NCBI GenBank assembly: GCA_023205875.1
Contig: CP060756.1
Coordinates: 434,001 to 498,000 of the forward strand
Source: Chloropicon primus
Taxonomy: Eukaryota
DNA: 64,000 nucleotides
Direction: 5' to 3'
In this document: positions 1-64,000 of the stretch, in pieces
Position numbering within the stretch: position 1 is the stretch's first letter
Layout of the letters: each line of letters opens with the position of its first letter
Program-made: the position numbers and the translations under genes
Notes under the pieces: generated by a model
Seen by the model: only the letters and a program-made list of their open reading frames with translations
Told to the model about the DNA's origin: nothing
Databases searched by the model: none

Positions 1-800
1 TTGTTCCCGCTGTCCTTCAGGTACTGGTGCTGCATCACGCTGTGGAGGTCCTGGTCCTTGGTCATCCTGCCCGAGTACCCTTTCCCTTTCGAGGGGTCGA
101 TGGCGATGTTGCCGATCCAAGAGTCCTGGTTGGAAGAGTTCCCGGTGCCGCTCATCACCTCGAACAGGTCCTTCCTCGCCGTCCTCTGCTCCGGGCCAGG
201 CGTCGGCTTCTTGCCCTTGGTGGGACAAATCTGAATGTTTCCTATCCAACCGTCGTCCTCGACTTTGGTCCCCCTTTCCATCTTGATCCAAGACTTGTCC
301 CCGGGCTGCGTCGAGGTGGCACAGGTCTTCCCCTTGGACGGGTCGATGAGCTCGTTGCCGATCCAGCCGTCCGTAGCACCCGCCTCGCTGCCCTGAAGCA
401 CGCCAAAGAGGTTCTTGCGGTCGGTGAGGTGCGAAGGCGCGGGCCTGTTCGCGGCTACACCAGGACCAGCCCCAGGAATGAGTCTCCTCCCCGAGGGCTT
501 CTTCACCTCTGCCCTGTCCTTCCCGCCCGAGGCGGCGTTCGGCTGAAGCAGCTCCAGCGTCCCTCTCCCGTGGCGCTCGTTGATGGCGTTCCACCTCCCG
601 TCGTTGTGCCTCGCCTTGTTCACTTCACCCGTACGGTTGTGGTTGTTTATGCCAGCCAAGTCGGTCAAGAACGGCCCAGAGGTCGAGAGCCTTCTCACCA
701 CGTTCGTCCCGTCCTTCTTGACGGTCTGATAACTTCTGCTCCCATAGTCGTCGCGATAATTCGACACGAGCTCCCCCCAACTCTCAGGTTCTTTGGCCAT
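1..800 (-). CDS. Uncharacterised repeat protein, partial (runs off the window start); possibly flagellar/microtubule-associated
   Basis: Translated by hand (not in the ORF track). ATG at 800 gives MAKEPESWGELVSNY..., open to position 1. Three repeats of WIGNxxIDPxKGK (WIGNELIDPSKGK, WIGNIQICPTKGK, WIGNIAIDPSKGK). Confidence 0.7.
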   Translation of the reverse strand, partial: MAKEPESWGELVSNYRDDYGSRSYQTVKKDGTNVVRRLSTSGPFLTDLAGINNHNRTGEVNKARHNDGRWNAINERHGRGTLELLQPNAASGGKDRAEVKKPSGRRLIPGAGPGVAANRPAPSHLTDRKNLFGVLQGSEAGATDGWIGNELIDPSKGKTCATSTQPGDKSWIKMERGTKVEDDGWIGNIQICPTKGKKPTPGPEQRTARKDLFEVMSGTGNSSNQDSWIGNIAIDPSKGKGYSGRMTKDQDLHSVMQHQYLKDSGN

Positions 801-1523
801 CTCGTACGCTCCCACACAACTTTTCCTGTCCTCCAACGGATTCGTTCACCAAACCCAAAACAACCCAGGAACAAACAAAAAAAAAGGAGCAAACACACGC
901 AGCGCGCGCAGGCAGGTTCCCAGATGAGACGGACCTCACGACCAACGGATGGTCTCTCTGCCGTGTCCTTGCTTTCGTTTCCAGCAACCGGTGCGCAACC
1001 AAGTCAAACCTCTCTCTCTCTCTCTCTGTCTCTTTTCCGTTGGCCAGGCATACATACATGCGTACCAATCTTTGTCGTACACGAATTCTTGACATTTTAT
1101 TTGAGCGGGAAACAGCAGAGCGACGAGCGAGCGAGGGAGCGAGGAGATTGAGATTGAGTGGAGGGGATCCGGCGCGATTGGTGGGTCCGTCCGCCTCGGA
1201 GAAGGTTGGAGGCTTGAAGCGTTACGATACCTTGCCCTTGCCCCTTACCTTACCTTTCGTCTCGTTTTCGTTGGCACGCAAACGTAAACGAGTACTGCAA
1301 GGCTAGGGTCTTTGCCACAGTGCACGACGGTCTGAGGAGAGGTGGAGCAAGCAAGCAGAGAGGGAAGGAGTGTGGTGTGTGTATGTGTGTGCGTGCGTGC
1401 GTTTGGATGGTTCGATTGTTTTGTGGGAATGATGGATGTCGGTTCACAGGAAGGAGGGGATAGGATTGAGGTGACGAGGTGTTGCACTGGGAGCACAAGG
1501 TAGAAGAAAGACTGCATACAGAA

Positions 1524-4500
1524 ATGATTGACGTGAATCCTTCTGACTTGGCCATCAGAAACGCCAAGGTTGGCGAGACCTACGTCTTGCTGTGCAGCTT
1601 GAAGAACGACACAGAGCTTGTCTTGGACTGCAAAGTCCAATGTTCACAAGCTTGCTCGGAACGGTGGGCCGTGACCCCCAAAAGCTTTCGGCTGAAACCG
1701 AGGCAGACTCAAAGCTTGGAGCTGAAGATGACGATGAAGCAGCTGCCTTCGACGTCCTCAAGGAGGGCCCTGGCGTCCGGGGGGCTGAAGGACGTCTTCT
1801 ATCTGAAAACCCAGTACTTCGAGCAACGCTTTCACTGTTTGGTCTTCGGGGAGAGCAAATGCAAGGTGAAGGGAAAGGCGGTCGCCGCCGAAGATGCTCA
1901 GGCTGGGAGGTCCAAGAGAGAGACGGCAGCATGGGATGCCCGATCGCATTCGGCTGTGGACGTCGAGGTCGGGCTGCACCGCCTCGGAAGCAGGATCACT
2001 GACCTGGAAGCTCGGGAGCAAGCTCTGCAAGTTCTCGTCTCTCAGCTAGAAAAGCTCGTGAAGGACAAGGACGAGGTGATAAGCATGATGCAGAGTCACC
2101 TGCAGATGTCAAAGAGGGGTGACCTGGGTGGAGATGACCCCTCCGTCTCGGCGGGGGTGCCGACTGGTGAAGTTGGGGAGGTGAGCGGTTGTCAACTGAA
2201 GGACGAAAAGGCACAGGAAATTGCAACAATCCTGGGCTCCAACGCGCAGCTGCGAAACAAGGTCAACGAATTGTCCCTGCTCGTGGAAGAGAAGGAGAAC
2301 GAGCTCAGCATCACTCAGGAGGCTCTCAAAGCGATAAGCGCAGACGAGCCCAAGGTGCACGCCCTCGTCAAGGCCGCGGTCGAAAAGGAGCGCGCTGTGC
2401 ACGAGTCCAGGAACAGGAAGGTCGTCGAGATGTTCTCTGTCAAGGACGCTCAGATAGTTCATCTGCAAGACAGGCTAGACGAGGCAGAAGCAATCAACGC
2501 CGAGAAGAGCGATTTGATCGCAGAATTCAAGAGTCAACTCCAATCGACCGAGATGAAGGTCATGGAAGTGCTCGGGGAGAACCAAGTCCTGCAGAAGGAA
2601 AATTACCGCCTCAAGACAGAGAACATCACACTGAGCCAGTTGAAGCCAGCGAATGCAAACAGAAGTCTTGAGGACCAGTTGGTCAAAACCAAAGAGATGA
2701 ATCAGAGGCTCAATTCGAAGCTGAGGGAGAAGGAAGCCCTTGAGGAATTCTCAAGCGTGAAGAATCAGTCCCTCTCGGAGTCCGTCCACGAGCTCGAACA
2801 GTCTCTCGCCAGTGTCATTGCAAGCAACGCAGAAAAGATCAGGAGCAAGGATGTAGAGATCTCGCTTCTGACGAAAAGAATTGATCACAGTGATGCTTTG
2901 CTCAATGTTCAGAGGAACAGGGAAGGCTCGCAGCAAGGGGGCGGGCAGGGGGCGGCGCAGCAGGGCCATCCATGGCAGGGTGATGGGAAAGCCAGTACCA
3001 CGGCGGAGCCAAGCAACCTTGAAATGATGCTTGAGCTGAAGCAGGAGGAGGTCGCGCAGTTAAAGGTGAAGGTGAAAAAACTGGAGAATCTCCACGAGAA
3101 GGCGAAACAGACCGCCGTGGAAAGCGAAAGCAAGCTCAAGGAGTTGCACCAGAGAAGCAAGAGCGTGGTCTCATTGCAGAGATCTCGGAATGAGGTGAAG
3201 GAGCTGAAAGCGAAGTTGCAAGCTTTATCCAGGGATAGCAAGCTCAAGCTGGAGCAGAAGGAGGGCCTTTTGAAGGTGGAGAGGGCGAAAAGCAAGGGGC
3301 TCGTGCAAGAATTGGTCAATGAAAAGGAGAGGTCTGCCAAAGCGACGAAAGCTTTCTCTGGCGACGAAGAAAGGGAATCCATGGAGAGGCAGGTGGAGGC
3401 CGCCACCACATCACTGAAGGAGTGCCAAAACTCCCTCCAGGTGGTTCACGCCAAGTTCGTCAACAGCGAAAAAGAGAAGAGGCAGATCGAAACAAGCCAC
3501 AAGAACGAGAAGGAGAAAATCACGAGGAGTCTCCTGCACGCAGAGCAAAAGGTGAGAATGGCAGAGCTGCTGCAGCAGCAGAAGATCAACAATCTCGAGA
3601 GCACGATTCGTACTCTCTCTGGGAGAAGTGTCGAGCACAAAGAGCTTGCAGGAGCGAGGGCCGAGGTCGTGAGTCTCAGCAGAGACTTGCAGGCTCTGCA
3701 GGCCGAGAATGGGTTCCTGGGCAAGCAGATGGGCGTGAGCGAAGAAAAGCTTCGTGTGGCTCAGGTTGAGTTGCAAGAGCATCTCGCTTATGGGGATCTG
3801 AAAGAGTTCAAAGACGTTTATGGGAAGTACATCAGCGAAAGTGTAGTCATCGTAGAGCTCTCCAACAGACTGCAGGAGATGGAAAGGGAAGTCATGCGTG
3901 CCAAGAAAGGAGGAGTCCCAGCAGGTGAAGCTGGCACTTTGGAGAACGATGCCTTGCCTCAAGGCGCTTTGTCGCGCCCTCGAGAGACGCTGTCGAGGGG
4001 AACGATGACAACGGCTTTCGAAGATAGTGCAGAAGGAGCAATAGCCGCAGAGTCAAGCGTTGTCAGCCTTCAAGTCAAATTGAATGATCTTGCGTCTTAC
4101 GCAACAAAGCTGACAGAGCAGCTTCTCAGCAAAGAGAAAGAGTTGGCGGCAATCAAGGACGATCTCGCCCTTGTGAGGTCAACGAGGGATTCAGACCTGC
4201 AAGACTGGGAAGTCCCTCTGCCAGACCAATTCATCCCAGTCGACAAGTTAGAGGACGTGAGGCGCAGCAATAGGGACATGGAGACTCAGCTGCATCAGAT
4301 GGAAGAGAAGCTTTCCGCTATGAGAGCCAAGGGCATTGAAGGAGAAGAGCACATGAAGCGCGAGAACGGGAGGCTTTCCAAGAAATTGGAAGACTCGAGG
4401 AATGCCGAGATGGAAACGAGGAGACAGCTGACAGAAAAATCTTGCAGCCTGGACGAAAAGTCAGTTCAGTTGAAAATATTGAAGGAAGCCCTGAGTGCCT

Positions 4501-7500
4501 TGAAGTTAGGATATGTGAGCAATCCTTGCGACGAGGACCACATCCTATTGGTAGCCAAAGTGGCTTCAGCTGATGCGAAAGACATCGCTCACCAACGGCA
4601 CGTGGAGTACCTCATCTCAGAGTTAGATTTGAGGTCGCAAGTGATCCACGAAACCCAAGGGGAGCTGCACGTGCTGAGGGAGGACATAGAAAGGGTGCGG
4701 GTGGAAGCAAATGCGCGGAGGGAGGAGAACAAGGTGATCGCACAGCGGCTGAAGGTTGCAACGTCTGAGCTCAAGCAATACCACGATGAGAACATCGTGC
4801 TGGAGAGTAAATTGGAATTCAACAAGGAGAAGTACGCCAAGCTGAGGATGGAGCTTGACGTCGAGAAGCAGGTTGTGCTCAATCAGAGAAAGAGGCATTT
4901 CGAACTCATCGCAGCTGAACGGAGATCCATCGTGGAAGAGATGGAAAGGTTCAACGTCGAGCACTGCAATATTTGTGAAAGTTCCAGGCAAGTCACAAGG
5001 TTTATTATGGACTACGACGACGCTGTCAGTGTTCTGATCGCTGGCGCAAGGCCGGGGAGCGAGGGGATCGATATGGAGAAGCTCCAGCCATGCGTATCGA
5101 GTTTGAAATACCTCGGGTTGGAGGCATCTAAGCTGTTCGCCTCGAGCCAGACGAGCCTCCACGTGCTCTCAACCGAGACTGAGATACTGAGGTCCAGAGT
5201 CAAGGACTTGGAGCTAAAGAATGAGTGCTTGGCGGACAAGCTTGCCCTCTCGGACAGCATGAATGTTCTGCTCACGCAATCGCATCACTCTAGAAGTAAG
5301 ATCGCGTACCTAGTGACGAGCGAGAGCGGCCAGCGCAGGCAAGAGAGGATCAGCAGACTCAATTCAGAGCTGGACCAGGCGCAGATACAGGTGCTGAAGG
5401 AGCACAAGAGCAAGTGCCAGAGCCTCATTAAGGGCAAGCTGCTTGAGCAGAAGTACTTGCAGTTGAAGTGTGAGGTGCAGAGCATGAAAGCCCAGAAAGA
5501 GGTGGACGCTCCGCTGCCAGAGGCTCTTGGGGCGGACCTCTCTTCTCTCGGGGGCCCAGATCGTGGAGCCTCCGATGCCGGCGCCATTGCACAGACACTG
5601 AAGTTCAAACTCATGGAGAGCCACCTGATCCAGAAGGTCCAGGTGTCAAACAAGCAGGCCGAAAAGGCACGTGCAGAACTGAAAGAGCTTGCAAGGTCCT
5701 TCAAAGATCTCGCAGATAAAGTCAGCCAACACGTGTCCAAACAAGATGCCACGACAGACAAAGTCCTTGAGTCTCAAATTAGTGTGCAGGCCGAGCTGAC
5801 TTTGAGGAACAAGGAAAATTTCGAGCTCACGCAGAAATTGAAACACCTGTCTATTGAGGCAAACCTCCAGAAGAACGAGACGCTACTTGCGAACAGGAAG
5901 GTCGACATGGTTGAGTCAAGCTTCAGGGACTCTCTCAAGGTGCTTGATGCCGCTTTGGCTGAGCAGAGAAAGGAGCAGCAAGAAGTCCTAGGTTCCATCA
6001 TCGAGGAGGCTCGCTCGGAGGTTTCGATGACATTCCACTCTATTCTTGAGATGGTCAAGAGCTCACGGGAAACCACAAAGGCGAGCAAGGATTTGATCAT
6101 GGAAGATTTCAAGCAGATAAAGGGCTCCGCAAAAGACCACTCGATCCAAGCGCTTGCAAATTTGTCCTATCTTGACATCAATGGCATCCCTGTCGTGAAG
6201 GTCTCTGACTTGAGGGACATGAAGCTGCAAAAGAAGCTCCTCGAGCAAGAGAATGACAAACTCCTGAGCAGACTCGAGAGAAAGGAAAAGGAGGTTCTTG
6301 AGCTCACGGAGGACGTGGAGAGCCAAAAGCTAGCGTTGAGGGACTTGAGCAACACCTTCTCCAAGTCCGCGTTCAAGAAGATGCACTCGAGCGGAATGCT
6401 GAAGAGCACAATTTCGACCCTGAACAAGAAGCTGGTCGAGAGCAAATTGGTACAGGCTGACATGCAAAGGAAGCTGAAGATCTCTGCTCGCGCAGAGCTA
6501 GAGCTGAGGCAGCTGCTTCACTCCAGGGAGCAGAGGCTGACGACGCTGAACACAGAGATTCGGGCGTACAACCAGGCCCTGGACTCCATTCAAAAGTTTG
6601 CGGCCAAGGAGAAGAACCTCGAGTTCAAGCGAATCTTGCGGGACGTTGTCTTGAATTTGAGCACGATGAAGTCGACAGATCACGCCATTTCGGGCGTGGA
6701 AACAGGCCCCCGCGGGGACTACAAGGTGGATGCCCGAGTGGGAGTGTTTTCAGGAATGCGGATACAGATTGCGGAGAAGAACGCGAGGGTAAGTCACTTG
6801 GAGCAGAAACTTTCCGAGTACCTGGCGAGCACTCCCATCAAGCAAGAGGCTCAGCCGGACGAGGGATTGGACAAAAACATGCTCAGAGAAGTTTCCAAGT
6901 TCAACGAAGTGCTGAAAGAAACGATCAGCGGTGCCATCTCAAAAATTGTTGGCAAAGCTGGCGGCTCTGACCAGGAGCAATTGAGCTTGGACGGAGCTGT
7001 AGAAATTCTGCTTGACAGGGTGAAGCACGCGGAGCTGATGCTGGGCAGATCGCAAGCGAAAGTGAAAGCTCTCCGCGGAAAGGTGAAGGGCGCAAAGACG
7101 GAAGATGCGAATGCCTCACTGCAAAATGCGGTCAAGGGCCTCTCGGATAAATGCAGGGCCCTGGTCATGGAGAAGGCTGACCTCAAACTGGAGAGGGACA
7201 GATTGCTTGAGAGGCTGAACGCTTTGAAATCGTCGGCGAGCAAAAAGGCGGCCGAGACCAGCAAGCGGGGTGCTTCCAAGCCACGGAGAGTTTTGATGAA
7301 GAAACCAATTCGTGTCCTCGCGAGCGAGAAAGTTGAATTGAAAGACTCCTCCTCTCAGCCAGAAGACGAGCCGGAAGGCGGCATCGAGTCACAGTTTGAG
7401 CAAGTTCATTCCTTTGCTGACATGATTGATGTCCACCTCGCGGCAATTCACGATTTTGTTGTCAAGTCCCTCAACGATGACCCGGTGGTGCCAAGTGAAG

Positions 7501-10500
7501 CCGCGAACATTGACGAAGACTTTTCGAGCATCGGGTCACTGGTTTGTGTCATCAAGGACACCCTCAAGATACTCGCTTCAGAGGTATCGGACGGCCAGAC
7601 AGGCAAGCTTCCCGCGAAACTTGGTTCCAAGGTTGTTGGCCAAGAGCAGCCAATGAAGAAGGGGCACAAAGAAAGCGAGTGGGAATCCAAGTACTCGTCT
7701 TTGAAGGAAGCGTATTCGACGTACAGAAAGAGCAGCAAGATCGAAATGAATGCGTTGAAGGAAAAGAATATGAACGCGTCTGCTCAAGTCATTGAAGCGG
7801 CGAAGGATAAGGTGACCATGCAGGCAGAATTGCGCGACATGCAGAGGATGGTCGAAAAGGGCATCCTTGAAGTCGAGTCTCGGCAGAAGTCACGGAGTAA
7901 CTTGGCCCTGAAATTGACTGAGAGGGAGGCCCAGCTCCGCATCGCGAAGAGCAAGGCTAGAATGAGTGAGGACCAGGCGCAAGCGCGCATCGCTGAGCTC
8001 GAGAAGGACCTGAAGGCAACCGCCGGGACGATCACAGATGAGCGGGAGGAGAGAGCAAAAGTTCTGGTGATTTTGAGAAAAGCCGTGAATGACTTGAAGA
8101 CCCAGCTGCACATCGAATTTGACTTGAGGAACCAGCTTTATGCGATGGAACTGGAGAAGGAGACTGCCGTGAACTCCTACGAGAACAAGGAGAATCAACT
8201 TAATTCGGAATTGAAGGACCGCCAGGCGACTGAAATCAGAGTGAAGGAGCTTGAGGACAACCTCGTGATGGAGAGGCAGCAGTCTCACAACCTCAAAGTC
8301 AAGTACGAGTACATGAGGGAAGGCTTGAAGCAGTTGGAGATCAGGTTCAACGCCGCGGACAAGCACAGAGTGATTCTGGAGCGCACCGTTCAGCTCAAGC
8401 TGAACGAGTCGGAGAAGATCGCGGACAGCCTTTCGGTTGTTGACTTTGGCAAAGCGCCGATGATGATTTTGCTCGAGGTGCAAGAGATCGAGAAGCTCAT
8501 CAACAAGATGTCCCTTGAGATTCAAAAGGCCCAGAAGCAGAAGGAGGTCTCTTCGGACAAGTGGAAGTTCACCGCCCAGCTCGCTCGCTTCAAGAGGGTG
8601 ATCACAGATTGGAAGAAGGGCGAGGAAGCCAGGATGAAGAAGAAGATATCAGAGCTCAAAGCAGACTTGGCTCGAGCCCAGAACCAAAACATGGATCTGG
8701 CTCAGTGCTCGGAAAAGGCAGCTGACACGATTGGTAACTTGCAGGGCATTGTTTCCAGACTTGAAAGAGAGAAGGGCTTGTGTCAAAGTCTCTCGACGAC
8801 GTCAAGGAGATGTATTCAGTGGAGATGACCAGGCTGAGAATTCAGACAAAGACGGAAGCGATGCGCGAGCAGCAACATGTAGTGGGTGCGCTGAACGCAA
8901 GCATCTCAGAGACAGAGCAGGAGCTCGAGGACATGAAGGGAGAGCTCAAAGCCTTGAAGGGCATCGTCAAGGTTGATGCGAAGAAGATTATCGCAGAGTT
9001 CCATGAAATCAGCGAAGGGTCCAAGAGGGAAATCCTTGGCATGATGAGGTCGCTGGAGAGGCTCATTCCAGGACTGAAGACGAAGATGAAAGGAGCAAAG
9101 CTCCCTGAAGCTTCGAGGGCGCCTGCAGAGAAACGGGCGGTGTCCGGATCGGACTTTACCTCAGAAGTGATCCAAGAGATCCAGGACTTGGAAGGAGAAG
9201 AGGCCAAGAGCAACTTGGAATTGAAGCTCAGGCTGCAGTGCCAGCTGACGAAGAAGACCGAGAGGAGGGTGGTCCAGCTGAAGTCAGAAATTCAAGTGCT
9301 TACGAAAGAGCTGGAGCTGCAGCGCAGAAAGTACGAGGGTTACCCTTCAAGGGAAGATCTGGAGCAGAGGCAGAGAGCCTTCGACGACTGCAAGAAGTCC
9401 CTCAAAGATAGCAAGGCCCTGTGCACCATTCGGCTGAAAGAGATCAAGACTCTCAAGGAAGAGCTTGTGGACCTTAGAAGCAACTCAGCCAAGGCGAAGC
9501 TGAAGGAAGTGACGGAGAGGGTCGAGAACCTTCAAAGAAGATTGAAGGACTCGGCGTTGTCCATGCAGAGGAAGGACGTCATCATCAACGACCTCAGGCA
9601 GAGCGTTAGAGACTTGCAGGAGCAGGACCTCACCGAGAAATGGAACAAGACAGAGGCCAAGAACAAGCAGCTCTCCCTGGTAGTTCAAAGGCAGAGCGTT
9701 GCCATCAGGGAGCTTCGCACAAACGCCAGTCAAGCTTCGAAGAGCCTCGAGTCCGTTATGGTCAAGGAGAAATCTGAGAAGAAGTCGGATTTGCAGAAGA
9801 AGTTCAGGAGCGACATCAGGAGGAAGGACACAATCATCGCGCAGATGGGCAAGAACCTCGGCCAGCTCGAAGAGGAGCTCGCCGCCTCCGCGTCAACGAT
9901 CGAGGAGGCCAGCAAGAGGGAAGCTTTCGGCAGGAAAGCCGCGGAGCACGATTGGATTGCATTCAAAACGTTCATGAAGAATGCCATCTCGGCCGTGGAG
10001 AAAATGTCGAAGATTGTCGTCAAGAGCTCCAACGAGATGCGGGGCGTGGTGAAGACGGTGGCCAAGGCAGAGAAATTTCAAAAGATGGAGTCCTCCGCCA
10101 GGAACATAGCCCAGCTCGTTGAGATGTCCACCGCGGAAGTTGAGGACATTATGCAAGCCCAGGACGTCCAGTCCAAGGAGGAGAACTTGGAGACTTATCT
10201 CATCAACCTGTTTGGCGACATGAACAAGTCGATCGAGAGCATCCACCGTTCCAACATCGCAAAGAGCAAGGAGAAGTTCGTGGCCTCTTGGGACCCCTCG
10301 GTCTTGCTGTCCGTGGCAGAAATCCTGGAGAAGGATTTCATCCACGTTCGGCACCTGGTGTCCTCCTCCATGAAGGTCCTCCCTGAAGTGATCGTCGACC
10401 TGCCGAAAAGGAAAGCGCCAGGGACAGCACGGAAAAAATCAAAGAAGGGAAGCGCGGGAAAGGAGCCGCGCAGTTCCACCTCGAGCGCCGCAGGCACCCC

Positions 10501-10567
10501 AGGCAGGAGCGAGAGGGACATGCTGATGGAAGAGCTGGAGATTTTGGCAAAGCGGGTCAAGAAGTGA
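1524..10567 (+). CDS. Giant coiled-coil protein (~3000 aa) with an N-terminal Ig-like MSP/ASH-type domain; likely centrosomal/basal-body; split by a frameshift at ~8765-8828
   Basis: ORFs 1479-8828 and 8780-10567 overlap in different frames and both are E/K/L/Q-rich heptad sequence. N-terminus MIDVNPSDLAIRNAKVGETY...VTPKSFRLKPRQTQSLELKM resembles MSP/ASH domains. Confidence 0.7.
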
Positions 10568-10741
10568 AGCGAAGGGGGGCGGGCCAATGTAAAAACAAAC
10601 AGATTCGTAAAACAGACTGTATAACAATAATAGTGATAAAGACTGATGCCATAATGGATGGTGGGAGTCTGAGAGAAAATACTTTCTGTTCTTCGACTCC
10701 CCCCCCCTCGAGGTCGCGGGATAACCAAAGGTCGCGCTCGC

Positions 10742-11563
10742 TCACCCGACCATCTTCTTCCTCTTTCCGACCTGGGCCACGAAACCTTGCTTCATGGTGG
10801 ACACCGAACGCCTGGCACCGCAGTGCTGGCAACTCAGCACGTAAAGCCTCGTGGTGTTGTCCTTGTCAAGAAGGGTGTCCGGGGACTTGCAAGCGTGGCA
10901 CAGGACGTACTCGTTCACGTACCTCCTCAGCACACCCTCGAAAGCCTTTGGCAGGAACCTTCCCTTCACGATGAGCCTCTGCTGCCCGTCGAGGGATCCG
11001 CTGGTTCCCAACTCTCCCATCATATAGTTCAAGACGTGGTCTGGCTGGCGGTGCATGGCCTTGCAAAGCTCCATGAAGTTGACGAAGACCGTCTTCTTGG
11101 TTCCCTCACGAAGAACCTGGGGGGGCTTCATGACCGTCCTGCGCTTCTCACCCGTGAGCTCTGGGTTGAACTTCCTAAGTATTCCGAAGACCCTGTCAAG
11201 GAGCTCCTCGTACGTGTAGTCACGGTCGCTCCCGTCCCAAGGCAAGCCGCTCCCCGTCGCAGAAGCCGAAGCGGAAGCCTCCGCGTTCTCCAACTCCTCC
11301 TTGAGCGCGGCGCTGTCCTCCTCAGTCCTCACCTTCTTCTTCTTCTTCTTCTTCTTCTTCTTCAAGCTCAGGTCGAAGTCCGCCTCGAAGTTCGCTTCCT
11401 CCTCCCCGCCGGCGCCGGCCTCCGCGTCGCCCGCCTCCTCGCCTCCGTCCTCCGCGTCCTCCTCCTTCACCTTCTTCTTCTTCTTCTTCTTCTTCTTCTC
11501 GCCGAACACGGAAGACGATATCAAGAGGTCTTCCACCTTCTCCTCAAGCTCCTCGGCCGTCAT
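10742..11563 (-). CDS. EIF2S2: Translation initiation factor eIF2 beta
   Basis: Poly-Lys boxes, [30 protein letters not shown]-terminal CHAC...CQHCG zinc finger. Confidence 0.97.
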
Positions 11564-11860
11564 GACGATAAACACACAAACAAACACGCACACACGATAG
11601 GATGTGATCGATAGCCCTCCTCCGCTCACAAACCCTCCCTCCCTTTCTACCTTCTCTTCGCCCTTCGCCGTCAATTCACTTTTCCGCCAGAGACGTCACA
11701 CAAAACCAAGGGAATGGCTCTTCACTTCATCACGCCGTTCCCCTCTCCACCACCACCACCACCATCGTGTGTGAGCGTGCGTGCGACTTTGTTCAATTCG
11801 ATTGCAAATAATATTAAATTAGCTCTCCTTTCCTTTCCTTTCCTTTCCTTTCCTTTCCCC

Positions 11861-13015
11861 TTAGGGTTGGAAGGGCACGAGGTCGTCGCGAGGAACGAAG
11901 ATCTCCCTCCCGCACTGGTCCGTAATTTTCACTCTGTTGTTCACCTTCATGCCCTCGCACTCGGACTTGATGTCCTGGAAGAGCGCGGTCGACAAGTACC
12001 TCTCCCCAAAGCTTGGGATGACCACGACGATGAGCTTGCCGTCGTACTCCGGCAGCTTTCCCAGGTCCACGGCCGCTTGCACGGCCGCGCCCGAGGAGAT
12101 TCCGGTCAGCAGGCCCTCCTCCCTCGCCAGCCTCGCGGCCATGGCGATCGCCGCGTCGCTGCTCACCTTCTTCACCTCGTCGATGAGGCTGGTGTCCAAG
12201 ATCTCCGGCACGAAGCCGGCTCCGATGCCTTGGATCTTGTGCGGTCCCGGGCTCCCGCCGGACAGGACGGGACTCTCCGAGGGCTCCACGGCGACGACCC
12301 TCAAGCCGCTCTTCTGGGACTTCAGGTACCGGGCGCAGCCCGTGACGGTTCCCCCGGTGCCCACGCCGGACACGAAGGCGTCCACGGTCCCGGCCGTGTC
12401 CCGCCAGATCTCGGGGCCGGTGGTCCTCACGTGGATGTCCACGTTCGCGGGGTTCTCAAACTGCTGCAGCATGAACGCGTTCTCGGTCTCCTTCGCGATG
12501 TCCTCCGCCTTTCCCACTGCGCCCGCCATGCCCTTGGCCGGGTCCGTGAGCACCACGCCCGCCCCGAAAGCCCGGAGCATGACCCTTCGCTCCATGCTCA
12601 TGGAAGCCGGCATGGTCAGGATCAGCTCGTAACCCTTTGCCGCCGCGACCATGGCCAAGCCCACGCCCGTGTTCCCGCTCGTGGGCTCCACCAGAGTCGT
12701 CCTCCCGGGCTCGATCAGGCCCTTGGACTCCGCGTCCTCTATCATGTTCAAACCGATGCGGTCCTTCACGCTGCAGCAGGGCTCCATGCTCTCCAGCTTG
12801 GCAGCGATTCGGGCTCCGCACCCCTTGGAGACGGCGTTCAGGTACACCAAAGGCGTGGAGCCGACGAGATCCGTCACGCTTCCCCTCACCTTGTCGAGGT
12901 GGCCGAAATCGCTTTCGACCCGGCGGCCCTCCGCACGGCACTGGAGGCGACGACCCCCGACCCTCCCCCTCGTGGCGTTCAGCCCACCGCCCCGACAAAA
13001 TCCCCTCGCCACCAT
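11861..13015 (-). CDS. cysK: Cysteine synthase (O-acetylserine thiol-lyase) with transit peptide
   Basis: [16 protein letters not shown] (PLP lysine), [34 protein letters not shown]. Confidence 0.96.
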
Positions 13016-13439
13016 TTCGTAACGCTCGACCTCTAACACACGGCGAACACGCACCCCCCAGTTCACTCGTTGGTGTTGGTGTTGGTGTTGGTGATGATGA
13101 TGATGCCAACGACGGATGCCACGGACCTGGTCAAAATCTTCAACCGAGGTACGATTGGAAAGCTCGCGAGGCGAAGTTTCGATCAATGGGACAACCCTCC
13201 GGCACACAAAACGCAGGAGCCGCACGACGACCTCCTGGCCAACCCTCCGTCGTCGTCGTCGTTGTCTCTTTTGGCTCTTCGAGTCGATCCCGAAACAAAT
13301 CCAATGAATCGAACGTTTCCCATCGAATACATGATTTTTTCCAGTACGAGTAACGACGCGATCGAAGGAGGGCAAAACCCTACGAAGGGAGAAGGAGAGA
13401 GAGGAGCGGTGACGGCGATCGATCGTGGGGGACAACACA

Positions 13440-13531
13440 ATGGTAAGGCCACGAGTGATACACGAGAGAGGTGGGACGCGGAAGAGGAGTGAGAACGAGC
13501 GATGAATCCGATTCGCTCTCCATCCTCTCTT

Positions 13532-13588
<57 letters not shown>

Positions 13589-14162
13589 TTGTTTTTGATG
13601 CTTCGAGTCGATGGGGTCTTTGTGTTTCTTTCCTCCTCGGTCTCGAGGGGCGTGGCGTGAAGGTCGTGTCGTTGTCCCTGAGATGCATTTCTCGTCGTTC
13701 TTTTCTTGCTGACCGGCGCTTTCGGTTTCGTCTTTTCGTTCGTGTGCGCTCTTTCCTTTCCTTTGGGTTCTTCTTCTTCTTCTTCTTTGTTCGGTCATCA
13801 TCAAATTCGTCGCGTGGCTTGGCATCGCCAATAGCCACTGAGGCTTGACGTGAAGAGGGTGCTGTTCCAGCGGTCCGACCGCGTGAAAGGCGTGGACCTG
13901 CACCCAACCGAACCATGGCTCCTGGCGAACCTTTACAATGGGTCGGTCCACATATGGAACTACATGGACCAAACGCTCGTCAAGAGCTTCGAGGTCACAG
14001 ACCTTCCCGTGCGTGCGTCCAAGTTCATCGCGAGAAAGCAGTGGGTCGCGGCCGGCTCGGATGACATGATGGTCCGCGTTTTCAATTACAACACCATGGA
14101 CAAGGTGAGTGGCGTTTGTTTTCTTTTTGGCTTTTGCGTATGTTTTTTCGTACCGACTGACC

Positions 14163-14197
<35 letters not shown>

Positions 14198-16845
14198 TCG
14201 GTCTCGTGTGCGGCCAAACCAACCAACAGGTGAAAGTGTTCGAGGCTCACTCGGATTACATTCGGTCCATTGCCGTCCACCCAACGCAGCCCTTCCTCCT
14301 GACCAGTAGTGACGATATGCTCATCAAGCTGTGGGACTGGGAGCAGGGTTGGGTTTGCACCCAAGTCTTCGAGGGGCACACCCACTACGTCATGCAAGTG
14401 GTTTTCAACCCCAAGGACTCGAACACGTTCGCAAGTGCTTCGTTGGATCACACCGTCAAAGTTTGGTCGACCGGGCAGCAGATGCCGAACTTCACCTTGG
14501 AGGGGCACGACAAGGGGATCAACTGCCTCGAGTACTTCACTGGCGGAGACAAGCCTCACCTGATCACGGGAGGCGACGACAAGAGGGTGAAGATCTGGGA
14601 CTACCAGACCAAGAGCTGCGTGAACACCCTGGAGGGTCATACGCACAACATATCCGCGGTGTGCTTCCACCCGGAGCTCCCTCTGATCGCCACCGGGTCG
14701 GAGGACGGAACCATCAGGCTGTGGCACTCCACCACCTACCGCCTCGAGCAGACCCTGAACTACGGCTTGGAGAGGGTGTGGACCATCTCTTATCTCAAGG
14801 GCACGAACTTGCTTGCGATCGGTTACGACGAAGGTACGGTCCTGATCAAGATCGGAAGGGAGGAGCCCCTCGCTTCCATGGATGCCGGAGGCAAGATCAT
14901 CATGGCGAAGCACAACGAGGTCCAAACCGTCAACCTCAAGTCTCTGTCCGCGGACGCCGAGCTGAACGATGGAGAGAGGGTCTCGTTGGCCACCAAGGAC
15001 CTGGGTAGCTCGGATGTTTACCCTCAGTCCCTCAAGCACAGTCCAAACGGAAGGTTTGTGTCCGTGTGCGGAGACGGGGAATACGTGATCTACACGGCCC
15101 TGGCTTGGCGTAACAAGAGCTTCGGGCAGGGCTTGGAGTTTGTGTGGAGCTATGACTCGTCCATGTACGGAATCAAGGAATCGGCTTCGAGCCTTGCTGT
15201 CTACAAGAACTTCAAGGAGGACAAGAAGATTAGACTGGATTATCACGCAGAAAATATTTACGGGGGAGCTCTGTTGGGAGTCCGCGCGAAGGACTTCATT
15301 TGCTTCTATGACTGGCTGGATGGCTCCGTCATCCGAAGGATTGACGTCGCCGTCAAGCACGTGACCTGGTCTGACAGTGGCGAATCCCTCGCCATCGTCA
15401 CGGACGACACCCTGTACGTTCTCTCTTTTGACCGCAACATGGTGGACGAGTACCTGGAGTCTGGCCAGGAGATTGGCGAGGACGGAATCGAAGATGCTTT
15501 CGAGGTCCTTCACGAGGTGTCCACCAAGGCACAGACGGCAATTTGGGTAGGCGAGTGCTTGATCTACACCGACTCAGCCTGGCACTTGAATTACGTCGTA
15601 GGCGGAGAGATCACGACTCTTTTCCATTTGGACCACCCCATGTATCTTGTCGGGTACCTGAGGACTTTGAACCGGTTGATTCTGGTGGACAGAGACTTCT
15701 CCGTCATTTCCTACAAGTTCTTGCTCTCGATAATCGAGTACAAGACTCTTGTGATCAGAGGGGACCTGCAAGCAGCAGCAAAGGCTCTGCAGTCAATCCC
15801 TGAGGACAGCCACAACAGCATGGCGGAGTTTCTCGAGGCAAAAGGATACGTCGAGGAAGCCTTTTCAGTTGCGACTGATGATAACTACAAGTTCGATCTT
15901 GCCGTCCAACTGGGGAAATTGGACTTTGCAATGTCAATAGCAGAGGTTTTGAATACTCCCCACCGCTGGAAGCAGCTGGGAGAGCTCGCGTTGGCCAACG
16001 GCGACATTCAAGTCGCAGAGGACTGCTACATGAAGGGCAAGGACCTCAGCGGTCTGCTTCTCATCTACACATCTTTGGCCGACAAGGATGGTATGGAGAG
16101 GCTAGTGCCAATGGCAAAGGAAGAGGGGAAGATGAACATAGCTTTCTTGATCCTCTTCCTTTTGGGAAGAACGGACGAGTGCATGGGTTTGCTCAGTGAG
16201 TCGGGAAGACATCCTGAAGCTGCGTTGCTGGCAAGGACCTATATGCCGAGCAAGATGAGTGACGCGGTGAAGCTGTGGAAAGAGGATGTTAGGACAAAGA
16301 ACAAAAGTGCAGCAGAAGCGCTCGCTGATCCTGAAGAGTACGGTAACTTATTCCCAGATCTCGAGATGGCGATCAAAGCGGAAGGTCTTCGCAACCAGAT
16401 GAATGCTCAGAGCATCCCATCCATGTCGTTCTCGCAGTACGAGGGCATCAACATGATCGACCTTCTGGACCAAGTGAAGAACATGTCCGTCAACGACAAT
16501 GGACCCCTTGCGGCGAACGGGGTGGAGCACGCTCACCATCACGAGGAGATGGTCCAGGAGCCTGAGGCTGCCCCAGAGCCAGAGCCGGAGCCAGAGCCGG
16601 AGCCAGAGCCGGAGCCAGAGCCGGAGCCAGAGCCGGAGCCGGAACCAGAGCCGGAACCAGAGCCGGAACCAGAGCCGGAGCCAGAGCCGGAGTCGGAGCC
16701 GGAGCCAGAACTCGAGGAAACTGCAGGTGCAGAAGAAGAGCAAGACATTGCGGACGAGGACCTTGGCATCAACGTGGACGAGGACAACCTTGACGTGGAA
16801 TTGGACGATGATTGGGGACTAGATGTGGAAGATGACGAGGTCTGA
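13440..16845 (+). CDS. COPB2: Coatomer subunit beta'; exons 13440-13442, 13835-14104, 14230-16845
   Basis: Splicing gives [29 protein letters not shown]...[18 protein letters not shown]40 repeats, [16 protein letters not shown] introns at 13443-13834 and 14105-14229. Confidence 0.95.
13541..13585. repeat. (CT)n microsatellite in COPB2 intron 1
   Basis: Pure CT run. Confidence 0.95.
16573..16710 (+). repeat. Coding (CCAGAG/CCGGAG)n repeat encoding (PE)n in the COPB2 tail
   Basis: About 23 Pro-Glu dipeptides. Confidence 0.95.
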
Positions 16846-16904
16846 TAACTTTATTTTCTCTGTAGTCTACAATACATTTACATTGTTTGTTTCGTACATC
16901 ACCA

Positions 16905-18926
16905 TCACGACAAGCCTGGCTCCGTCATGAACGTCGTGGAGGATGGTTGGAAATCTTCTTCCCTGTCGCTCCTCGTCTCGCTCCTGAGGACCGGAGCGGT
17001 CGAGGACAGGGCACTGACGTTGACGTCTATCGAGGAGGCCTCCGAGGGACTTTGCAAATCGATGTACGACGACGGTTTTGTTCGTATCGTCTTGCAAAAC
17101 CGCTTCGGGATGACGATGTCCGTTTTCATGCTCGACACCATCTGATTCTTGAAGTAGGAGGTCCCCAAGCTCGTGTAGTGCCTCTGGGCTATCTTCACGG
17201 ACACTGACTCTCTCGTGTTCATGATCGCGGAGAAGGCCAGCATGGTCGACTGCGGAACTTTTTGATTCCTCAGTCTCTGCATGTTCTTCGCTGACAGCAA
17301 GGCCTTCTTCTCCGTGTCGAGGCTCTTCTGGGAAATCGTTGGGATGAACTCCGCCCCGAGGGGAGGGAGTATGGAAGACTTTCTCTTGGACTTTGGTTTC
17401 GGGAGCGCCGGGAGAAGGCCGCCGTCCTTCTCCTCCTCCTTTTCTGCCTTTGATTCCGATGCCAAGGCCATTGCCGTCGAAGCGATCTTCGAGAGGTGCT
17501 CCTTGTGCCACTCCGTCCTGGGTATGAAGTGCTCCTTTAGCTTGTCCAAGTCCATGGCGTGGATGTGCTTGCTGAGGTCGTCCCTCTCCAGAATCAGGAC
17601 GGAGAGGTTGGTGTGGGCCACGACGGAGACTTGGCTGCACGCGTCGACCCCGAAGAGGCACGCCTCCCCCACGATGTTCCCGCTGGTGACGATGCCAATC
17701 TCGAACTGCCTGCTCAGAAACCGGTTGCTGAACGCTTTTCTCTTCACTTGGGATGGCCCCCTTGACCCCATTCTCTGGTACCGGTGCGGAGAGAAGGTGT
17801 CCGACCTCACGCTGTACTTCCTGGATCTCGACTTTTGCATGAACTCCTGGTGCATGCTTTCGGGTATCCTTTGCAGCAGCTTGCATTCCCCAGAGATGAT
17901 GAAGTAGACGCCGTCCGGCCTCTCCCCCTCCCTGATGATCACGGTCCCCTTCAGGATGTCGTCCCTCCTCATGGAGTAAGCGAGGCCTTTGATGTCCGAG
18001 TGCCGGATCACCTCCTTCATCACCGGCGTTTTTCCCAGGATCGAAATCTTTTGGGCCAGCGTCCCATCGAAGCCCCTCTCCAAGATCCTCTCGTACTCGG
18101 TCTTCTCCAGGCACACGAGGTGGGTGGTCTCCCTCGACATCAACACGCAGTCCAGCGGGGTGTTCGCCCCCAAGATGGAGTTGCTCCCGAAGCAGCTGTC
18201 CTTCTCCAGGTCGATGATCTGCTCGCTCTCGTTCTGCGTGGACGTCCTCCAGTGCGAGGACTTGATCTTGCTACCCCCGGACAAGATGGACTCCATGATC
18301 TCCATGAACTCCTCCAAGTCAATCGTTCCAGAGAAATCGTCGTCGTACTCCGCCAGCAGGTCGTGGATCTGCTCCAGGGAAACGTTCATCCCAATCATCC
18401 CGAACGCGTCGCACATCTCCTCCGCGTCGATGGCGCCGCTGTGGTCCGTGTCCACCATCTTGAACAGGGACTCCACCTCCGCCTTGCCTAGCTTGTTCTT
18501 GTTCTTCTTCCCCGATACCTTCTGGGACGTCGTGATGGGGTGCCTCTCCGGGAAGTTGGTCCTCAGCTCGACGCTGCCGGACAGAACCCAATAGAAGCAG
18601 TGGGCCCAGCCCAGGAACTCGTTTATCTTGAGGTTCCCGTACTTGTCCAAGACTTTGATCTTCAGGACCCTGCACAGGTCTCGGTGGACGCCTGGTGCGT
18701 GGGACGCCAGGAACTCCACGTGGCTCGTGCCGTTCATCAAGAAGCTTATCTCCTGCTCGGTCCTCTGCTGGGGCCTCTTCCTAAGGATTTTCGAGTACCT
18801 CGAAAGCGAAGAGGTCTTCTCGACCTTGCCCGCGAGACTCTCCAGGAGCTGGCTCGCCGCGCCAGACGTCCCAAGCTTCCTTGGGACCGCCTCTGGTGCA
18901 TCCGGTGCGGCGGCAGAGACGACCAT
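16905..18926 (-). CDS. Cyclic-nucleotide-binding domain protein with an EF-hand pair
   Basis: EF hands DTDHSGAIDAEE and DDDFSGTIDLEE. cNMP-like IIREGERPDGVYFIISGEC...GNIVGEA. Confidence 0.85.
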   Translation of the reverse strand: MVVSAAAPDAPEAVPRKLGTSGAASQLLESLAGKVEKTSSLSRYSKILRKRPQQRTEQEISFLMNGTSHVEFLASHAPGVHRDLCRVLKIKVLDKYGNLKINEFLGWAHCFYWVLSGSVELRTNFPERHPITTSQKVSGKKNKNKLGKAEVESLFKMVDTDHSGAIDAEEMCDAFGMIGMNVSLEQIHDLLAEYDDDFSGTIDLEEFMEIMESILSGGSKIKSSHWRTSTQNESEQIIDLEKDSCFGSNSILGANTPLDCVLMSRETTHLVCLEKTEYERILERGFDGTLAQKISILGKTPVMKEVIRHSDIKGLAYSMRRDDILKGTVIIREGERPDGVYFIISGECKLLQRIPESMHQEFMQKSRSRKYSVRSDTFSPHRYQRMGSRGPSQVKRKAFSNRFLSRQFEIGIVTSGNIVGEACLFGVDACSQVSVVAHTNLSVLILERDDLSKHIHAMDLDKLKEHFIPRTEWHKEHLSKIASTAMALASESKAEKEEEKDGGLLPALPKPKSKRKSSILPPLGAEFIPTISQKSLDTEKKALLSAKNMQRLRNQKVPQSTMLAFSAIMNTRESVSVKIAQRHYTSLGTSYFKNQMVSSMKTDIVIPKRFCKTIRTKPSSYIDLQSPSEASSIDVNVSALSSTAPVLRSETRSDREEDFQPSSTTFMTEPGLS

Positions 18927-19750
18927 GGTGTGCTCAGAGTGAGGAGTGAGAAGTTCTCAGTCCATCTTGTTCTTGTTCTTGTTCTTGTACATTCCCAAAG
19001 CCAAGCCAAGCCAAGACAAGACAAGCCAAGGGGATTCCTCCTCAGTCAAGTCAAAGAGAGCGAGGAAGAGGTGGCTAGGTTTTTCGGTGAGTGTGAATCC
19101 AGGTCAAAGGTTGCGTCTTGTTGACGATGGATGCGGCCCGAGAGACAGTAGCACTAGCGTACGCCACCGCCGACGAGTCCAGCTCTTGCCTGCAGAGAGA
19201 GAGAGAGATAGAGAGAGAGGATTCTTCTTCTCTTGGTCAATTCGGCGAGAGAGGAGGAGAGAGGAAGGAGGAGAGAGGGAGAGGAGAGGTGGATTGTGAT
19301 TGTCCCAAAGGCAGGCATGGCGATGACGAGAGCTCTTGTATTCTAGGCTTTGGGAGTGAGTATCGGCGCGTTACCTCGCCTCACTGCCCTTCCCACTGTC
19401 CTTCTCTTCGTTTACAAGCGCGGGCAAAGCGAGGAGGAGAGTCGACTCCGAGAAAGGTGGGGGTATAATACATGGTGTGTGTGTGTTTACTATGTATACA
19501 CTTTCGTGTTCCTTGACTTTATAGCCCTTCTCAACAGTTTTGTTCCCCCACACTTCTCTTAGTTTACAAAAAACACTGGTTTGCGCCGTACAAGCAAGCA
19601 AGCAAGAGCGCCGGAGTTCTCCTCTCGACCCGCGGTAGCAATAGAGTTTTCTTGAGGTGCTTGTTTTCTTGAGGTGCTTGAAAAAAGAAAAAAGGCTTGC
19701 TCTCCAAAATCTGAAACGTGAAAAAACGAATTCTTTCTTGGTGGTCACCC

Positions 19751-20485
19751 TCACGCGTTCTTGGCCGGCAGGACCGCCTGCACCAGCTGCTGGTTCACCT
19801 GCGCCGGAAGCGGCGGCATCTGCTTCATGATGCCCCCCGTGTTCGTCATGACCCCCTGGGCCTTGATCAGGTTCTCCCTGAACTTCAGAAGAAGGTCTGG
19901 GGCAAGAAGAGAAGAGAAGGGAGAGAGGAGAGGGAAGGCTCAGCATCGTCAGTCTCGGCGGGTTGGACGACGACGACAATGATGTTGAGAACTGTGACAC
20001 GTTGATGCGTCGTCCTCGTCGGACGGATGCGTCCTCGTCGGATGCCCCGTGACGCCCGTGCGGGGGAAAGGAGGGCGGTTGGAAGCCTTACCTGTGTTCT
20101 CGCGAACCTTGTTGTGCATCATGTTCTGCTGTATCTGCTTGATGACGACTATGTTCCGGTCCAGGACCTCCGTAATGGAGGCGTACAGCTGGTTAGCCTT
20201 CTCGCCGACCGGGCTCTGCTGCCTCTGCCACGACGCGGCCCCCGCGGCCTTGTCCGCCTTGTCCTGCTTCCTCTTCCCCGCGGACTCGCTCCCCTTCTTC
20301 TTCTTCTTCTCCTCCCTCTTGCTAAGCCACTTGACGCGAAGCGCGACGTCCCTCACGCTCTTTTGCGGCAGCAGCCCACTTATCTTGATGTACCGACCAA
20401 GAGGCGAAAACTTCTCCGAGGGGAACTTCTTCAGCGCCAGGTCGAGCTGGTGCTGCTCCTCCTCGTTCCACTTGGTCAACTCCAT
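19751..20485 (-). CDS. Myb/SANT-like DUF3755-family protein; exons 20485-20092 and 19896-19751
   Basis: WNEEEQHQLDLAL...KSVRDVALRVKWL. The spliced C-terminus ENT-DLLLKFRENL...MKQMPPLPAQVN is typical of DUF3755. Confidence 0.85.
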
Positions 20486-21266
20486 GTTCGTCGTCCTCGT
20501 CCTCGTCGTTGTCGTCGTTGTCGTCGTCGTCGTGTCACAAGGAAGGAAGGAAGGAAGGAAGGAACCACAACTGTTGCTCGTCGCCGTTGCTCGTCGGTTG
20601 AGTGCGTCCTCGCCAGCAGGAAAGGGGAAAAATACAACAGAAATATCTCTCAAGTGTACAAAACCCTCTTTTGTAAAACGGAGAAAGGAGGAAGAGGGGG
20701 ACGAAATCCACCGAGGACTTCTACGAAAATATTTAGAACGCAATTTCTACAACAGAAATTTTGCGCGGGAAAAAACTGGAAATGGATAAGGAGAGGACCA
20801 CTTGAGTTGAATGGGGCCGAGACGAGAAGAGGAGTCCATTGTCCGTTCGTCTGTCCCCCCCCCCCATCGTCGTCCCAACTCCGTTCCATCGCAAGGACGC
20901 CTTCCTTGCTTCCCTTCTCCCTCTTCTCTTCTCTCTCTTCTCTGTCTCTCTTGTCCGGTTGGGAAGCGAGCAGTGCCGAGCCGAGCACGAGCCGAGCCGA
21001 GTCCAAAGGTCGGTTCCGGTCCGGTCTTTCTGTCTTTCTGTCTGCCTTCCCCACCCCTGGTCCTGGATTCTCTCTCTTCGCTCATCACCGGGATCGCAAC
21101 CCTGCCGCTGCAGGGCGACGAGGACGGCGGGGATGGAACAACGGCGTCTGAAGGCCCCCCTCGACATCGCCCTTCCCGTCCCGTCCTCTGTCGTTCTCCC
21201 TCTTCTTGAAGGGACACCACCCACCCAATCCATGGATCCACCCATTCGACGCGACGCTACGCTTCA

Positions 21267-21417
21267 TACCTGTTAGTTTTCTGCAACAATCGTTTTACCG
21301 AGTTTGTAAGTTTCTCGGCAGGGTAATTCAGCCCTACCACGACAATTCCACCGTACATGAACGAACACTTCCGCCCACTTAGCGCACGGCAGCCCGTACT
21401 AACAAACGCATGTGCAA
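21267..21417 (-). ncRNA. Stand-alone copy of the putative Fanzor omegaRNA scaffold / element 3' end (no nuclease ORF)
   Basis: Manual alignment to 46939-47084 shows 8 substitutions plus one 5-nt indel. Same orientation and same 3' boundary (...AACTAACAGGTA). Confidence 0.75.
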
Positions 21418-21877
21418 GACAAGAAAACTCCACCGTACATGAACACAGACAAGAAAACTCTCTCTCTCTTTCTCTCCCTTCGAACTACTTTCCTTATCAT
21501 CAGAGTCAGAGTCTTTTACACCCCTCGTGTGCCTTACACTCCTCCTCCTCCTCCCCCTCCTCCTCCCAACGAGAACTGACACCTCACAGTTGGGCTGCTG
21601 GTGGTGGCTCCGTGACTCAACCCGCTGAACTCTTACCAGCCTCAAAGGCACCACCTTTGGGCGCAGAACGGCTCCACCTTCATCACTGCCCGCCTCCTTC
21701 CTCCTCCCTCGACTTCGTCAAGTAAGGAGCAAGCCAAAGGATTGCAAAGACGACGGCGACGGCGACGGCGAGCACCCCATTTTCATTCGGTTCGGTTTCT
21801 GGGAGACAACAACATACAATCCATTCCATTCCATTCCATTGCGTTGTAGACAAAAAGAGACGACGACGACGACGACG

Positions 21878-22006
21878 ATGGACTGGTACTACCCCGTCAT
21901 CAGTGCGGCCCTGGTGTTGCTCTCGGGCCTCTTCAGCGGCCTCACGCTAGGTGAGTCCACCAGGCACTCATTTCCTTTCAAGCTTTTTCACTGACTGACC
22001 CCACCA

Positions 22007-22041
<35 letters not shown>

Positions 22042-23701
22042 TCTTTCTCAACAAGGTCTGCTGTCACTGGACACGACCAACCTGGAGGTCCTGCAGGAGG
22101 CCGGCGACGAGACCGAGCAGAAGTACGCCAAGGTGATCAGGCCCCTGAGGAAGACGGGGAACCTGCTGCTGTGCACCCTCCTGCTGGGAAACACGCTCGT
22201 GAATACCCTGCTGAGTATCATGCTCGCCAGCATCTTGAACTCCTGGCAGGGCTTCGTGTCTTCCACGTTCCTGATCCTGATCTTCGGGGAGATCATCCCG
22301 CAGGCAACCTGCTCCAAGTACGGCCTCATGGTCGGCGCGCGCACCATCTACCTGACAAAGTTCTTCATGGCAATCCTCCTGCCTTTGACGTACCCCATCT
22401 CGTGGGGACTGGACAGGCTCCTCGGCCAGGAGATCGGCATCCTTTACAACAGGTCCGAGCTCAAGAGGCTCATCGAGATCCACGTGCAGAACCAGGACGT
22501 GTCGGAGCAGGGGGGGATGCTCGACGCCGAGGACCAGGTCATGCTCACCGGAGTGCTGGACTACAAGCAGAAGGTCGTGAACGACGTGATGACCAAGCTG
22601 GAGAAGGTCTTCATGATCGACGTGCAGACGAGGCTGAGCTTCGAGACCATCTTGGACATCTACAAGTCCGGTTACACGAGAATTCCGGTGTACGAGAAAT
22701 CGAGGGACAACGTCGTGGGGATCTTGTACGCCAAGGACCTCATCCTGGTCGACCCGAGCGACGAGGTTGAGGTCAGGACGATCTTGGCTTTCCACGAGAA
22801 GAAGGTCATCAAGGTCCTGGACACCACGCCCCTGAACATCGTTTTCAGGATGTTCAAAACCTCCTTCGTGCATCTCCTCGTCGCCGTGCACCTGGACGAG
22901 AACAAGGACATGTGGATCCAGAACGTCGACAAGATGAACCACACGCTTCAGTGCCCTCAGAGGGTCGTGGGGATCATCACCCTGGAGGACGTCCTCGAGG
23001 AGGTGATCAAGGCCGAGATCGTGGACGAGTCCGACAGGTTCACGGACAACCTGCAGAACACCTTGGTGCCAAGCAAGAGAAGGAAAGGGATGCAGAGGTA
23101 CCTCGAGCTCTTCAGCTACAGGTCAAATGTGGGGGTCCAGCTGTCCGAGAACGAGAGGGACGCCGTCAGACTGTTTTTGGTGGAGTGCTGCCCAGACTTT
23201 GCGACCTTCAGCAAGTCCAGCAGGGCGCTCTTGAAGTACATCGAAGACTCTCAGGTCGTCGAGATGACCGAGGAGCAGTTGCAAGGTCACGGGGACCTTG
23301 GCTACTGTCTTTTCACCAAGGGAGCGCCGTCGGACGAGGTCATGATCATGCTGGCGGGAACCGTGGAGGTGACCAGCGGAAAGGAGAGCTTCAAGACGTC
23401 GCTCGGCCCGTGGTCGATACTCGGGTCCAACATGCTGAGCTCCATTCGATCGAAAACGTACATCACGGACTTCACCGCTTATGTCAAGTCCGATTACTGC
23501 AGAATCCTGAAGCTCAACAGGACAAAGTACTACATGCTGCTGGACAAGGAGAAGGAGAGCGACAGGAACCTCACCTTGTCCCAGCTCCAGGAGCGAGGCA
23601 TTCCAGAGGGGGAAGCGCCGGATGAGTCCGATATGGAGGACGTTCAGGTGGACCTGTTTCGACGAAGCAGTTCGGAAAGGGAGGAGAACGACAGGCTTTG
23701 A
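21878..23701 (+). CDS. CNNM/DUF21-CBS metal transporter; intron 21951-22055
   Basis: LVLLSGLFSGLTL/GLLSLD, LLCTLLLGN, FGEIIPQA, SGYTRIPVY, GIITLEDVLEE, C-terminal cNMP-like domain. Confidence 0.92.
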
Positions 23702-23768
23702 GCCACACTGTATATGATGAAGAATCGCGGCGGGAATTCTTAACACACGAACAAACATTGTATCAAAA

Positions 23769-25286
23769 CTAGTTTACCAGCTCCGGACCCTTGGGCCCAC
23801 CCGCGCGTGTCTTGAGTGAGGGATGGGTGTGTGTTTTGCTCTCGTACGACTTGTCCAGCTCCAGCATGAGCTTGACGTTCGATGCCACGAACACAACGCT
23901 CGAAAGGAAGAGAGGGAACAGGGCCGACTCCATCTTCTCGAACTCGTACAGGTATGCCCAGAACAGCCAATTTAGCTGCGACAGGACCCACAGGAAGACC
24001 GCAAGCTTCAAGGCCTTGCGGACCGCAACTGCGGACTTTGGTGACAGGATTGACGGAAAGACCAAGGGCAGGAGGACGAGGTACCAAGCGAAATACTGCG
24101 CCGTGACGACCTTGTTCAGTGCCACGAAAGATAGAGTGACCATGAACAAGGAATACGGCAAGGATGACGCCTTGATCAGCCCGTAGTACGCCAGGCACAG
24201 CACTTGGGGCAGAAATGCCGCGAGGCCCAAGACCTTCCTGGCTCCGTCATTTGTAACGACCCTGAAGATGAAGAACCACGGCGAGAAGTTGTGGGCAAGG
24301 TCGTACCTGCCAAAGTGGTACAGAATTGCCTCGTCCAAGTACCTCTGCCCCTCGGCGAGGTAAAAGGCCAAGCACAGAGCCGCGAACGTGAAGGCCGAGG
24401 AGAGGGCGAAAGCTGCTTTGCTTTCGTTCAACGAGACCAAGTCCCGGAACCCGTTTTGTACGGTGAAGATGCTCCTTGATGGTCGGCCCAAGTGAACCAG
24501 CAGCGGAAGCACGTAAATGATGGGAAATATCCTGATGTGCACCGCGAGCCCGTACCAAAACCCGGCCGCGGCGTGCTTCCTGCGCTCCAACAGAAGCAGC
24601 ATGAAAACGATGCACAGGCTGCTTATGGAGTCCGAGCTCCCTCTGCTGGATATCGTCGCAGTGTACGGATTGAAGAGCCACAGACCCAAGGCCCACAGCA
24701 CCACAGAGTTCTGACTTGGGTTGCCAGCACCACCCTCAACGACAGAGCGCCCTTCTCTGCCAGGGGACCTGCTGCTTTGCGCCTCGCCGCGAAGCAGCTT
24801 GAGGTGAACGATCGCTATCATCACGTCCGCGTTCGAGAACAGGACCTTCCCAAACGCCTTGAAAAGCACGTGGTTCGGCACGAGCAGGTGCGCTATGAGC
24901 GGAGTGTATCGATACGTTTCCCTGTCGAAGGGACTCCGGCCTCTGAGAACATGGAGAGCCGCGTCGGTGTACACCTCGTAGTCAATGTCCGTGTACTTCA
25001 CCTTGAAGTACGCGTCCTGGAAGAAGGCGAAGAGCACGAGAACGAGGCGAGCGACGAGGCCGAGGAATATCAACCGCTTCGCGTCGGATCCTGAAAACCT
25101 GAACGCTTTCCACATCATCATCATCATCTTCCTCGAAGCACTTCGCAGGAAACCGCAAGTGACGAGTCGGGCTACCCAGCGACAACACGAGCAGCAGCAC
25201 GAGCAGCAGCACTCGCCGTCGTCGCCCTCCGCCTCCCCCTTCTTCTCCCCCGGACCGACGCGCCCTTTTCCTCCAGCGACCGCCAT
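23769..25286 (-). CDS. PIGM: GPI mannosyltransferase I (start uncertain)
   Basis: VKYTDIDYEVYTDAA, TYRYTP, ISSRGSSDS, HNFSPWF, NKVVTAQYFAWY. Confidence 0.93.
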   Translation of the reverse strand: MAVAGGKGRVGPGEKKGEAEGDDGECCCSCCCSCCRWVARLVTCGFLRSASRKMMMMMWKAFRFSGSDAKRLIFLGLVARLVLVLFAFFQDAYFKVKYTDIDYEVYTDAALHVLRGRSPFDRETYRYTPLIAHLLVPNHVLFKAFGKVLFSNADVMIAIVHLKLLRGEAQSSRSPGREGRSVVEGGAGNPSQNSVVLWALGLWLFNPYTATISSRGSSDSISSLCIVFMLLLLERRKHAAAGFWYGLAVHIRIFPIIYVLPLLVHLGRPSRSIFTVQNGFRDLVSLNESKAAFALSSAFTFAALCLAFYLAEGQRYLDEAILYHFGRYDLAHNFSPWFFIFRVVTNDGARKVLGLAAFLPQVLCLAYYGLIKASSLPYSLFMVTLSFVALNKVVTAQYFAWYLVLLPLVFPSILSPKSAVAVRKALKLAVFLWVLSQLNWLFWAYLYEFEKMESALFPLFLSSVVFVASNVKLMLELDKSYESKTHTHPSLKTRAGGPKGPELVN

Positions 25287-25442
25287 CTTCTCCGAGCTGT
25301 CAGCTGAAACCGAAATCGAATTGAAACCGCCGAGGAACAAAACATCGAGGGGCCCGAGGGCCGCACGCATGATTGGTGATGGACACGGCAGAGTTTAAGG
25401 ATAGATACTTAATTAGACACTTGAGTCGAGTTTTTGGTCACG

Positions 25443-26893
25443 TTACCCTTCCAGCCTCTTCAAAGCCTTCTTGAGGTCGAGGCCCGTCAGGCTCTCCACG
25501 GCGTCGGGGAGCTGCGCAGCCGCCTTGATGATATCCTTCGACAGGTTCGACGCGCTGCTTCCGTCAGAGGACACGAAGATCATCTTCTCCGTCTTTCCGA
25601 GTGGCTGGGCGATCTCTCTCGCAAGGCTTGGGAGCATCTCGACCACGTTCTGCACGATCGCGTCGTGGCCGAACTCCTTGTAAATTTCAGCCCTCTGTTG
25701 CAAGACCTCGTTGGCGGCATCGCCCTTCATTTTGATGATATCGGCCTGAGCTTTGCCGATCAGTCTCTCCTTCTCACCGATGGCTTCGGCCTGAAGAGTC
25801 ATGGCCTCCGCTTCCCTTGCGGCGACGTTCACCTGCTGCTGCAGCTCGATGTCCTTCACCTTCAGCATGACCTCCTCCTCGCGAAGCTTCTGGGTCGCCT
25901 GGGCCTCCACGATCGCCTGCTTCTGCTTCGCGTACTCAATATCCTTGGCGGACGCAGCCGCTGCGTCTGCCATGTTGACCTCCAACTTGTTCTTAGCCTT
26001 CCTGAGGTCAAGCAGGCGGTCGGCCTCCGCCTGGGCCTCCTCCTGCTTCTGCCTCCGGATGTAAGCGCGCTCCGCGTTCTCGGCCGCCACGATGTCGGCA
26101 TCCGCATTTGCCTTCGCGAGCGTCTTCCTGGACTCCGCCTGGTTCCTCGCGGTACCCTCAGCGGCCTCCCTGGCCACAATCGCAGTCTGGGTCCTCCCGA
26201 GAGCTGCCATGTAGCCATTGTTATCGCTGATCTCAGCCACCGTGTAACTGGCGAGCTCGAAACCAAGTCGCTCCAGATCGTCCACGACGTGCTCGTACAC
26301 CCTCTCGGAGAACGCTGCCCTGTCCTTGTAGAGCTCCTCCACCGTCAGGGTTCCCACGATCTGCCTCTGGTGACCCTCCAAGGTCTTCTGCAAAGCATCC
26401 TCAATGTCTTGCTCCCTTGCGGACAAAAAGTTCGTGGCCGCGAGCTTGATGGAATTGATGTCAAGGTTCCCATCCTTTGTCGACTTCACCTTGACCTGGG
26501 CGAAGGACTTGAGGTTGATCTTCACGCCCTTCACCGTCTCTGCGTCGATCGAGTTCACCGTGATGGTGATGATCTCAAGCGAAAGACTGTGTGCCTCCTC
26601 GATGCAGTACAACGCAAACCCACACTTTCCGATCAGGATTCTCTGACCCCTGTAGCCCGACACGATCACCGCCTTGTTGGGCGGAGCTTGAAAAACGAAG
26701 CAGCCGCAGCACACGTTCGAGTCAGTCAAGGAGGAGTCCCACACTCACGAGCCAGGGTTACGGTTCTCCCAAACCAAACATCACCGGGTCGCCGTTCCGT
26801 TCCGTTCCGTCAAAAGAGGAAACCAATGAATAAGGAATAAATCATTGTGTCACGAGTCGAGTCGAGACACTTACCTACGACGATGTTCCCCAT
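25443..26893 (-). CDS. Flotillin-like SPFH protein, copy 1; exons 26893-26875 and 26686-25443
   Basis: Spliced MGNIVVAPPNKAVIVSG; TLEGHQRQIVGTLTVEELYKDRAAF; flotillin coiled coil. Confidence 0.93.
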
Positions 26894-27147
26894 CTCTTTC
26901 TCCCCTCCCTTCTCTCCTCTCCCTCTCCCTCTCCTCTTCTTCTCGTCGCTCGCCACGGACGACAACAACGGAGGGCTCTGCTCCTCTCGGTGTTTCGTCT
27001 CCACTCGACGCTGCGTCGAGAGAGCGGAGGAGGGTTTGGTAGTGTAACTGACGGGGAGGGAGGGTGGCGGTGGAGGCATTAGGGTCCGGGACCGTGTTTT
27101 GAGGTCGAGGGAGGGCGGAAGGCGTCACACGGGACCATATCGTCGGT

Positions 27148-27915
27148 ATGATGAGGAAGCATCGGAATGACGAGGGATTCCTTGCTTCCAGGAAAGGAGA
27201 AGACCTTGTCCTTGCTGTTTTGTTCATCGGCTTGGTCGTCGTGGGCGGCCACTCGTTGCTGCTCGCTTGGAAAGAGTCTTACCCTGACTCACGACGCGAG
27301 GTTTACCTTGAAGAGCATAATGTCCGCGCAGGGGCTCCCAAACCTAGTTTCGACAGCCCATTCGGAAAGGGGGGGGGCATGTCCCTAAAGGAGAAGGAGG
27401 TCCTCTATCGATTGTACTCAGCCTCGAACAGCGTCTTCGAGTGGGGGATCGGCTCATCCACAATCATCGCAGCCCAAGCGGGCGTCGAGCGGCTCACGGG
27501 CGTGGACAGTGCGATGCCGTGGGTCAAGAAGGTGCGGAAGCACGTGCCATCCAACTACAACATCCGGCACGCGTATATAGGGGAAGTGAAAGAATGGGGC
27601 AAACCTGTGAACGAGACGCACAAAGACTTGTGGCCAAATTATTCCGAGCAAGTGAATAGAGAGCAGGAACCGTTCGACGTGTACCTCGTCGATGGGCGGT
27701 TTCGTGTGGCGTGTGCGGCATTAGCCCTGCTTCACGGGCAAAAGGATTCCCGCGTGCTCGTTCACGACTTTCAGAGATCTTCGTACCAAGTGATTTTGGA
27801 GGTGGCGGACAAGATGGAGCAACAGGAAAAGCTGGTCGTGCTCCGTCGAAAGGCGACGACCAGCGACGCTGAGCTCCTCGTGTTTTGGGAGAAGTACGAA
27901 TTCGACTACACCTAA
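27148..27915 (+). CDS. Type II membrane SAM-dependent methyltransferase-like protein
   Basis: N-terminal transmembrane segment; VFEWGIGSST, GVDS, DVYLVDGRFRVACA, VHDF motifs. Confidence 0.7.
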   Translation: MMRKHRNDEGFLASRKGEDLVLAVLFIGLVVVGGHSLLLAWKESYPDSRREVYLEEHNVRAGAPKPSFDSPFGKGGGMSLKEKEVLYRLYSASNSVFEWGIGSSTIIAAQAGVERLTGVDSAMPWVKKVRKHVPSNYNIRHAYIGEVKEWGKPVNETHKDLWPNYSEQVNREQEPFDVYLVDGRFRVACAALALLHGQKDSRVLVHDFQRSSYQVILEVADKMEQQEKLVVLRRKATTSDAELLVFWEKYEFDYT

Positions 27916-28602
27916 AATTCTTGCACGACTGACTGCAACCGAGCCGAGCGGAGGCACCGCGCGCCTGCGACTTGCTGCAGCGGCGAACTTCGCCCCAGTT
28001 GCGTTGAGCACGACGGAAGCGCCCTGCGCGCAAATGCTGGTTTTCAACCGCATTCGGTGCTCCGCAGGCCCCACCAAGGTCGCTTCGTTGTTTCCAACAA
28101 ATGATTAATGAATAGTCGCCCCCCCCCAGAGGGCGCAAACAAGAACACTCTGATTCATCTCACTTGTTTCTAACCTTTTGGTTCATTCCAACTCAAGTCA
28201 ACTCAACTCAACTCAGAGTGTTGGACCACCCTGATCGTAGAAGAGCGTCCAGGGAACTCTCCGCACCTAATCCTCCATCACCTTGCCCCACCTCAAAAGA
28301 AAGTCTGGTGAAGGCACTTGCAGACTTCGTCGCCGTCCACCACCACCTTCAGAATGACCATCTTTCCCTCCCATCAAGCCGAGGACTCTTTCGATGGAGG
28401 AGGAAGAGAGGACGGCGCCACCTGCGACCAGCATCACATCCTGTGCTCCTCCTTGGCTCCACCGTCCTCCTCATCCATAACCATTGGCCATATTCTCACC
28501 CCCATCCTCAAGCTTGGCCCAAACCCCAATCCCTTCGAGAGAGCGAGAGAGGCCGCGCGACCCTGAAGGAGAGAGGGGAAGACTCATTGCGAGGGAAGGG
28601 CC

Positions 28603-29868
28603 ATGGGGAACATCGTAGTGGCGCCGCCGAACAGCGCGGTGATCGTCTCAGGATGCAGGGGAAACAAGATCGTACTCGGAAAGTGCGGGTTTGCGTTGTG
28701 GTTCGTGGAAACCGCCCGGAGTCTCTCGCTCGAAATCATGACGATCACGGTCAACTCCAATGAAGCCGAGACTGCTCAGGGCGTGAAGATTAACCTCAAG
28801 TCCTACGCCCAGGTCAAGGTGAGGTCGCTTAACGCGGACGGATCCATGAACATGGATGCCATCAAGCTCGCGGCCACGAACTTTTTGTCCGCGAGCCAAT
28901 ACGAGATTGAGGATGCTTTGCAGAAGACCTTGGAGGGTCACCAGAGGCAGATCGTGGGAACCCTGACGGTGGAGGAGCTCTACAAGGACAGGGCAGCGTT
29001 CTGCGAGAGGGTGTACGAGCACGTCGTGGACGATCTGGAGCGACTTGGTTTCGAGCTTCCGAGTTACACGGTGGCTGCGATTAGTGACATGAATGGTTAC
29101 ATGGATGCCTTGGGAAAGACTCAGACTGCGATCGTGGCCAGGGAGGCCGCGGAGGGTACCGCGAGGAATGATGCGGAAGCGAGGAAAGCAATTGCCAAGT
29201 GCAACGCAGATTCAGATATCGTGGCGGCTGAGAACGCGGAGCGCGCTTACATCCGGAGGCAGAAGCAGGAGGAGGCCCAGGCGGAGGCCGACCGCCTGCT
29301 TGACCTCAGGAAGGCCAAGAACAAGATGGAGATCAACAAGGCCGAGGCCGAGGCTGTGTCCGCCAGGGACATCGAGTACGCGAAGCAGAAGCAGGCGATC
29401 GTGGAGGCCCAAGCGACCCAGAAGCTTCGCGAGGAGGAGGTCATGCTGAAGGTGAAGGACATCGAGCTGCAGCAGCGGGTGAACGTCGCCGCAAGGGAAG
29501 CGGATGCTTTGAAGCTTAGGGCGGAAGGAGCCAGCAAAAAGGAAATGCTGATCGGCAAAGCTCAAGCCGATGTCATCAAGATGAAGGGTCAGGCTGAAAA
29601 CGACATTTTGAGGAAGCGGGCCGAGGTTTACAAGGAGTACGGCCACGACGCGATCGTGCAGAACGTGGTGGATGTGCTCCCAAGCCTTGCGAGAGAGATC
29701 GCCCAGCCACTCGGAAAGACGGAGAAGATGATCTTCGTGTCCTCTGACGGAAGCAGCGCGTCGAACCTGTCGAAGGATATCATCAAGGCGGCTGCGCAGC
29801 TCCCCGACGCCGTGGAGAGCCTGACGGGCCTCGACCTCAAGAAGGCTTTGAAGAGGATTGAGGGGTGA
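28603..29868 (+). CDS. Flotillin-like SPFH protein, copy 2 (intronless)
   Basis: Close paralog of copy 1 with the same motifs. Confidence 0.93.
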   Translation: MGNIVVAPPNSAVIVSGCRGNKIVLGKCGFALWFVETARSLSLEIMTITVNSNEAETAQGVKINLKSYAQVKVRSLNADGSMNMDAIKLAATNFLSASQYEIEDALQKTLEGHQRQIVGTLTVEELYKDRAAFCERVYEHVVDDLERLGFELPSYTVAAISDMNGYMDALGKTQTAIVAREAAEGTARNDAEARKAIAKCNADSDIVAAENAERAYIRRQKQEEAQAEADRLLDLRKAKNKMEINKAEAEAVSARDIEYAKQKQAIVEAQATQKLREEEVMLKVKDIELQQRVNVAAREADALKLRAEGASKKEMLIGKAQADVIKMKGQAENDILRKRAEVYKEYGHDAIVQNVVDVLPSLAREIAQPLGKTEKMIFVSSDGSSASNLSKDIIKAAAQLPDAVESLTGLDLKKALKRIEG

Positions 29869-29979
29869 ATCCCCTCAATAGTCAATATTAAAAATAAGTT
29901 TTGCCCAGGGTGCAGTTGTTGTGTACGTTTATTTACGCTGTGTTCAAGGAGCTCTTGAGTTGAACAGCAGACTCGTCTT

Positions 29980-31725
29980 TTACCTTACAAGGGGCACACG
30001 GGTGGAGTTCACTCCACGTCGTCCAGCAATTTTGTGCTGGACTCTTGGCCTGCTATTCAGCGCGCTTCCGCGCACTCTGGCACCGATTCGGTCGCGGCTT
30101 GGAGGTGGACCAGCGGTCCTGATGGGTTCGGAGACCTGATCGGCGAACTTCTTGAAGTTCTCCTTGAACATCTCCGCCAATCTCTGGGCACTGGTGTCGT
30201 ACTCATCAGCGTCAGCCCAAGTGGCCCTAGGCTGCAGGACATCGTCGGGCACTCCGGGCACCGAGGATGGGACCTCGAGCCCGAACACTGGGTCCGTGAC
30301 GTAGTCTGCGTCATCAAGCTCTCCGGCGAGGGCAGAATTGACCATGGCGCGGGTGTACTCAAGCTTCATGCGGGTGCCAACACCGTACGCCCCCCCGGTC
30401 CAGCCCGTGTTCACGAGCCAGACCTTTGCCCCGTGCTTGCGCAGCTTCTCGCCAAGCATCTCCGCGTACACTCCTGGGTGACGCGGGAGGAACGGCGCCC
30501 CGAAGCAGGACGAGAATGTGACCACTGGTTCCGTCACGCCCCTCTCGGTGCCAGCGACCTTGGCGGTGTACCCGGAAAGGTAGTGGTACATGGCCTGCTC
30601 GGGCGTGAGGCGCGAGATGGGTGGGAGGACACCAAAGGCATCCGCAGTGAGGAACACCACGGTATCCGGGTGCCCTCCGCGGCTGGGCAAGACCGCGTTT
30701 GGGATGTAGTGGATCGGGTACGACGCCCTCGTGTTGTCTGTAATCGTGCCGTCGTTGAAGTCGATCTCCCTCTTGTCGTCCAGAATTATGTTCTCCAAAA
30801 TCGTTCCAAACGTCTGTGTGGCCTGGTAGATCTCAGGCTCTCCCTCCGGGGAGAGAGAGATCGTCTTGGCGTAGCAGCCACCCTCAAAATTGAATACGCC
30901 GGAATCGCTCCAGCCGTGCTCGTCGTCGCCGATGAGACCCCTCGTCGAATCGGCCGAGAGGGTCGTCTTTCCTGTACCCGACAGACCGAAGAAGATGGCG
31001 ACGTCACCTTCCTTGCCCACGTTCGCCGAGCAGTGCATGGGCAGCACCCCCTCCGCAGGAAGCAGGTGGTTGAGGACCGAAAAGATGGACTTCTTGATCT
31101 CCCCAGCGTACCTTGTCCCCGTCACAAGCACTTCACGCCTCGTGAAGTTCAGCATGACCGCAGTCTCGGATCGGCAACCGTGCCTCTCCGGATCGGCCTT
31201 GAGGTGAGGCGCGTGGAGCACCGTGAACTCGGGAGCAAAGTCCTCGAGCTTGTCCTCGTCGAGACGGAGGAACATATTGTATGCGAACAGGCTATGCCAG
31301 GCGCTCTCGCTCACCACGCGGACGTTGATCCCATGGGTCGCGTCCTCCCCCGCGCGGGCGTCCTGTACGAAGAGATCCCTCTCGCCCAGGTACTCGATGA
31401 CGTCGGCACGCAATGCCTCGAAATGCTCCGCTGTCACGGGCACGTTGACAACCCCCCAGCTCACCTCATTCTCCGAGTTCTCGTCGCGCACCACGAACCT
31501 GTCCTTCGGGGAGCGTCCAGTGTGGGGAGCGGTGTACGTCGCAATGGCGCCCATGTGCACGAGCTTCCCGTCGCCTCGACTGAGGGACTCCTCGTACAGC
31601 TCTGGAGGGGATAAGTTCCAGTACACGTTTCCGACCGTTTCGAGACCGTGTCTCGACAGGTCCTTTCTCCCATTTCGTCCCTCGTCCTTTGTGGACGCGC
31701 TCGCACTCGGCTCTGTCATCGTCAT
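29980..31725 (-). CDS. pckA: Phosphoenolpyruvate carboxykinase (ATP), bacterial-type
   Basis: TGRSPKDRF, YAGEIKKS, MHCSAN, FFGLSGTGKTTLS, LIGDDEHGW, NFEGGCYAK. Confidence 0.96.
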   Translation of the reverse strand: MTMTEPSASASTKDEGRNGRKDLSRHGLETVGNVYWNLSPPELYEESLSRGDGKLVHMGAIATYTAPHTGRSPKDRFVVRDENSENEVSWGVVNVPVTAEHFEALRADVIEYLGERDLFVQDARAGEDATHGINVRVVSESAWHSLFAYNMFLRLDEDKLEDFAPEFTVLHAPHLKADPERHGCRSETAVMLNFTRREVLVTGTRYAGEIKKSIFSVLNHLLPAEGVLPMHCSANVGKEGDVAIFFGLSGTGKTTLSADSTRGLIGDDEHGWSDSGVFNFEGGCYAKTISLSPEGEPEIYQATQTFGTILENIILDDKREIDFNDGTITDNTRASYPIHYIPNAVLPSRGGHPDTVVFLTADAFGVLPPISRLTPEQAMYHYLSGYTAKVAGTERGVTEPVVTFSSCFGAPFLPRHPGVYAEMLGEKLRKHGAKVWLVNTGWTGGAYGVGTRMKLEYTRAMVNSALAGELDDADYVTDPVFGLEVPSSVPGVPDDVLQPRATWADADEYDTSAQRLAEMFKENFKKFADQVSEPIRTAGPPPSRDRIGARVRGSALNSRPRVQHKIAGRRGVNSTRVPLVR

Positions 31726-32654
31726 CGTCCTTCCGCAAAGGTCAAGGTCAAGGTCCTTTCCTCTTCAAGGTCAAGTTGTCGGGGTCGACCTCCTCGTCTT
31801 TGTCCTCGTCTATCGTTTGTACGAAGCACAGCACGCGGCTTCCTGCACACATTGCAAACGTGTCACCAATCGACCGGGAGATCCGTCTGGGCGCCGCAAC
31901 ACCACCAGTGAATCTATAACAAAACACGCTGAGGTGTCCAGATGATTCAGCATTTCTTGGAAGGAACAGGAAGGAACCAAGAACCGAGAAGGTTTCAGTG
32001 TCTGCTCCCCATGTCTCGGTGCAACGCAACGCAACGCAACGGAACGCAACGACGCCAATAGACACCAACAGATAGCATAGCGAGACAGCGAGACAGCGAG
32101 ACAGCGAGACAACAATATCTTTTTCCAGGGTGATGGATGGACGTGTGGTGGGTGGAGCCCCACGCAAAATGGAACGTAAGGACACCACGACGAGCCTCCC
32201 CCTCACGATGACGGACTTCCTCGGAGATGGAGATCACAAACACAAACTCGAGGCTTCGTTTCTCGTGAAAGAGGAAGAAAAAAGCAAGCAGAGGAAAGAG
32301 GAAAGAGGAAAGAGTTTCGCAATGAGGATATTTTCGATCGAGAGACCGAGCGGAGAAAGAGAAAGGAAGGAAGACTTTTTCTTTTTCTTTATCTTGTGGG
32401 GGAGATTTTTATACCCGCTTTTGCCTTTACTGAAAGAGAGCGAAAGGGAAAGGAGGTTCCTCCCTCTCGAAAACCGAGAATGCGAGGAGCGGAGCGGGGA
32501 GACAGGTACGAAAACACTCCAAGATTGCCCGTCCTCGCACTCCAAGATGCCATCTTGGCCCTCCTCCCGAAAAAGTAACGTCATAAGATCGATGGAAAAA
32601 AGGGAGAGAAGAGAGAGGGAGTCCCTTGTCCCTTGTCCCTTGCGTTGGCACAAG

Positions 32655-32903
32655 ATGGTTCCTCCTCCGAAGTCTGGGAAAGTGGCGGATGGATTCCTCT
32701 GTCCAATAACGGTACGTGTCCCCATTCGTGTCGCAACCCACAGACCGCTGCAACCGACAAGTCACAATCGTCGCACAAGTGTTTTTTTTGTTTCCTTCAC
32801 CACAATCTTCTTCTTCTTCTCCTTCTTCTTCTAGTCGCTTCTCTCGCTGACTCCTCCTCCTCCTCCTTCGATGCTGCTGCTGATGGCGCGCCTTACCTCT
32901 CTG

Positions 32904-32950
<47 letters not shown>

Positions 32951-34248
32951 CTCTCTCTCTCTTGGCGCTGCAGTGCATGGTCATGCGTGATCCGGTCATG
33001 TGCACAGGGGATGGCCACACGTACGAGAGGCACGCCATAGCGCACTGGCTGGAGATGAACAAGACCTCGCCGCTCACGGGGTCCTCGATGGAGAGGTGGG
33101 ACCTCGTTCCGAACCACGCGGTGAGGAAGGCGATCGCGGAGCTCCAGCTGGAGCTTCCCTCCGAGGAGGAGCTGCAGAGCTCGTTCGGGGTGCCGGGAGA
33201 CGACGGGGGTCAGGGCGCCTCCTCCTCCTCGGTGGTCCAGGGTGGCCCGGCGGAGAAGAGGGTGTACAACGAGGACGGGATCTATGTGTTCGCCTCGCTG
33301 AGGAGGTCGCTCTACAGCCTGGACGCCACGGTGCACGTTTGGAAGGCGAAGAAGCTCTGCATGCCGAGCAAGGTCGCGACGAGCGCGGTGGAGTCCACCT
33401 GGGAGAGCTCCATGAAAGCTCAGGTCACGTGCATGAAGGCCCTGGACCGGGGGCGAGTGGTGGTGTCGGGGTCCAGGGACAAGATGCTGCGGGTGTGGAA
33501 CGTGCCGAAGGGCGGGGTCGACTCGGCGCACCTGAAGCAAGAGGCGGCCCTCCAGGGTCACACGGACTGGGTGAACTGCCTGGACGTCGACGGCAGGGAA
33601 GAGGTGGTCGTGACGGGGGGAAGGGACACGAAGGTCATTGTCTGGGACACGCTCAAGTGGTACGCCAAGCACACGATGAAGACTCAAGACTACGTGAACT
33701 GCGTGGCCTTCGACAGGGTGAGGGACAAGTTTTTCGTGTCGGGAGGAAACGACTGGAAGGTCCTTCTGTGGGACTCTCAGACCTTCAGGCAGTCTCTCGA
33801 GTTCAGCGGGCACACTTACGCCCTCAAGTGCTGCGCCGTGGACCCCGTCTCTGCGTCCTGGGTCGTGACCTCGGGGGACGACAGCAAACTCTGTGTGTGG
33901 TCCCCCGAGTCCAACAAGTGCTTGGTGGAAATCGAGGGAGCCGGGGGAGACTACAACGAGTCGATCAACTGCTGCAGCATTTCGTCGGATGGCCACGTCG
34001 TGGCCTGCGGGCTGGCGAACAAAAGGATAGCTCTCTGGGACACGAGGACCTGGAAGCTGCTTCAGAAGCTTGACGGGCACAAGTCCGGAGTGGAGGACCT
34101 TTGCTTCGTGCCGGGTTTTAGCAACAAGAAGCTGATAAGTGTGGATGGCCGCTCCTTGAGGTCGTGGTCGTGCAAGTCCAGCGACTGGAGCTGCGACCAC
34201 ACCGTGACAGCTCACGCTATCGCGTGCTGCGAGATGGCATCATACTAA
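32655..34248 (+). CDS. U-box + WD40-repeat protein; intron 32712-32973
   Basis: Spliced FLCPIT/CMVMRDPVMCTGDGHTYERHAIAHWL...TSPLT...PNHAVR; multiple GH...WD repeats. Confidence 0.88.
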
Positions 34249-34354
34249 ATGGGGGGCTTTATTATTATTAGTTTGAACGAACTGGATTATATTTTACACG
34301 CACGCACGCACGCACACCCACACACCCACACACGGCTTTGGCTTTGCTGTCGAT

Positions 34355-36136
34355 CTATTCCAAGGGGTGATCGGAGGACTTGTTCCTGATGCCCGCCAAA
34401 AGGGACTCTTCTTCCGGTCCAAGGCTGTTCGGCGCAAACTCTATGGATTCGCAGGCGGCAAGGAAGGACACAATGGGCATCGAATGCTTGTCCGACTGCT
34501 TGTCCGGGGACGACTTCCTGCCTCGCTCAGTGGTGATCTTGTCGTGGCCACTCGCCGTGACCAATCGCAGCACGGTTGACGCAAAGAAGGCCGAGTAGGG
34601 CGGGCCCACCATGCTCAAGACAGTCCGCACGAGGTGCCGAATGAGTGACCTGTCTACTCTCTGTGTGACCAAGTTTTTGGAAAACGAAGAGAACAGCGCG
34701 ACGTCCCCATGGACCAGAACGACCGTCGCCGCATCAAGCATCTGCCTGGACAAGGTGTGGAGCGAGTTCCCTATGTGGGGCAGCGTATCAGAGATCATAT
34801 TGAGCACGTCGCTTCTTTGCAGAGGCTGTCTTTCCAAAATCTCGTGAAGCAACTGTATCAGTGACGGAAATATGGAGTTGCCCGACTCCAAAAACTCGGA
34901 ATCCACCAACTTCATTTTCAGCCACTGATAGATTCCTATCGAGGCAACGGGCACGTCCAAAAAGTCAAGGTTGATCTCCGCGAGCTTTACCCCCGAGGAG
35001 ACGCTTTGGGTGCAAGCAACGGCCTCGGAGATCGCACTGGAGATGGACTCCACATCGGTATCACTGTTGTGCGCAACGACTTCCTTGATGATGTCCACAA
35101 TGTGGATCCTGTGCTGGTCCGTGATCTTCCGTATTGGCGCAAAGAGATCGCTCAGCATCTTTTCCATCAGCTGCGAATTCCGCAAAAGCTCAAGCGAAGG
35201 GCGGCCGTCCTCTTGCTTGTACATTCTCAACAGCTTTTGAACTTCACCGAGCACCGTCGAAGAGGACCTCAGTATCGAGCCGATGCAAAACGCGGCTTCC
35301 AAATTTTTCGAGTTGTAGCCAGACTTGCTGAGGAACAAGCTGTTCATCTTCCAGGCCGTGAGCCCAGCGTTCTTTCCAGCGTAAACTTCCAGCTGCTCCG
35401 CCAGCCGCTTGAAGTAACCGCCGTAAGGCATGTCAAAAGCCTTGGAGAGGATGAGCTTTGAGTACGCGTACTTCGTTTCGTCGGAGCAGCACATCTGGAA
35501 CAACTGATTCCGTATGAAATCCTTCTCGTCGTCCGGGGACGCGTAAAGCTCTTCCACTTTCTTGATGAACAAGCGGTTGAAAACGTTGAAGTTTCCAGAG
35601 ATACTTCCGCCGACAGCGGCCACCTCCTTGTCGAAGCCCTGCAAGAGGATGTGGTGCACCGCAAAGTTCAAGAAGAGGCAGTTCCTGTGCTGGTCCGTCA
35701 GCTCATAAATGAGCTCCCTTCCCTCGGGAAACTCGATGAGGCCCTGGAGCCACTCCGGAAAACCGCCTCCGGAAGAGAACACGTCTGAGAAGGCAGCAGG
35801 GTCGAAGTTCTCTCGAACAAACTGCGAAAGAAACTTCCACAGGCAGTCCTTCTCTTCCCTCTTCATCTCGTTGCTCCCCTTGAGCAGGTCGAAGGTGTTG
35901 ATCCACTCGAGAATAACGTTGATCATCGCGCCGTAGCCCACGTAGCTCTCGCTCAGCATCTCCACCACCGTCTGAGGCTTCCCTCCGACGGCGACGTACT
36001 GCTTGATCGTGTCCAGGACCTCAGGCTCCGTTATCGCGTCCTTCTGCTGGAACACGTTCTCCAACTGGCCCATCCTGTCGCCGTGCTCTACTTCCATGCC
36101 CCCGCCCTCCTCTTCCCCCTTCGTCGTGGTTGCCAT
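34355..36136 (-). CDS. NELFCD: TH1 / negative elongation factor C/D-like protein
   Basis: DAITEPEVLDTIKQYVAVGGKPQTVVEMLSESY, FDP, PEWL, RELIYEL...NCLFLNFAV, DRSLIRH...GPPYSAFF match TH1 motifs as I recall them. Confidence 0.85.
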   Translation of the reverse strand: MATTTKGEEEGGGMEVEHGDRMGQLENVFQQKDAITEPEVLDTIKQYVAVGGKPQTVVEMLSESYVGYGAMINVILEWINTFDLLKGSNEMKREEKDCLWKFLSQFVRENFDPAAFSDVFSSGGGFPEWLQGLIEFPEGRELIYELTDQHRNCLFLNFAVHHILLQGFDKEVAAVGGSISGNFNVFNRLFIKKVEELYASPDDEKDFIRNQLFQMCCSDETKYAYSKLILSKAFDMPYGGYFKRLAEQLEVYAGKNAGLTAWKMNSLFLSKSGYNSKNLEAAFCIGSILRSSSTVLGEVQKLLRMYKQEDGRPSLELLRNSQLMEKMLSDLFAPIRKITDQHRIHIVDIIKEVVAHNSDTDVESISSAISEAVACTQSVSSGVKLAEINLDFLDVPVASIGIYQWLKMKLVDSEFLESGNSIFPSLIQLLHEILERQPLQRSDVLNMISDTLPHIGNSLHTLSRQMLDAATVVLVHGDVALFSSFSKNLVTQRVDRSLIRHLVRTVLSMVGPPYSAFFASTVLRLVTASGHDKITTERGRKSSPDKQSDKHSMPIVSFLAACESIEFAPNSLGPEEESLLAGIRNKSSDHPLE

Positions 36137-36316
36137 CAGATCTAGATAGGGTGGGCCAAATCAAAGCTCGTCCGCTTCCTTCAAGACAGGAAACCTCTTG
36201 GCGCACCTCCTCCTCCCGCACCGCGCACGGGGACCAAACAAGTCACTCACTTTGAGCTCGCGCAAGCGATGCAAAACATGCACATCCTCCCGTCCTGTCT
36301 TCCTCTGTCTCTCCCT

Positions 36317-36320
<4 letters not shown>

Positions 36321-36400
<80 letters not shown>
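36321..36400. repeat. (CT)n microsatellite in the divergent promoter region
   Basis: About 40 CT units. Confidence 0.95.
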
Positions 36401-36403
<3 letters not shown>

Positions 36404-36883
36404 GATCAAAACAATCTCAATCTCAATCGTTTCCGTTTCCAAAGCGATCTCGTCTTCAGCAGCGCCAGTCGAGTGCCGAGAGATCCCACTCTAAAGCTCT
36501 CGAGACGTCGGCTCGTTCCTTCAACCTCCTCTTTATCTCTCGCCCTTCCGGCAGCGTCCTCTCCTCCTCCACCTCCTCCTCCTCTCCAGTGCGAATCCTT
36601 TGTCTTCCTCTGTTCCTCTCCGGGCGACTCCTTTTGTGAAAACCTTGCAACCGAGGTATCGACAGAAAGCTCTCGAGACGTAGGTTCGTTTGCGCCAGGG
36701 TCCCGCCCTCTTGCTCGCCTCTTCCTCGCGCACCAACGCCCTTCAAGCGGCACCCTCGATCGCGATCGTGTCTCAAGCGCCAGACCAGAGAGAAGCGCCA
36801 GACCAGAGAGAGAGCGAGCGCCAAAAGCGAAAAGGGCGAGGAGGTGACGAGGACGTTGAGGGTTAGGTGAGAGGAGGGAAAGG

Positions 36884-37639
36884 ATGCGTGTTCTTGTGGG
36901 TGTGAAGAGGGTGATCGATTATGCTGCCAAGATAAGGGTGAAGCCCGACGGGAGTGGCGTCGATAAAGCGAACGTGAAGATGAGTATGAACCCGTTTTGT
37001 GAGATAGCCGTGGAGGAGGCGGTGAGTCTCAAGGAGAAAGGTCTTGCCAAGGAGGTCGTGGCCGTTTCCATGGGGCCACAGGCGAGTCAGGACACGATTA
37101 GGACGGCTCTTGCTATGGGAGCGGATAGGGGAATTCATGTCGTGACGGACAAGGAGCTTCAGCCTTTGGCAGTGGCCAACATGTTCAAGTCCCTCGTGGA
37201 GAAGGAGGACCCGAAGATAGTTCTGCTTGGGAAGCAGGCTATCGACGACGACTGCAATCAGACGGGGCAGATTCTCGCTGCGAAATTAAATTGGTCTCAG
37301 GGAACCTTCGCCTCCAGCGTGGTGGTCGGGGACGACCAGGAGAAGGTGGTTGTCACCAGAGAGGTGGACGATGGCCTGGAGACCGTCTCGCTAAAGCTTC
37401 CTGCGGTGATCACGACAGACCTTCGCCTGAACGAGCCCCGTTACGCGACCCTTCCGAACATCATGAAGGCGAAGAAGAAGAAGATAGACAAGGTGACCCC
37501 GGAGGACTTGGGCGTTGACGTCACCCCCCAGATTGAGGTCCTGCACGTGAAGGAGCCCGAAGCGAGGAGCGGCGGTGTCGTCGTGGAGTCCGTGGACGAG
37601 CTGGTGGACAAGCTGAAGAACGAGGCGGGTGTCTTGTGA
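36884..37639 (+). CDS. ETFB: Electron transfer flavoprotein beta subunit
   Basis: [62 protein letters not shown]. Confidence 0.97.
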
Positions 37640-37819
37640 GCAAAAGGCGGGTTCCCAAGAGCGGCGATATAAGGAGTGGGTGCGCGCCTATCTATCTATC
37701 TATCTATTTTTTCTCTTTTTTTTTTTGGTTGCGTGTGAAGGACGAAAGTTCTTTAGTTACAAATATCATCCGATGGACTCTCTCCAAAACAAACAAGCAA
37801 GCGGGGGAACGGGCTCCCT

Positions 37820-38970
37820 TCACTCGCTTCTCTTGGCGTAGCTCTTGAAGTTCGTCTCCCTGATGTCGATGCCAACCATGGGCTCTCCCAAGAAGGCGGA
37901 GACCTCCGCGAGCTTCTTTGGGTTGTTGTAGTGGGTGGTGGCCTCCACGATGGCCTTTGCCCTTCTGACGGGGTCCCCGCTCTTGAAGATGCCGCTTCCG
38001 ACGAAGACGCCGTCGACTCCGAGCTGCATCATGAGGGCGGCGTCGGCCGGGGTGGCGACTCCGCCGGCAGCGAAGTTCACGACTGGGAGCCTGCCCAACT
38101 CCTTGGTCTTGACGACGAGGTCGTGAGGGACTCTCATTTCCTTTGCGAGGACGAACAACTCGTCCTCGTCCATGGTCTTGATCCTCTTGATGGCTCCCTG
38201 CACCGCGCGGCAGTGCCTGACGGCCTCGACGACGTTTCCGGTGCCGGCCTCACCCTTGGTCCTGATCATGGCGGCTCCCTCGGCGACGCGCCTGAGGGCC
38301 TCCCCCAAGTCCCTGCAGCCGCAAACGAAGGGCACGCTGAACTTGTGCTTGTTGATGTGGTGGGTCTCGTCCGCAGGGGTCAGCACCTCGCTCTCGTCGA
38401 TGTAGTCCACTCCGATGGACTCGAGGATCTGGGCCTCCACGAAGTGTCCGATCCTGGCCTTGGCCATGACGGGGATGGTCACGGCCCCGCAGATCTCCTT
38501 GATCATCTCCGGGTCGCTCATGCGGGCCACGCCCCCGTCCTTGCGGATGTCCGCGGGGACCCTCTCGAGGGCCATCACGGCAACCGCGCCAGCCTCCTCT
38601 GCGATGCGAGCCTGCTCCGCGTTGATGACGTCCATGATCACACCGCCCTTGAGCATTTGGGCGAGTCCGACCTTTATGCCAATCACATCATTTGTTGTCG
38701 AGAGACGAGGCGAGGGGGAGGGTGTCAGCACAAAACTCTGTGTCGTCTTTTTTCTTTCTTTCTTTCTTTTTTTCCGTCGTGTTCGGAGCCGCTCTTCGTC
38801 GCATGCGGACGTGGCCCGAGCGGGAGCCACGAAATCGAGGCCCGACGTCGACGCAGGATCCCCGCCGAAGCCGACGCGGGGGCTGCGACGATGCACGGCA
38901 AGCCCAGCCACCCGCGGGATTACGCATTCCTCCCGAGGCACACGACATAAACGTGACGTGGACACAACAC

Positions 38971-39024
<54 letters not shown>

Positions 39025-39109
39025 GTGGGTGACTCCGCGTGTGGTGACGTACCTTGACAGCCATGGTTCCCTTCTCCATGGTTCCGTTCCCGTTCGCGTG
39101 GCCGTTCAT
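37820..39109 (-). CDS. PDX1: PLP synthase subunit PDX1; exons 39109-39053 and 38671-37820
   Basis: Spliced [44 protein letters not shown]. Confidence 0.95.
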
Positions 39110-39741
39110 GCTTCCTCCGTGGTTCTTGCGTTCTGTGTGTCTCTCGACTTTTTCTCTCGACTCGTCCGTGACGTCGTTTTTGGTTTCGTTTTGAGGCTGC
39201 CGCACCGCCGCTTGGATGGATCTCCTCTGCTGCTGCTGGACGGTTCGTTGGAGGTCCACCAGCCTCAACTCCATCTCACAAATTTGACTTTTGGGAAAGT
39301 TGCTCCTCGACTGGGACAGAGTAGAAGAGACACAGTTGAGGCACATTCCAGTTTTGGAAATGTTTGGTTTGGTTCACATTTGAAGTCTATCCACTAAGTT
39401 GAGGCCAGAGGAGGTGCAGACTTTTGGAATCCAGAGGGAAGGTTTTTGCTTTTGTGTCGCGTTGAAGAAGAAGAAGAGGAACGAGATCCGGGGAGGGACG
39501 ATCCCATCGCGGAAGGCATTCGTTGCCGCGCTCCCTTCTCCCCCCCCTCCCCCGGATCATCACCACATGAGAGAGAGAGAGAGAGAGAGGAAGTTTTCTC
39601 GATTGGAGTTTTTTTCTCAAAAGGAAAAGGTCAGGATGTCAGGACTCAAGAAGCCCGCCCGGTCCTCCTCCTCTCTCTCCCGCGAAGCGTACAAGTAACC
39701 AAGCGATACTTTACACACAACCTGGACAAAAAAGATTGCTT

Positions 39742-41628
39742 TTATGATAAGACACGATTTACAAGCTTGCCGCTGGCGAGGAGGCTAGCGATCGCGTCGT
39801 CGATGCCCCCCACTTCGGCCGCCTCCCGCCCCTCCGCCGCCTCGTCGACCCCAAACAGGACGGCCCCCTCCGAACCATCCCCGGATCCCTCGGAAAAGTA
39901 CGACGACGCGGTCCCACCCCCTGGGCCGAGGCCGTACACGTCCAACTTGTTGCACATTTGCTGCGCGAAGAGGATGCCCAAGATCTGGGGGGGCGGGTCG
40001 AGGAAACCCGAGGGGGGCTCCACGTCGTCGAAGAGGGATTCGACATCCCTCCCCTGCAGACCCCTCCTCCCCCCTCGCCTCTCGTCCTCCTCCAGTCCGA
40101 ACCGGAGGAACCTCTGCCGGAGCTCCGCGTACAAGAGCCTCGAGTTGGTCCGAAACGAGTGGGAGACCAGGAACGTCTTGGAGTGGGGGAAAGTCCTCCT
40201 CAGAAGGACGTAGAGGTCCTGGGACGCCTCCGAGGTGGCGAGGAGGACGTCGTCCTTGCTGACTTTGGGGACCTTCTTCCTCAGCTCGGGGTCCCTCACG
40301 AGGAGGGACCTCAGGAACTTGGTCTGAGAGAACCTGTAGGTCGTCCTCCCGCCGACGTGCTTCTCGAACCCGGTCGTGGGGGCGTTGTTGAACCGGAACA
40401 CGGCCTCGTGCCCGTCGATCTCCGAGCCGTGGTCCCTCGAGAGAAGCTCGTTCGAGTTGCACACCAAGGCACACGTCTTGTGCTTCTTGTGCTCCAGGTC
40501 GACCTGCGGGGAGACTTCCAGGAGGGACGGGGGGACCGTGTAAAGTATCGGCCGCCCCGCGAACACGTCCTCCTCCACGCACTCGTGGCCCTTGAAGTTC
40601 GCGTTCTTGTTCAACACGAGCGGAATTCCGTCGAAGTAGGCCCCCAGGCCCTCCAAGAGCTCCCCGCTGTGCTTCTCCAGCCTCTCCGCCCACGTCAGGG
40701 CGTACTCGTACAGGCCAAGCTTGGGCTCGGAGGACGTCCAGTGGTCCACGTCCCAAACGCCGACCGAGACGTTCTTGGGGCCGGGGCCCTGAGGCGGAGT
40801 CTTGCACGTGGCCTCGCTGTCCGAGACCCGCAACACGCCCTCGCAGGTGAGGTTCCCGATGGTGACCTGGAGGGGGACGTCCGCGGGACCGAAGTTCGAT
40901 CCGTGCACGGTGACTCGGGTCCCCCCCGAAGTTTGCCCCGATCCGGGCCGGACTCGGTCCACCACCGGGCCGTCGTAGCTGAACAGGGTGTTCGGCGGGC
41001 TCTCGATCTGGGTCTCTTTCCCCATTTTCGTGACCGACACGCTCTTGCCCTCCCCGGCCCCCGCGGGGGTCTCGCACGTGACCGTCTCATTGTCCACGGA
41101 CACCGTGGTGATGCAAGGGACGCCCCCCACGCTCGCAGAGATCTCCGTCTCGTCGTCCTCCCCGGTGTCCTGCCTTCCCAGGTTGTGGCCCTTGATCGTG
41201 ATGGTCGTCCGTCCCACCGCTGCGCCGTGGTACGGTTCGATGGTGAGTATGATCGGTTCCAGGCTCACGGCGGGCTCCCCCTCCTCGTCCCCCTCCTCGT
41301 CCCCCTCGTCGGCCTCTCCAGCCTCCAAGCCCTTCTCAGGGGTGGGGTCGTCGCTCTCCCCGTCGCGTCCTCCTCGTCGGCTGCCTGGGGCCTCCTCCCC
41401 GACCGGTCCGGCTGCTGCGTTGTCGCTCCGTGCATCATCGGTATCGGTGGCGGTGTGCCTCTCGATCGCGTGGTGGTGCTGATACCGCTTTTGCGTGGAG
41501 TCCAGGAGGAAGAATGTCACGAACAGGCTGCACGCGCAGGACAGTATGACAAGGACTCTCAGAACTCTCTTGGAGAGCAGGACGCTCAGCAACTTGTTGT
41601 TCTTCCTCCGACCACCAGGTGCCAGCAT
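39742..41628 (-). CDS. Type II membrane GT29 sialyltransferase-like protein with two IPT/TIG domains
   Basis: N-terminal transmembrane segment; two IPT-like units (P..G...GGTRVTVHGSNFG); sialylmotif L CALVCNSNELL...EIDGHEAVFRFNNAPT. Confidence 0.8.
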   Translation of the reverse strand: MLAPGGRRKNNKLLSVLLSKRVLRVLVILSCACSLFVTFFLLDSTQKRYQHHHAIERHTATDTDDARSDNAAAGPVGEEAPGSRRGGRDGESDDPTPEKGLEAGEADEGDEEGDEEGEPAVSLEPIILTIEPYHGAAVGRTTITIKGHNLGRQDTGEDDETEISASVGGVPCITTVSVDNETVTCETPAGAGEGKSVSVTKMGKETQIESPPNTLFSYDGPVVDRVRPGSGQTSGGTRVTVHGSNFGPADVPLQVTIGNLTCEGVLRVSDSEATCKTPPQGPGPKNVSVGVWDVDHWTSSEPKLGLYEYALTWAERLEKHSGELLEGLGAYFDGIPLVLNKNANFKGHECVEEDVFAGRPILYTVPPSLLEVSPQVDLEHKKHKTCALVCNSNELLSRDHGSEIDGHEAVFRFNNAPTTGFEKHVGGRTTYRFSQTKFLRSLLVRDPELRKKVPKVSKDDVLLATSEASQDLYVLLRRTFPHSKTFLVSHSFRTNSRLLYAELRQRFLRFGLEEDERRGGRRGLQGRDVESLFDDVEPPSGFLDPPPQILGILFAQQMCNKLDVYGLGPGGGTASSYFSEGSGDGSEGAVLFGVDEAAEGREAAEVGGIDDAIASLLASGKLVNRVLS

Positions 41629-42454
41629 CCTCTCTATTGGCTTTGTCTCAGGACAAAACGAGCGTGATAATTGTGGTGTTGGGTTCACTCTGTGGGCGGT
41701 CCTGCTCCGACGACCTCATCGCAGAAGCTCTGGTGCCGATGATCTAACGGCCGCTCTGACGTCGGGTGACTGGTATCCCTGGATCACTCCACTCACCTAA
41801 AGGCGAGGTGGGGGGTTTGGGGCGTGCGAGAGAGTCTCTTACCGTCCGCACCTCCAAGACGTCGCCTTGCACCCTCCCGTCCCCGTCACTCTCGTCCACC
41901 AGTCGAACAGGGGAAGCGCAAGACCTTGGCCCTTCGCTCGGTCTGGCTCGCACCGTCCTATCCAATCCTACCTCCTGGTGCAAGCAAAGGGAGCTCGTCA
42001 GCAAGTCTTCAAGAAGACGGGAACCCAATCCTTTGAGGCACGGCTCTTCCGAAAGATCGCAACGCGAGTCTCAACCCCGTGGTGCTCAACCACCTCCTCT
42101 TCCACCCCGTCTCGTGGGCCCACCTCACTCCTCTCCCGCTTTGGACACAGATCGCGAGATCTTTGAAAAACGAGAGAGCGTGTTCCGTTCGTCTTTCTCC
42201 AACTCCTGAACAACAAGACGGGAACCAAATCCATCGAGGCAGGGCTCTTCCGAAAGATCACGACACGAAGCTTCCTCCGTTGGTCCTCCCTCGGTCCTTA
42301 CCTTCTCGTGCCTTGCGCCATTCACGCGCGAACCCTTCCCTCTCTCTCCGTCTTGGCCCCAAAGCTTGAAGGAAGATATTTGTTGCCCGTTGCGTCACAT
42401 CGCGCTGTGTCACTGTCACTTCTGCGGAGGAGAGGACGGACGAGACGAGAGAGA

Positions 42455-43906
42455 ATGGCGCTGGAGACGACGGTGGGGAGGGGGAGGGCGATGAGGCATG
42501 CGGGGGTGGAGGCCGAGAGGGGATCCGTCGGCCTACGTTGTGCCCGGGCCGGACGAAGGAGGACGCCGCTTTTGAGGAGGGAGGGCCAATGGCAGACCAC
42601 CGTGGTCCGTGGTCATCTTCCTCGAGGTCAGAACGTTGGAGGGCGTAATGCGAGGCTTGGCTTGAAGGCAGCGGCGGATGGTGCTTCGATGTATCCCCCG
42701 ACATCCAAGCCGGAGGAGGGGGATGGCAAGATTGGGGAGACCGCGGCGGTGGCGAGTGTGATGAAAGCTGTCATGGGCGCGGGGTGCTTTGCCCTCCCTT
42801 GGGCCTTCGCCAACGGAGGGCTGGCTCTGACGACGTTCAGCCTGGCGGTGATGTGCCTGGTGTGTCTGAAGACGCTCGGCTACATGTTCAAGGCCAGAGA
42901 CGCCGCTCTGGACCTTGACGACGCGAAGAGCTTGAGCGATGTCGGGAACTACGTGGATATCTCGGAACTCACTTTGGGAGGGACGGGTGCCCTTGGCGTG
43001 AAGATTATCATGTGCCTCACGTGCTTCGGGGTGTGTAGCGCGTATCTTGTATTTCTAGCATCGACAATGGTGACCATAGCCGCGGGATACAACTGGCCCG
43101 TGGCCCTGCAGAACGAGAAGACGATGATTTACTTGGTGTCTCCCCTGATGATCGCTTTGGCGTACCTGAGGAGCATGTCCGCGGCCGGCCTCATCAGCAT
43201 CTTCGGGAACATCAGCGTCGTCGTCGGCATGACCTTCGTCCTCATCGATGCCTTGAAGAACCCCGTGGTGCTGTCCAGCCTTCCCATGGCGGTGCCCAGC
43301 CAGTTCTCGGCCTACGTGGGAAGCGTGGCGTTCCTCTTCCTGGTGCACTTTGCTCTGCCCGACATAGAAGCGAACATGACGGAGAGGAAGAACTTTTTGT
43401 CAGCTGCGGCGAAGGGGTACTGGCTGTGCGCCCTTATTTGCCTTGCGTTTGGGGGAATTGGGGCCCTGGGATACGGCCCGCAGGTCAAGTCAGTCGCCAT
43501 CGCGATGCTGGAGGGGGGCGTGGTCGCCGTCACGGTGAAGCTCTTGTTGTGCGCAAACGTCTTGGCCACCTTCCCTCTCATCGTTCGCTCGTCCTTCGCG
43601 ACGATCGAGAACGCCTTCGGAGGGATGTCCGTGGGACCGTCGAACATCATGAGGACTCTGTACGTCCTCGCCGCTGCTTTCTGCGCCGCTAGCATCCCAT
43701 CCTTTGGGAAGCTCGTGGGCCTCGTGGGAGGAGTCGCCTGCACCGCGCTCGGGTTCTCTGTCCCCATTCTCATGCTCTACTCGGTAAACAAGAAGAGTTT
43801 GGCTCAGTCCAAGAAGCCTGTCATGAGTGGGATGGACAGGGCTCTGTCGCCCTTGATCATGGTCTTTTCCATTATTGTCATGGCCTTCGTCGTCATTACC
43901 TCCTGA
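42455..43906 (+). CDS. Amino acid transporter (AAAP/Aa_trans family)
   Basis: KAVMGAGCFALPWAF; about 11 hydrophobic segments; PSFGKLVGLVGG. Confidence 0.88.
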   Translation: MALETTVGRGRAMRHAGVEAERGSVGLRCARAGRRRTPLLRREGQWQTTVVRGHLPRGQNVGGRNARLGLKAAADGASMYPPTSKPEEGDGKIGETAAVASVMKAVMGAGCFALPWAFANGGLALTTFSLAVMCLVCLKTLGYMFKARDAALDLDDAKSLSDVGNYVDISELTLGGTGALGVKIIMCLTCFGVCSAYLVFLASTMVTIAAGYNWPVALQNEKTMIYLVSPLMIALAYLRSMSAAGLISIFGNISVVVGMTFVLIDALKNPVVLSSLPMAVPSQFSAYVGSVAFLFLVHFALPDIEANMTERKNFLSAAAKGYWLCALICLAFGGIGALGYGPQVKSVAIAMLEGGVVAVTVKLLLCANVLATFPLIVRSSFATIENAFGGMSVGPSNIMRTLYVLAAAFCAASIPSFGKLVGLVGGVACTALGFSVPILMLYSVNKKSLAQSKKPVMSGMDRALSPLIMVFSIIVMAFVVITS

Positions 43907-44033
43907 GCTGCTCGAAGCGAAGGGCGTCGTGGGTGGTTCACCGGAAAAGGGCACCAAAGTAAACAAAAACATTATAATACACATAACTAATTTTGTGTAC
44001 GAAAGGAGCCCACTCCCCCGTCACCCCAAGCCC

Positions 44034-44627
44034 CTAGTACTGGTTTCTGCTGATCTCTTTCCAGTACCCCTCCTTTCCGTCCTTGCCCTCGACGTACTCC
44101 TCTTCCACGTCCTCGTAAGTCCAGCCCTTTGGCGCCCCGTGGTTCACGATTTCCACGAGCTCCGTCTCCACCTTCTCCACGAGGCCAGGGTCCATCTCCG
44201 GAAGCTTTCTGAAGTGCCGCGTCCTTGCGTCCCGCATCACCGGTGTCACCCCGTCCCTCCACTCCCCCTGCTGTGGGGCCTCCCCCTCCTCGTCCCTCAC
44301 GAGGACCACCTGGCCGACGTCCACCGTCTTCACCAAGTTCTCGTCATCCAGCGTCTTGAAGACCTCCGTGACGCACGGGAGGTTCCGGACGGAAGCCTGG
44401 AACGTCTTCTCCCCCAGAATGAACGCTCCCTCGCGGTCGGACTTGAACCTCATCTCCATCTTGTTCGGCACCTCGTGCTGATTCCTCAACATGCGTTTCA
44501 TATCTTCCGCGAGTTTGGGGTTCTGCACCCGCAAGAGGTAGGCCTCCTCCGTCGGAGCACCTGTCCTCGCCGCCTGAAGCTTCTTCGCCTCCGTCCCTTG
44601 CTTCTTCGCCTTCCCCTTGCCCGACAT
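44034..44627 (-). CDS. TAF7: TFIID subunit TAF7-like
   Basis: EEAYLLRV, LPCVTEVFKTLDDENLVKTVDVGQV, DGVTPVMRDARTRHFRK. Confidence 0.88.
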   Translation of the reverse strand: MSGKGKAKKQGTEAKKLQAARTGAPTEEAYLLRVQNPKLAEDMKRMLRNQHEVPNKMEMRFKSDREGAFILGEKTFQASVRNLPCVTEVFKTLDDENLVKTVDVGQVVLVRDEEGEAPQQGEWRDGVTPVMRDARTRHFRKLPEMDPGLVEKVETELVEIVNHGAPKGWTYEDVEEEYVEGKDGKEGYWKEISRNQY

Positions 44628-44855
44628 GGTGGCCCACCCCTCGGCTTTGGTCCCTCCCTCCCAAACCTTTTTGGGTTTTGGCAGATAGACGAGGATGGGA
44701 TGGAGGCCAACAGGGTGTGAAGAGGTTGGCTTTTGGGGGTGGATTAAAAAAACTTATTCGGATTTATGTTACACAGGTCCCCTGCAGAGCAGCTTGGACC
44801 ACCATTCCACCGCTCTCCCTCTGTCGTGCTTCAATACCACCGGCTGCTGGCGGTT

Positions 44856-45518
44856 TTAACCGATCTCGTTCTCGTTCCTGAGGTATTCCCCGATATCCGC
44901 CTGGTGGAGGACGACAATGCTGTGAGGGTCCAGCCTCCTGCAATCTTCTGTCGCTCTGGCACTGACCCCGAAGCCGAGGGGAACGTCAGCCATGGAGTAC
45001 ACCACGACACCAGCGTTCACAGGCGTACCTTCCGTGATCCTTGCCATACTGGACTTCAGGACGTTGTTCCCGTAAAGATAAGACATCTCGGCGGAGGACT
45101 TGAGCCACACCTGTTTGCCATTGAAGGGCTCGCGAGTCAGTCACCACCATCTTCAAGGGAAGACACGAATCGCGCGAGCGTCTGGGTGTGTGCGTGTGTG
45201 TGAGAGAAAGGAACACGACCAACTCACCTTGTTCTTGGCGTGCTCGGCGATGAGGTTGAGGGAGGTAATGGTGAGTCGAAACTTTCCAGAGTGCGTGAAT
45301 TTCCCTATCTGAGTCCCCAGAGACACGAGCTTGTCCCTCGCAATGTTCGTCGACTTCCTCATGATACTCTCCCTAATGTAAAACACCTTGTTCTTCTGCA
45401 ACCTGAAGCAGTAGCTGTCCTTCTCCTTCTTTCGCAGGAACGCTTCGACGTCCTTCCCGACGAACTTGAAGAGCTTCTCGAACACGGCCGTGGCCTCCTT
45501 CGCCGTCAAGGGCCTCAT
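44856..45518 (-). CDS. NIP7: 60S biogenesis factor NIP7; intron 45227-45111
   Basis: MRPLT...[46 protein letters not shown]. Confidence 0.95.
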
Positions 45519-45636
45519 TTCAATCTCGCTTCACTCCCTCCTCTTGTCAACGCAACCACGGCACGCGCTCCTCTCCCCCCCCTCTCTCTCTGGCCGCCGT
45601 CGTCTCCTCTTCCCCCTCTGGCCGAATCGGGGAGGG

Positions 45637-45955
45637 CATCGAGGCTGGTTGACAAGCGCTCTCCTCTCTCCTCCAAACTTCTCTCGTGCGTTTCCACCAA
45701 GTTTCACTCACACCGCCATCAAGAGAAAGCGTTTGATGGATGGATGGATAGTTTGTTCGTTTGGTTCGTTGATGCAGAGGTTGGCTGGGGTTCGACATCG
45801 AGGCTATTGGCGTCAAAGCATCTCTCGTGCGTTTCCACCAAGTTTCACACCGCCATCAAGAGAAAGCAAGTGATTGATTGGTTGATTGGTTGTTCGAGCC
45901 TTTGTTCGATTGTTGTTCGATTGTTTGTTCGTTTGGTTGGTTGATGCAGAGGTTG
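45637..45955 (+). repeat. Imperfect tandem duplication (~150-160 bp units) between NIP7 and the methyltransferase
   Basis: TCTCTCGTGCGTTTCCACCAAGTTTCAC, CACCGCCATCAAGAGAAAGC and GTTGATGCAGAGGTTG each occur twice in the same order. Confidence 0.85.
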
Positions 45956-46054
45956 AGACTGCGGTCAGGTCGGTTACTTTTGGCCGAGGAGTTGCGGAGG
46001 AGGTCATCGAGGCCGATTCAGGGCAAGCATCATCTGTGTTGCGTTTCGAGCGAT

Positions 46055-46675
46055 ATGCCAGAAGTGAACTGGGAAAAGAGGTGGAAGACAAAGGAGACGC
46101 AGTGGGACTTGGGAGGGGTCACACCCGTCCTCACCAAGGAGGTGGACGGCTACGTCAAGCGGGGGAGGGAGGTAGGCGATGCCCTCGTTCCCGGGTGCGG
46201 CGCGGCGTACGACGTTGCCTTCCTCGCAGAGCGAAGCAGGACGGTGACTGCGATAGACCTGGCGCCAAGCGCGGTGAAGCTTGCGAGAGAAATGTGCAGA
46301 ACGAGGAAAAACGCCAACATCGTGCTTGGGAACTTCTTCGAGCACGACTTCGGCAAGAAGTTCGATTTCGTTTTCGACTACACATTCTTTTGCGCCATCC
46401 AGCCCGAGCTCAGGCCGGCGTGGGGCTCCAAGGTATCGAGCCTCCTCAGCCCGGGAGGCAGGCTCCTGACTCTGGTCTTTCCCATCGACGAGGACAACGC
46501 GTTCAACCCTGATGCCAATGGCCCGCCGTTTCCCGTCTCCGTAGCTGCCTACGAGAAGGTCCTCTCGCCCCACGGCCTTGTCCGTGTCAGCACGGAGAGG
46601 TCCGAAGCTTCGGTGTCTCCTCGGAGAGATCGAGAGCTCGTCGTTTGGTGGGAAAAACAGAAGCAGAACTTGTGA
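46055..46675 (+). CDS. TPMT-family thiol/halide methyltransferase (HOL-like)
   Basis: WEKRW...WDLGGVTP, ALVPGCGAAYD, FDFVFDYTFFCAIQP, GPPF. Confidence 0.9.
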   Translation: MPEVNWEKRWKTKETQWDLGGVTPVLTKEVDGYVKRGREVGDALVPGCGAAYDVAFLAERSRTVTAIDLAPSAVKLAREMCRTRKNANIVLGNFFEHDFGKKFDFVFDYTFFCAIQPELRPAWGSKVSSLLSPGGRLLTLVFPIDEDNAFNPDANGPPFPVSVAAYEKVLSPHGLVRVSTERSEASVSPRRDRELVVWWEKQKQNL

Positions 46676-46938
46676 TCCAACCCACCGAGGGGGAAGGGCA
46701 CTGCCTTCAGACGCTCTGCAGCATTGTGCCTTTATTGTAATCTATCACTCTTGCTTCTCATGATCCACTCACCCAAATCAAACAGCTTGTTATGGTGTTC
46801 AGACATCAGATCAAAACAGCACACAGAAAAGTCACGAAAGGACGGTAGGGAAATCACAGTCAATACTGGAAGCACAAAGGCAAGTTCTCCTTTCCACTGA
46901 AAGAGAGAAACACGGAGAGACGAAGACCGGCCACAACT

Positions 46939-47084
46939 TACCTGTTAGTTTTCTGCAAAGGTCGTTTCACCGAGTTTGTAAGTTTCTCGGCAGGGTAATT
47001 CGGCCCTACCACGACCATTCCACCGTACATGAACGAATACTTCCGCCCACGCACGGCAGCCCGTACTAACAAACGTATGTGCAA
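46939..47084 (-). ncRNA. Putative Fanzor omegaRNA scaffold / element 3' end
   Basis: Starts 10 nt after the Fanzor stop codon. Nested stems UUGUUAGU/ACUAACAG, GUACGG/CCGUGC, GGUCGU/ACGACC, AGGG/CCCU, CCGAG/CUCGG. Conserved in a second copy. Confidence 0.75.
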
Positions 47085-47094
47085 CCCTGAGGAG

Positions 47095-49266
47095 TTACAC
47101 ACTTTTTGGTTGACGCAAGTGCTTCAGGAGGACGTTGCGTGCCCCGTTCACATCCCGACCGCACTTGAAGCCACACTTCTGGCACTTGTACACCTCTGCT
47201 CCACCCAGGTTGTCCTTGATGTGTCCGCACCTGCCACAGGTCTTGGAGGTGTACTCCTCCGTCACGATCGCCAGCTCACTGCCGTGCAAGAGCACCTTGG
47301 AAGCCAAGAACGTTCTGAACGCATAGTGCCTCAACGTCAAGAGCGTGCGAGCCGTCTTCTTCCTGATCACTCGGCGTCTCCCGTTGTTGTTCTTCTTCAC
47401 CATGTCTTGGGACTTGAACTCCGGGAGGAGGATTGTGTCGAACCTCCTGCATAGATCGTTGGCTACCTTTTTGTGAAGCTCGTTCGTCAGACCTCGAAGT
47501 TTCTCCATGCAGGCGTATTGCTGTCTCTTCAAGTCGCGGCGGTCGAGGTAAGGGAGCTTCACCTTTGGGTCTTTGCGCTCGGAAATGATCTCATCAATCC
47601 TCCAGCAGAGGTTGAACAGCCTCGCGAAGCCTCGCTCGCCCGTGGCATACTCCCCGACGCCTTCTTGCGGCGAGTACGACGTCTGAAAGGTCCTGACTCC
47701 CGGATCCAGGGCGACAACCTTCCGCTTGTTCTCAGGCTTCAGGGGTGGCAGGCGATCCCATGGCGTCGCGATGGGAATGTGCATGTGGAACTGCCCAAGG
47801 CGATTTCTTGTGATCTTCACGGCACCCTCGATCTTGCCCCCGGGGATCTCCTCCGTCAAGTACAGGGGCCCGCCGGCCATCTTCTTCTTGAACACCTCCA
47901 GCTTGGTCCACTTGCGTCGTTTCTTGTGCTTCGTATCATCCTTGTGCCTCGTGTTTGGCCTTTCGATCGTCTCCACGTTCTTTAACTCTCTTGCATCAAT
48001 TTCAATAGTCCAAGAGCTTGGTTGCTGACGTTGACGATACTTGAGAACGAAGCGGTGCCCCTTCTTCTCGCCGCGCTCCTTCATCGCTTCCTGCTTCGCG
48101 GTGTTCGAATCCCATGCCTTGATGAGACTTCGCACGGCAGCTTGTCTGATGGCACAGGGGGTTTCCTTCAGCCAAGGATGCTTCTGATTCACAAAGGCCC
48201 CGCTAACGTAGTCCCGGTCCTTGCCCACTTGGATGCGAAAAGCTCTGCCTCCAATTTGGCTCTCGAGTCTCTTCTCTCTGGCCGCGAAAAGCTCTGCCTC
48301 CTGTTTTGTCCATGGCCGTGGAGAGCATTGGATTTCTTTCAGCTCTTTCTCCAGGCCCTCAAAGACCTCAGGGCGTCGCGGTTTGGCCGTCACAAATCTG
48401 TCCAGCAGGACGGTCCAAACCAGCGGAAAATCCTCCTTCTTGACCGCCTCCAAACACTTGTTGTATGTGAAACGCGCAGCTCCCATCCAGTTGCAAAGGC
48501 ATTTCGCCTGCTCAGGGTTCAAGCGCATCCTAAGCTTCCTCGTCCGTATCACCGTTCGCTCCGACAATAGCTTGGAGGTCTTCAGTTTCTGCTCCCTCTT
48601 CCTTTTGGCGGGCGACTGCAATGTCTCGACGGATACCACAGAATCTTCTGGAAGGTTCAAGCACGACCTCCATCCCGTCTTCGGACACTTTACCTCTTCA
48701 AGTTCTCTCTTGATCGATGAGAACCAGGTCTTCTTCACGCTGTCGTCCGCCAAGCCACCCGGCTGCTTCCCTGCTTTCTTCCCCCTCTTGTTGCCCTTCT
48801 TCTTGCCCTTCTTCTTGTTCTTCTTCTTGCCCTTCTTGCGAGGCTTCTTGCGAGGCTTGCCTGACGAGCTCGAACTCTCACCCGCAGAGGCGTCCGCCTC
48901 CGGCGGCTTCCCCTTCCGCTTCCCCCCCCGCTTCTTGCGAGGCGTGCTCGAACCCTCCTCGAAAGCAGAGGCGGGGTCGTCCAGCGGCTTCTCCTTCCGC
49001 TTCCCCCCCCGCTTCTTGCGAGGCGTGCTCGAACCCTCACCCGCAGAGGCGGGGTCGTCCGCGTTAGGAAGCAGGCACAACGCGTAGAGCCACGCTAAAC
49101 CCTGATTCCAGAACCGAAGTAACGGCCGCTCCGTCGTCGGAGACTCCTGCCCCGACTTCGAAGCGCCCTGAGCATGACTCTCGCCAGAGTGCGACCTCCT
49201 TGTGGAACTCGTCGAGCCACTCCCCTGCTTCTCCTTTTTCTTACGGCGCTTCCCTGATCGCGCCAT
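47095..49266 (-). CDS. Fanzor2 (IS607-type TnpB-derived RNA-guided endonuclease), 723 aa
   Basis: RTRKLRMRLNPEQ...WMGAARFTYN; WLKETP; RuvC-I VALDPGVRTF; RuvC-II ILLPEF; HYAFR; zinc finger EEYTSKTCGRCG...CQKCG; RuvC-III RDVNGARNVL. Confidence 0.93.
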   Translation of the reverse strand: MARSGKRRKKKEKQGSGSTSSTRRSHSGESHAQGASKSGQESPTTERPLLRFWNQGLAWLYALCLLPNADDPASAGEGSSTPRKKRGGKRKEKPLDDPASAFEEGSSTPRKKRGGKRKGKPPEADASAGESSSSSGKPRKKPRKKGKKKNKKKGKKKGNKRGKKAGKQPGGLADDSVKKTWFSSIKRELEEVKCPKTGWRSCLNLPEDSVVSVETLQSPAKRKREQKLKTSKLLSERTVIRTRKLRMRLNPEQAKCLCNWMGAARFTYNKCLEAVKKEDFPLVWTVLLDRFVTAKPRRPEVFEGLEKELKEIQCSPRPWTKQEAELFAAREKRLESQIGGRAFRIQVGKDRDYVSGAFVNQKHPWLKETPCAIRQAAVRSLIKAWDSNTAKQEAMKERGEKKGHRFVLKYRQRQQPSSWTIEIDARELKNVETIERPNTRHKDDTKHKKRRKWTKLEVFKKKMAGGPLYLTEEIPGGKIEGAVKITRNRLGQFHMHIPIATPWDRLPPLKPENKRKVVALDPGVRTFQTSYSPQEGVGEYATGERGFARLFNLCWRIDEIISERKDPKVKLPYLDRRDLKRQQYACMEKLRGLTNELHKKVANDLCRRFDTILLPEFKSQDMVKKNNNGRRRVIRKKTARTLLTLRHYAFRTFLASKVLLHGSELAIVTEEYTSKTCGRCGHIKDNLGGAEVYKCQKCGFKCGRDVNGARNVLLKHLRQPKSV

Positions 49267-49490
49267 GACCGGTAGGGTTTCACTCGCTGCCCTCCTCGTA
49301 ACTCCTCGTAACTATAGATTTGCCTTGTCCAGCAAGTGAGAACACGAAAAAAACGCTTAGTGGGTTGTCCTTTGGGTGTGACCAAACTGGTATACACTGG
49401 AATCCCACCAACAGGGGAAAACCTCCAACACAGCTGTCTGTCGGGTCGCGTCCGTCGAGTCGAGAGGAGGAAAGGGAAAGGCCAAGGCAG

Positions 49491-51375
49491 ATGATGAGGC
49501 GACGCAAGCCCGGGGTTTCCGAGTCGACCAGCGGTCGGCAGGATGCCTCCCTTCGGTCGCCCCCTCACATGAAGTCCACCTCCCGCGCGGAACCCACGAA
49601 GGCTTCCTTGTTGGGTACCCGAAAGGGCTTCGTACTCGCCGTTTTCGTTTTGGCTTGTGGCAGGGGACTGAGCGCGGCATTCAACATCATACACGATTGC
49701 GATGAGACGTATAACTACTGGGAGCCTCTGCACTACTTGCTTTACGGCAAAGGGTTTCAGACGTGGGAATATAGGTCGGTGCTTCTCGTGTCACTCTCAA
49801 CCAACTCGCTCTCTGCTGACAAATCTGACAACCACATCATCATGACTTTCTCTTTCTCTCTGTGTTGTGTTGTGTGTGTGCGTGTTGTGTGTGTTTTGTC
49901 TCTACTTTAGCCCGGAGTTTGCCCTTCGCTCGTACCTGTACATTATCATCCATTACGTGTTCGCCAAGCCGCTATCGATGATGGGCATCGTTGTCGGGGG
50001 GAGCACGAAGCTAGGGGTCTTCTATGGCATGAGGTGCCTGTTTGGGCTTGTGTCTGCACTCACTGAAGGTTATTTGGTCTATGCACTGGGCAAGAGCAAG
50101 AGGGCTCCAGAGGGCTGGGCTACACTGTGCTTCCTTGCAACATCGGGTGGAATGTTCATTTCAAGCACCTCCTTCTTGCCGGGGACGTTCTCCATGTACT
50201 TCTTCACCGTGGCCACTGCAGGCGTCTTGCTGGGGAACCGGAACGCGCTAGTCATTGCTTCTTGCGCGGCGTCGGTGATTCTTGGTTGGTCCGTCACGGC
50301 AATTGCGGCCGTTCCTTATGCCGTATGGGTTCTGGCGACAGGAAACTTTGGGAAGTCCCTCAGCGTGGCTGTCGTCAGTGCCGGGAGCATGCTTCTCGGG
50401 ACGTTTGTCTTCGATTCCTACTTCTATGGAAAGTACGCTCTTTCACTCTACAGCTTTCTCAGTTACAACGTGTTTGGAAGCGGGGATAGCGCCCTTTACG
50501 GCGTGGAGAACTCCACATACTACTTTCGAAACGGATTGAACACCTTGAATGTTCTCCTTCCACTGTCACTGGTGGCTCCACTCTTACTTGTCCTGAGACT
50601 TTGCTTTTCAAACAGCAAGCGGGCAGCGGGGAACTTCTTCGCGGCTTGTTCTCCCCAGTGGCTGTGGATTCTTGCCATCACCCTGCTGCCCCACAAAGAG
50701 GAGAGGTTCCTGTACGTCGTGTACCCCCAGATCATTCTGGCTGCAGCCTACACCGTCGTCCAGGTGGGGAACATCGTTGCGCAGGTGGCCGGAAAGCACC
50801 AGGACTTGCTGAGATCCGGTGTCTTTGCTGGGGCGCTTGCTGTTACCACGGCTCTCTCCGCGAGCCGTGTCGGCGCCCTGCTGTGGAACTATGATGCGAA
50901 CTTGAAGATTTACTTGGGCTTGAGCAATCCTGCAGAAACTCCGCAGCCCTGCGTCGTCTGCGTGGGAAGTGAATGGTACGAGTTCCCCTCAAGCTTCTTC
51001 GTTCCGCAGAACTGCGAGATGAATTTTGTCAAGAGCGATTTCGATGGCGTTCTGCCAGCCCAGTTTGACTCTGCTCTGGGGGGCACTCGGTATGGCGCGA
51101 GCTATTTGAACGACAGGAACGAAGCTCACGACCTGCAGTTCATGAGCGATGAATCCAAGTGCACTTACCTCGTGTCCCTAAAGTACGACGGGGAGCTTCT
51201 GCCTAAGAAGCAAGACGAAAGGCTCTGGGTGGAAAACAAGTGGGAAACGGCTCGGGAGCTGCCTTACGTGCAAAGCGCCTCATCTCCAGCTCTGTACAGG
51301 GCGCTGTACATCCCCTTCGTCTCAGCAAAAAAGTTGGTGTACAACTACTACGTCCTTTACAGATCCAAGACTTAA
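49491..51375 (+). CDS. ALG9: Alpha-1,2-mannosyltransferase ALG9; intron 49775-49910
   Basis: IIHDCDETYNYWEPLHYLLYGKGFQTWEYS/PEFALRSY; PHKEERF; CVGSEWYEFPSSFF. Confidence 0.94.
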
Positions 51376-51485
51376 AAGTGGTCAGAGACCTTGTTGTTGA
51401 TGTACTACAGTTCTGCCAAAATCAAACATGGGCCAACACGCTTTATTCTTGTCGAGGAGGATACTCATGACTTTTGTTCCGGCCC

Positions 51486-52553
51486 TCACTTTTGCCTCTT
51501 GTAAATTTTCTTCAAAAGCTTCATGTACAAGCCAGCGGGGACGAAAGTCTGCCTCTCTATGAGCTCCTGCAGCCTCTTGTAGCTCTCGTTCTCGTACTCC
51601 TTGAAGTCCTTCTCCACGTCGATTTCCCTGTAAACCGCCTTGATCTTCGCGACGCAGCTAGGGTCCTTCTTCCCGTAATTCTCCTGAATAGTTTTCTTCT
51701 GAGCCTCGTTCATCTTTTCTAACCCCTTGCAGATAAGCCAGCCGCACTTGTTGTCTTCTATGTCCGTCCCGATCTTCCCAATGACCTCTGGGTCTCCGAA
51801 ACAATCCAGGTAGTCGTCCTGGGCCTGGAAGTACGTTCCCATCTCGACGCAGATCTCCTTGCAGCTCTCAAACGCCTCCTCCTTGTCCACCCCGCCGAGG
51901 ACCATCCCGCAAGCGAGGGGCAAGTAGAACGAGTAGTAAGCCGTTTTGAACTCCACGATCGTGTTGTACGTCTTCATCTCGTACTTGGACAGGTCCACGA
52001 CTCCTGGTGGGGCGGTGATCAGGTCAAGGAGCTGGCCAGTCGAGGTCTGGAAGGTGGTCTCCAGGAACAGATCAAGGAGCTGCACGTAGTACGGCTTGGT
52101 CCTAAAGTGCTTCTTCAGTATGCGGTAGATGCTCGCCTCAAGGAATATGCTGTCGTTGCAAGCCACGGTCCCGACCTCCTTTCTCTTGTACCAGCAAGGC
52201 TGGCCCCTGCGCGTCACCGAGTCATCCATCAGATCGTCCGCAACCAGGAAGAAGGCCTGCAACCACTCAATGCACCAGCCCAAAATGTTGGCCTCCTCCA
52301 CCTCCGCTTCCGTCAGATCTGGCTTGATCGTCAGAAGACCATCGAGCACCGCCATTCCCCTGTTCAACTTCCCCTTGGGAACGTTGTAGCTCTGCATGAA
52401 GCTGATCCATTTCTGAGCATATTCCGGCTGCCGCTTCACGAACTCGTCGTCCAAGACGTCCTTGGCCAAATTCTCGAACACAGCGAGAAAGGCTTCCTTG
52501 GAAACCTTGGCATCCTCCACTTTCCTCTGCTTCGTTGGTGGCTGCTCCGACAT
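51486..52553 (-). CDS. FPS: Farnesyl diphosphate synthase
   Basis: GKLNRG, FFLVADDLMDDSVTRRGQPCWY, QAQDDYLD, GKIGTDIEDNKC, IYKRQK. Confidence 0.96.
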   Translation of the reverse strand: MSEQPPTKQRKVEDAKVSKEAFLAVFENLAKDVLDDEFVKRQPEYAQKWISFMQSYNVPKGKLNRGMAVLDGLLTIKPDLTEAEVEEANILGWCIEWLQAFFLVADDLMDDSVTRRGQPCWYKRKEVGTVACNDSIFLEASIYRILKKHFRTKPYYVQLLDLFLETTFQTSTGQLLDLITAPPGVVDLSKYEMKTYNTIVEFKTAYYSFYLPLACGMVLGGVDKEEAFESCKEICVEMGTYFQAQDDYLDCFGDPEVIGKIGTDIEDNKCGWLICKGLEKMNEAQKKTIQENYGKKDPSCVAKIKAVYREIDVEKDFKEYENESYKRLQELIERQTFVPAGLYMKLLKKIYKRQK

Positions 52554-52978
52554 CTCTCTCCCTCTCTCTCTTCCCTTCCCTTCCCTTCTCTCTCTCTCTC
52601 TCTCTCTCTTCGTCGTCGTCGTCGCCGCTTCTCTCTCTGAGATCATCTCGCAGCCACACAAACTCACCCAGGAGCCTCCATCCGTGTTTGGAGAAGACTT
52701 TTGGACGCGGCGAGGGTATCGCAAGGGAGTCGCAGGTCAAGGACATCAACCTGCGTCTCGCGGGCTTTCGAACGAGTGCTCACTTGACGGATTTGACGCT
52801 TGGGTTGCGAGAGGAAACGTGGGGAGGACCAGAGTCTCTACCCCGCGCGCGTGGGATGCTTCAGGGGAGGAGAGGGTGAGGGTGCGAACGCGTTAGGTTT
52901 GTGCTCTCCTGGGTTGGAGGAAGGGGAGGTTTGGTTTGGTTTTTGGATCGATCCGTCGACTTGGAGGGGAGCGGGGAG

Positions 52979-54034
52979 ATGGTGGACGTGCATAAGAAAA
53001 AGGGCCGTACGAGGCAGATCCTCGACAAGTCCAGAGACCTTCTGGGGAAGTGGGCCTCGTTCGCGGTCTGGAGGGAGGAACTTGGTCTTGCGGAGATCAT
53101 CCAGCGCCGAGGAAAGCTGTGGCAGAACATGGGCATGCAAGTGAAGGAGAACTACTTTTGCAACGCGATAGAAGCCGCGTTCATGAACGACAGGTGCAAT
53201 CTGTTGGTGTCCAGGAACCACGCGATCATGAGCGTCAGGGACCACTTCGCCCTTCTGCTCCGGAACAGCATTACTTGGCAGAGCTACTTCTCGTACAACT
53301 ACCTGAAGAAGGCCGGGTACAGCCTGTTTCCCAATCCAGGGTCCTGGCTGAACGAGACCTTTGACGGGGTGAAGGTAGAGCCTACCCTGGCGAGAAAGGT
53401 TAGCGAGAAGGCCAAAGTCGCGCCCAAGGGGGGCAGCGACGAAGCGACGAAGCAAGAAGAAGGAGGGCCTGCCAAAGCAGCCCTGGACTCCCTTGGCAGG
53501 CCCAACAAGAAAAGGAGGACGGGTGGAGGAGGGGAGGAGTCCGCGCCCGCGCTGCACGCCGGGAAGGCCTTGGCCGCTGACGCACGCGAGCCGGAGAGTG
53601 AGGAACAAAGAGAGTCAAGGCAATGGTGGCACCCAATGGACTCGGAAAAGTCTTGGCTCCACGGCATGGGGGAGGTGCCAAAGGAGCCGAAGAGCGCTTT
53701 CGAGCCCATCGTCCTCAGGACGAAGACGGGGGCGTTCCCAAACTTGTGGTCTTTCGGAAAGAAGGACACTTTCTCGATGGATCTGGAAGAGGACACCTTT
53801 CACAGTTTCGAGGCGAGCGTGATCACTGGAAACACCCCGGGACGCAAGAAAAAGCCTGATTTTTCAGTCCACGTTCCAAAACAAAAGTGCGAAGGCCTGA
53901 CGTGGCAACAAGCCCATTTTGCTGCAAACCTGAGCAAAAAGCAAAGGAACAAGCCGACCAAGCTGTCCTTCATCGACGGAAGCTCGGTGTGCTTCTTCTC
54001 GTTGTCTCACATGAGCGATCACCCCGCCATGTAA
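52979..54034 (+). CDS. SEN54: tRNA-splicing endonuclease subunit Sen54-like
   Basis: W...LAEII..RGKLWQNMG...IEAAFMNDR and YFSYNYLKKAGY motifs. Confidence 0.7.
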   Translation: MVDVHKKKGRTRQILDKSRDLLGKWASFAVWREELGLAEIIQRRGKLWQNMGMQVKENYFCNAIEAAFMNDRCNLLVSRNHAIMSVRDHFALLLRNSITWQSYFSYNYLKKAGYSLFPNPGSWLNETFDGVKVEPTLARKVSEKAKVAPKGGSDEATKQEEGGPAKAALDSLGRPNKKRRTGGGGEESAPALHAGKALAADAREPESEEQRESRQWWHPMDSEKSWLHGMGEVPKEPKSAFEPIVLRTKTGAFPNLWSFGKKDTFSMDLEEDTFHSFEASVITGNTPGRKKKPDFSVHVPKQKCEGLTWQQAHFAANLSKKQRNKPTKLSFIDGSSVCFFSLSHMSDHPAM

Positions 54035-56358
54035 AATAAAGCGATTGTTATTTACGTATACAAAATTAAGTTGATCTCTCATCTGATGATCTTGCTGCGA
54101 GGAACCTCGAACTGTGTTTGCTCAAGTCTTTTCTTTCCATTCGGCCCCGAAACCCCGAAACCCCATCCAAAGAAACAATAAATAAAAGGTAATGATATGA
54201 TGCTTCTTCTTCGAGTATAAATTCCATCCTCGCACGCAAAGGGCCGCAACGCCATTCTTTTTCTCAGATTAATGAAGAAAGATCCACAAGGAGGGTGTAT
54301 CCAATGCAAACATGAAACATGAAAATACGTATTCTTGAGACAACTACGGATTTTGACGCAGCGCACCTCCTACAATTTCATACGAAGTTAAACGCCAGCA
54401 CTCTTTCTGCTTTCGAGTCCTGATTCGCACCTTGTAATGTTTTCAATTGACAAACGTGCTGTTGCGGCAAGAAGATATCCGAAGACGCAGCTGAGCCTCG
54501 AGTGTTCCAGAAAAACACGCCATTATCTCTCGAAATCTCTTTTGGTATATCTTACCCAAACATCAGCGCATCAGCTGCATGTTCTTCTTTTGCTGGCTGC
54601 AATCTTTGCTGTCGATATATGTATGAGAAGATGCAGAGAGTAACGCATTACTAAAGCGCTAAAACAATAAGTAAAAAGATATAATTTGCTACTCTCGCGG
54701 TTGCCGTTTCCTGTCCTTGTTTAATAAAAAAGGAAAAGATTCACCATGAAATGAGCTTGTGCCTCATTCATAGCTGAAAAACTTTTAATTAACGCTTTAA
54801 AGGTATGGCAGAATAAGTCTTCGTTTTTAACCAAGTGCAGTTCATTAAATATGTTTGATTGTTGGGATCGCCATGTCATCAGCTGCGACTCCAGGGTCAA
54901 TTCCATAATGCACAAGCGCTTCCTACAACCGCCTCATTTCTTTCCACAAAGCCCTATATTTCTTTCATCAGCGGCGTGTACAGAAGAATTTCATGCAAAT
55001 GAATGCATCTCCTGACTTTGGCAACATCCGATTGCTTCTACCTGCATTTAGCTTGTATTGCATGATTTGTATTGCACAAATCCTATATTTACGCAACTTT
55101 ACAAAATGAAACGTTAACAAGAGTATTGGCACGACGCTAAAAAAACATCTCCGACACTAGGAAGATATATAATCTTATGCAAATGGGCAAAGAAAACTGA
55201 TATGAAGAAGACCGATGCAGTTTCGCTTGAAATATTATTGTGCGCAACGGACTCATTGCAGAAAAAGTGCATTTAAGCTCAATGTGAAAGCATAAAACAT
55301 AACACTGAAAATATAAACATGGTACCATAATAATATTAGCCATATAAAGTTTTTTTTTCTACCAAAACATTAATACACGACCATGAAAACATATATAAAT
55401 ATGCACTAAATGTCCAACGGGTCACAAGAAGTAAATGCATTAGCGGAGGTGCATGAATACCTCTTCGAAGTCTGAAAGGATAACTTGCCATCTAATGCAT
55501 CACAGAATGGCGCAAAAGAAAAATCATTTTGAGCGAAGGTTGTGTCTTTTTATATTCACTAAACGAATGGGCGCTGCCACTTTTTTTCTTATTGCACGAT
55601 CGAGTGGTTAATGATCAATATTTGTAATATTTGGCTCGAGAATGTCCCCTTACATTCTGCGCATTTAGGAAATACACACGAGTTGTTTATTTCGTTGATT
55701 AGTTCTTGACGTGAAGTTTCGAATGGCATAAAGGAAGCAATTCTTCGTACTCGTGACATCGCAGATAAGGAGCGGCATTTTTTTGTGCCACACGGAGCTT
55801 TCCATGAGCAAGCGATCGCGAATGCCTTTTACAAGCTCGCAAAGCGCTCTCTGGCGACTGGGACGAAAAGGCAACGCCATATTCTGCGACGGCGGGAAGG
55901 GCCGCGAATGCAGCATGGCGGTGAGCGAGTGCATGAGAAAGCTAAAGGATGGAGGAATTCGTCTGTTTTAAGTCGCATTCTGTTTTCCATGAATCGTTTG
56001 CAATGCAATATATTTGTTGAGGCCATTCGTCGCACAAAAAAAAGAAAGGGTTGCAGCACGACGTCCGTCCTCTTATGGGGTTGGCCGTGTGTAGCCATTC
56101 ATGGTGGACACGGAAGTGGTCTCTTATGGATTATTCTCTGGCGATCATATCCTAAAACTCTCGTGTGAGTTCTCATGTAGAGATAGAATGATGTGGCGAG
56201 GGATTCCATCCAGATGCAGGCGAGACCTCGTGCGAAAAGGAGGCAAATCGTCGATGAGTATATATTTAATACTTCAGCAACTAAGTCACAGAAATCCGAG
56301 AAAAGAGAATATGCTATTACATGGTGGCCCTTACAAACGTGTTTACAGAGATCAGCCT

Positions 56359-58377
56359 TCAGATTTCATCGGGAGGGATGCAATTTTCGCTGTCAATGAG
56401 ATCGCAGGGGAAGATGTCTCTTGGTTCTGGGTACTGCAAGAACGTCTTTCCCTTGAGGTACCTGTTGAGAAGGCGGGTGGTAGAGAAGTTGAATCCATCT
56501 GACGCCTCTATCAGCCTGCTCTGTGTCCTTGCAGAGTTCATCTTGGACCTGCACTTGCTTGCGAGGACCTTGCCGAGCTCAACTCCCCACTGGTCAAAAC
56601 TGTTAATTCCCCACACAAAGCCCTTGACGGCAACCATCGCCTCGTACAGGGACAGGATCTGGCCAGTCGTGTAGGCGTTGAGTTCCGGGAGAAGGATGCT
56701 CGTGGAGGGCCTGTTCCCCGTAAAGGTCTTGTGAGGGATCAGGTTATCCGGGACATTTTCTGCCCTGAGCTCCACCGCGTTCTTGCCCGTCGCCAGAGCA
56801 TCAGCCTGCGCAAAGAAGTTGCACATCAGCTCATCGTGGTTTGACACGATTTCTCCCTTGAGGTACACGCTCTGCTGACTCTTGATCGTTCCAATGAAGT
56901 CGCAAGGGATCACGCGGCCCTGGTGAATCAGCTGGTAAAAGCTATGCTGGCCGTTGGTCCCGGGCTCACCAAAGTCAATCTGGCCGGCCTCGAACTTCAG
57001 TGGCTTTCCGTTCATGTCGACCCCCTTTCCGTTGCTTTCCATGCTCACCTGCTGGATGTGCGGCGCCAGCTTGGCAAGTGCCTGGCAGTAGGGCAGGATC
57101 GCCCTCGCTGGGTAGTGCAGGAAGGAGATGTTCCAAAGGTTGATGAGCCCAAGCGTCACCGGGATGTTCTTCTCGAACGGCGCGTTCAAGAAGTGGTTGT
57201 CGATGTCTCTGGCGCCCTCCAGGAACTGCTCCATGATGCCAAAGCCGTACTGGAGCGAAAGGGGGAGCATGCCAACAGCACTGCAGACGCTGTACCTGCC
57301 TCCCACCCAGTCCCAGAACTCAAAGGTGTTGTCAGGGTCGATGCCAAACTGGCTCACCAGCTTTACGTTGGTGCTCACCGCGACCATGTGCTTCGAGACG
57401 GCCTCCTCGCCCAGCTCCGCTGTGATCCACTTCCTCACGGTCCTCGCGTTCAGCATCGTCTCCGCCGTGGTGAACGTCTTCGATATGATGACCACCATGG
57501 TCGTCTCCTGGTTCAGGTTGTGGAGGGCCCTCGCCACGTCCACGGGGTCCACGTTCGCGAGGAACCTCAGCCTCCTCCCGGAGGCCTTCATCGAGGCCAC
57601 GGGCTCCGTCTTCAGGGCCGTGTGCACGAACAGGGGCCCCAGGAAGGAGCCGCCGATTCCGATGGCCACCACGTCCCTGATCGGCTTCCCGGTCGCTCCG
57701 AGCCACTCCCCGTTCCTCACCTGATCAGAGAAGTGCTTGATCTTGTCGAGAACCTTCCAGACGTCCTCCACCACGTTCTTGCCGTTCACGATCAGCTCCT
57801 TGTTCCTCTCCGCCCTCGTCGCCACGTGCAGGACCGACCTGTGCTCCGTCTCGTTGATCTGCTCGCCCTGGAACATCTGCTCGATCTTCTCCTTCAGGCC
57901 GGCCTCCTTGGCGAGGTCGAAGAGGAGCTCCAGGGTTTCCGGCGTCACCCTCTGGCGGGAGAAGTCAGAGTACAGCCCGTTGTGCTCCAACGAGAGGCGA
58001 AGGCAGCGCTCCTCGTCCTTGAGGAGGTAGCGCAAGTGCGTCTCCTCGATCTCGGGTATGTGGTCCACGAGGGCCTTCCACGCCGGCGTGTCCGCGATGG
58101 AGGCGTACTTCTCCGCGGAGGACTTCACCGCCTCGCTCATGTCCAACGCGTTCACCGAGTGGTCCTTCCTCGAGCTCCCGCACGCCGTCGTCCCCTGCCT
58201 CGAGCTCTGGACGAGGTTCTTTGGGGAAGCCGCTGGGCCAGTGACGTTCCCCGCCGCTTTCCTTGGGGACGTTGGGGATTTCTTCCCGTTCACGTTGACG
58301 TTGACGTTGATGTTGATGTTCCCGCCGCCGTTCGCCTTCTTCGGACCAGGTTTGCTCGCCGACACACGACTCAGCAT
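56359..58377 (-). CDS. PGI: Glucose-6-phosphate isomerase, cytosolic plant-type, with N-terminal extension
   Basis: [62 protein letters not shown]. Confidence 0.97.
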
Positions 58378-58569
58378 GGCGACGACTCACGACTCGTCAC
58401 TCGCCGTGACTCTCTAGCTCTGCTGCTGCCAACGGATGGCTGGCAAGCAACAATATGAAATCGATCCTCAACAGATGGAGGGGCAGGAGGGGAAGGAAGA
58501 ATGAATGGCTTCTGGTACATGACCGCAAGCCACCGCAATGACACACCGCATGGATATTTTCGTTGCATT

Positions 58570-60243
58570 TTAGCGATGGCCAGGCTTCTTGCTGGCGGAG
58601 GGGATCCTCCCGTACTTTTTTCTCGTGGACGAGGCTGACACGGTGCTCGGGGGGTCCCACCGGGGCTCGGCGAGCTGGTCGAAGTTTGAGATCAGGGCGC
58701 CAGCCAGCCCCTTGAGGTCAAAGGGCACCTCCGTGACGTCGGAACAGAGGGGCACGCTGTCGATCAAAGCGCTGACCCTGGCCAGGCTCTCCTGCGGGGA
58801 GGAGTCGCCCACCTCGCCGCCGCGGTCATCGACCTCCTCCACCGCAGTCTCCACGGGAAGAAGCTCCTCCCCGGAAGCGATCCTTTTCAGGAGCATGTTC
58901 CTGCACGTGGCGTCCGGGGTGAGCAGGTAGGTCAGGGGCACGGCGGACGCCTTGGTCCTGTCGAAATCGAAGGCGCAGGAGACCAAGAGACACTCCTTCC
59001 TCTCCTTCAAGTCGGCGATCAGGTGATTCCAGACCGAGCGGGCCGCGGATTCCTGCATCATTTCGTTCGCGGACGCCAGGTAGGGCAGGCCGAACAGGAG
59101 CGCGTGGTTCACGGAAGACAGGCTCATCCTTGCCAGGACCCGGAACGCGATCTCCGCGGATCCCCCCCTCCTGCCGCCGCCAACTTCACCGGCGGGGCCC
59201 GGCCTGAGTTTCCAGCGCATGCTTCCCAGGCGAAACGCCTCGTTGCTCCTCGGGACGAACTGCCCGGTCACGGCGCACTTGACGAAAGTCCTCGAGTCCT
59301 GCCGGGACGATGAGGGGGAGGCGCCCTGGCTTGTGTACACGGCGCCAAGACCCCGATCGGGGCACGAGTCCAGGCCGAGGATGGTCGGGGAAAGGAGGCA
59401 GTGCAGAACCAAGGCCTCCTCCTCCTCCTCGGCGTCGCTCGGAAACCCGAAGGCCACCTCCACCGGCTGCCTACCCAGCATGAGCACCGCGCACTGGTAC
59501 GCGATGAAGAACTCCAGGTCGTCGCTCGAGAAGAGGTCGATGCTGTAGTAGGCCGCGGACTCGCAAGCGGCCACCAGGTGCTGCAAGGCCCCGCTCCCGC
59601 CGGAGGCCGGATCCCGCGACGACGCCCCTTCGAGGGCCCACGCGTTCTTGATCTCCACCAAGTCGATCTCTACGAACCGCGAGGACAGGTCGCCCAGCAC
59701 TGACTGGAAGGAGGACTCGCTGGACGCCAGACCTGCCTCCGAGGCCATCGCCACGATCTTCACCGACGTTGCCTCGCTCCCGATCGCTTGCGCTACGCCC
59801 GCGTCTCTCGTCGTCAAGGAAGTGAGCTGATCGACGAAGGAGCTCCCCCCCTCGAGCACGTCCCCTTTCTCGAAGGAGTATCCGTCCCACTTCTCCAGGA
59901 CTTGGCAGGCCCTCAGCAAGCTCTGCAGGCTGCAGTCTCGAGGGTCCGCAAGAGTCGTGCACGCCCCGCAGGAGGAGCTCCCCCCGAGCAAGTAAACACC
60001 CGTGGCGAGATCGCTCGTGTCCCGAGCCCCCGTGCCCTGCCGGGCGAGGTTCAGCTTGATCACGAGCCTCGCCAGCGCCTTTCCGATGCGCTGCACCACG
60101 ACGTCCTCCAGACCCGCGATGCAGAGGCAGATCAGGACGACCTTGGTTTGCCCCTTCGGTTTCGCTTCCATGGCTTCCGTAACGCCCGCGAGAAGATCGC
60201 AAGTGACGCGCGCCTTGTCGTTGAACTCGCTGCTGGACTTCAT
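58570..60243 (-). CDS. Uncharacterised protein, M1AP (meiosis 1 arrest protein)-like
   Basis: FRVLARMSLSSVNHALLFGLPY...YLLTP...MLLKRIASGEELLP resembles the M1AP C-terminal pattern, from memory. Confidence 0.5.
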   Translation of the reverse strand: MKSSSEFNDKARVTCDLLAGVTEAMEAKPKGQTKVVLICLCIAGLEDVVVQRIGKALARLVIKLNLARQGTGARDTSDLATGVYLLGGSSSCGACTTLADPRDCSLQSLLRACQVLEKWDGYSFEKGDVLEGGSSFVDQLTSLTTRDAGVAQAIGSEATSVKIVAMASEAGLASSESSFQSVLGDLSSRFVEIDLVEIKNAWALEGASSRDPASGGSGALQHLVAACESAAYYSIDLFSSDDLEFFIAYQCAVLMLGRQPVEVAFGFPSDAEEEEEALVLHCLLSPTILGLDSCPDRGLGAVYTSQGASPSSSRQDSRTFVKCAVTGQFVPRSNEAFRLGSMRWKLRPGPAGEVGGGRRGGSAEIAFRVLARMSLSSVNHALLFGLPYLASANEMMQESAARSVWNHLIADLKERKECLLVSCAFDFDRTKASAVPLTYLLTPDATCRNMLLKRIASGEELLPVETAVEEVDDRGGEVGDSSPQESLARVSALIDSVPLCSDVTEVPFDLKGLAGALISNFDQLAEPRWDPPSTVSASSTRKKYGRIPSASKKPGHR

Positions 60244-60531
60244 GATGACGATCTCGGAGAGGGACGATGCTTCTCTGCGCCCGACTCCCTCGCGGCCGCG
60301 CGCGCGCGCTCTCCTCTCCTCCCGGCCACACTCCGAAGGGGAAGAAGAAGAAAGTGATCGCGATCGCGATCGCCGAGGGGAGAGAGGAGGACGGCGATCG
60401 GAGGATGGCGTCGGGGGGAGGGGAGGGGGGCAGAGCCTAAGAATAAATAAATTAAGAAAAGGTCACATGCAACTGCTCTACTCCTTGTACGTACGTTTTG
60501 CTGGCCTCCTTCCGATCCGAACGGCGGTTTT

Positions 60532-61338
60532 TTACTCGCACTTCTGGAACAGGATGAACGGAACTCCGACGTTGATCATGAACGGGGTCGGGTTACCGAG
60601 AGCCAAGTCCCAGGACAGCATGTAGGGCAAGGCGTAGACCTGTCCCATCCAAATTCCGGGGGCGAGCTCCCTCATGTGGTCCTCGAAGCCTCCCATGTTC
60701 CTGATGTAACGCCCGGGCATCAGCCTGTCCATGACAAAGTTGTACACGGGCCCGATGATGGGAACCGTGGAGCCGACGCTGTAGTCGAGCTTCCAGGAGA
60801 CCCCGTCGACAGGGTCGTAGTCCGGGTAGAACTTCCCGGGGTAGGCGTTCGGGTCGTCGAGCAGGCCGAGCTGCACCAAGTTCGTGAACACCCCCGTGGT
60901 AGCGTTGTACCCCTTCCCCTGCCATCCGGGGAGCAGGCGGGCCTCCTGCGCGAACAGGTTGTTGCCCACGATGCACCCGACAAGCTTCCCGTTCGGCACA
61001 GTCGTCGACAGGGGCTGGCTCGCGCGGAACGGCATCTCCCACTGCTCCGCCGGGTTGCTCTGGTGGTAGTTGCAGAACTCCTCCATGGTCGGGTTCCTGT
61101 TTCCTGGAATCCTTGGCATCTTGGGCGTCACGCACGTCCCGTCCGGCCCCGTCTGGTCCGAGAGCTTGAACACGCAGTCCCCGCCCTCGCAAGCGAAGGC
61201 GTCCTTGGCCTGCTGCAGCTGCGCGTACAGGGGCGAGCTCTCGCTCAACACCCCCGGAGCGGATGCAGGAGAGGCGGAGGCGGCCAGCGAGCCGCACAGA
61301 GCCGCGAGGACGGAAAGAGTAATCAAGGAGGACTTCAT
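60532..61338 (-). CDS. Secreted Cys-containing protein of unknown function, paralog A
   Basis: Signal peptide MKSSLITLSVLAALCG; strongly similar to 61660-62493. Confidence 0.8.
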   Translation of the reverse strand: MKSSLITLSVLAALCGSLAASASPASAPGVLSESSPLYAQLQQAKDAFACEGGDCVFKLSDQTGPDGTCVTPKMPRIPGNRNPTMEEFCNYHQSNPAEQWEMPFRASQPLSTTVPNGKLVGCIVGNNLFAQEARLLPGWQGKGYNATTGVFTNLVQLGLLDDPNAYPGKFYPDYDPVDGVSWKLDYSVGSTVPIIGPVYNFVMDRLMPGRYIRNMGGFEDHMRELAPGIWMGQVYALPYMLSWDLALGNPTPFMINVGVPFILFQKCE

Positions 61339-61659
61339 TTCGGTGGGACGATCACGTTCGGAGAGGACTTTCTTCTTTTTTTCGTCGACAGCGCGCGACG
61401 CGAGTGCTGATGTTGTGCTCGGATCGAGCCCTCCGTCGCGATCGCGATGTCTCTCTCTCTCTCCCTCTCCAGGCGATGACTTCGATGAATCCTGATCCTG
61501 ATCTTGTTGAGAACGAAAATGGTTTTGAGTGGGGCCACGGCATGGACGGGGGGATTCAGAATTGGTGACGAGGCGTCGTTCGTTTTCGTTTTCGTTCGAC
61601 GGATCACAGAACGACTTTCGCGTTCCTGCTCTTCGATCAGACCCCCGCACGACGACGGC

Positions 61660-62493
61660 ATGATCGCCAGCAAGAAGTTTGCCGCTGTCCTGGCCGTCGT
61701 GGCCCTGGCGAATGCCGTGGAAGCGGCGAGGACCCTGACCCAGGAGATTCGGGAGACGAAGACGGGCTTGCTTTGGAAGGGATCCCCGCTCTTCGCGGCA
61801 TCGGATGCCGCAAAGGCGGGGTTCACTTGCGGGTACGAGGGGAGGGAGTGCAACTTCCAGTACTCTGACCAGACGGGCCCCGACGGGACTTGCGTGCCGG
61901 CCGCCGCCCCCTACATTCCAACCAACCCCAACCCCACCATGATGGAGTTTTGCGGCTACCACCAGGCGAACCCTCCGTACCACTGGGACGGGGTCTGGCA
62001 CAACACGACCCTCCTCTCGGAGTCCATTCCCAGCGGAGCCTTTTACGGGTGCATCGTCGGGAACAACTGGCAGTCCCAGGAAGCCCGCCGACTTCCGGGG
62101 TGGATGGGAAAAGCTTTCAACGCCAACACCGGAGGCTTCGCGAACTTGGTCGACGTTGGCTTTTACTCCGACAACACCGCGTACCCGGGCCGCTTCTACC
62201 CCACGTACAGCGTCGAGGGGGGGCTCTCGTGGACTTTGGACTATCAGGTGCAGACGGGCGTGCCCCTGATCGGAGGGGTGCTGGATTTTGCGATCAACCG
62301 ATTGTTGCCGGGGCAGTACATCAGGAACTTTGGGGGGTTCAAGGACGAGATCAAGGAAATCGCTCCGGGTGTCTGGCTAGGACGAGTTTACTCCTTGCCC
62401 ATGTCCCTCTCTTGGGATCTCTCCCTCGGAAACGTATCGCCTTTCACTGTCTACACCCAAGTGCCCTTCCTCTTGTTCCAAGCTTGCTTGTGA
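61660..62493 (+). CDS. Secreted Cys-containing protein of unknown function, paralog B
   Basis: Signal peptide. Shares SDQTGPDGTCV, NPTM.EFC.YHQ.NP, GCIVGNN, EAR.LPGW.GK, YPG.FYP, PG.YIRN.GGF and LSWDL.LGN with paralog A. Confidence 0.8.
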   Translation: MIASKKFAAVLAVVALANAVEAARTLTQEIRETKTGLLWKGSPLFAASDAAKAGFTCGYEGRECNFQYSDQTGPDGTCVPAAAPYIPTNPNPTMMEFCGYHQANPPYHWDGVWHNTTLLSESIPSGAFYGCIVGNNWQSQEARRLPGWMGKAFNANTGGFANLVDVGFYSDNTAYPGRFYPTYSVEGGLSWTLDYQVQTGVPLIGGVLDFAINRLLPGQYIRNFGGFKDEIKEIAPGVWLGRVYSLPMSLSWDLSLGNVSPFTVYTQVPFLLFQACL

Positions 62494-62723
62494 AAGACAT
62501 CGAAGGGGAAGGAGCCTGGAGCCTAAAAGAGAAACTTTATTTTACAATTCATTCTTATCTACGTGCAACGACGGAAGCGCTTCGTGTCTCGACTCCTGTC
62601 CTGTCGTCGTCAGTAACGCCCCAAAGTTTTCGTTTGGGCTTGGCCAGATTTTTTCTCCAACAGAGACGGAGGCGGGCGAGCAATTCTCGTTCGGGGTCAG
62701 GCAGGCAGACAGGCAGGCAGGCA

Positions 62724-64000
62724 ATGGTGTTGTCGCCGTCCCCGGCGGGACCGTCCCCGGCGCCTTTCGTGGTCGACGAAGGCGTCCGGAGCGCGATACA
62801 AAGGGCACAAGCTGCCGCTGCGGCGGGCGTTGGGTGGAAGGGACAGAGACTCTTCGATCAGCCCGCAGGAAGGCTGGAGGTGAAGCTGCTGCTGGAAACT
62901 GGACCCAAGCCGCAGAGGCGGCGGCGGCAATCGAGCGATGGGGAAGCGTCCTCCTCCGTGGGCCTGCCGGAATGCGAAGCGACGGTAGCGACGCTCCGGA
63001 TGCTGGCTGCGTACGATGGCACTGCCCTGACCATTTCCACGACGAAGGGATACGAGGAGCGTTTCGGTGACGGGAGGACGCGGACTGCGATGGCCGTGGT
63101 CAGGTGCCGAGGGAATCGCCGGGGATTGGCGAGGGACGGCACCCTGTACCTGAGCCCCCAGCTCGCGCACGACCTTGGCGTGCACCACGACTTGATATCG
63201 GAAGCTGTCCTCGGGAAGAGCGGCGACGACGATGATGATGAGGGTGCGGTCCAGGTGGACGTGAGGAAAGCCAAGGAAGGAGATCTGGTCGAGAGGGACG
63301 ACATGCAGATCACGGTCACAAAGGTAGCCATGCCAGAGACGAGGGACCTGATGGACTTCACGGCCCTGGACCAGGAGCTATCCTATCAGCACTCGGATAT
63401 CGAGCGAGCCTCTTTCAGTCTGCGAGAATTCTTCAACGCCAGAAGGCTCATAGAAGCGGGGCAGGTGCTTGCCATCCCCAGCAGAGCTGGTCCGGGTGCA
63501 GCTCTGAACGCCGTGGTCGGCGAAAGAAAAGGGGACGAGGACCACTTTTTTGTCAAAGTGGTGGACGTGAAGCCAAAGCAAGACAAGCCTGCAGTCATAT
63601 CGGCTTCAAACTCCAGGATCGTGCTCCAGGGCAGCACCTCGAGCGCGACCCCCCCCCGGCTCGAGCTGGATTTCGGTCTGCTCCCGAGGCTGTCATCCAA
63701 CGAGACAGCCAAGACTTTGCTGCCTTTGCTGCTCCCTTACTTCCACTGCAAGCTGCGCAGGTCTCCGCGGACGTCGATCATTCTCCACGGGCCTTCGGGG
63801 TGCAACAAAGCGGGCTGTGTCAGAGATGTCGCCTCCGCGCTCGGAGTGCACCTCATCAGCCTGAACACGTTTGACCTCATACAGTCGAGCGAGGAGAAGA
63901 CAGTTGAAGTTCTCAACGCAACGTTCGAGAAGTGCAAAGAATTCTCGCCCTGCGTCTTGCTTTTGAGGAAAGGCCACGCTTTCTCGCAGATTCCCCACCA
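62724..64000 (+). CDS. PEX6: Peroxisomal AAA ATPase PEX6-like, partial
   Basis: Translated by hand: LYLSPQLAHDLG, degenerate Walker A LHGPSGCNKA, VASALGVHLI, FSPCVLLLR. Open to the window end. Confidence 0.75.
   Translation, partial: MVLSPSPAGPSPAPFVVDEGVRSAIQRAQAAAAAGVGWKGQRLFDQPAGRLEVKLLLETGPKPQRRRRQSSDGEASSSVGLPECEATVATLRMLAAYDGTALTISTTKGYEERFGDGRTRTAMAVVRCRGNRRGLARDGTLYLSPQLAHDLGVHHDLISEAVLGKSGDDDDDEGAVQVDVRKAKEGDLVERDDMQITVTKVAMPETRDLMDFTALDQELSYQHSDIERASFSLREFFNARRLIEAGQVLAIPSRAGPGAALNAVVGERKGDEDHFFVKVVDVKPKQDKPAVISASNSRIVLQGSTSSATPPRLELDFGLLPRLSSNETAKTLLPLLLPYFHCKLRRSPRTSIILHGPSGCNKAGCVRDVASALGVHLISLNTFDLIQSSEEKTVEVLNATFEKCKEFSPCVLLLRKGHAFSQIPH

Follow-up and report, generated by a model that had tools for sequence, protein, structure and literature searches.

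A Fanzor2* transposable element of Chloropicon primus probably has its guide RNA assembled by the host splicing machinery, from the scaffold that the element encodes and the flank into which it has inserted. Namely, the structured scaffold of the omega-RNA ends at a sequence that reads AACAG/GTAAGT, a consensus splice donor, and we are confident that splicing occurs there. Because of this donor motif, the invariant tail that follows it, the AG kept directly after the right end of the element and the departures of contigs at the donor, the tail and the AG together are most likely a 156-nt spliceosomal intron. What is more, a second copy of the scaffold, here called the orphan, is the scaffold joined directly to non-element DNA, which is to say the predicted spliced form written in DNA.

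The Fanzor2* element, its protein and its ends

The window, by which we mean the entire stretch of 64,000 nucleotides that was analysed, contains one complete element, with the following parts:

46788..49430, minus strand: full Fanzor2* element, 2643 bp, with ends TGTTGGAGG...CCATAACA and without a transposase; the ends match published insertion alleles
46783..46787, minus strand: right copy of the target-site duplication, AGCTG, whose AG, predicted to serve as splice acceptor, is kept in other copies
49431..49435, minus strand: left copy of the target-site duplication, AGCTG, taken from the sequence
47095..49266, minus strand: Fanzor2 ORF, 723 aa, with RuvC residues D521 (DPG), E670 and D705 and the zinc finger intact and a Lys-rich N-terminus (Pfam, alignment)

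By its testable features, the product of the ORF is a Fanzor2, and RNA-guided DNA cleavage is predicted for it. Pfam finds the domains HTH_OrfB_IS605 and Cas12f1-like_TNB, and in an alignment of 10 of the 120 matches listed plus the query set, the RuvC-I DPG, the RuvC-II glutamate (shifted to six residues before the zinc finger) and the RuvC-III aspartate are all present. The best PDB match, with an E of 9e-20, is 9b0l, "TnpB-like protein L79", which we take to be the mimivirus Fanzor2. The closest relatives are Chloropicon primus proteins called "putative IS605 transposase" (90-99% identity, in a cluster of 46 members), with named Fanzor2* relatives from the same species being 97-99% identical, and the genome paper counts 25 such "IS605 transposase" genes (PMC6731263). 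A protein scan with query P0003 gave no confirmed viral relative; a scan with alignment A1 gave seven loci at 24-37% identity, of which 5 are viral and 2 prokaryote, and in the six whose downstream DNA was compared, nothing was in common with the scaffold. The N-terminus of the protein (48760-49060) is encoded by 81-nt and 12-nt repeats that specify Lys/Arg-rich, NLS-like stretches, and these repeats are missing from relatives at 59% identity or less.

The element has the termini TGTT...AACA, with AGCTG at both sides as a 5-nt target-site duplication. With terminal inverted repeats, a target-site duplication, a single ORF and no IS607 recombinase, it fits the Fanzor2* type, named and described as non-autonomous, with terminal repeats and a variable 5-nt duplication, in PMC10711439 and the preprint. 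Three heterozygous insertions of 2664-2707 bp in Supplementary Data 8 of PMC6731263 are this same kind of element; two of the alleles show the right end, by eye with the same 150-nt tail beyond AACAGGTA, and one shows the left end, all in noisy long-read letters and with the other end of each allele out of view. In the published alleles chr3:123680 and chr6:369520 (homologous to 46788-47157), 24-26 nt and not 5 stand beyond the right end, which would fit a loss of about 20 nt of predicted target from the empty allele. This is no more than suggestive of a resistance scar left by a homing nuclease; Fanzor2s are described as cutting 9-19 nt from their motif (PMC10432273). An alternative delimitation, with a TA duplication and an element ending at CAGG, was rejected, as it has no matching left end and the published alleles extend further. 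Some 60 nt separate the left end from what is likely the start codon of ALG9, near 49491.

Several other features of the window were noted along the way. An inverted duplication (77-89%) of a flotillin/Band 7 gene occupies 25445-26687 and 28621-29866, a 2434-aa ORF at 1524-8828 has no Pfam match at E 0.001, a non-coding stretch upstream of a methyltransferase gene is duplicated at 45700-45955 (families D11 and D19), and the stretch 54001-56000, which has no ORF of at least 150 aa, has a GC content of 0.40, compared with about 0.56 elsewhere.

Scaffold, splice donor and predicted intron

The splicing argument concerns the right end of the element, its counterpart in the orphan and one host intron:

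46942..47084, minus strand: predicted omega-RNA scaffold, 143 nt, the last exon part before the donor; the main contig of run X16 ends exactly at 46942
46786..46941, minus strand: predicted spliceosomal intron, 156 nt, GTAAGT...CTGAT...AACAAG, including the right terminal repeat (sequence and contigs)
46768..46785, minus strand: predicted (by inference) element guide after splicing, host flank, beginning CTGTTTGATT
21270..21417, minus strand: orphan omega-RNA scaffold copy, 148 nt, ending ...AACAG, intron-less (BLASTN; one contig in run X1)
21951..22055, plus strand: host CNNM intron, likewise ending AACAAG; its removal gives a continuous CNNM N-terminus

A sequence-only reading of this DNA had claimed that 21267-21417 repeats 46939-47084 with 8 substitutions and a 5-nt indel, and BLASTN within the window returns just this pair (138 of 151 columns identical, 91.4%, E 7.6e-58), with both copies on the minus strand and the 5 nt inserted in the orphan. 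The claim that only scaffold and no Fanzor coding DNA is repeated is likewise confirmed, since the match begins 10 nt past the TAA of the ORF. Both copies end their homology at AACAGGTA and differ thereafter, as had been read, but the stretch AGTTGTGGCC... on the Fanzor side is neither flank nor guide: because the element extends to 46788, it is internal to the element, and the same tail recurs in two published insertion alleles at other chromosome positions. What had been taken for the guide of the Fanzor copy is, by prediction, intron. Where the two copies stop matching at the 3' side, there is a splice donor, 151 nt short of the transposon end, and the element extends 151-154 nt past the end of the structured scaffold.

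The predicted intron has GT...AG ends, a pyrimidine-rich body (U at 60 of 156 nt) and a branch-point-like CTGAT at 46809, 23 nt upstream of the AG, and it contains no AG between 46867 and 46787. Its 156 nt compare with a published mean intron length of 152 bp in Chloropicon primus (PMC6731263), and the CNNM intron would be a local precedent for an AACAAG acceptor. A 45-nt intron to the AG at 46897 was considered and rejected, given that no such joint is listed and that an X16 contig spans the site.

Contigs of four runs (X1, X14, X15 and X16, from at most 3 samples and 3 studies) were compared with 46690-47500. The kinds of these runs are guesses: X1 behaves as DNA, X15 and X16 were guessed to be RNA, and X14, guessed to be DNA, is read here as RNA because it is without the orphan stretch though it comes from the same sample as X1. 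Contigs leave the reference at 46939-46942 in 5 of the 19 loose-end rows listed (two each in X14 and X16, one in X15 and none in X1); among these rows they show four distinct continuations, one of them common to X14 and X16, and all five offsets fit a junction at 46942, via chance agreement with the GTA beyond. The 12-mers of the four continuations are absent from the window, and these sequences may stem from intron-less copies in the genome or from splicing to host acceptors further away. The X16 main contig has a depth of 1888, versus about 105 for the tail contig, which is a weak hint, as contig depth cannot rank the parts of a gene. On the acceptor side, right-end loose-end contigs match to 46786, and hence keep the AG, in all 6 listed (X1 three, X14 two, X16 one); of the published alleles, one likewise has AG directly after the right end, and the other, noisy one has it 2 nt later. 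At the element locus, the flank contig of X14 stops at 46787 and that of X1 runs on to 46815, a stop at 46787 being the branch point expected, because spliced and unspliced forms would diverge there. A joint 46786-46942 is not listed for this locus in the contigs of the four runs, and contigs with the tail retained are also present in X14 and X16. Separately, a short Fanzor coding fragment, 47140-47195, lies inside unrelated sequence elsewhere in the genome, with loose ends at 47195 in X1, X14 and X16.

The 143-nt segment itself is very likely the Fanzor omega-RNA scaffold. An 8-bp closing stem pairs its 5' part with ACUAACAG, and this stem and the strong fold both stop at the donor, while the element tail folds weakly. 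A search of 46700-47300 against Rfam at E up to 1 gave 0 matches, and an 18-nt pattern from the scaffold end gave 15 metagenome matches, all without further similarity, and 0 matches in viral contigs. We rejected the description of the scaffold as invariant, as the listing, limited at 1%, may miss rare variants, and there is a diverged subfamily that departs in mid-scaffold. This Fanzor subfamily (contigs of X14 and X16; about 12% different at the 3' end of the ORF; 47055-47226, 46969) keeps both scaffold ends and departs or skips 85 nt between them (joint 46969-47055), possibly a minimal scaffold.

If splicing proceeds in this manner, the element would work like an OMEGA homing system. It would insert at AGNNN, and its transcript would consist of the ORF, the 143-nt scaffold and the tail; the spliceosome would then remove the 156 nt from donor to AG and join the scaffold to NNN (the last 3 nt of the duplication) and the flank, giving the omega-RNA. 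The spliced guide would carry the sequence of the empty allele directly after the AG, and Fanzor could cut that allele behind an AG-ending motif, which would favour homing. The CAG before the target, as opposed to the AAG at the filled junction (at the one known site), could tell empty from filled. Published Fanzor2 motifs have 3 nt (PMC13565253), and that of MmeFz2 is TAG (PMC10432273). We infer that the spliced RNA is the one that Fanzor loads; splicing of the mRNA alone would not prove loading.

The orphan copy and its origin

Two further features adjoin the orphan scaffold:

21252..21269, minus strand: sequence in the guide position of the orphan, beginning GTATGAAGCG; the putative guide role follows from its position
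21418..21460, no strand assigned: junction scar, a 13-nt host stretch duplicated (21418-21430 and 21448-21460) around a 16-nt scaffold piece (repeat family D18)

The guide register of the orphan would begin 3 nt earlier than had been read from the letters, at GTATGAAGCG..., and this guide and the intron of the element open with the same 3 nt. Among the rows listed, the orphan alleles (the 5-nt insertion with the upstream flank) appear in one contig of X1, and X1 has one loose end at 47084; rough depths in this run are 130 for the orphan contig, 117 for unique flank and about 3600-4000 for the element. No RNA run was listed as containing the orphan stretch, and the contigs of X14-X16 do not cover the orphan alleles; neither result bears on expression. 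Neither end of the element, left or right, was found in 19000-24000 around the orphan, and BLAST of the whole element at the orphan region returned the scaffold as its only match; the orphan is not a non-autonomous element, as had been suggested for such copies. Of the further suggestion that one nuclease is served by many dispersed guides, what survives is that the pool of nuclease probably meets many guides; the orphan, a single X1 contig, is not a family. A more plausible source of diverse guides is the set of roughly 25-30 full elements, each of which would be spliced to the flank at its own site.

How did the spliced form come to be written in DNA? We lean, with little more than even confidence, towards the orphan being a single intron-less DNA copy of a spliced guide, made by copying RNA into a DNA break, and probably a relic rather than a working gene. 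A broken end at the target would have been extended on the spliced RNA, which would set both orphan boundaries in one event, and end-joining would then have left the templated scar at the 5' side of the orphan. The 16-nt piece within the scar (21429-21444) equals the scaffold interior at 47019-47034, and the scar is of the type of Pol theta templated insertions; Pol theta can also copy RNA (PMC9962433). It had been anticipated that random decay would give random boundaries, and those of the orphan instead match the scaffold.

One RNA-templated event can account for both boundaries, and so can two deletions in DNA. We regard as possible, though unlikely, that splicing is real and that a resident element lost its intron across an AGGTA microhomology and, separately, its left end and ORF. 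The homology of the orphan reaches exactly 3 nt (GTA) into the intron, as a duplicated AGGTA predicts, and this overlap favours a DNA route; a guide that starts with GTA supplies the 5-nt AGGTA microhomology by which an intron is deletable in DNA without any RNA, which counts against the RNA-templated origin. The triplet after the AG is GTA in one of the eight other copies seen. The scar would on this account be break repair at the 5' side of the orphan, and other short Fanzor fragments do exist, such as the match to 47140-47195.

It is unlikely that the orphan, whatever its origin, functions as a guide gene in its own right and serves, in trans, Fanzor protein made elsewhere. Both of its boundaries fit the scaffold, ghost omega-RNAs of Spizellomyces are described as working in cells (PMC10432273), and X1, set apart from the window by a 9-nt insertion nearby, has the orphan as well; yet the orphan is a single copy. 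The sequence-only reading had all stems but one unchanged, and that one with a G-U pair retained. The 8-bp closing stem and two hairpins are indeed intact, but the GGUCGU/ACGACC stem takes 4 of the 8 substitutions and loses one pair, and the 5-nt insertion puts a bulge into an 18-bp stem of the minimum-energy fold at a cost of about 5 kcal/mol, the ensemble energy going from -55.9 in the element copy to -50.7 kcal/mol in the orphan. The folding z-score is -4.3 for the element copy and -0.9 for the orphan. In either structural model the substitutions break 1 pair; 1500 random sets of 8 changes break 2.5-2.7 (P 0.14-0.21), and comparisons of energy with random substitutions gave P 0.12-0.23 (ensemble P 0.11, 500 sets). 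Sparing of structure by the orphan substitutions beyond chance was, in other words, not found (P 0.11-0.23), and the changes are as compatible with selection on the fold as with its absence.

The proposed search for guide targets, in the window and in viral contigs, gave none beyond chance. In particular, 12-mers of the orphan guide have chance-level matches only in the window, and in viral contigs there is one exact 17-nt match, which has no AG before it and no flank similarity and was treated as chance; in the GTATG register the viral contigs gave 0 matches. A CAG stands directly before the guide match at the own site of the orphan. The guide would match only this site, and self-cutting would be expected if the motif is CAG (one known site), which again argues against a guide gene in use.

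A more far-reaching version, in which the spliceosome programs Fanzor and spliced guides, from the flank or from alternative host acceptors, are written back as a guide repertoire of which the orphan is a live gene, appears to us distinctly improbable. Least of all do we credit the idea that the intron matures only the Fanzor mRNA, that the omega-RNA stays unspliced (with a fixed internal guide or a repeat-containing scaffold) and that the orphan arose by truncation. According to PMC10711439, the Fanzor2* scaffold appears to include repeats and duplications, and contigs of X14 and X16 do retain the tail, but this tail is U-rich and weakly folded, the strong fold ends at the donor, and a fixed guide leaves both the clean join of the orphan and the 24-26 extra nt of the published alleles unexplained.

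Significance and comparison with known systems

When a cut-and-paste transposon captures a Fanzor, the transposon end comes to separate the scaffold from the guide. In the published view, this end has been absorbed into the scaffold (PMC10711439); the evidence here points to its removal as a spliceosomal intron, with an acceptor borrowed from the insertion site. If true, the guide cannot mature without the host spliceosome and polymerase II, and the enzyme, expressed in bacteria from its raw locus, would be paired with the wrong RNA. The splice reading also delimits the scaffold to 143 nt and proposes a motif that ends in AG. The chief interest of the orphan is as a fossil of this spliced form, and the approximately 25 polymorphic insertions make Chloropicon primus tractable for the study of Fanzor homing in a native eukaryote.

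Among titles and abstract openings of largely open-access literature, we found no report of a spliceosome-assembled Fanzor guide, and it is likely that this is a new way of making one. Introns in the coding regions of Fanzors are described in PMC10530073, two supplements of which have no Chloropicon rows; PMC12301720 speaks of transposase families and no more; and the strings "splic" and "intron" are absent from the main text of PMC10711439. The Fanzor2* of Chloropicon primus in that paper (see also bioRxiv 10.1101/2023.08.09.552727) are alike in protein family, in being Fanzor-only and in their terminal repeats and 5-nt duplication. There, however, repeat and duplication are proposed to be built into the scaffold, whereas here the repeat is apparently spliced out and the duplication apparently begins with AG.

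Among transposons at large, the combination of TGTNR-like ends with a 5-bp duplication recalls Ginger2/TDD elements, in particular TDD-4 and TDD-5 (PMC2836005), but the present element has short, degenerate repeats and encodes no transposase, the search for a partner gave none, and the likeness is a lead only. The ghost Spu-1 loci of Spizellomyces punctatus resemble the orphan in being omega-RNAs without a Fanzor ORF, proposed to form a guide repertoire; the idea of loci that hold a guide only is thus not new. The ghosts, however, occur 134 times, are about 550 nt long and have both inverted repeats, while the orphan is a single copy that lacks both ends and the intron (PMC10432273).

The nearest parallels in splicing are IStrons and introners. 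IStrons, in which IS605/IS607 is combined with a group I intron, are likewise TnpB-family elements whose right end is also the 3' splice site, but they self-splice the whole element in competition with the omega-RNA, whereas here a spliceosomal intron would create the guide RNA (PMC13565253); nor does 46700-47300 contain a group I ribozyme by Rfam at E up to 1. Introners, as described in PMC9860276, are DNA transposons that carry a 5' splice site and take the 3' splice site from the target-site duplication, just as is proposed here, but they excise the whole element from a host gene, while here the right end only would be excised, from the element's own transcript. Finally, the canonical omega-RNA scaffold reaches the right end of its element with the guide adjacent in the DNA, whereas the scaffold described here ends 151-154 nt inside the element, and its guide would be brought next to it by splicing.
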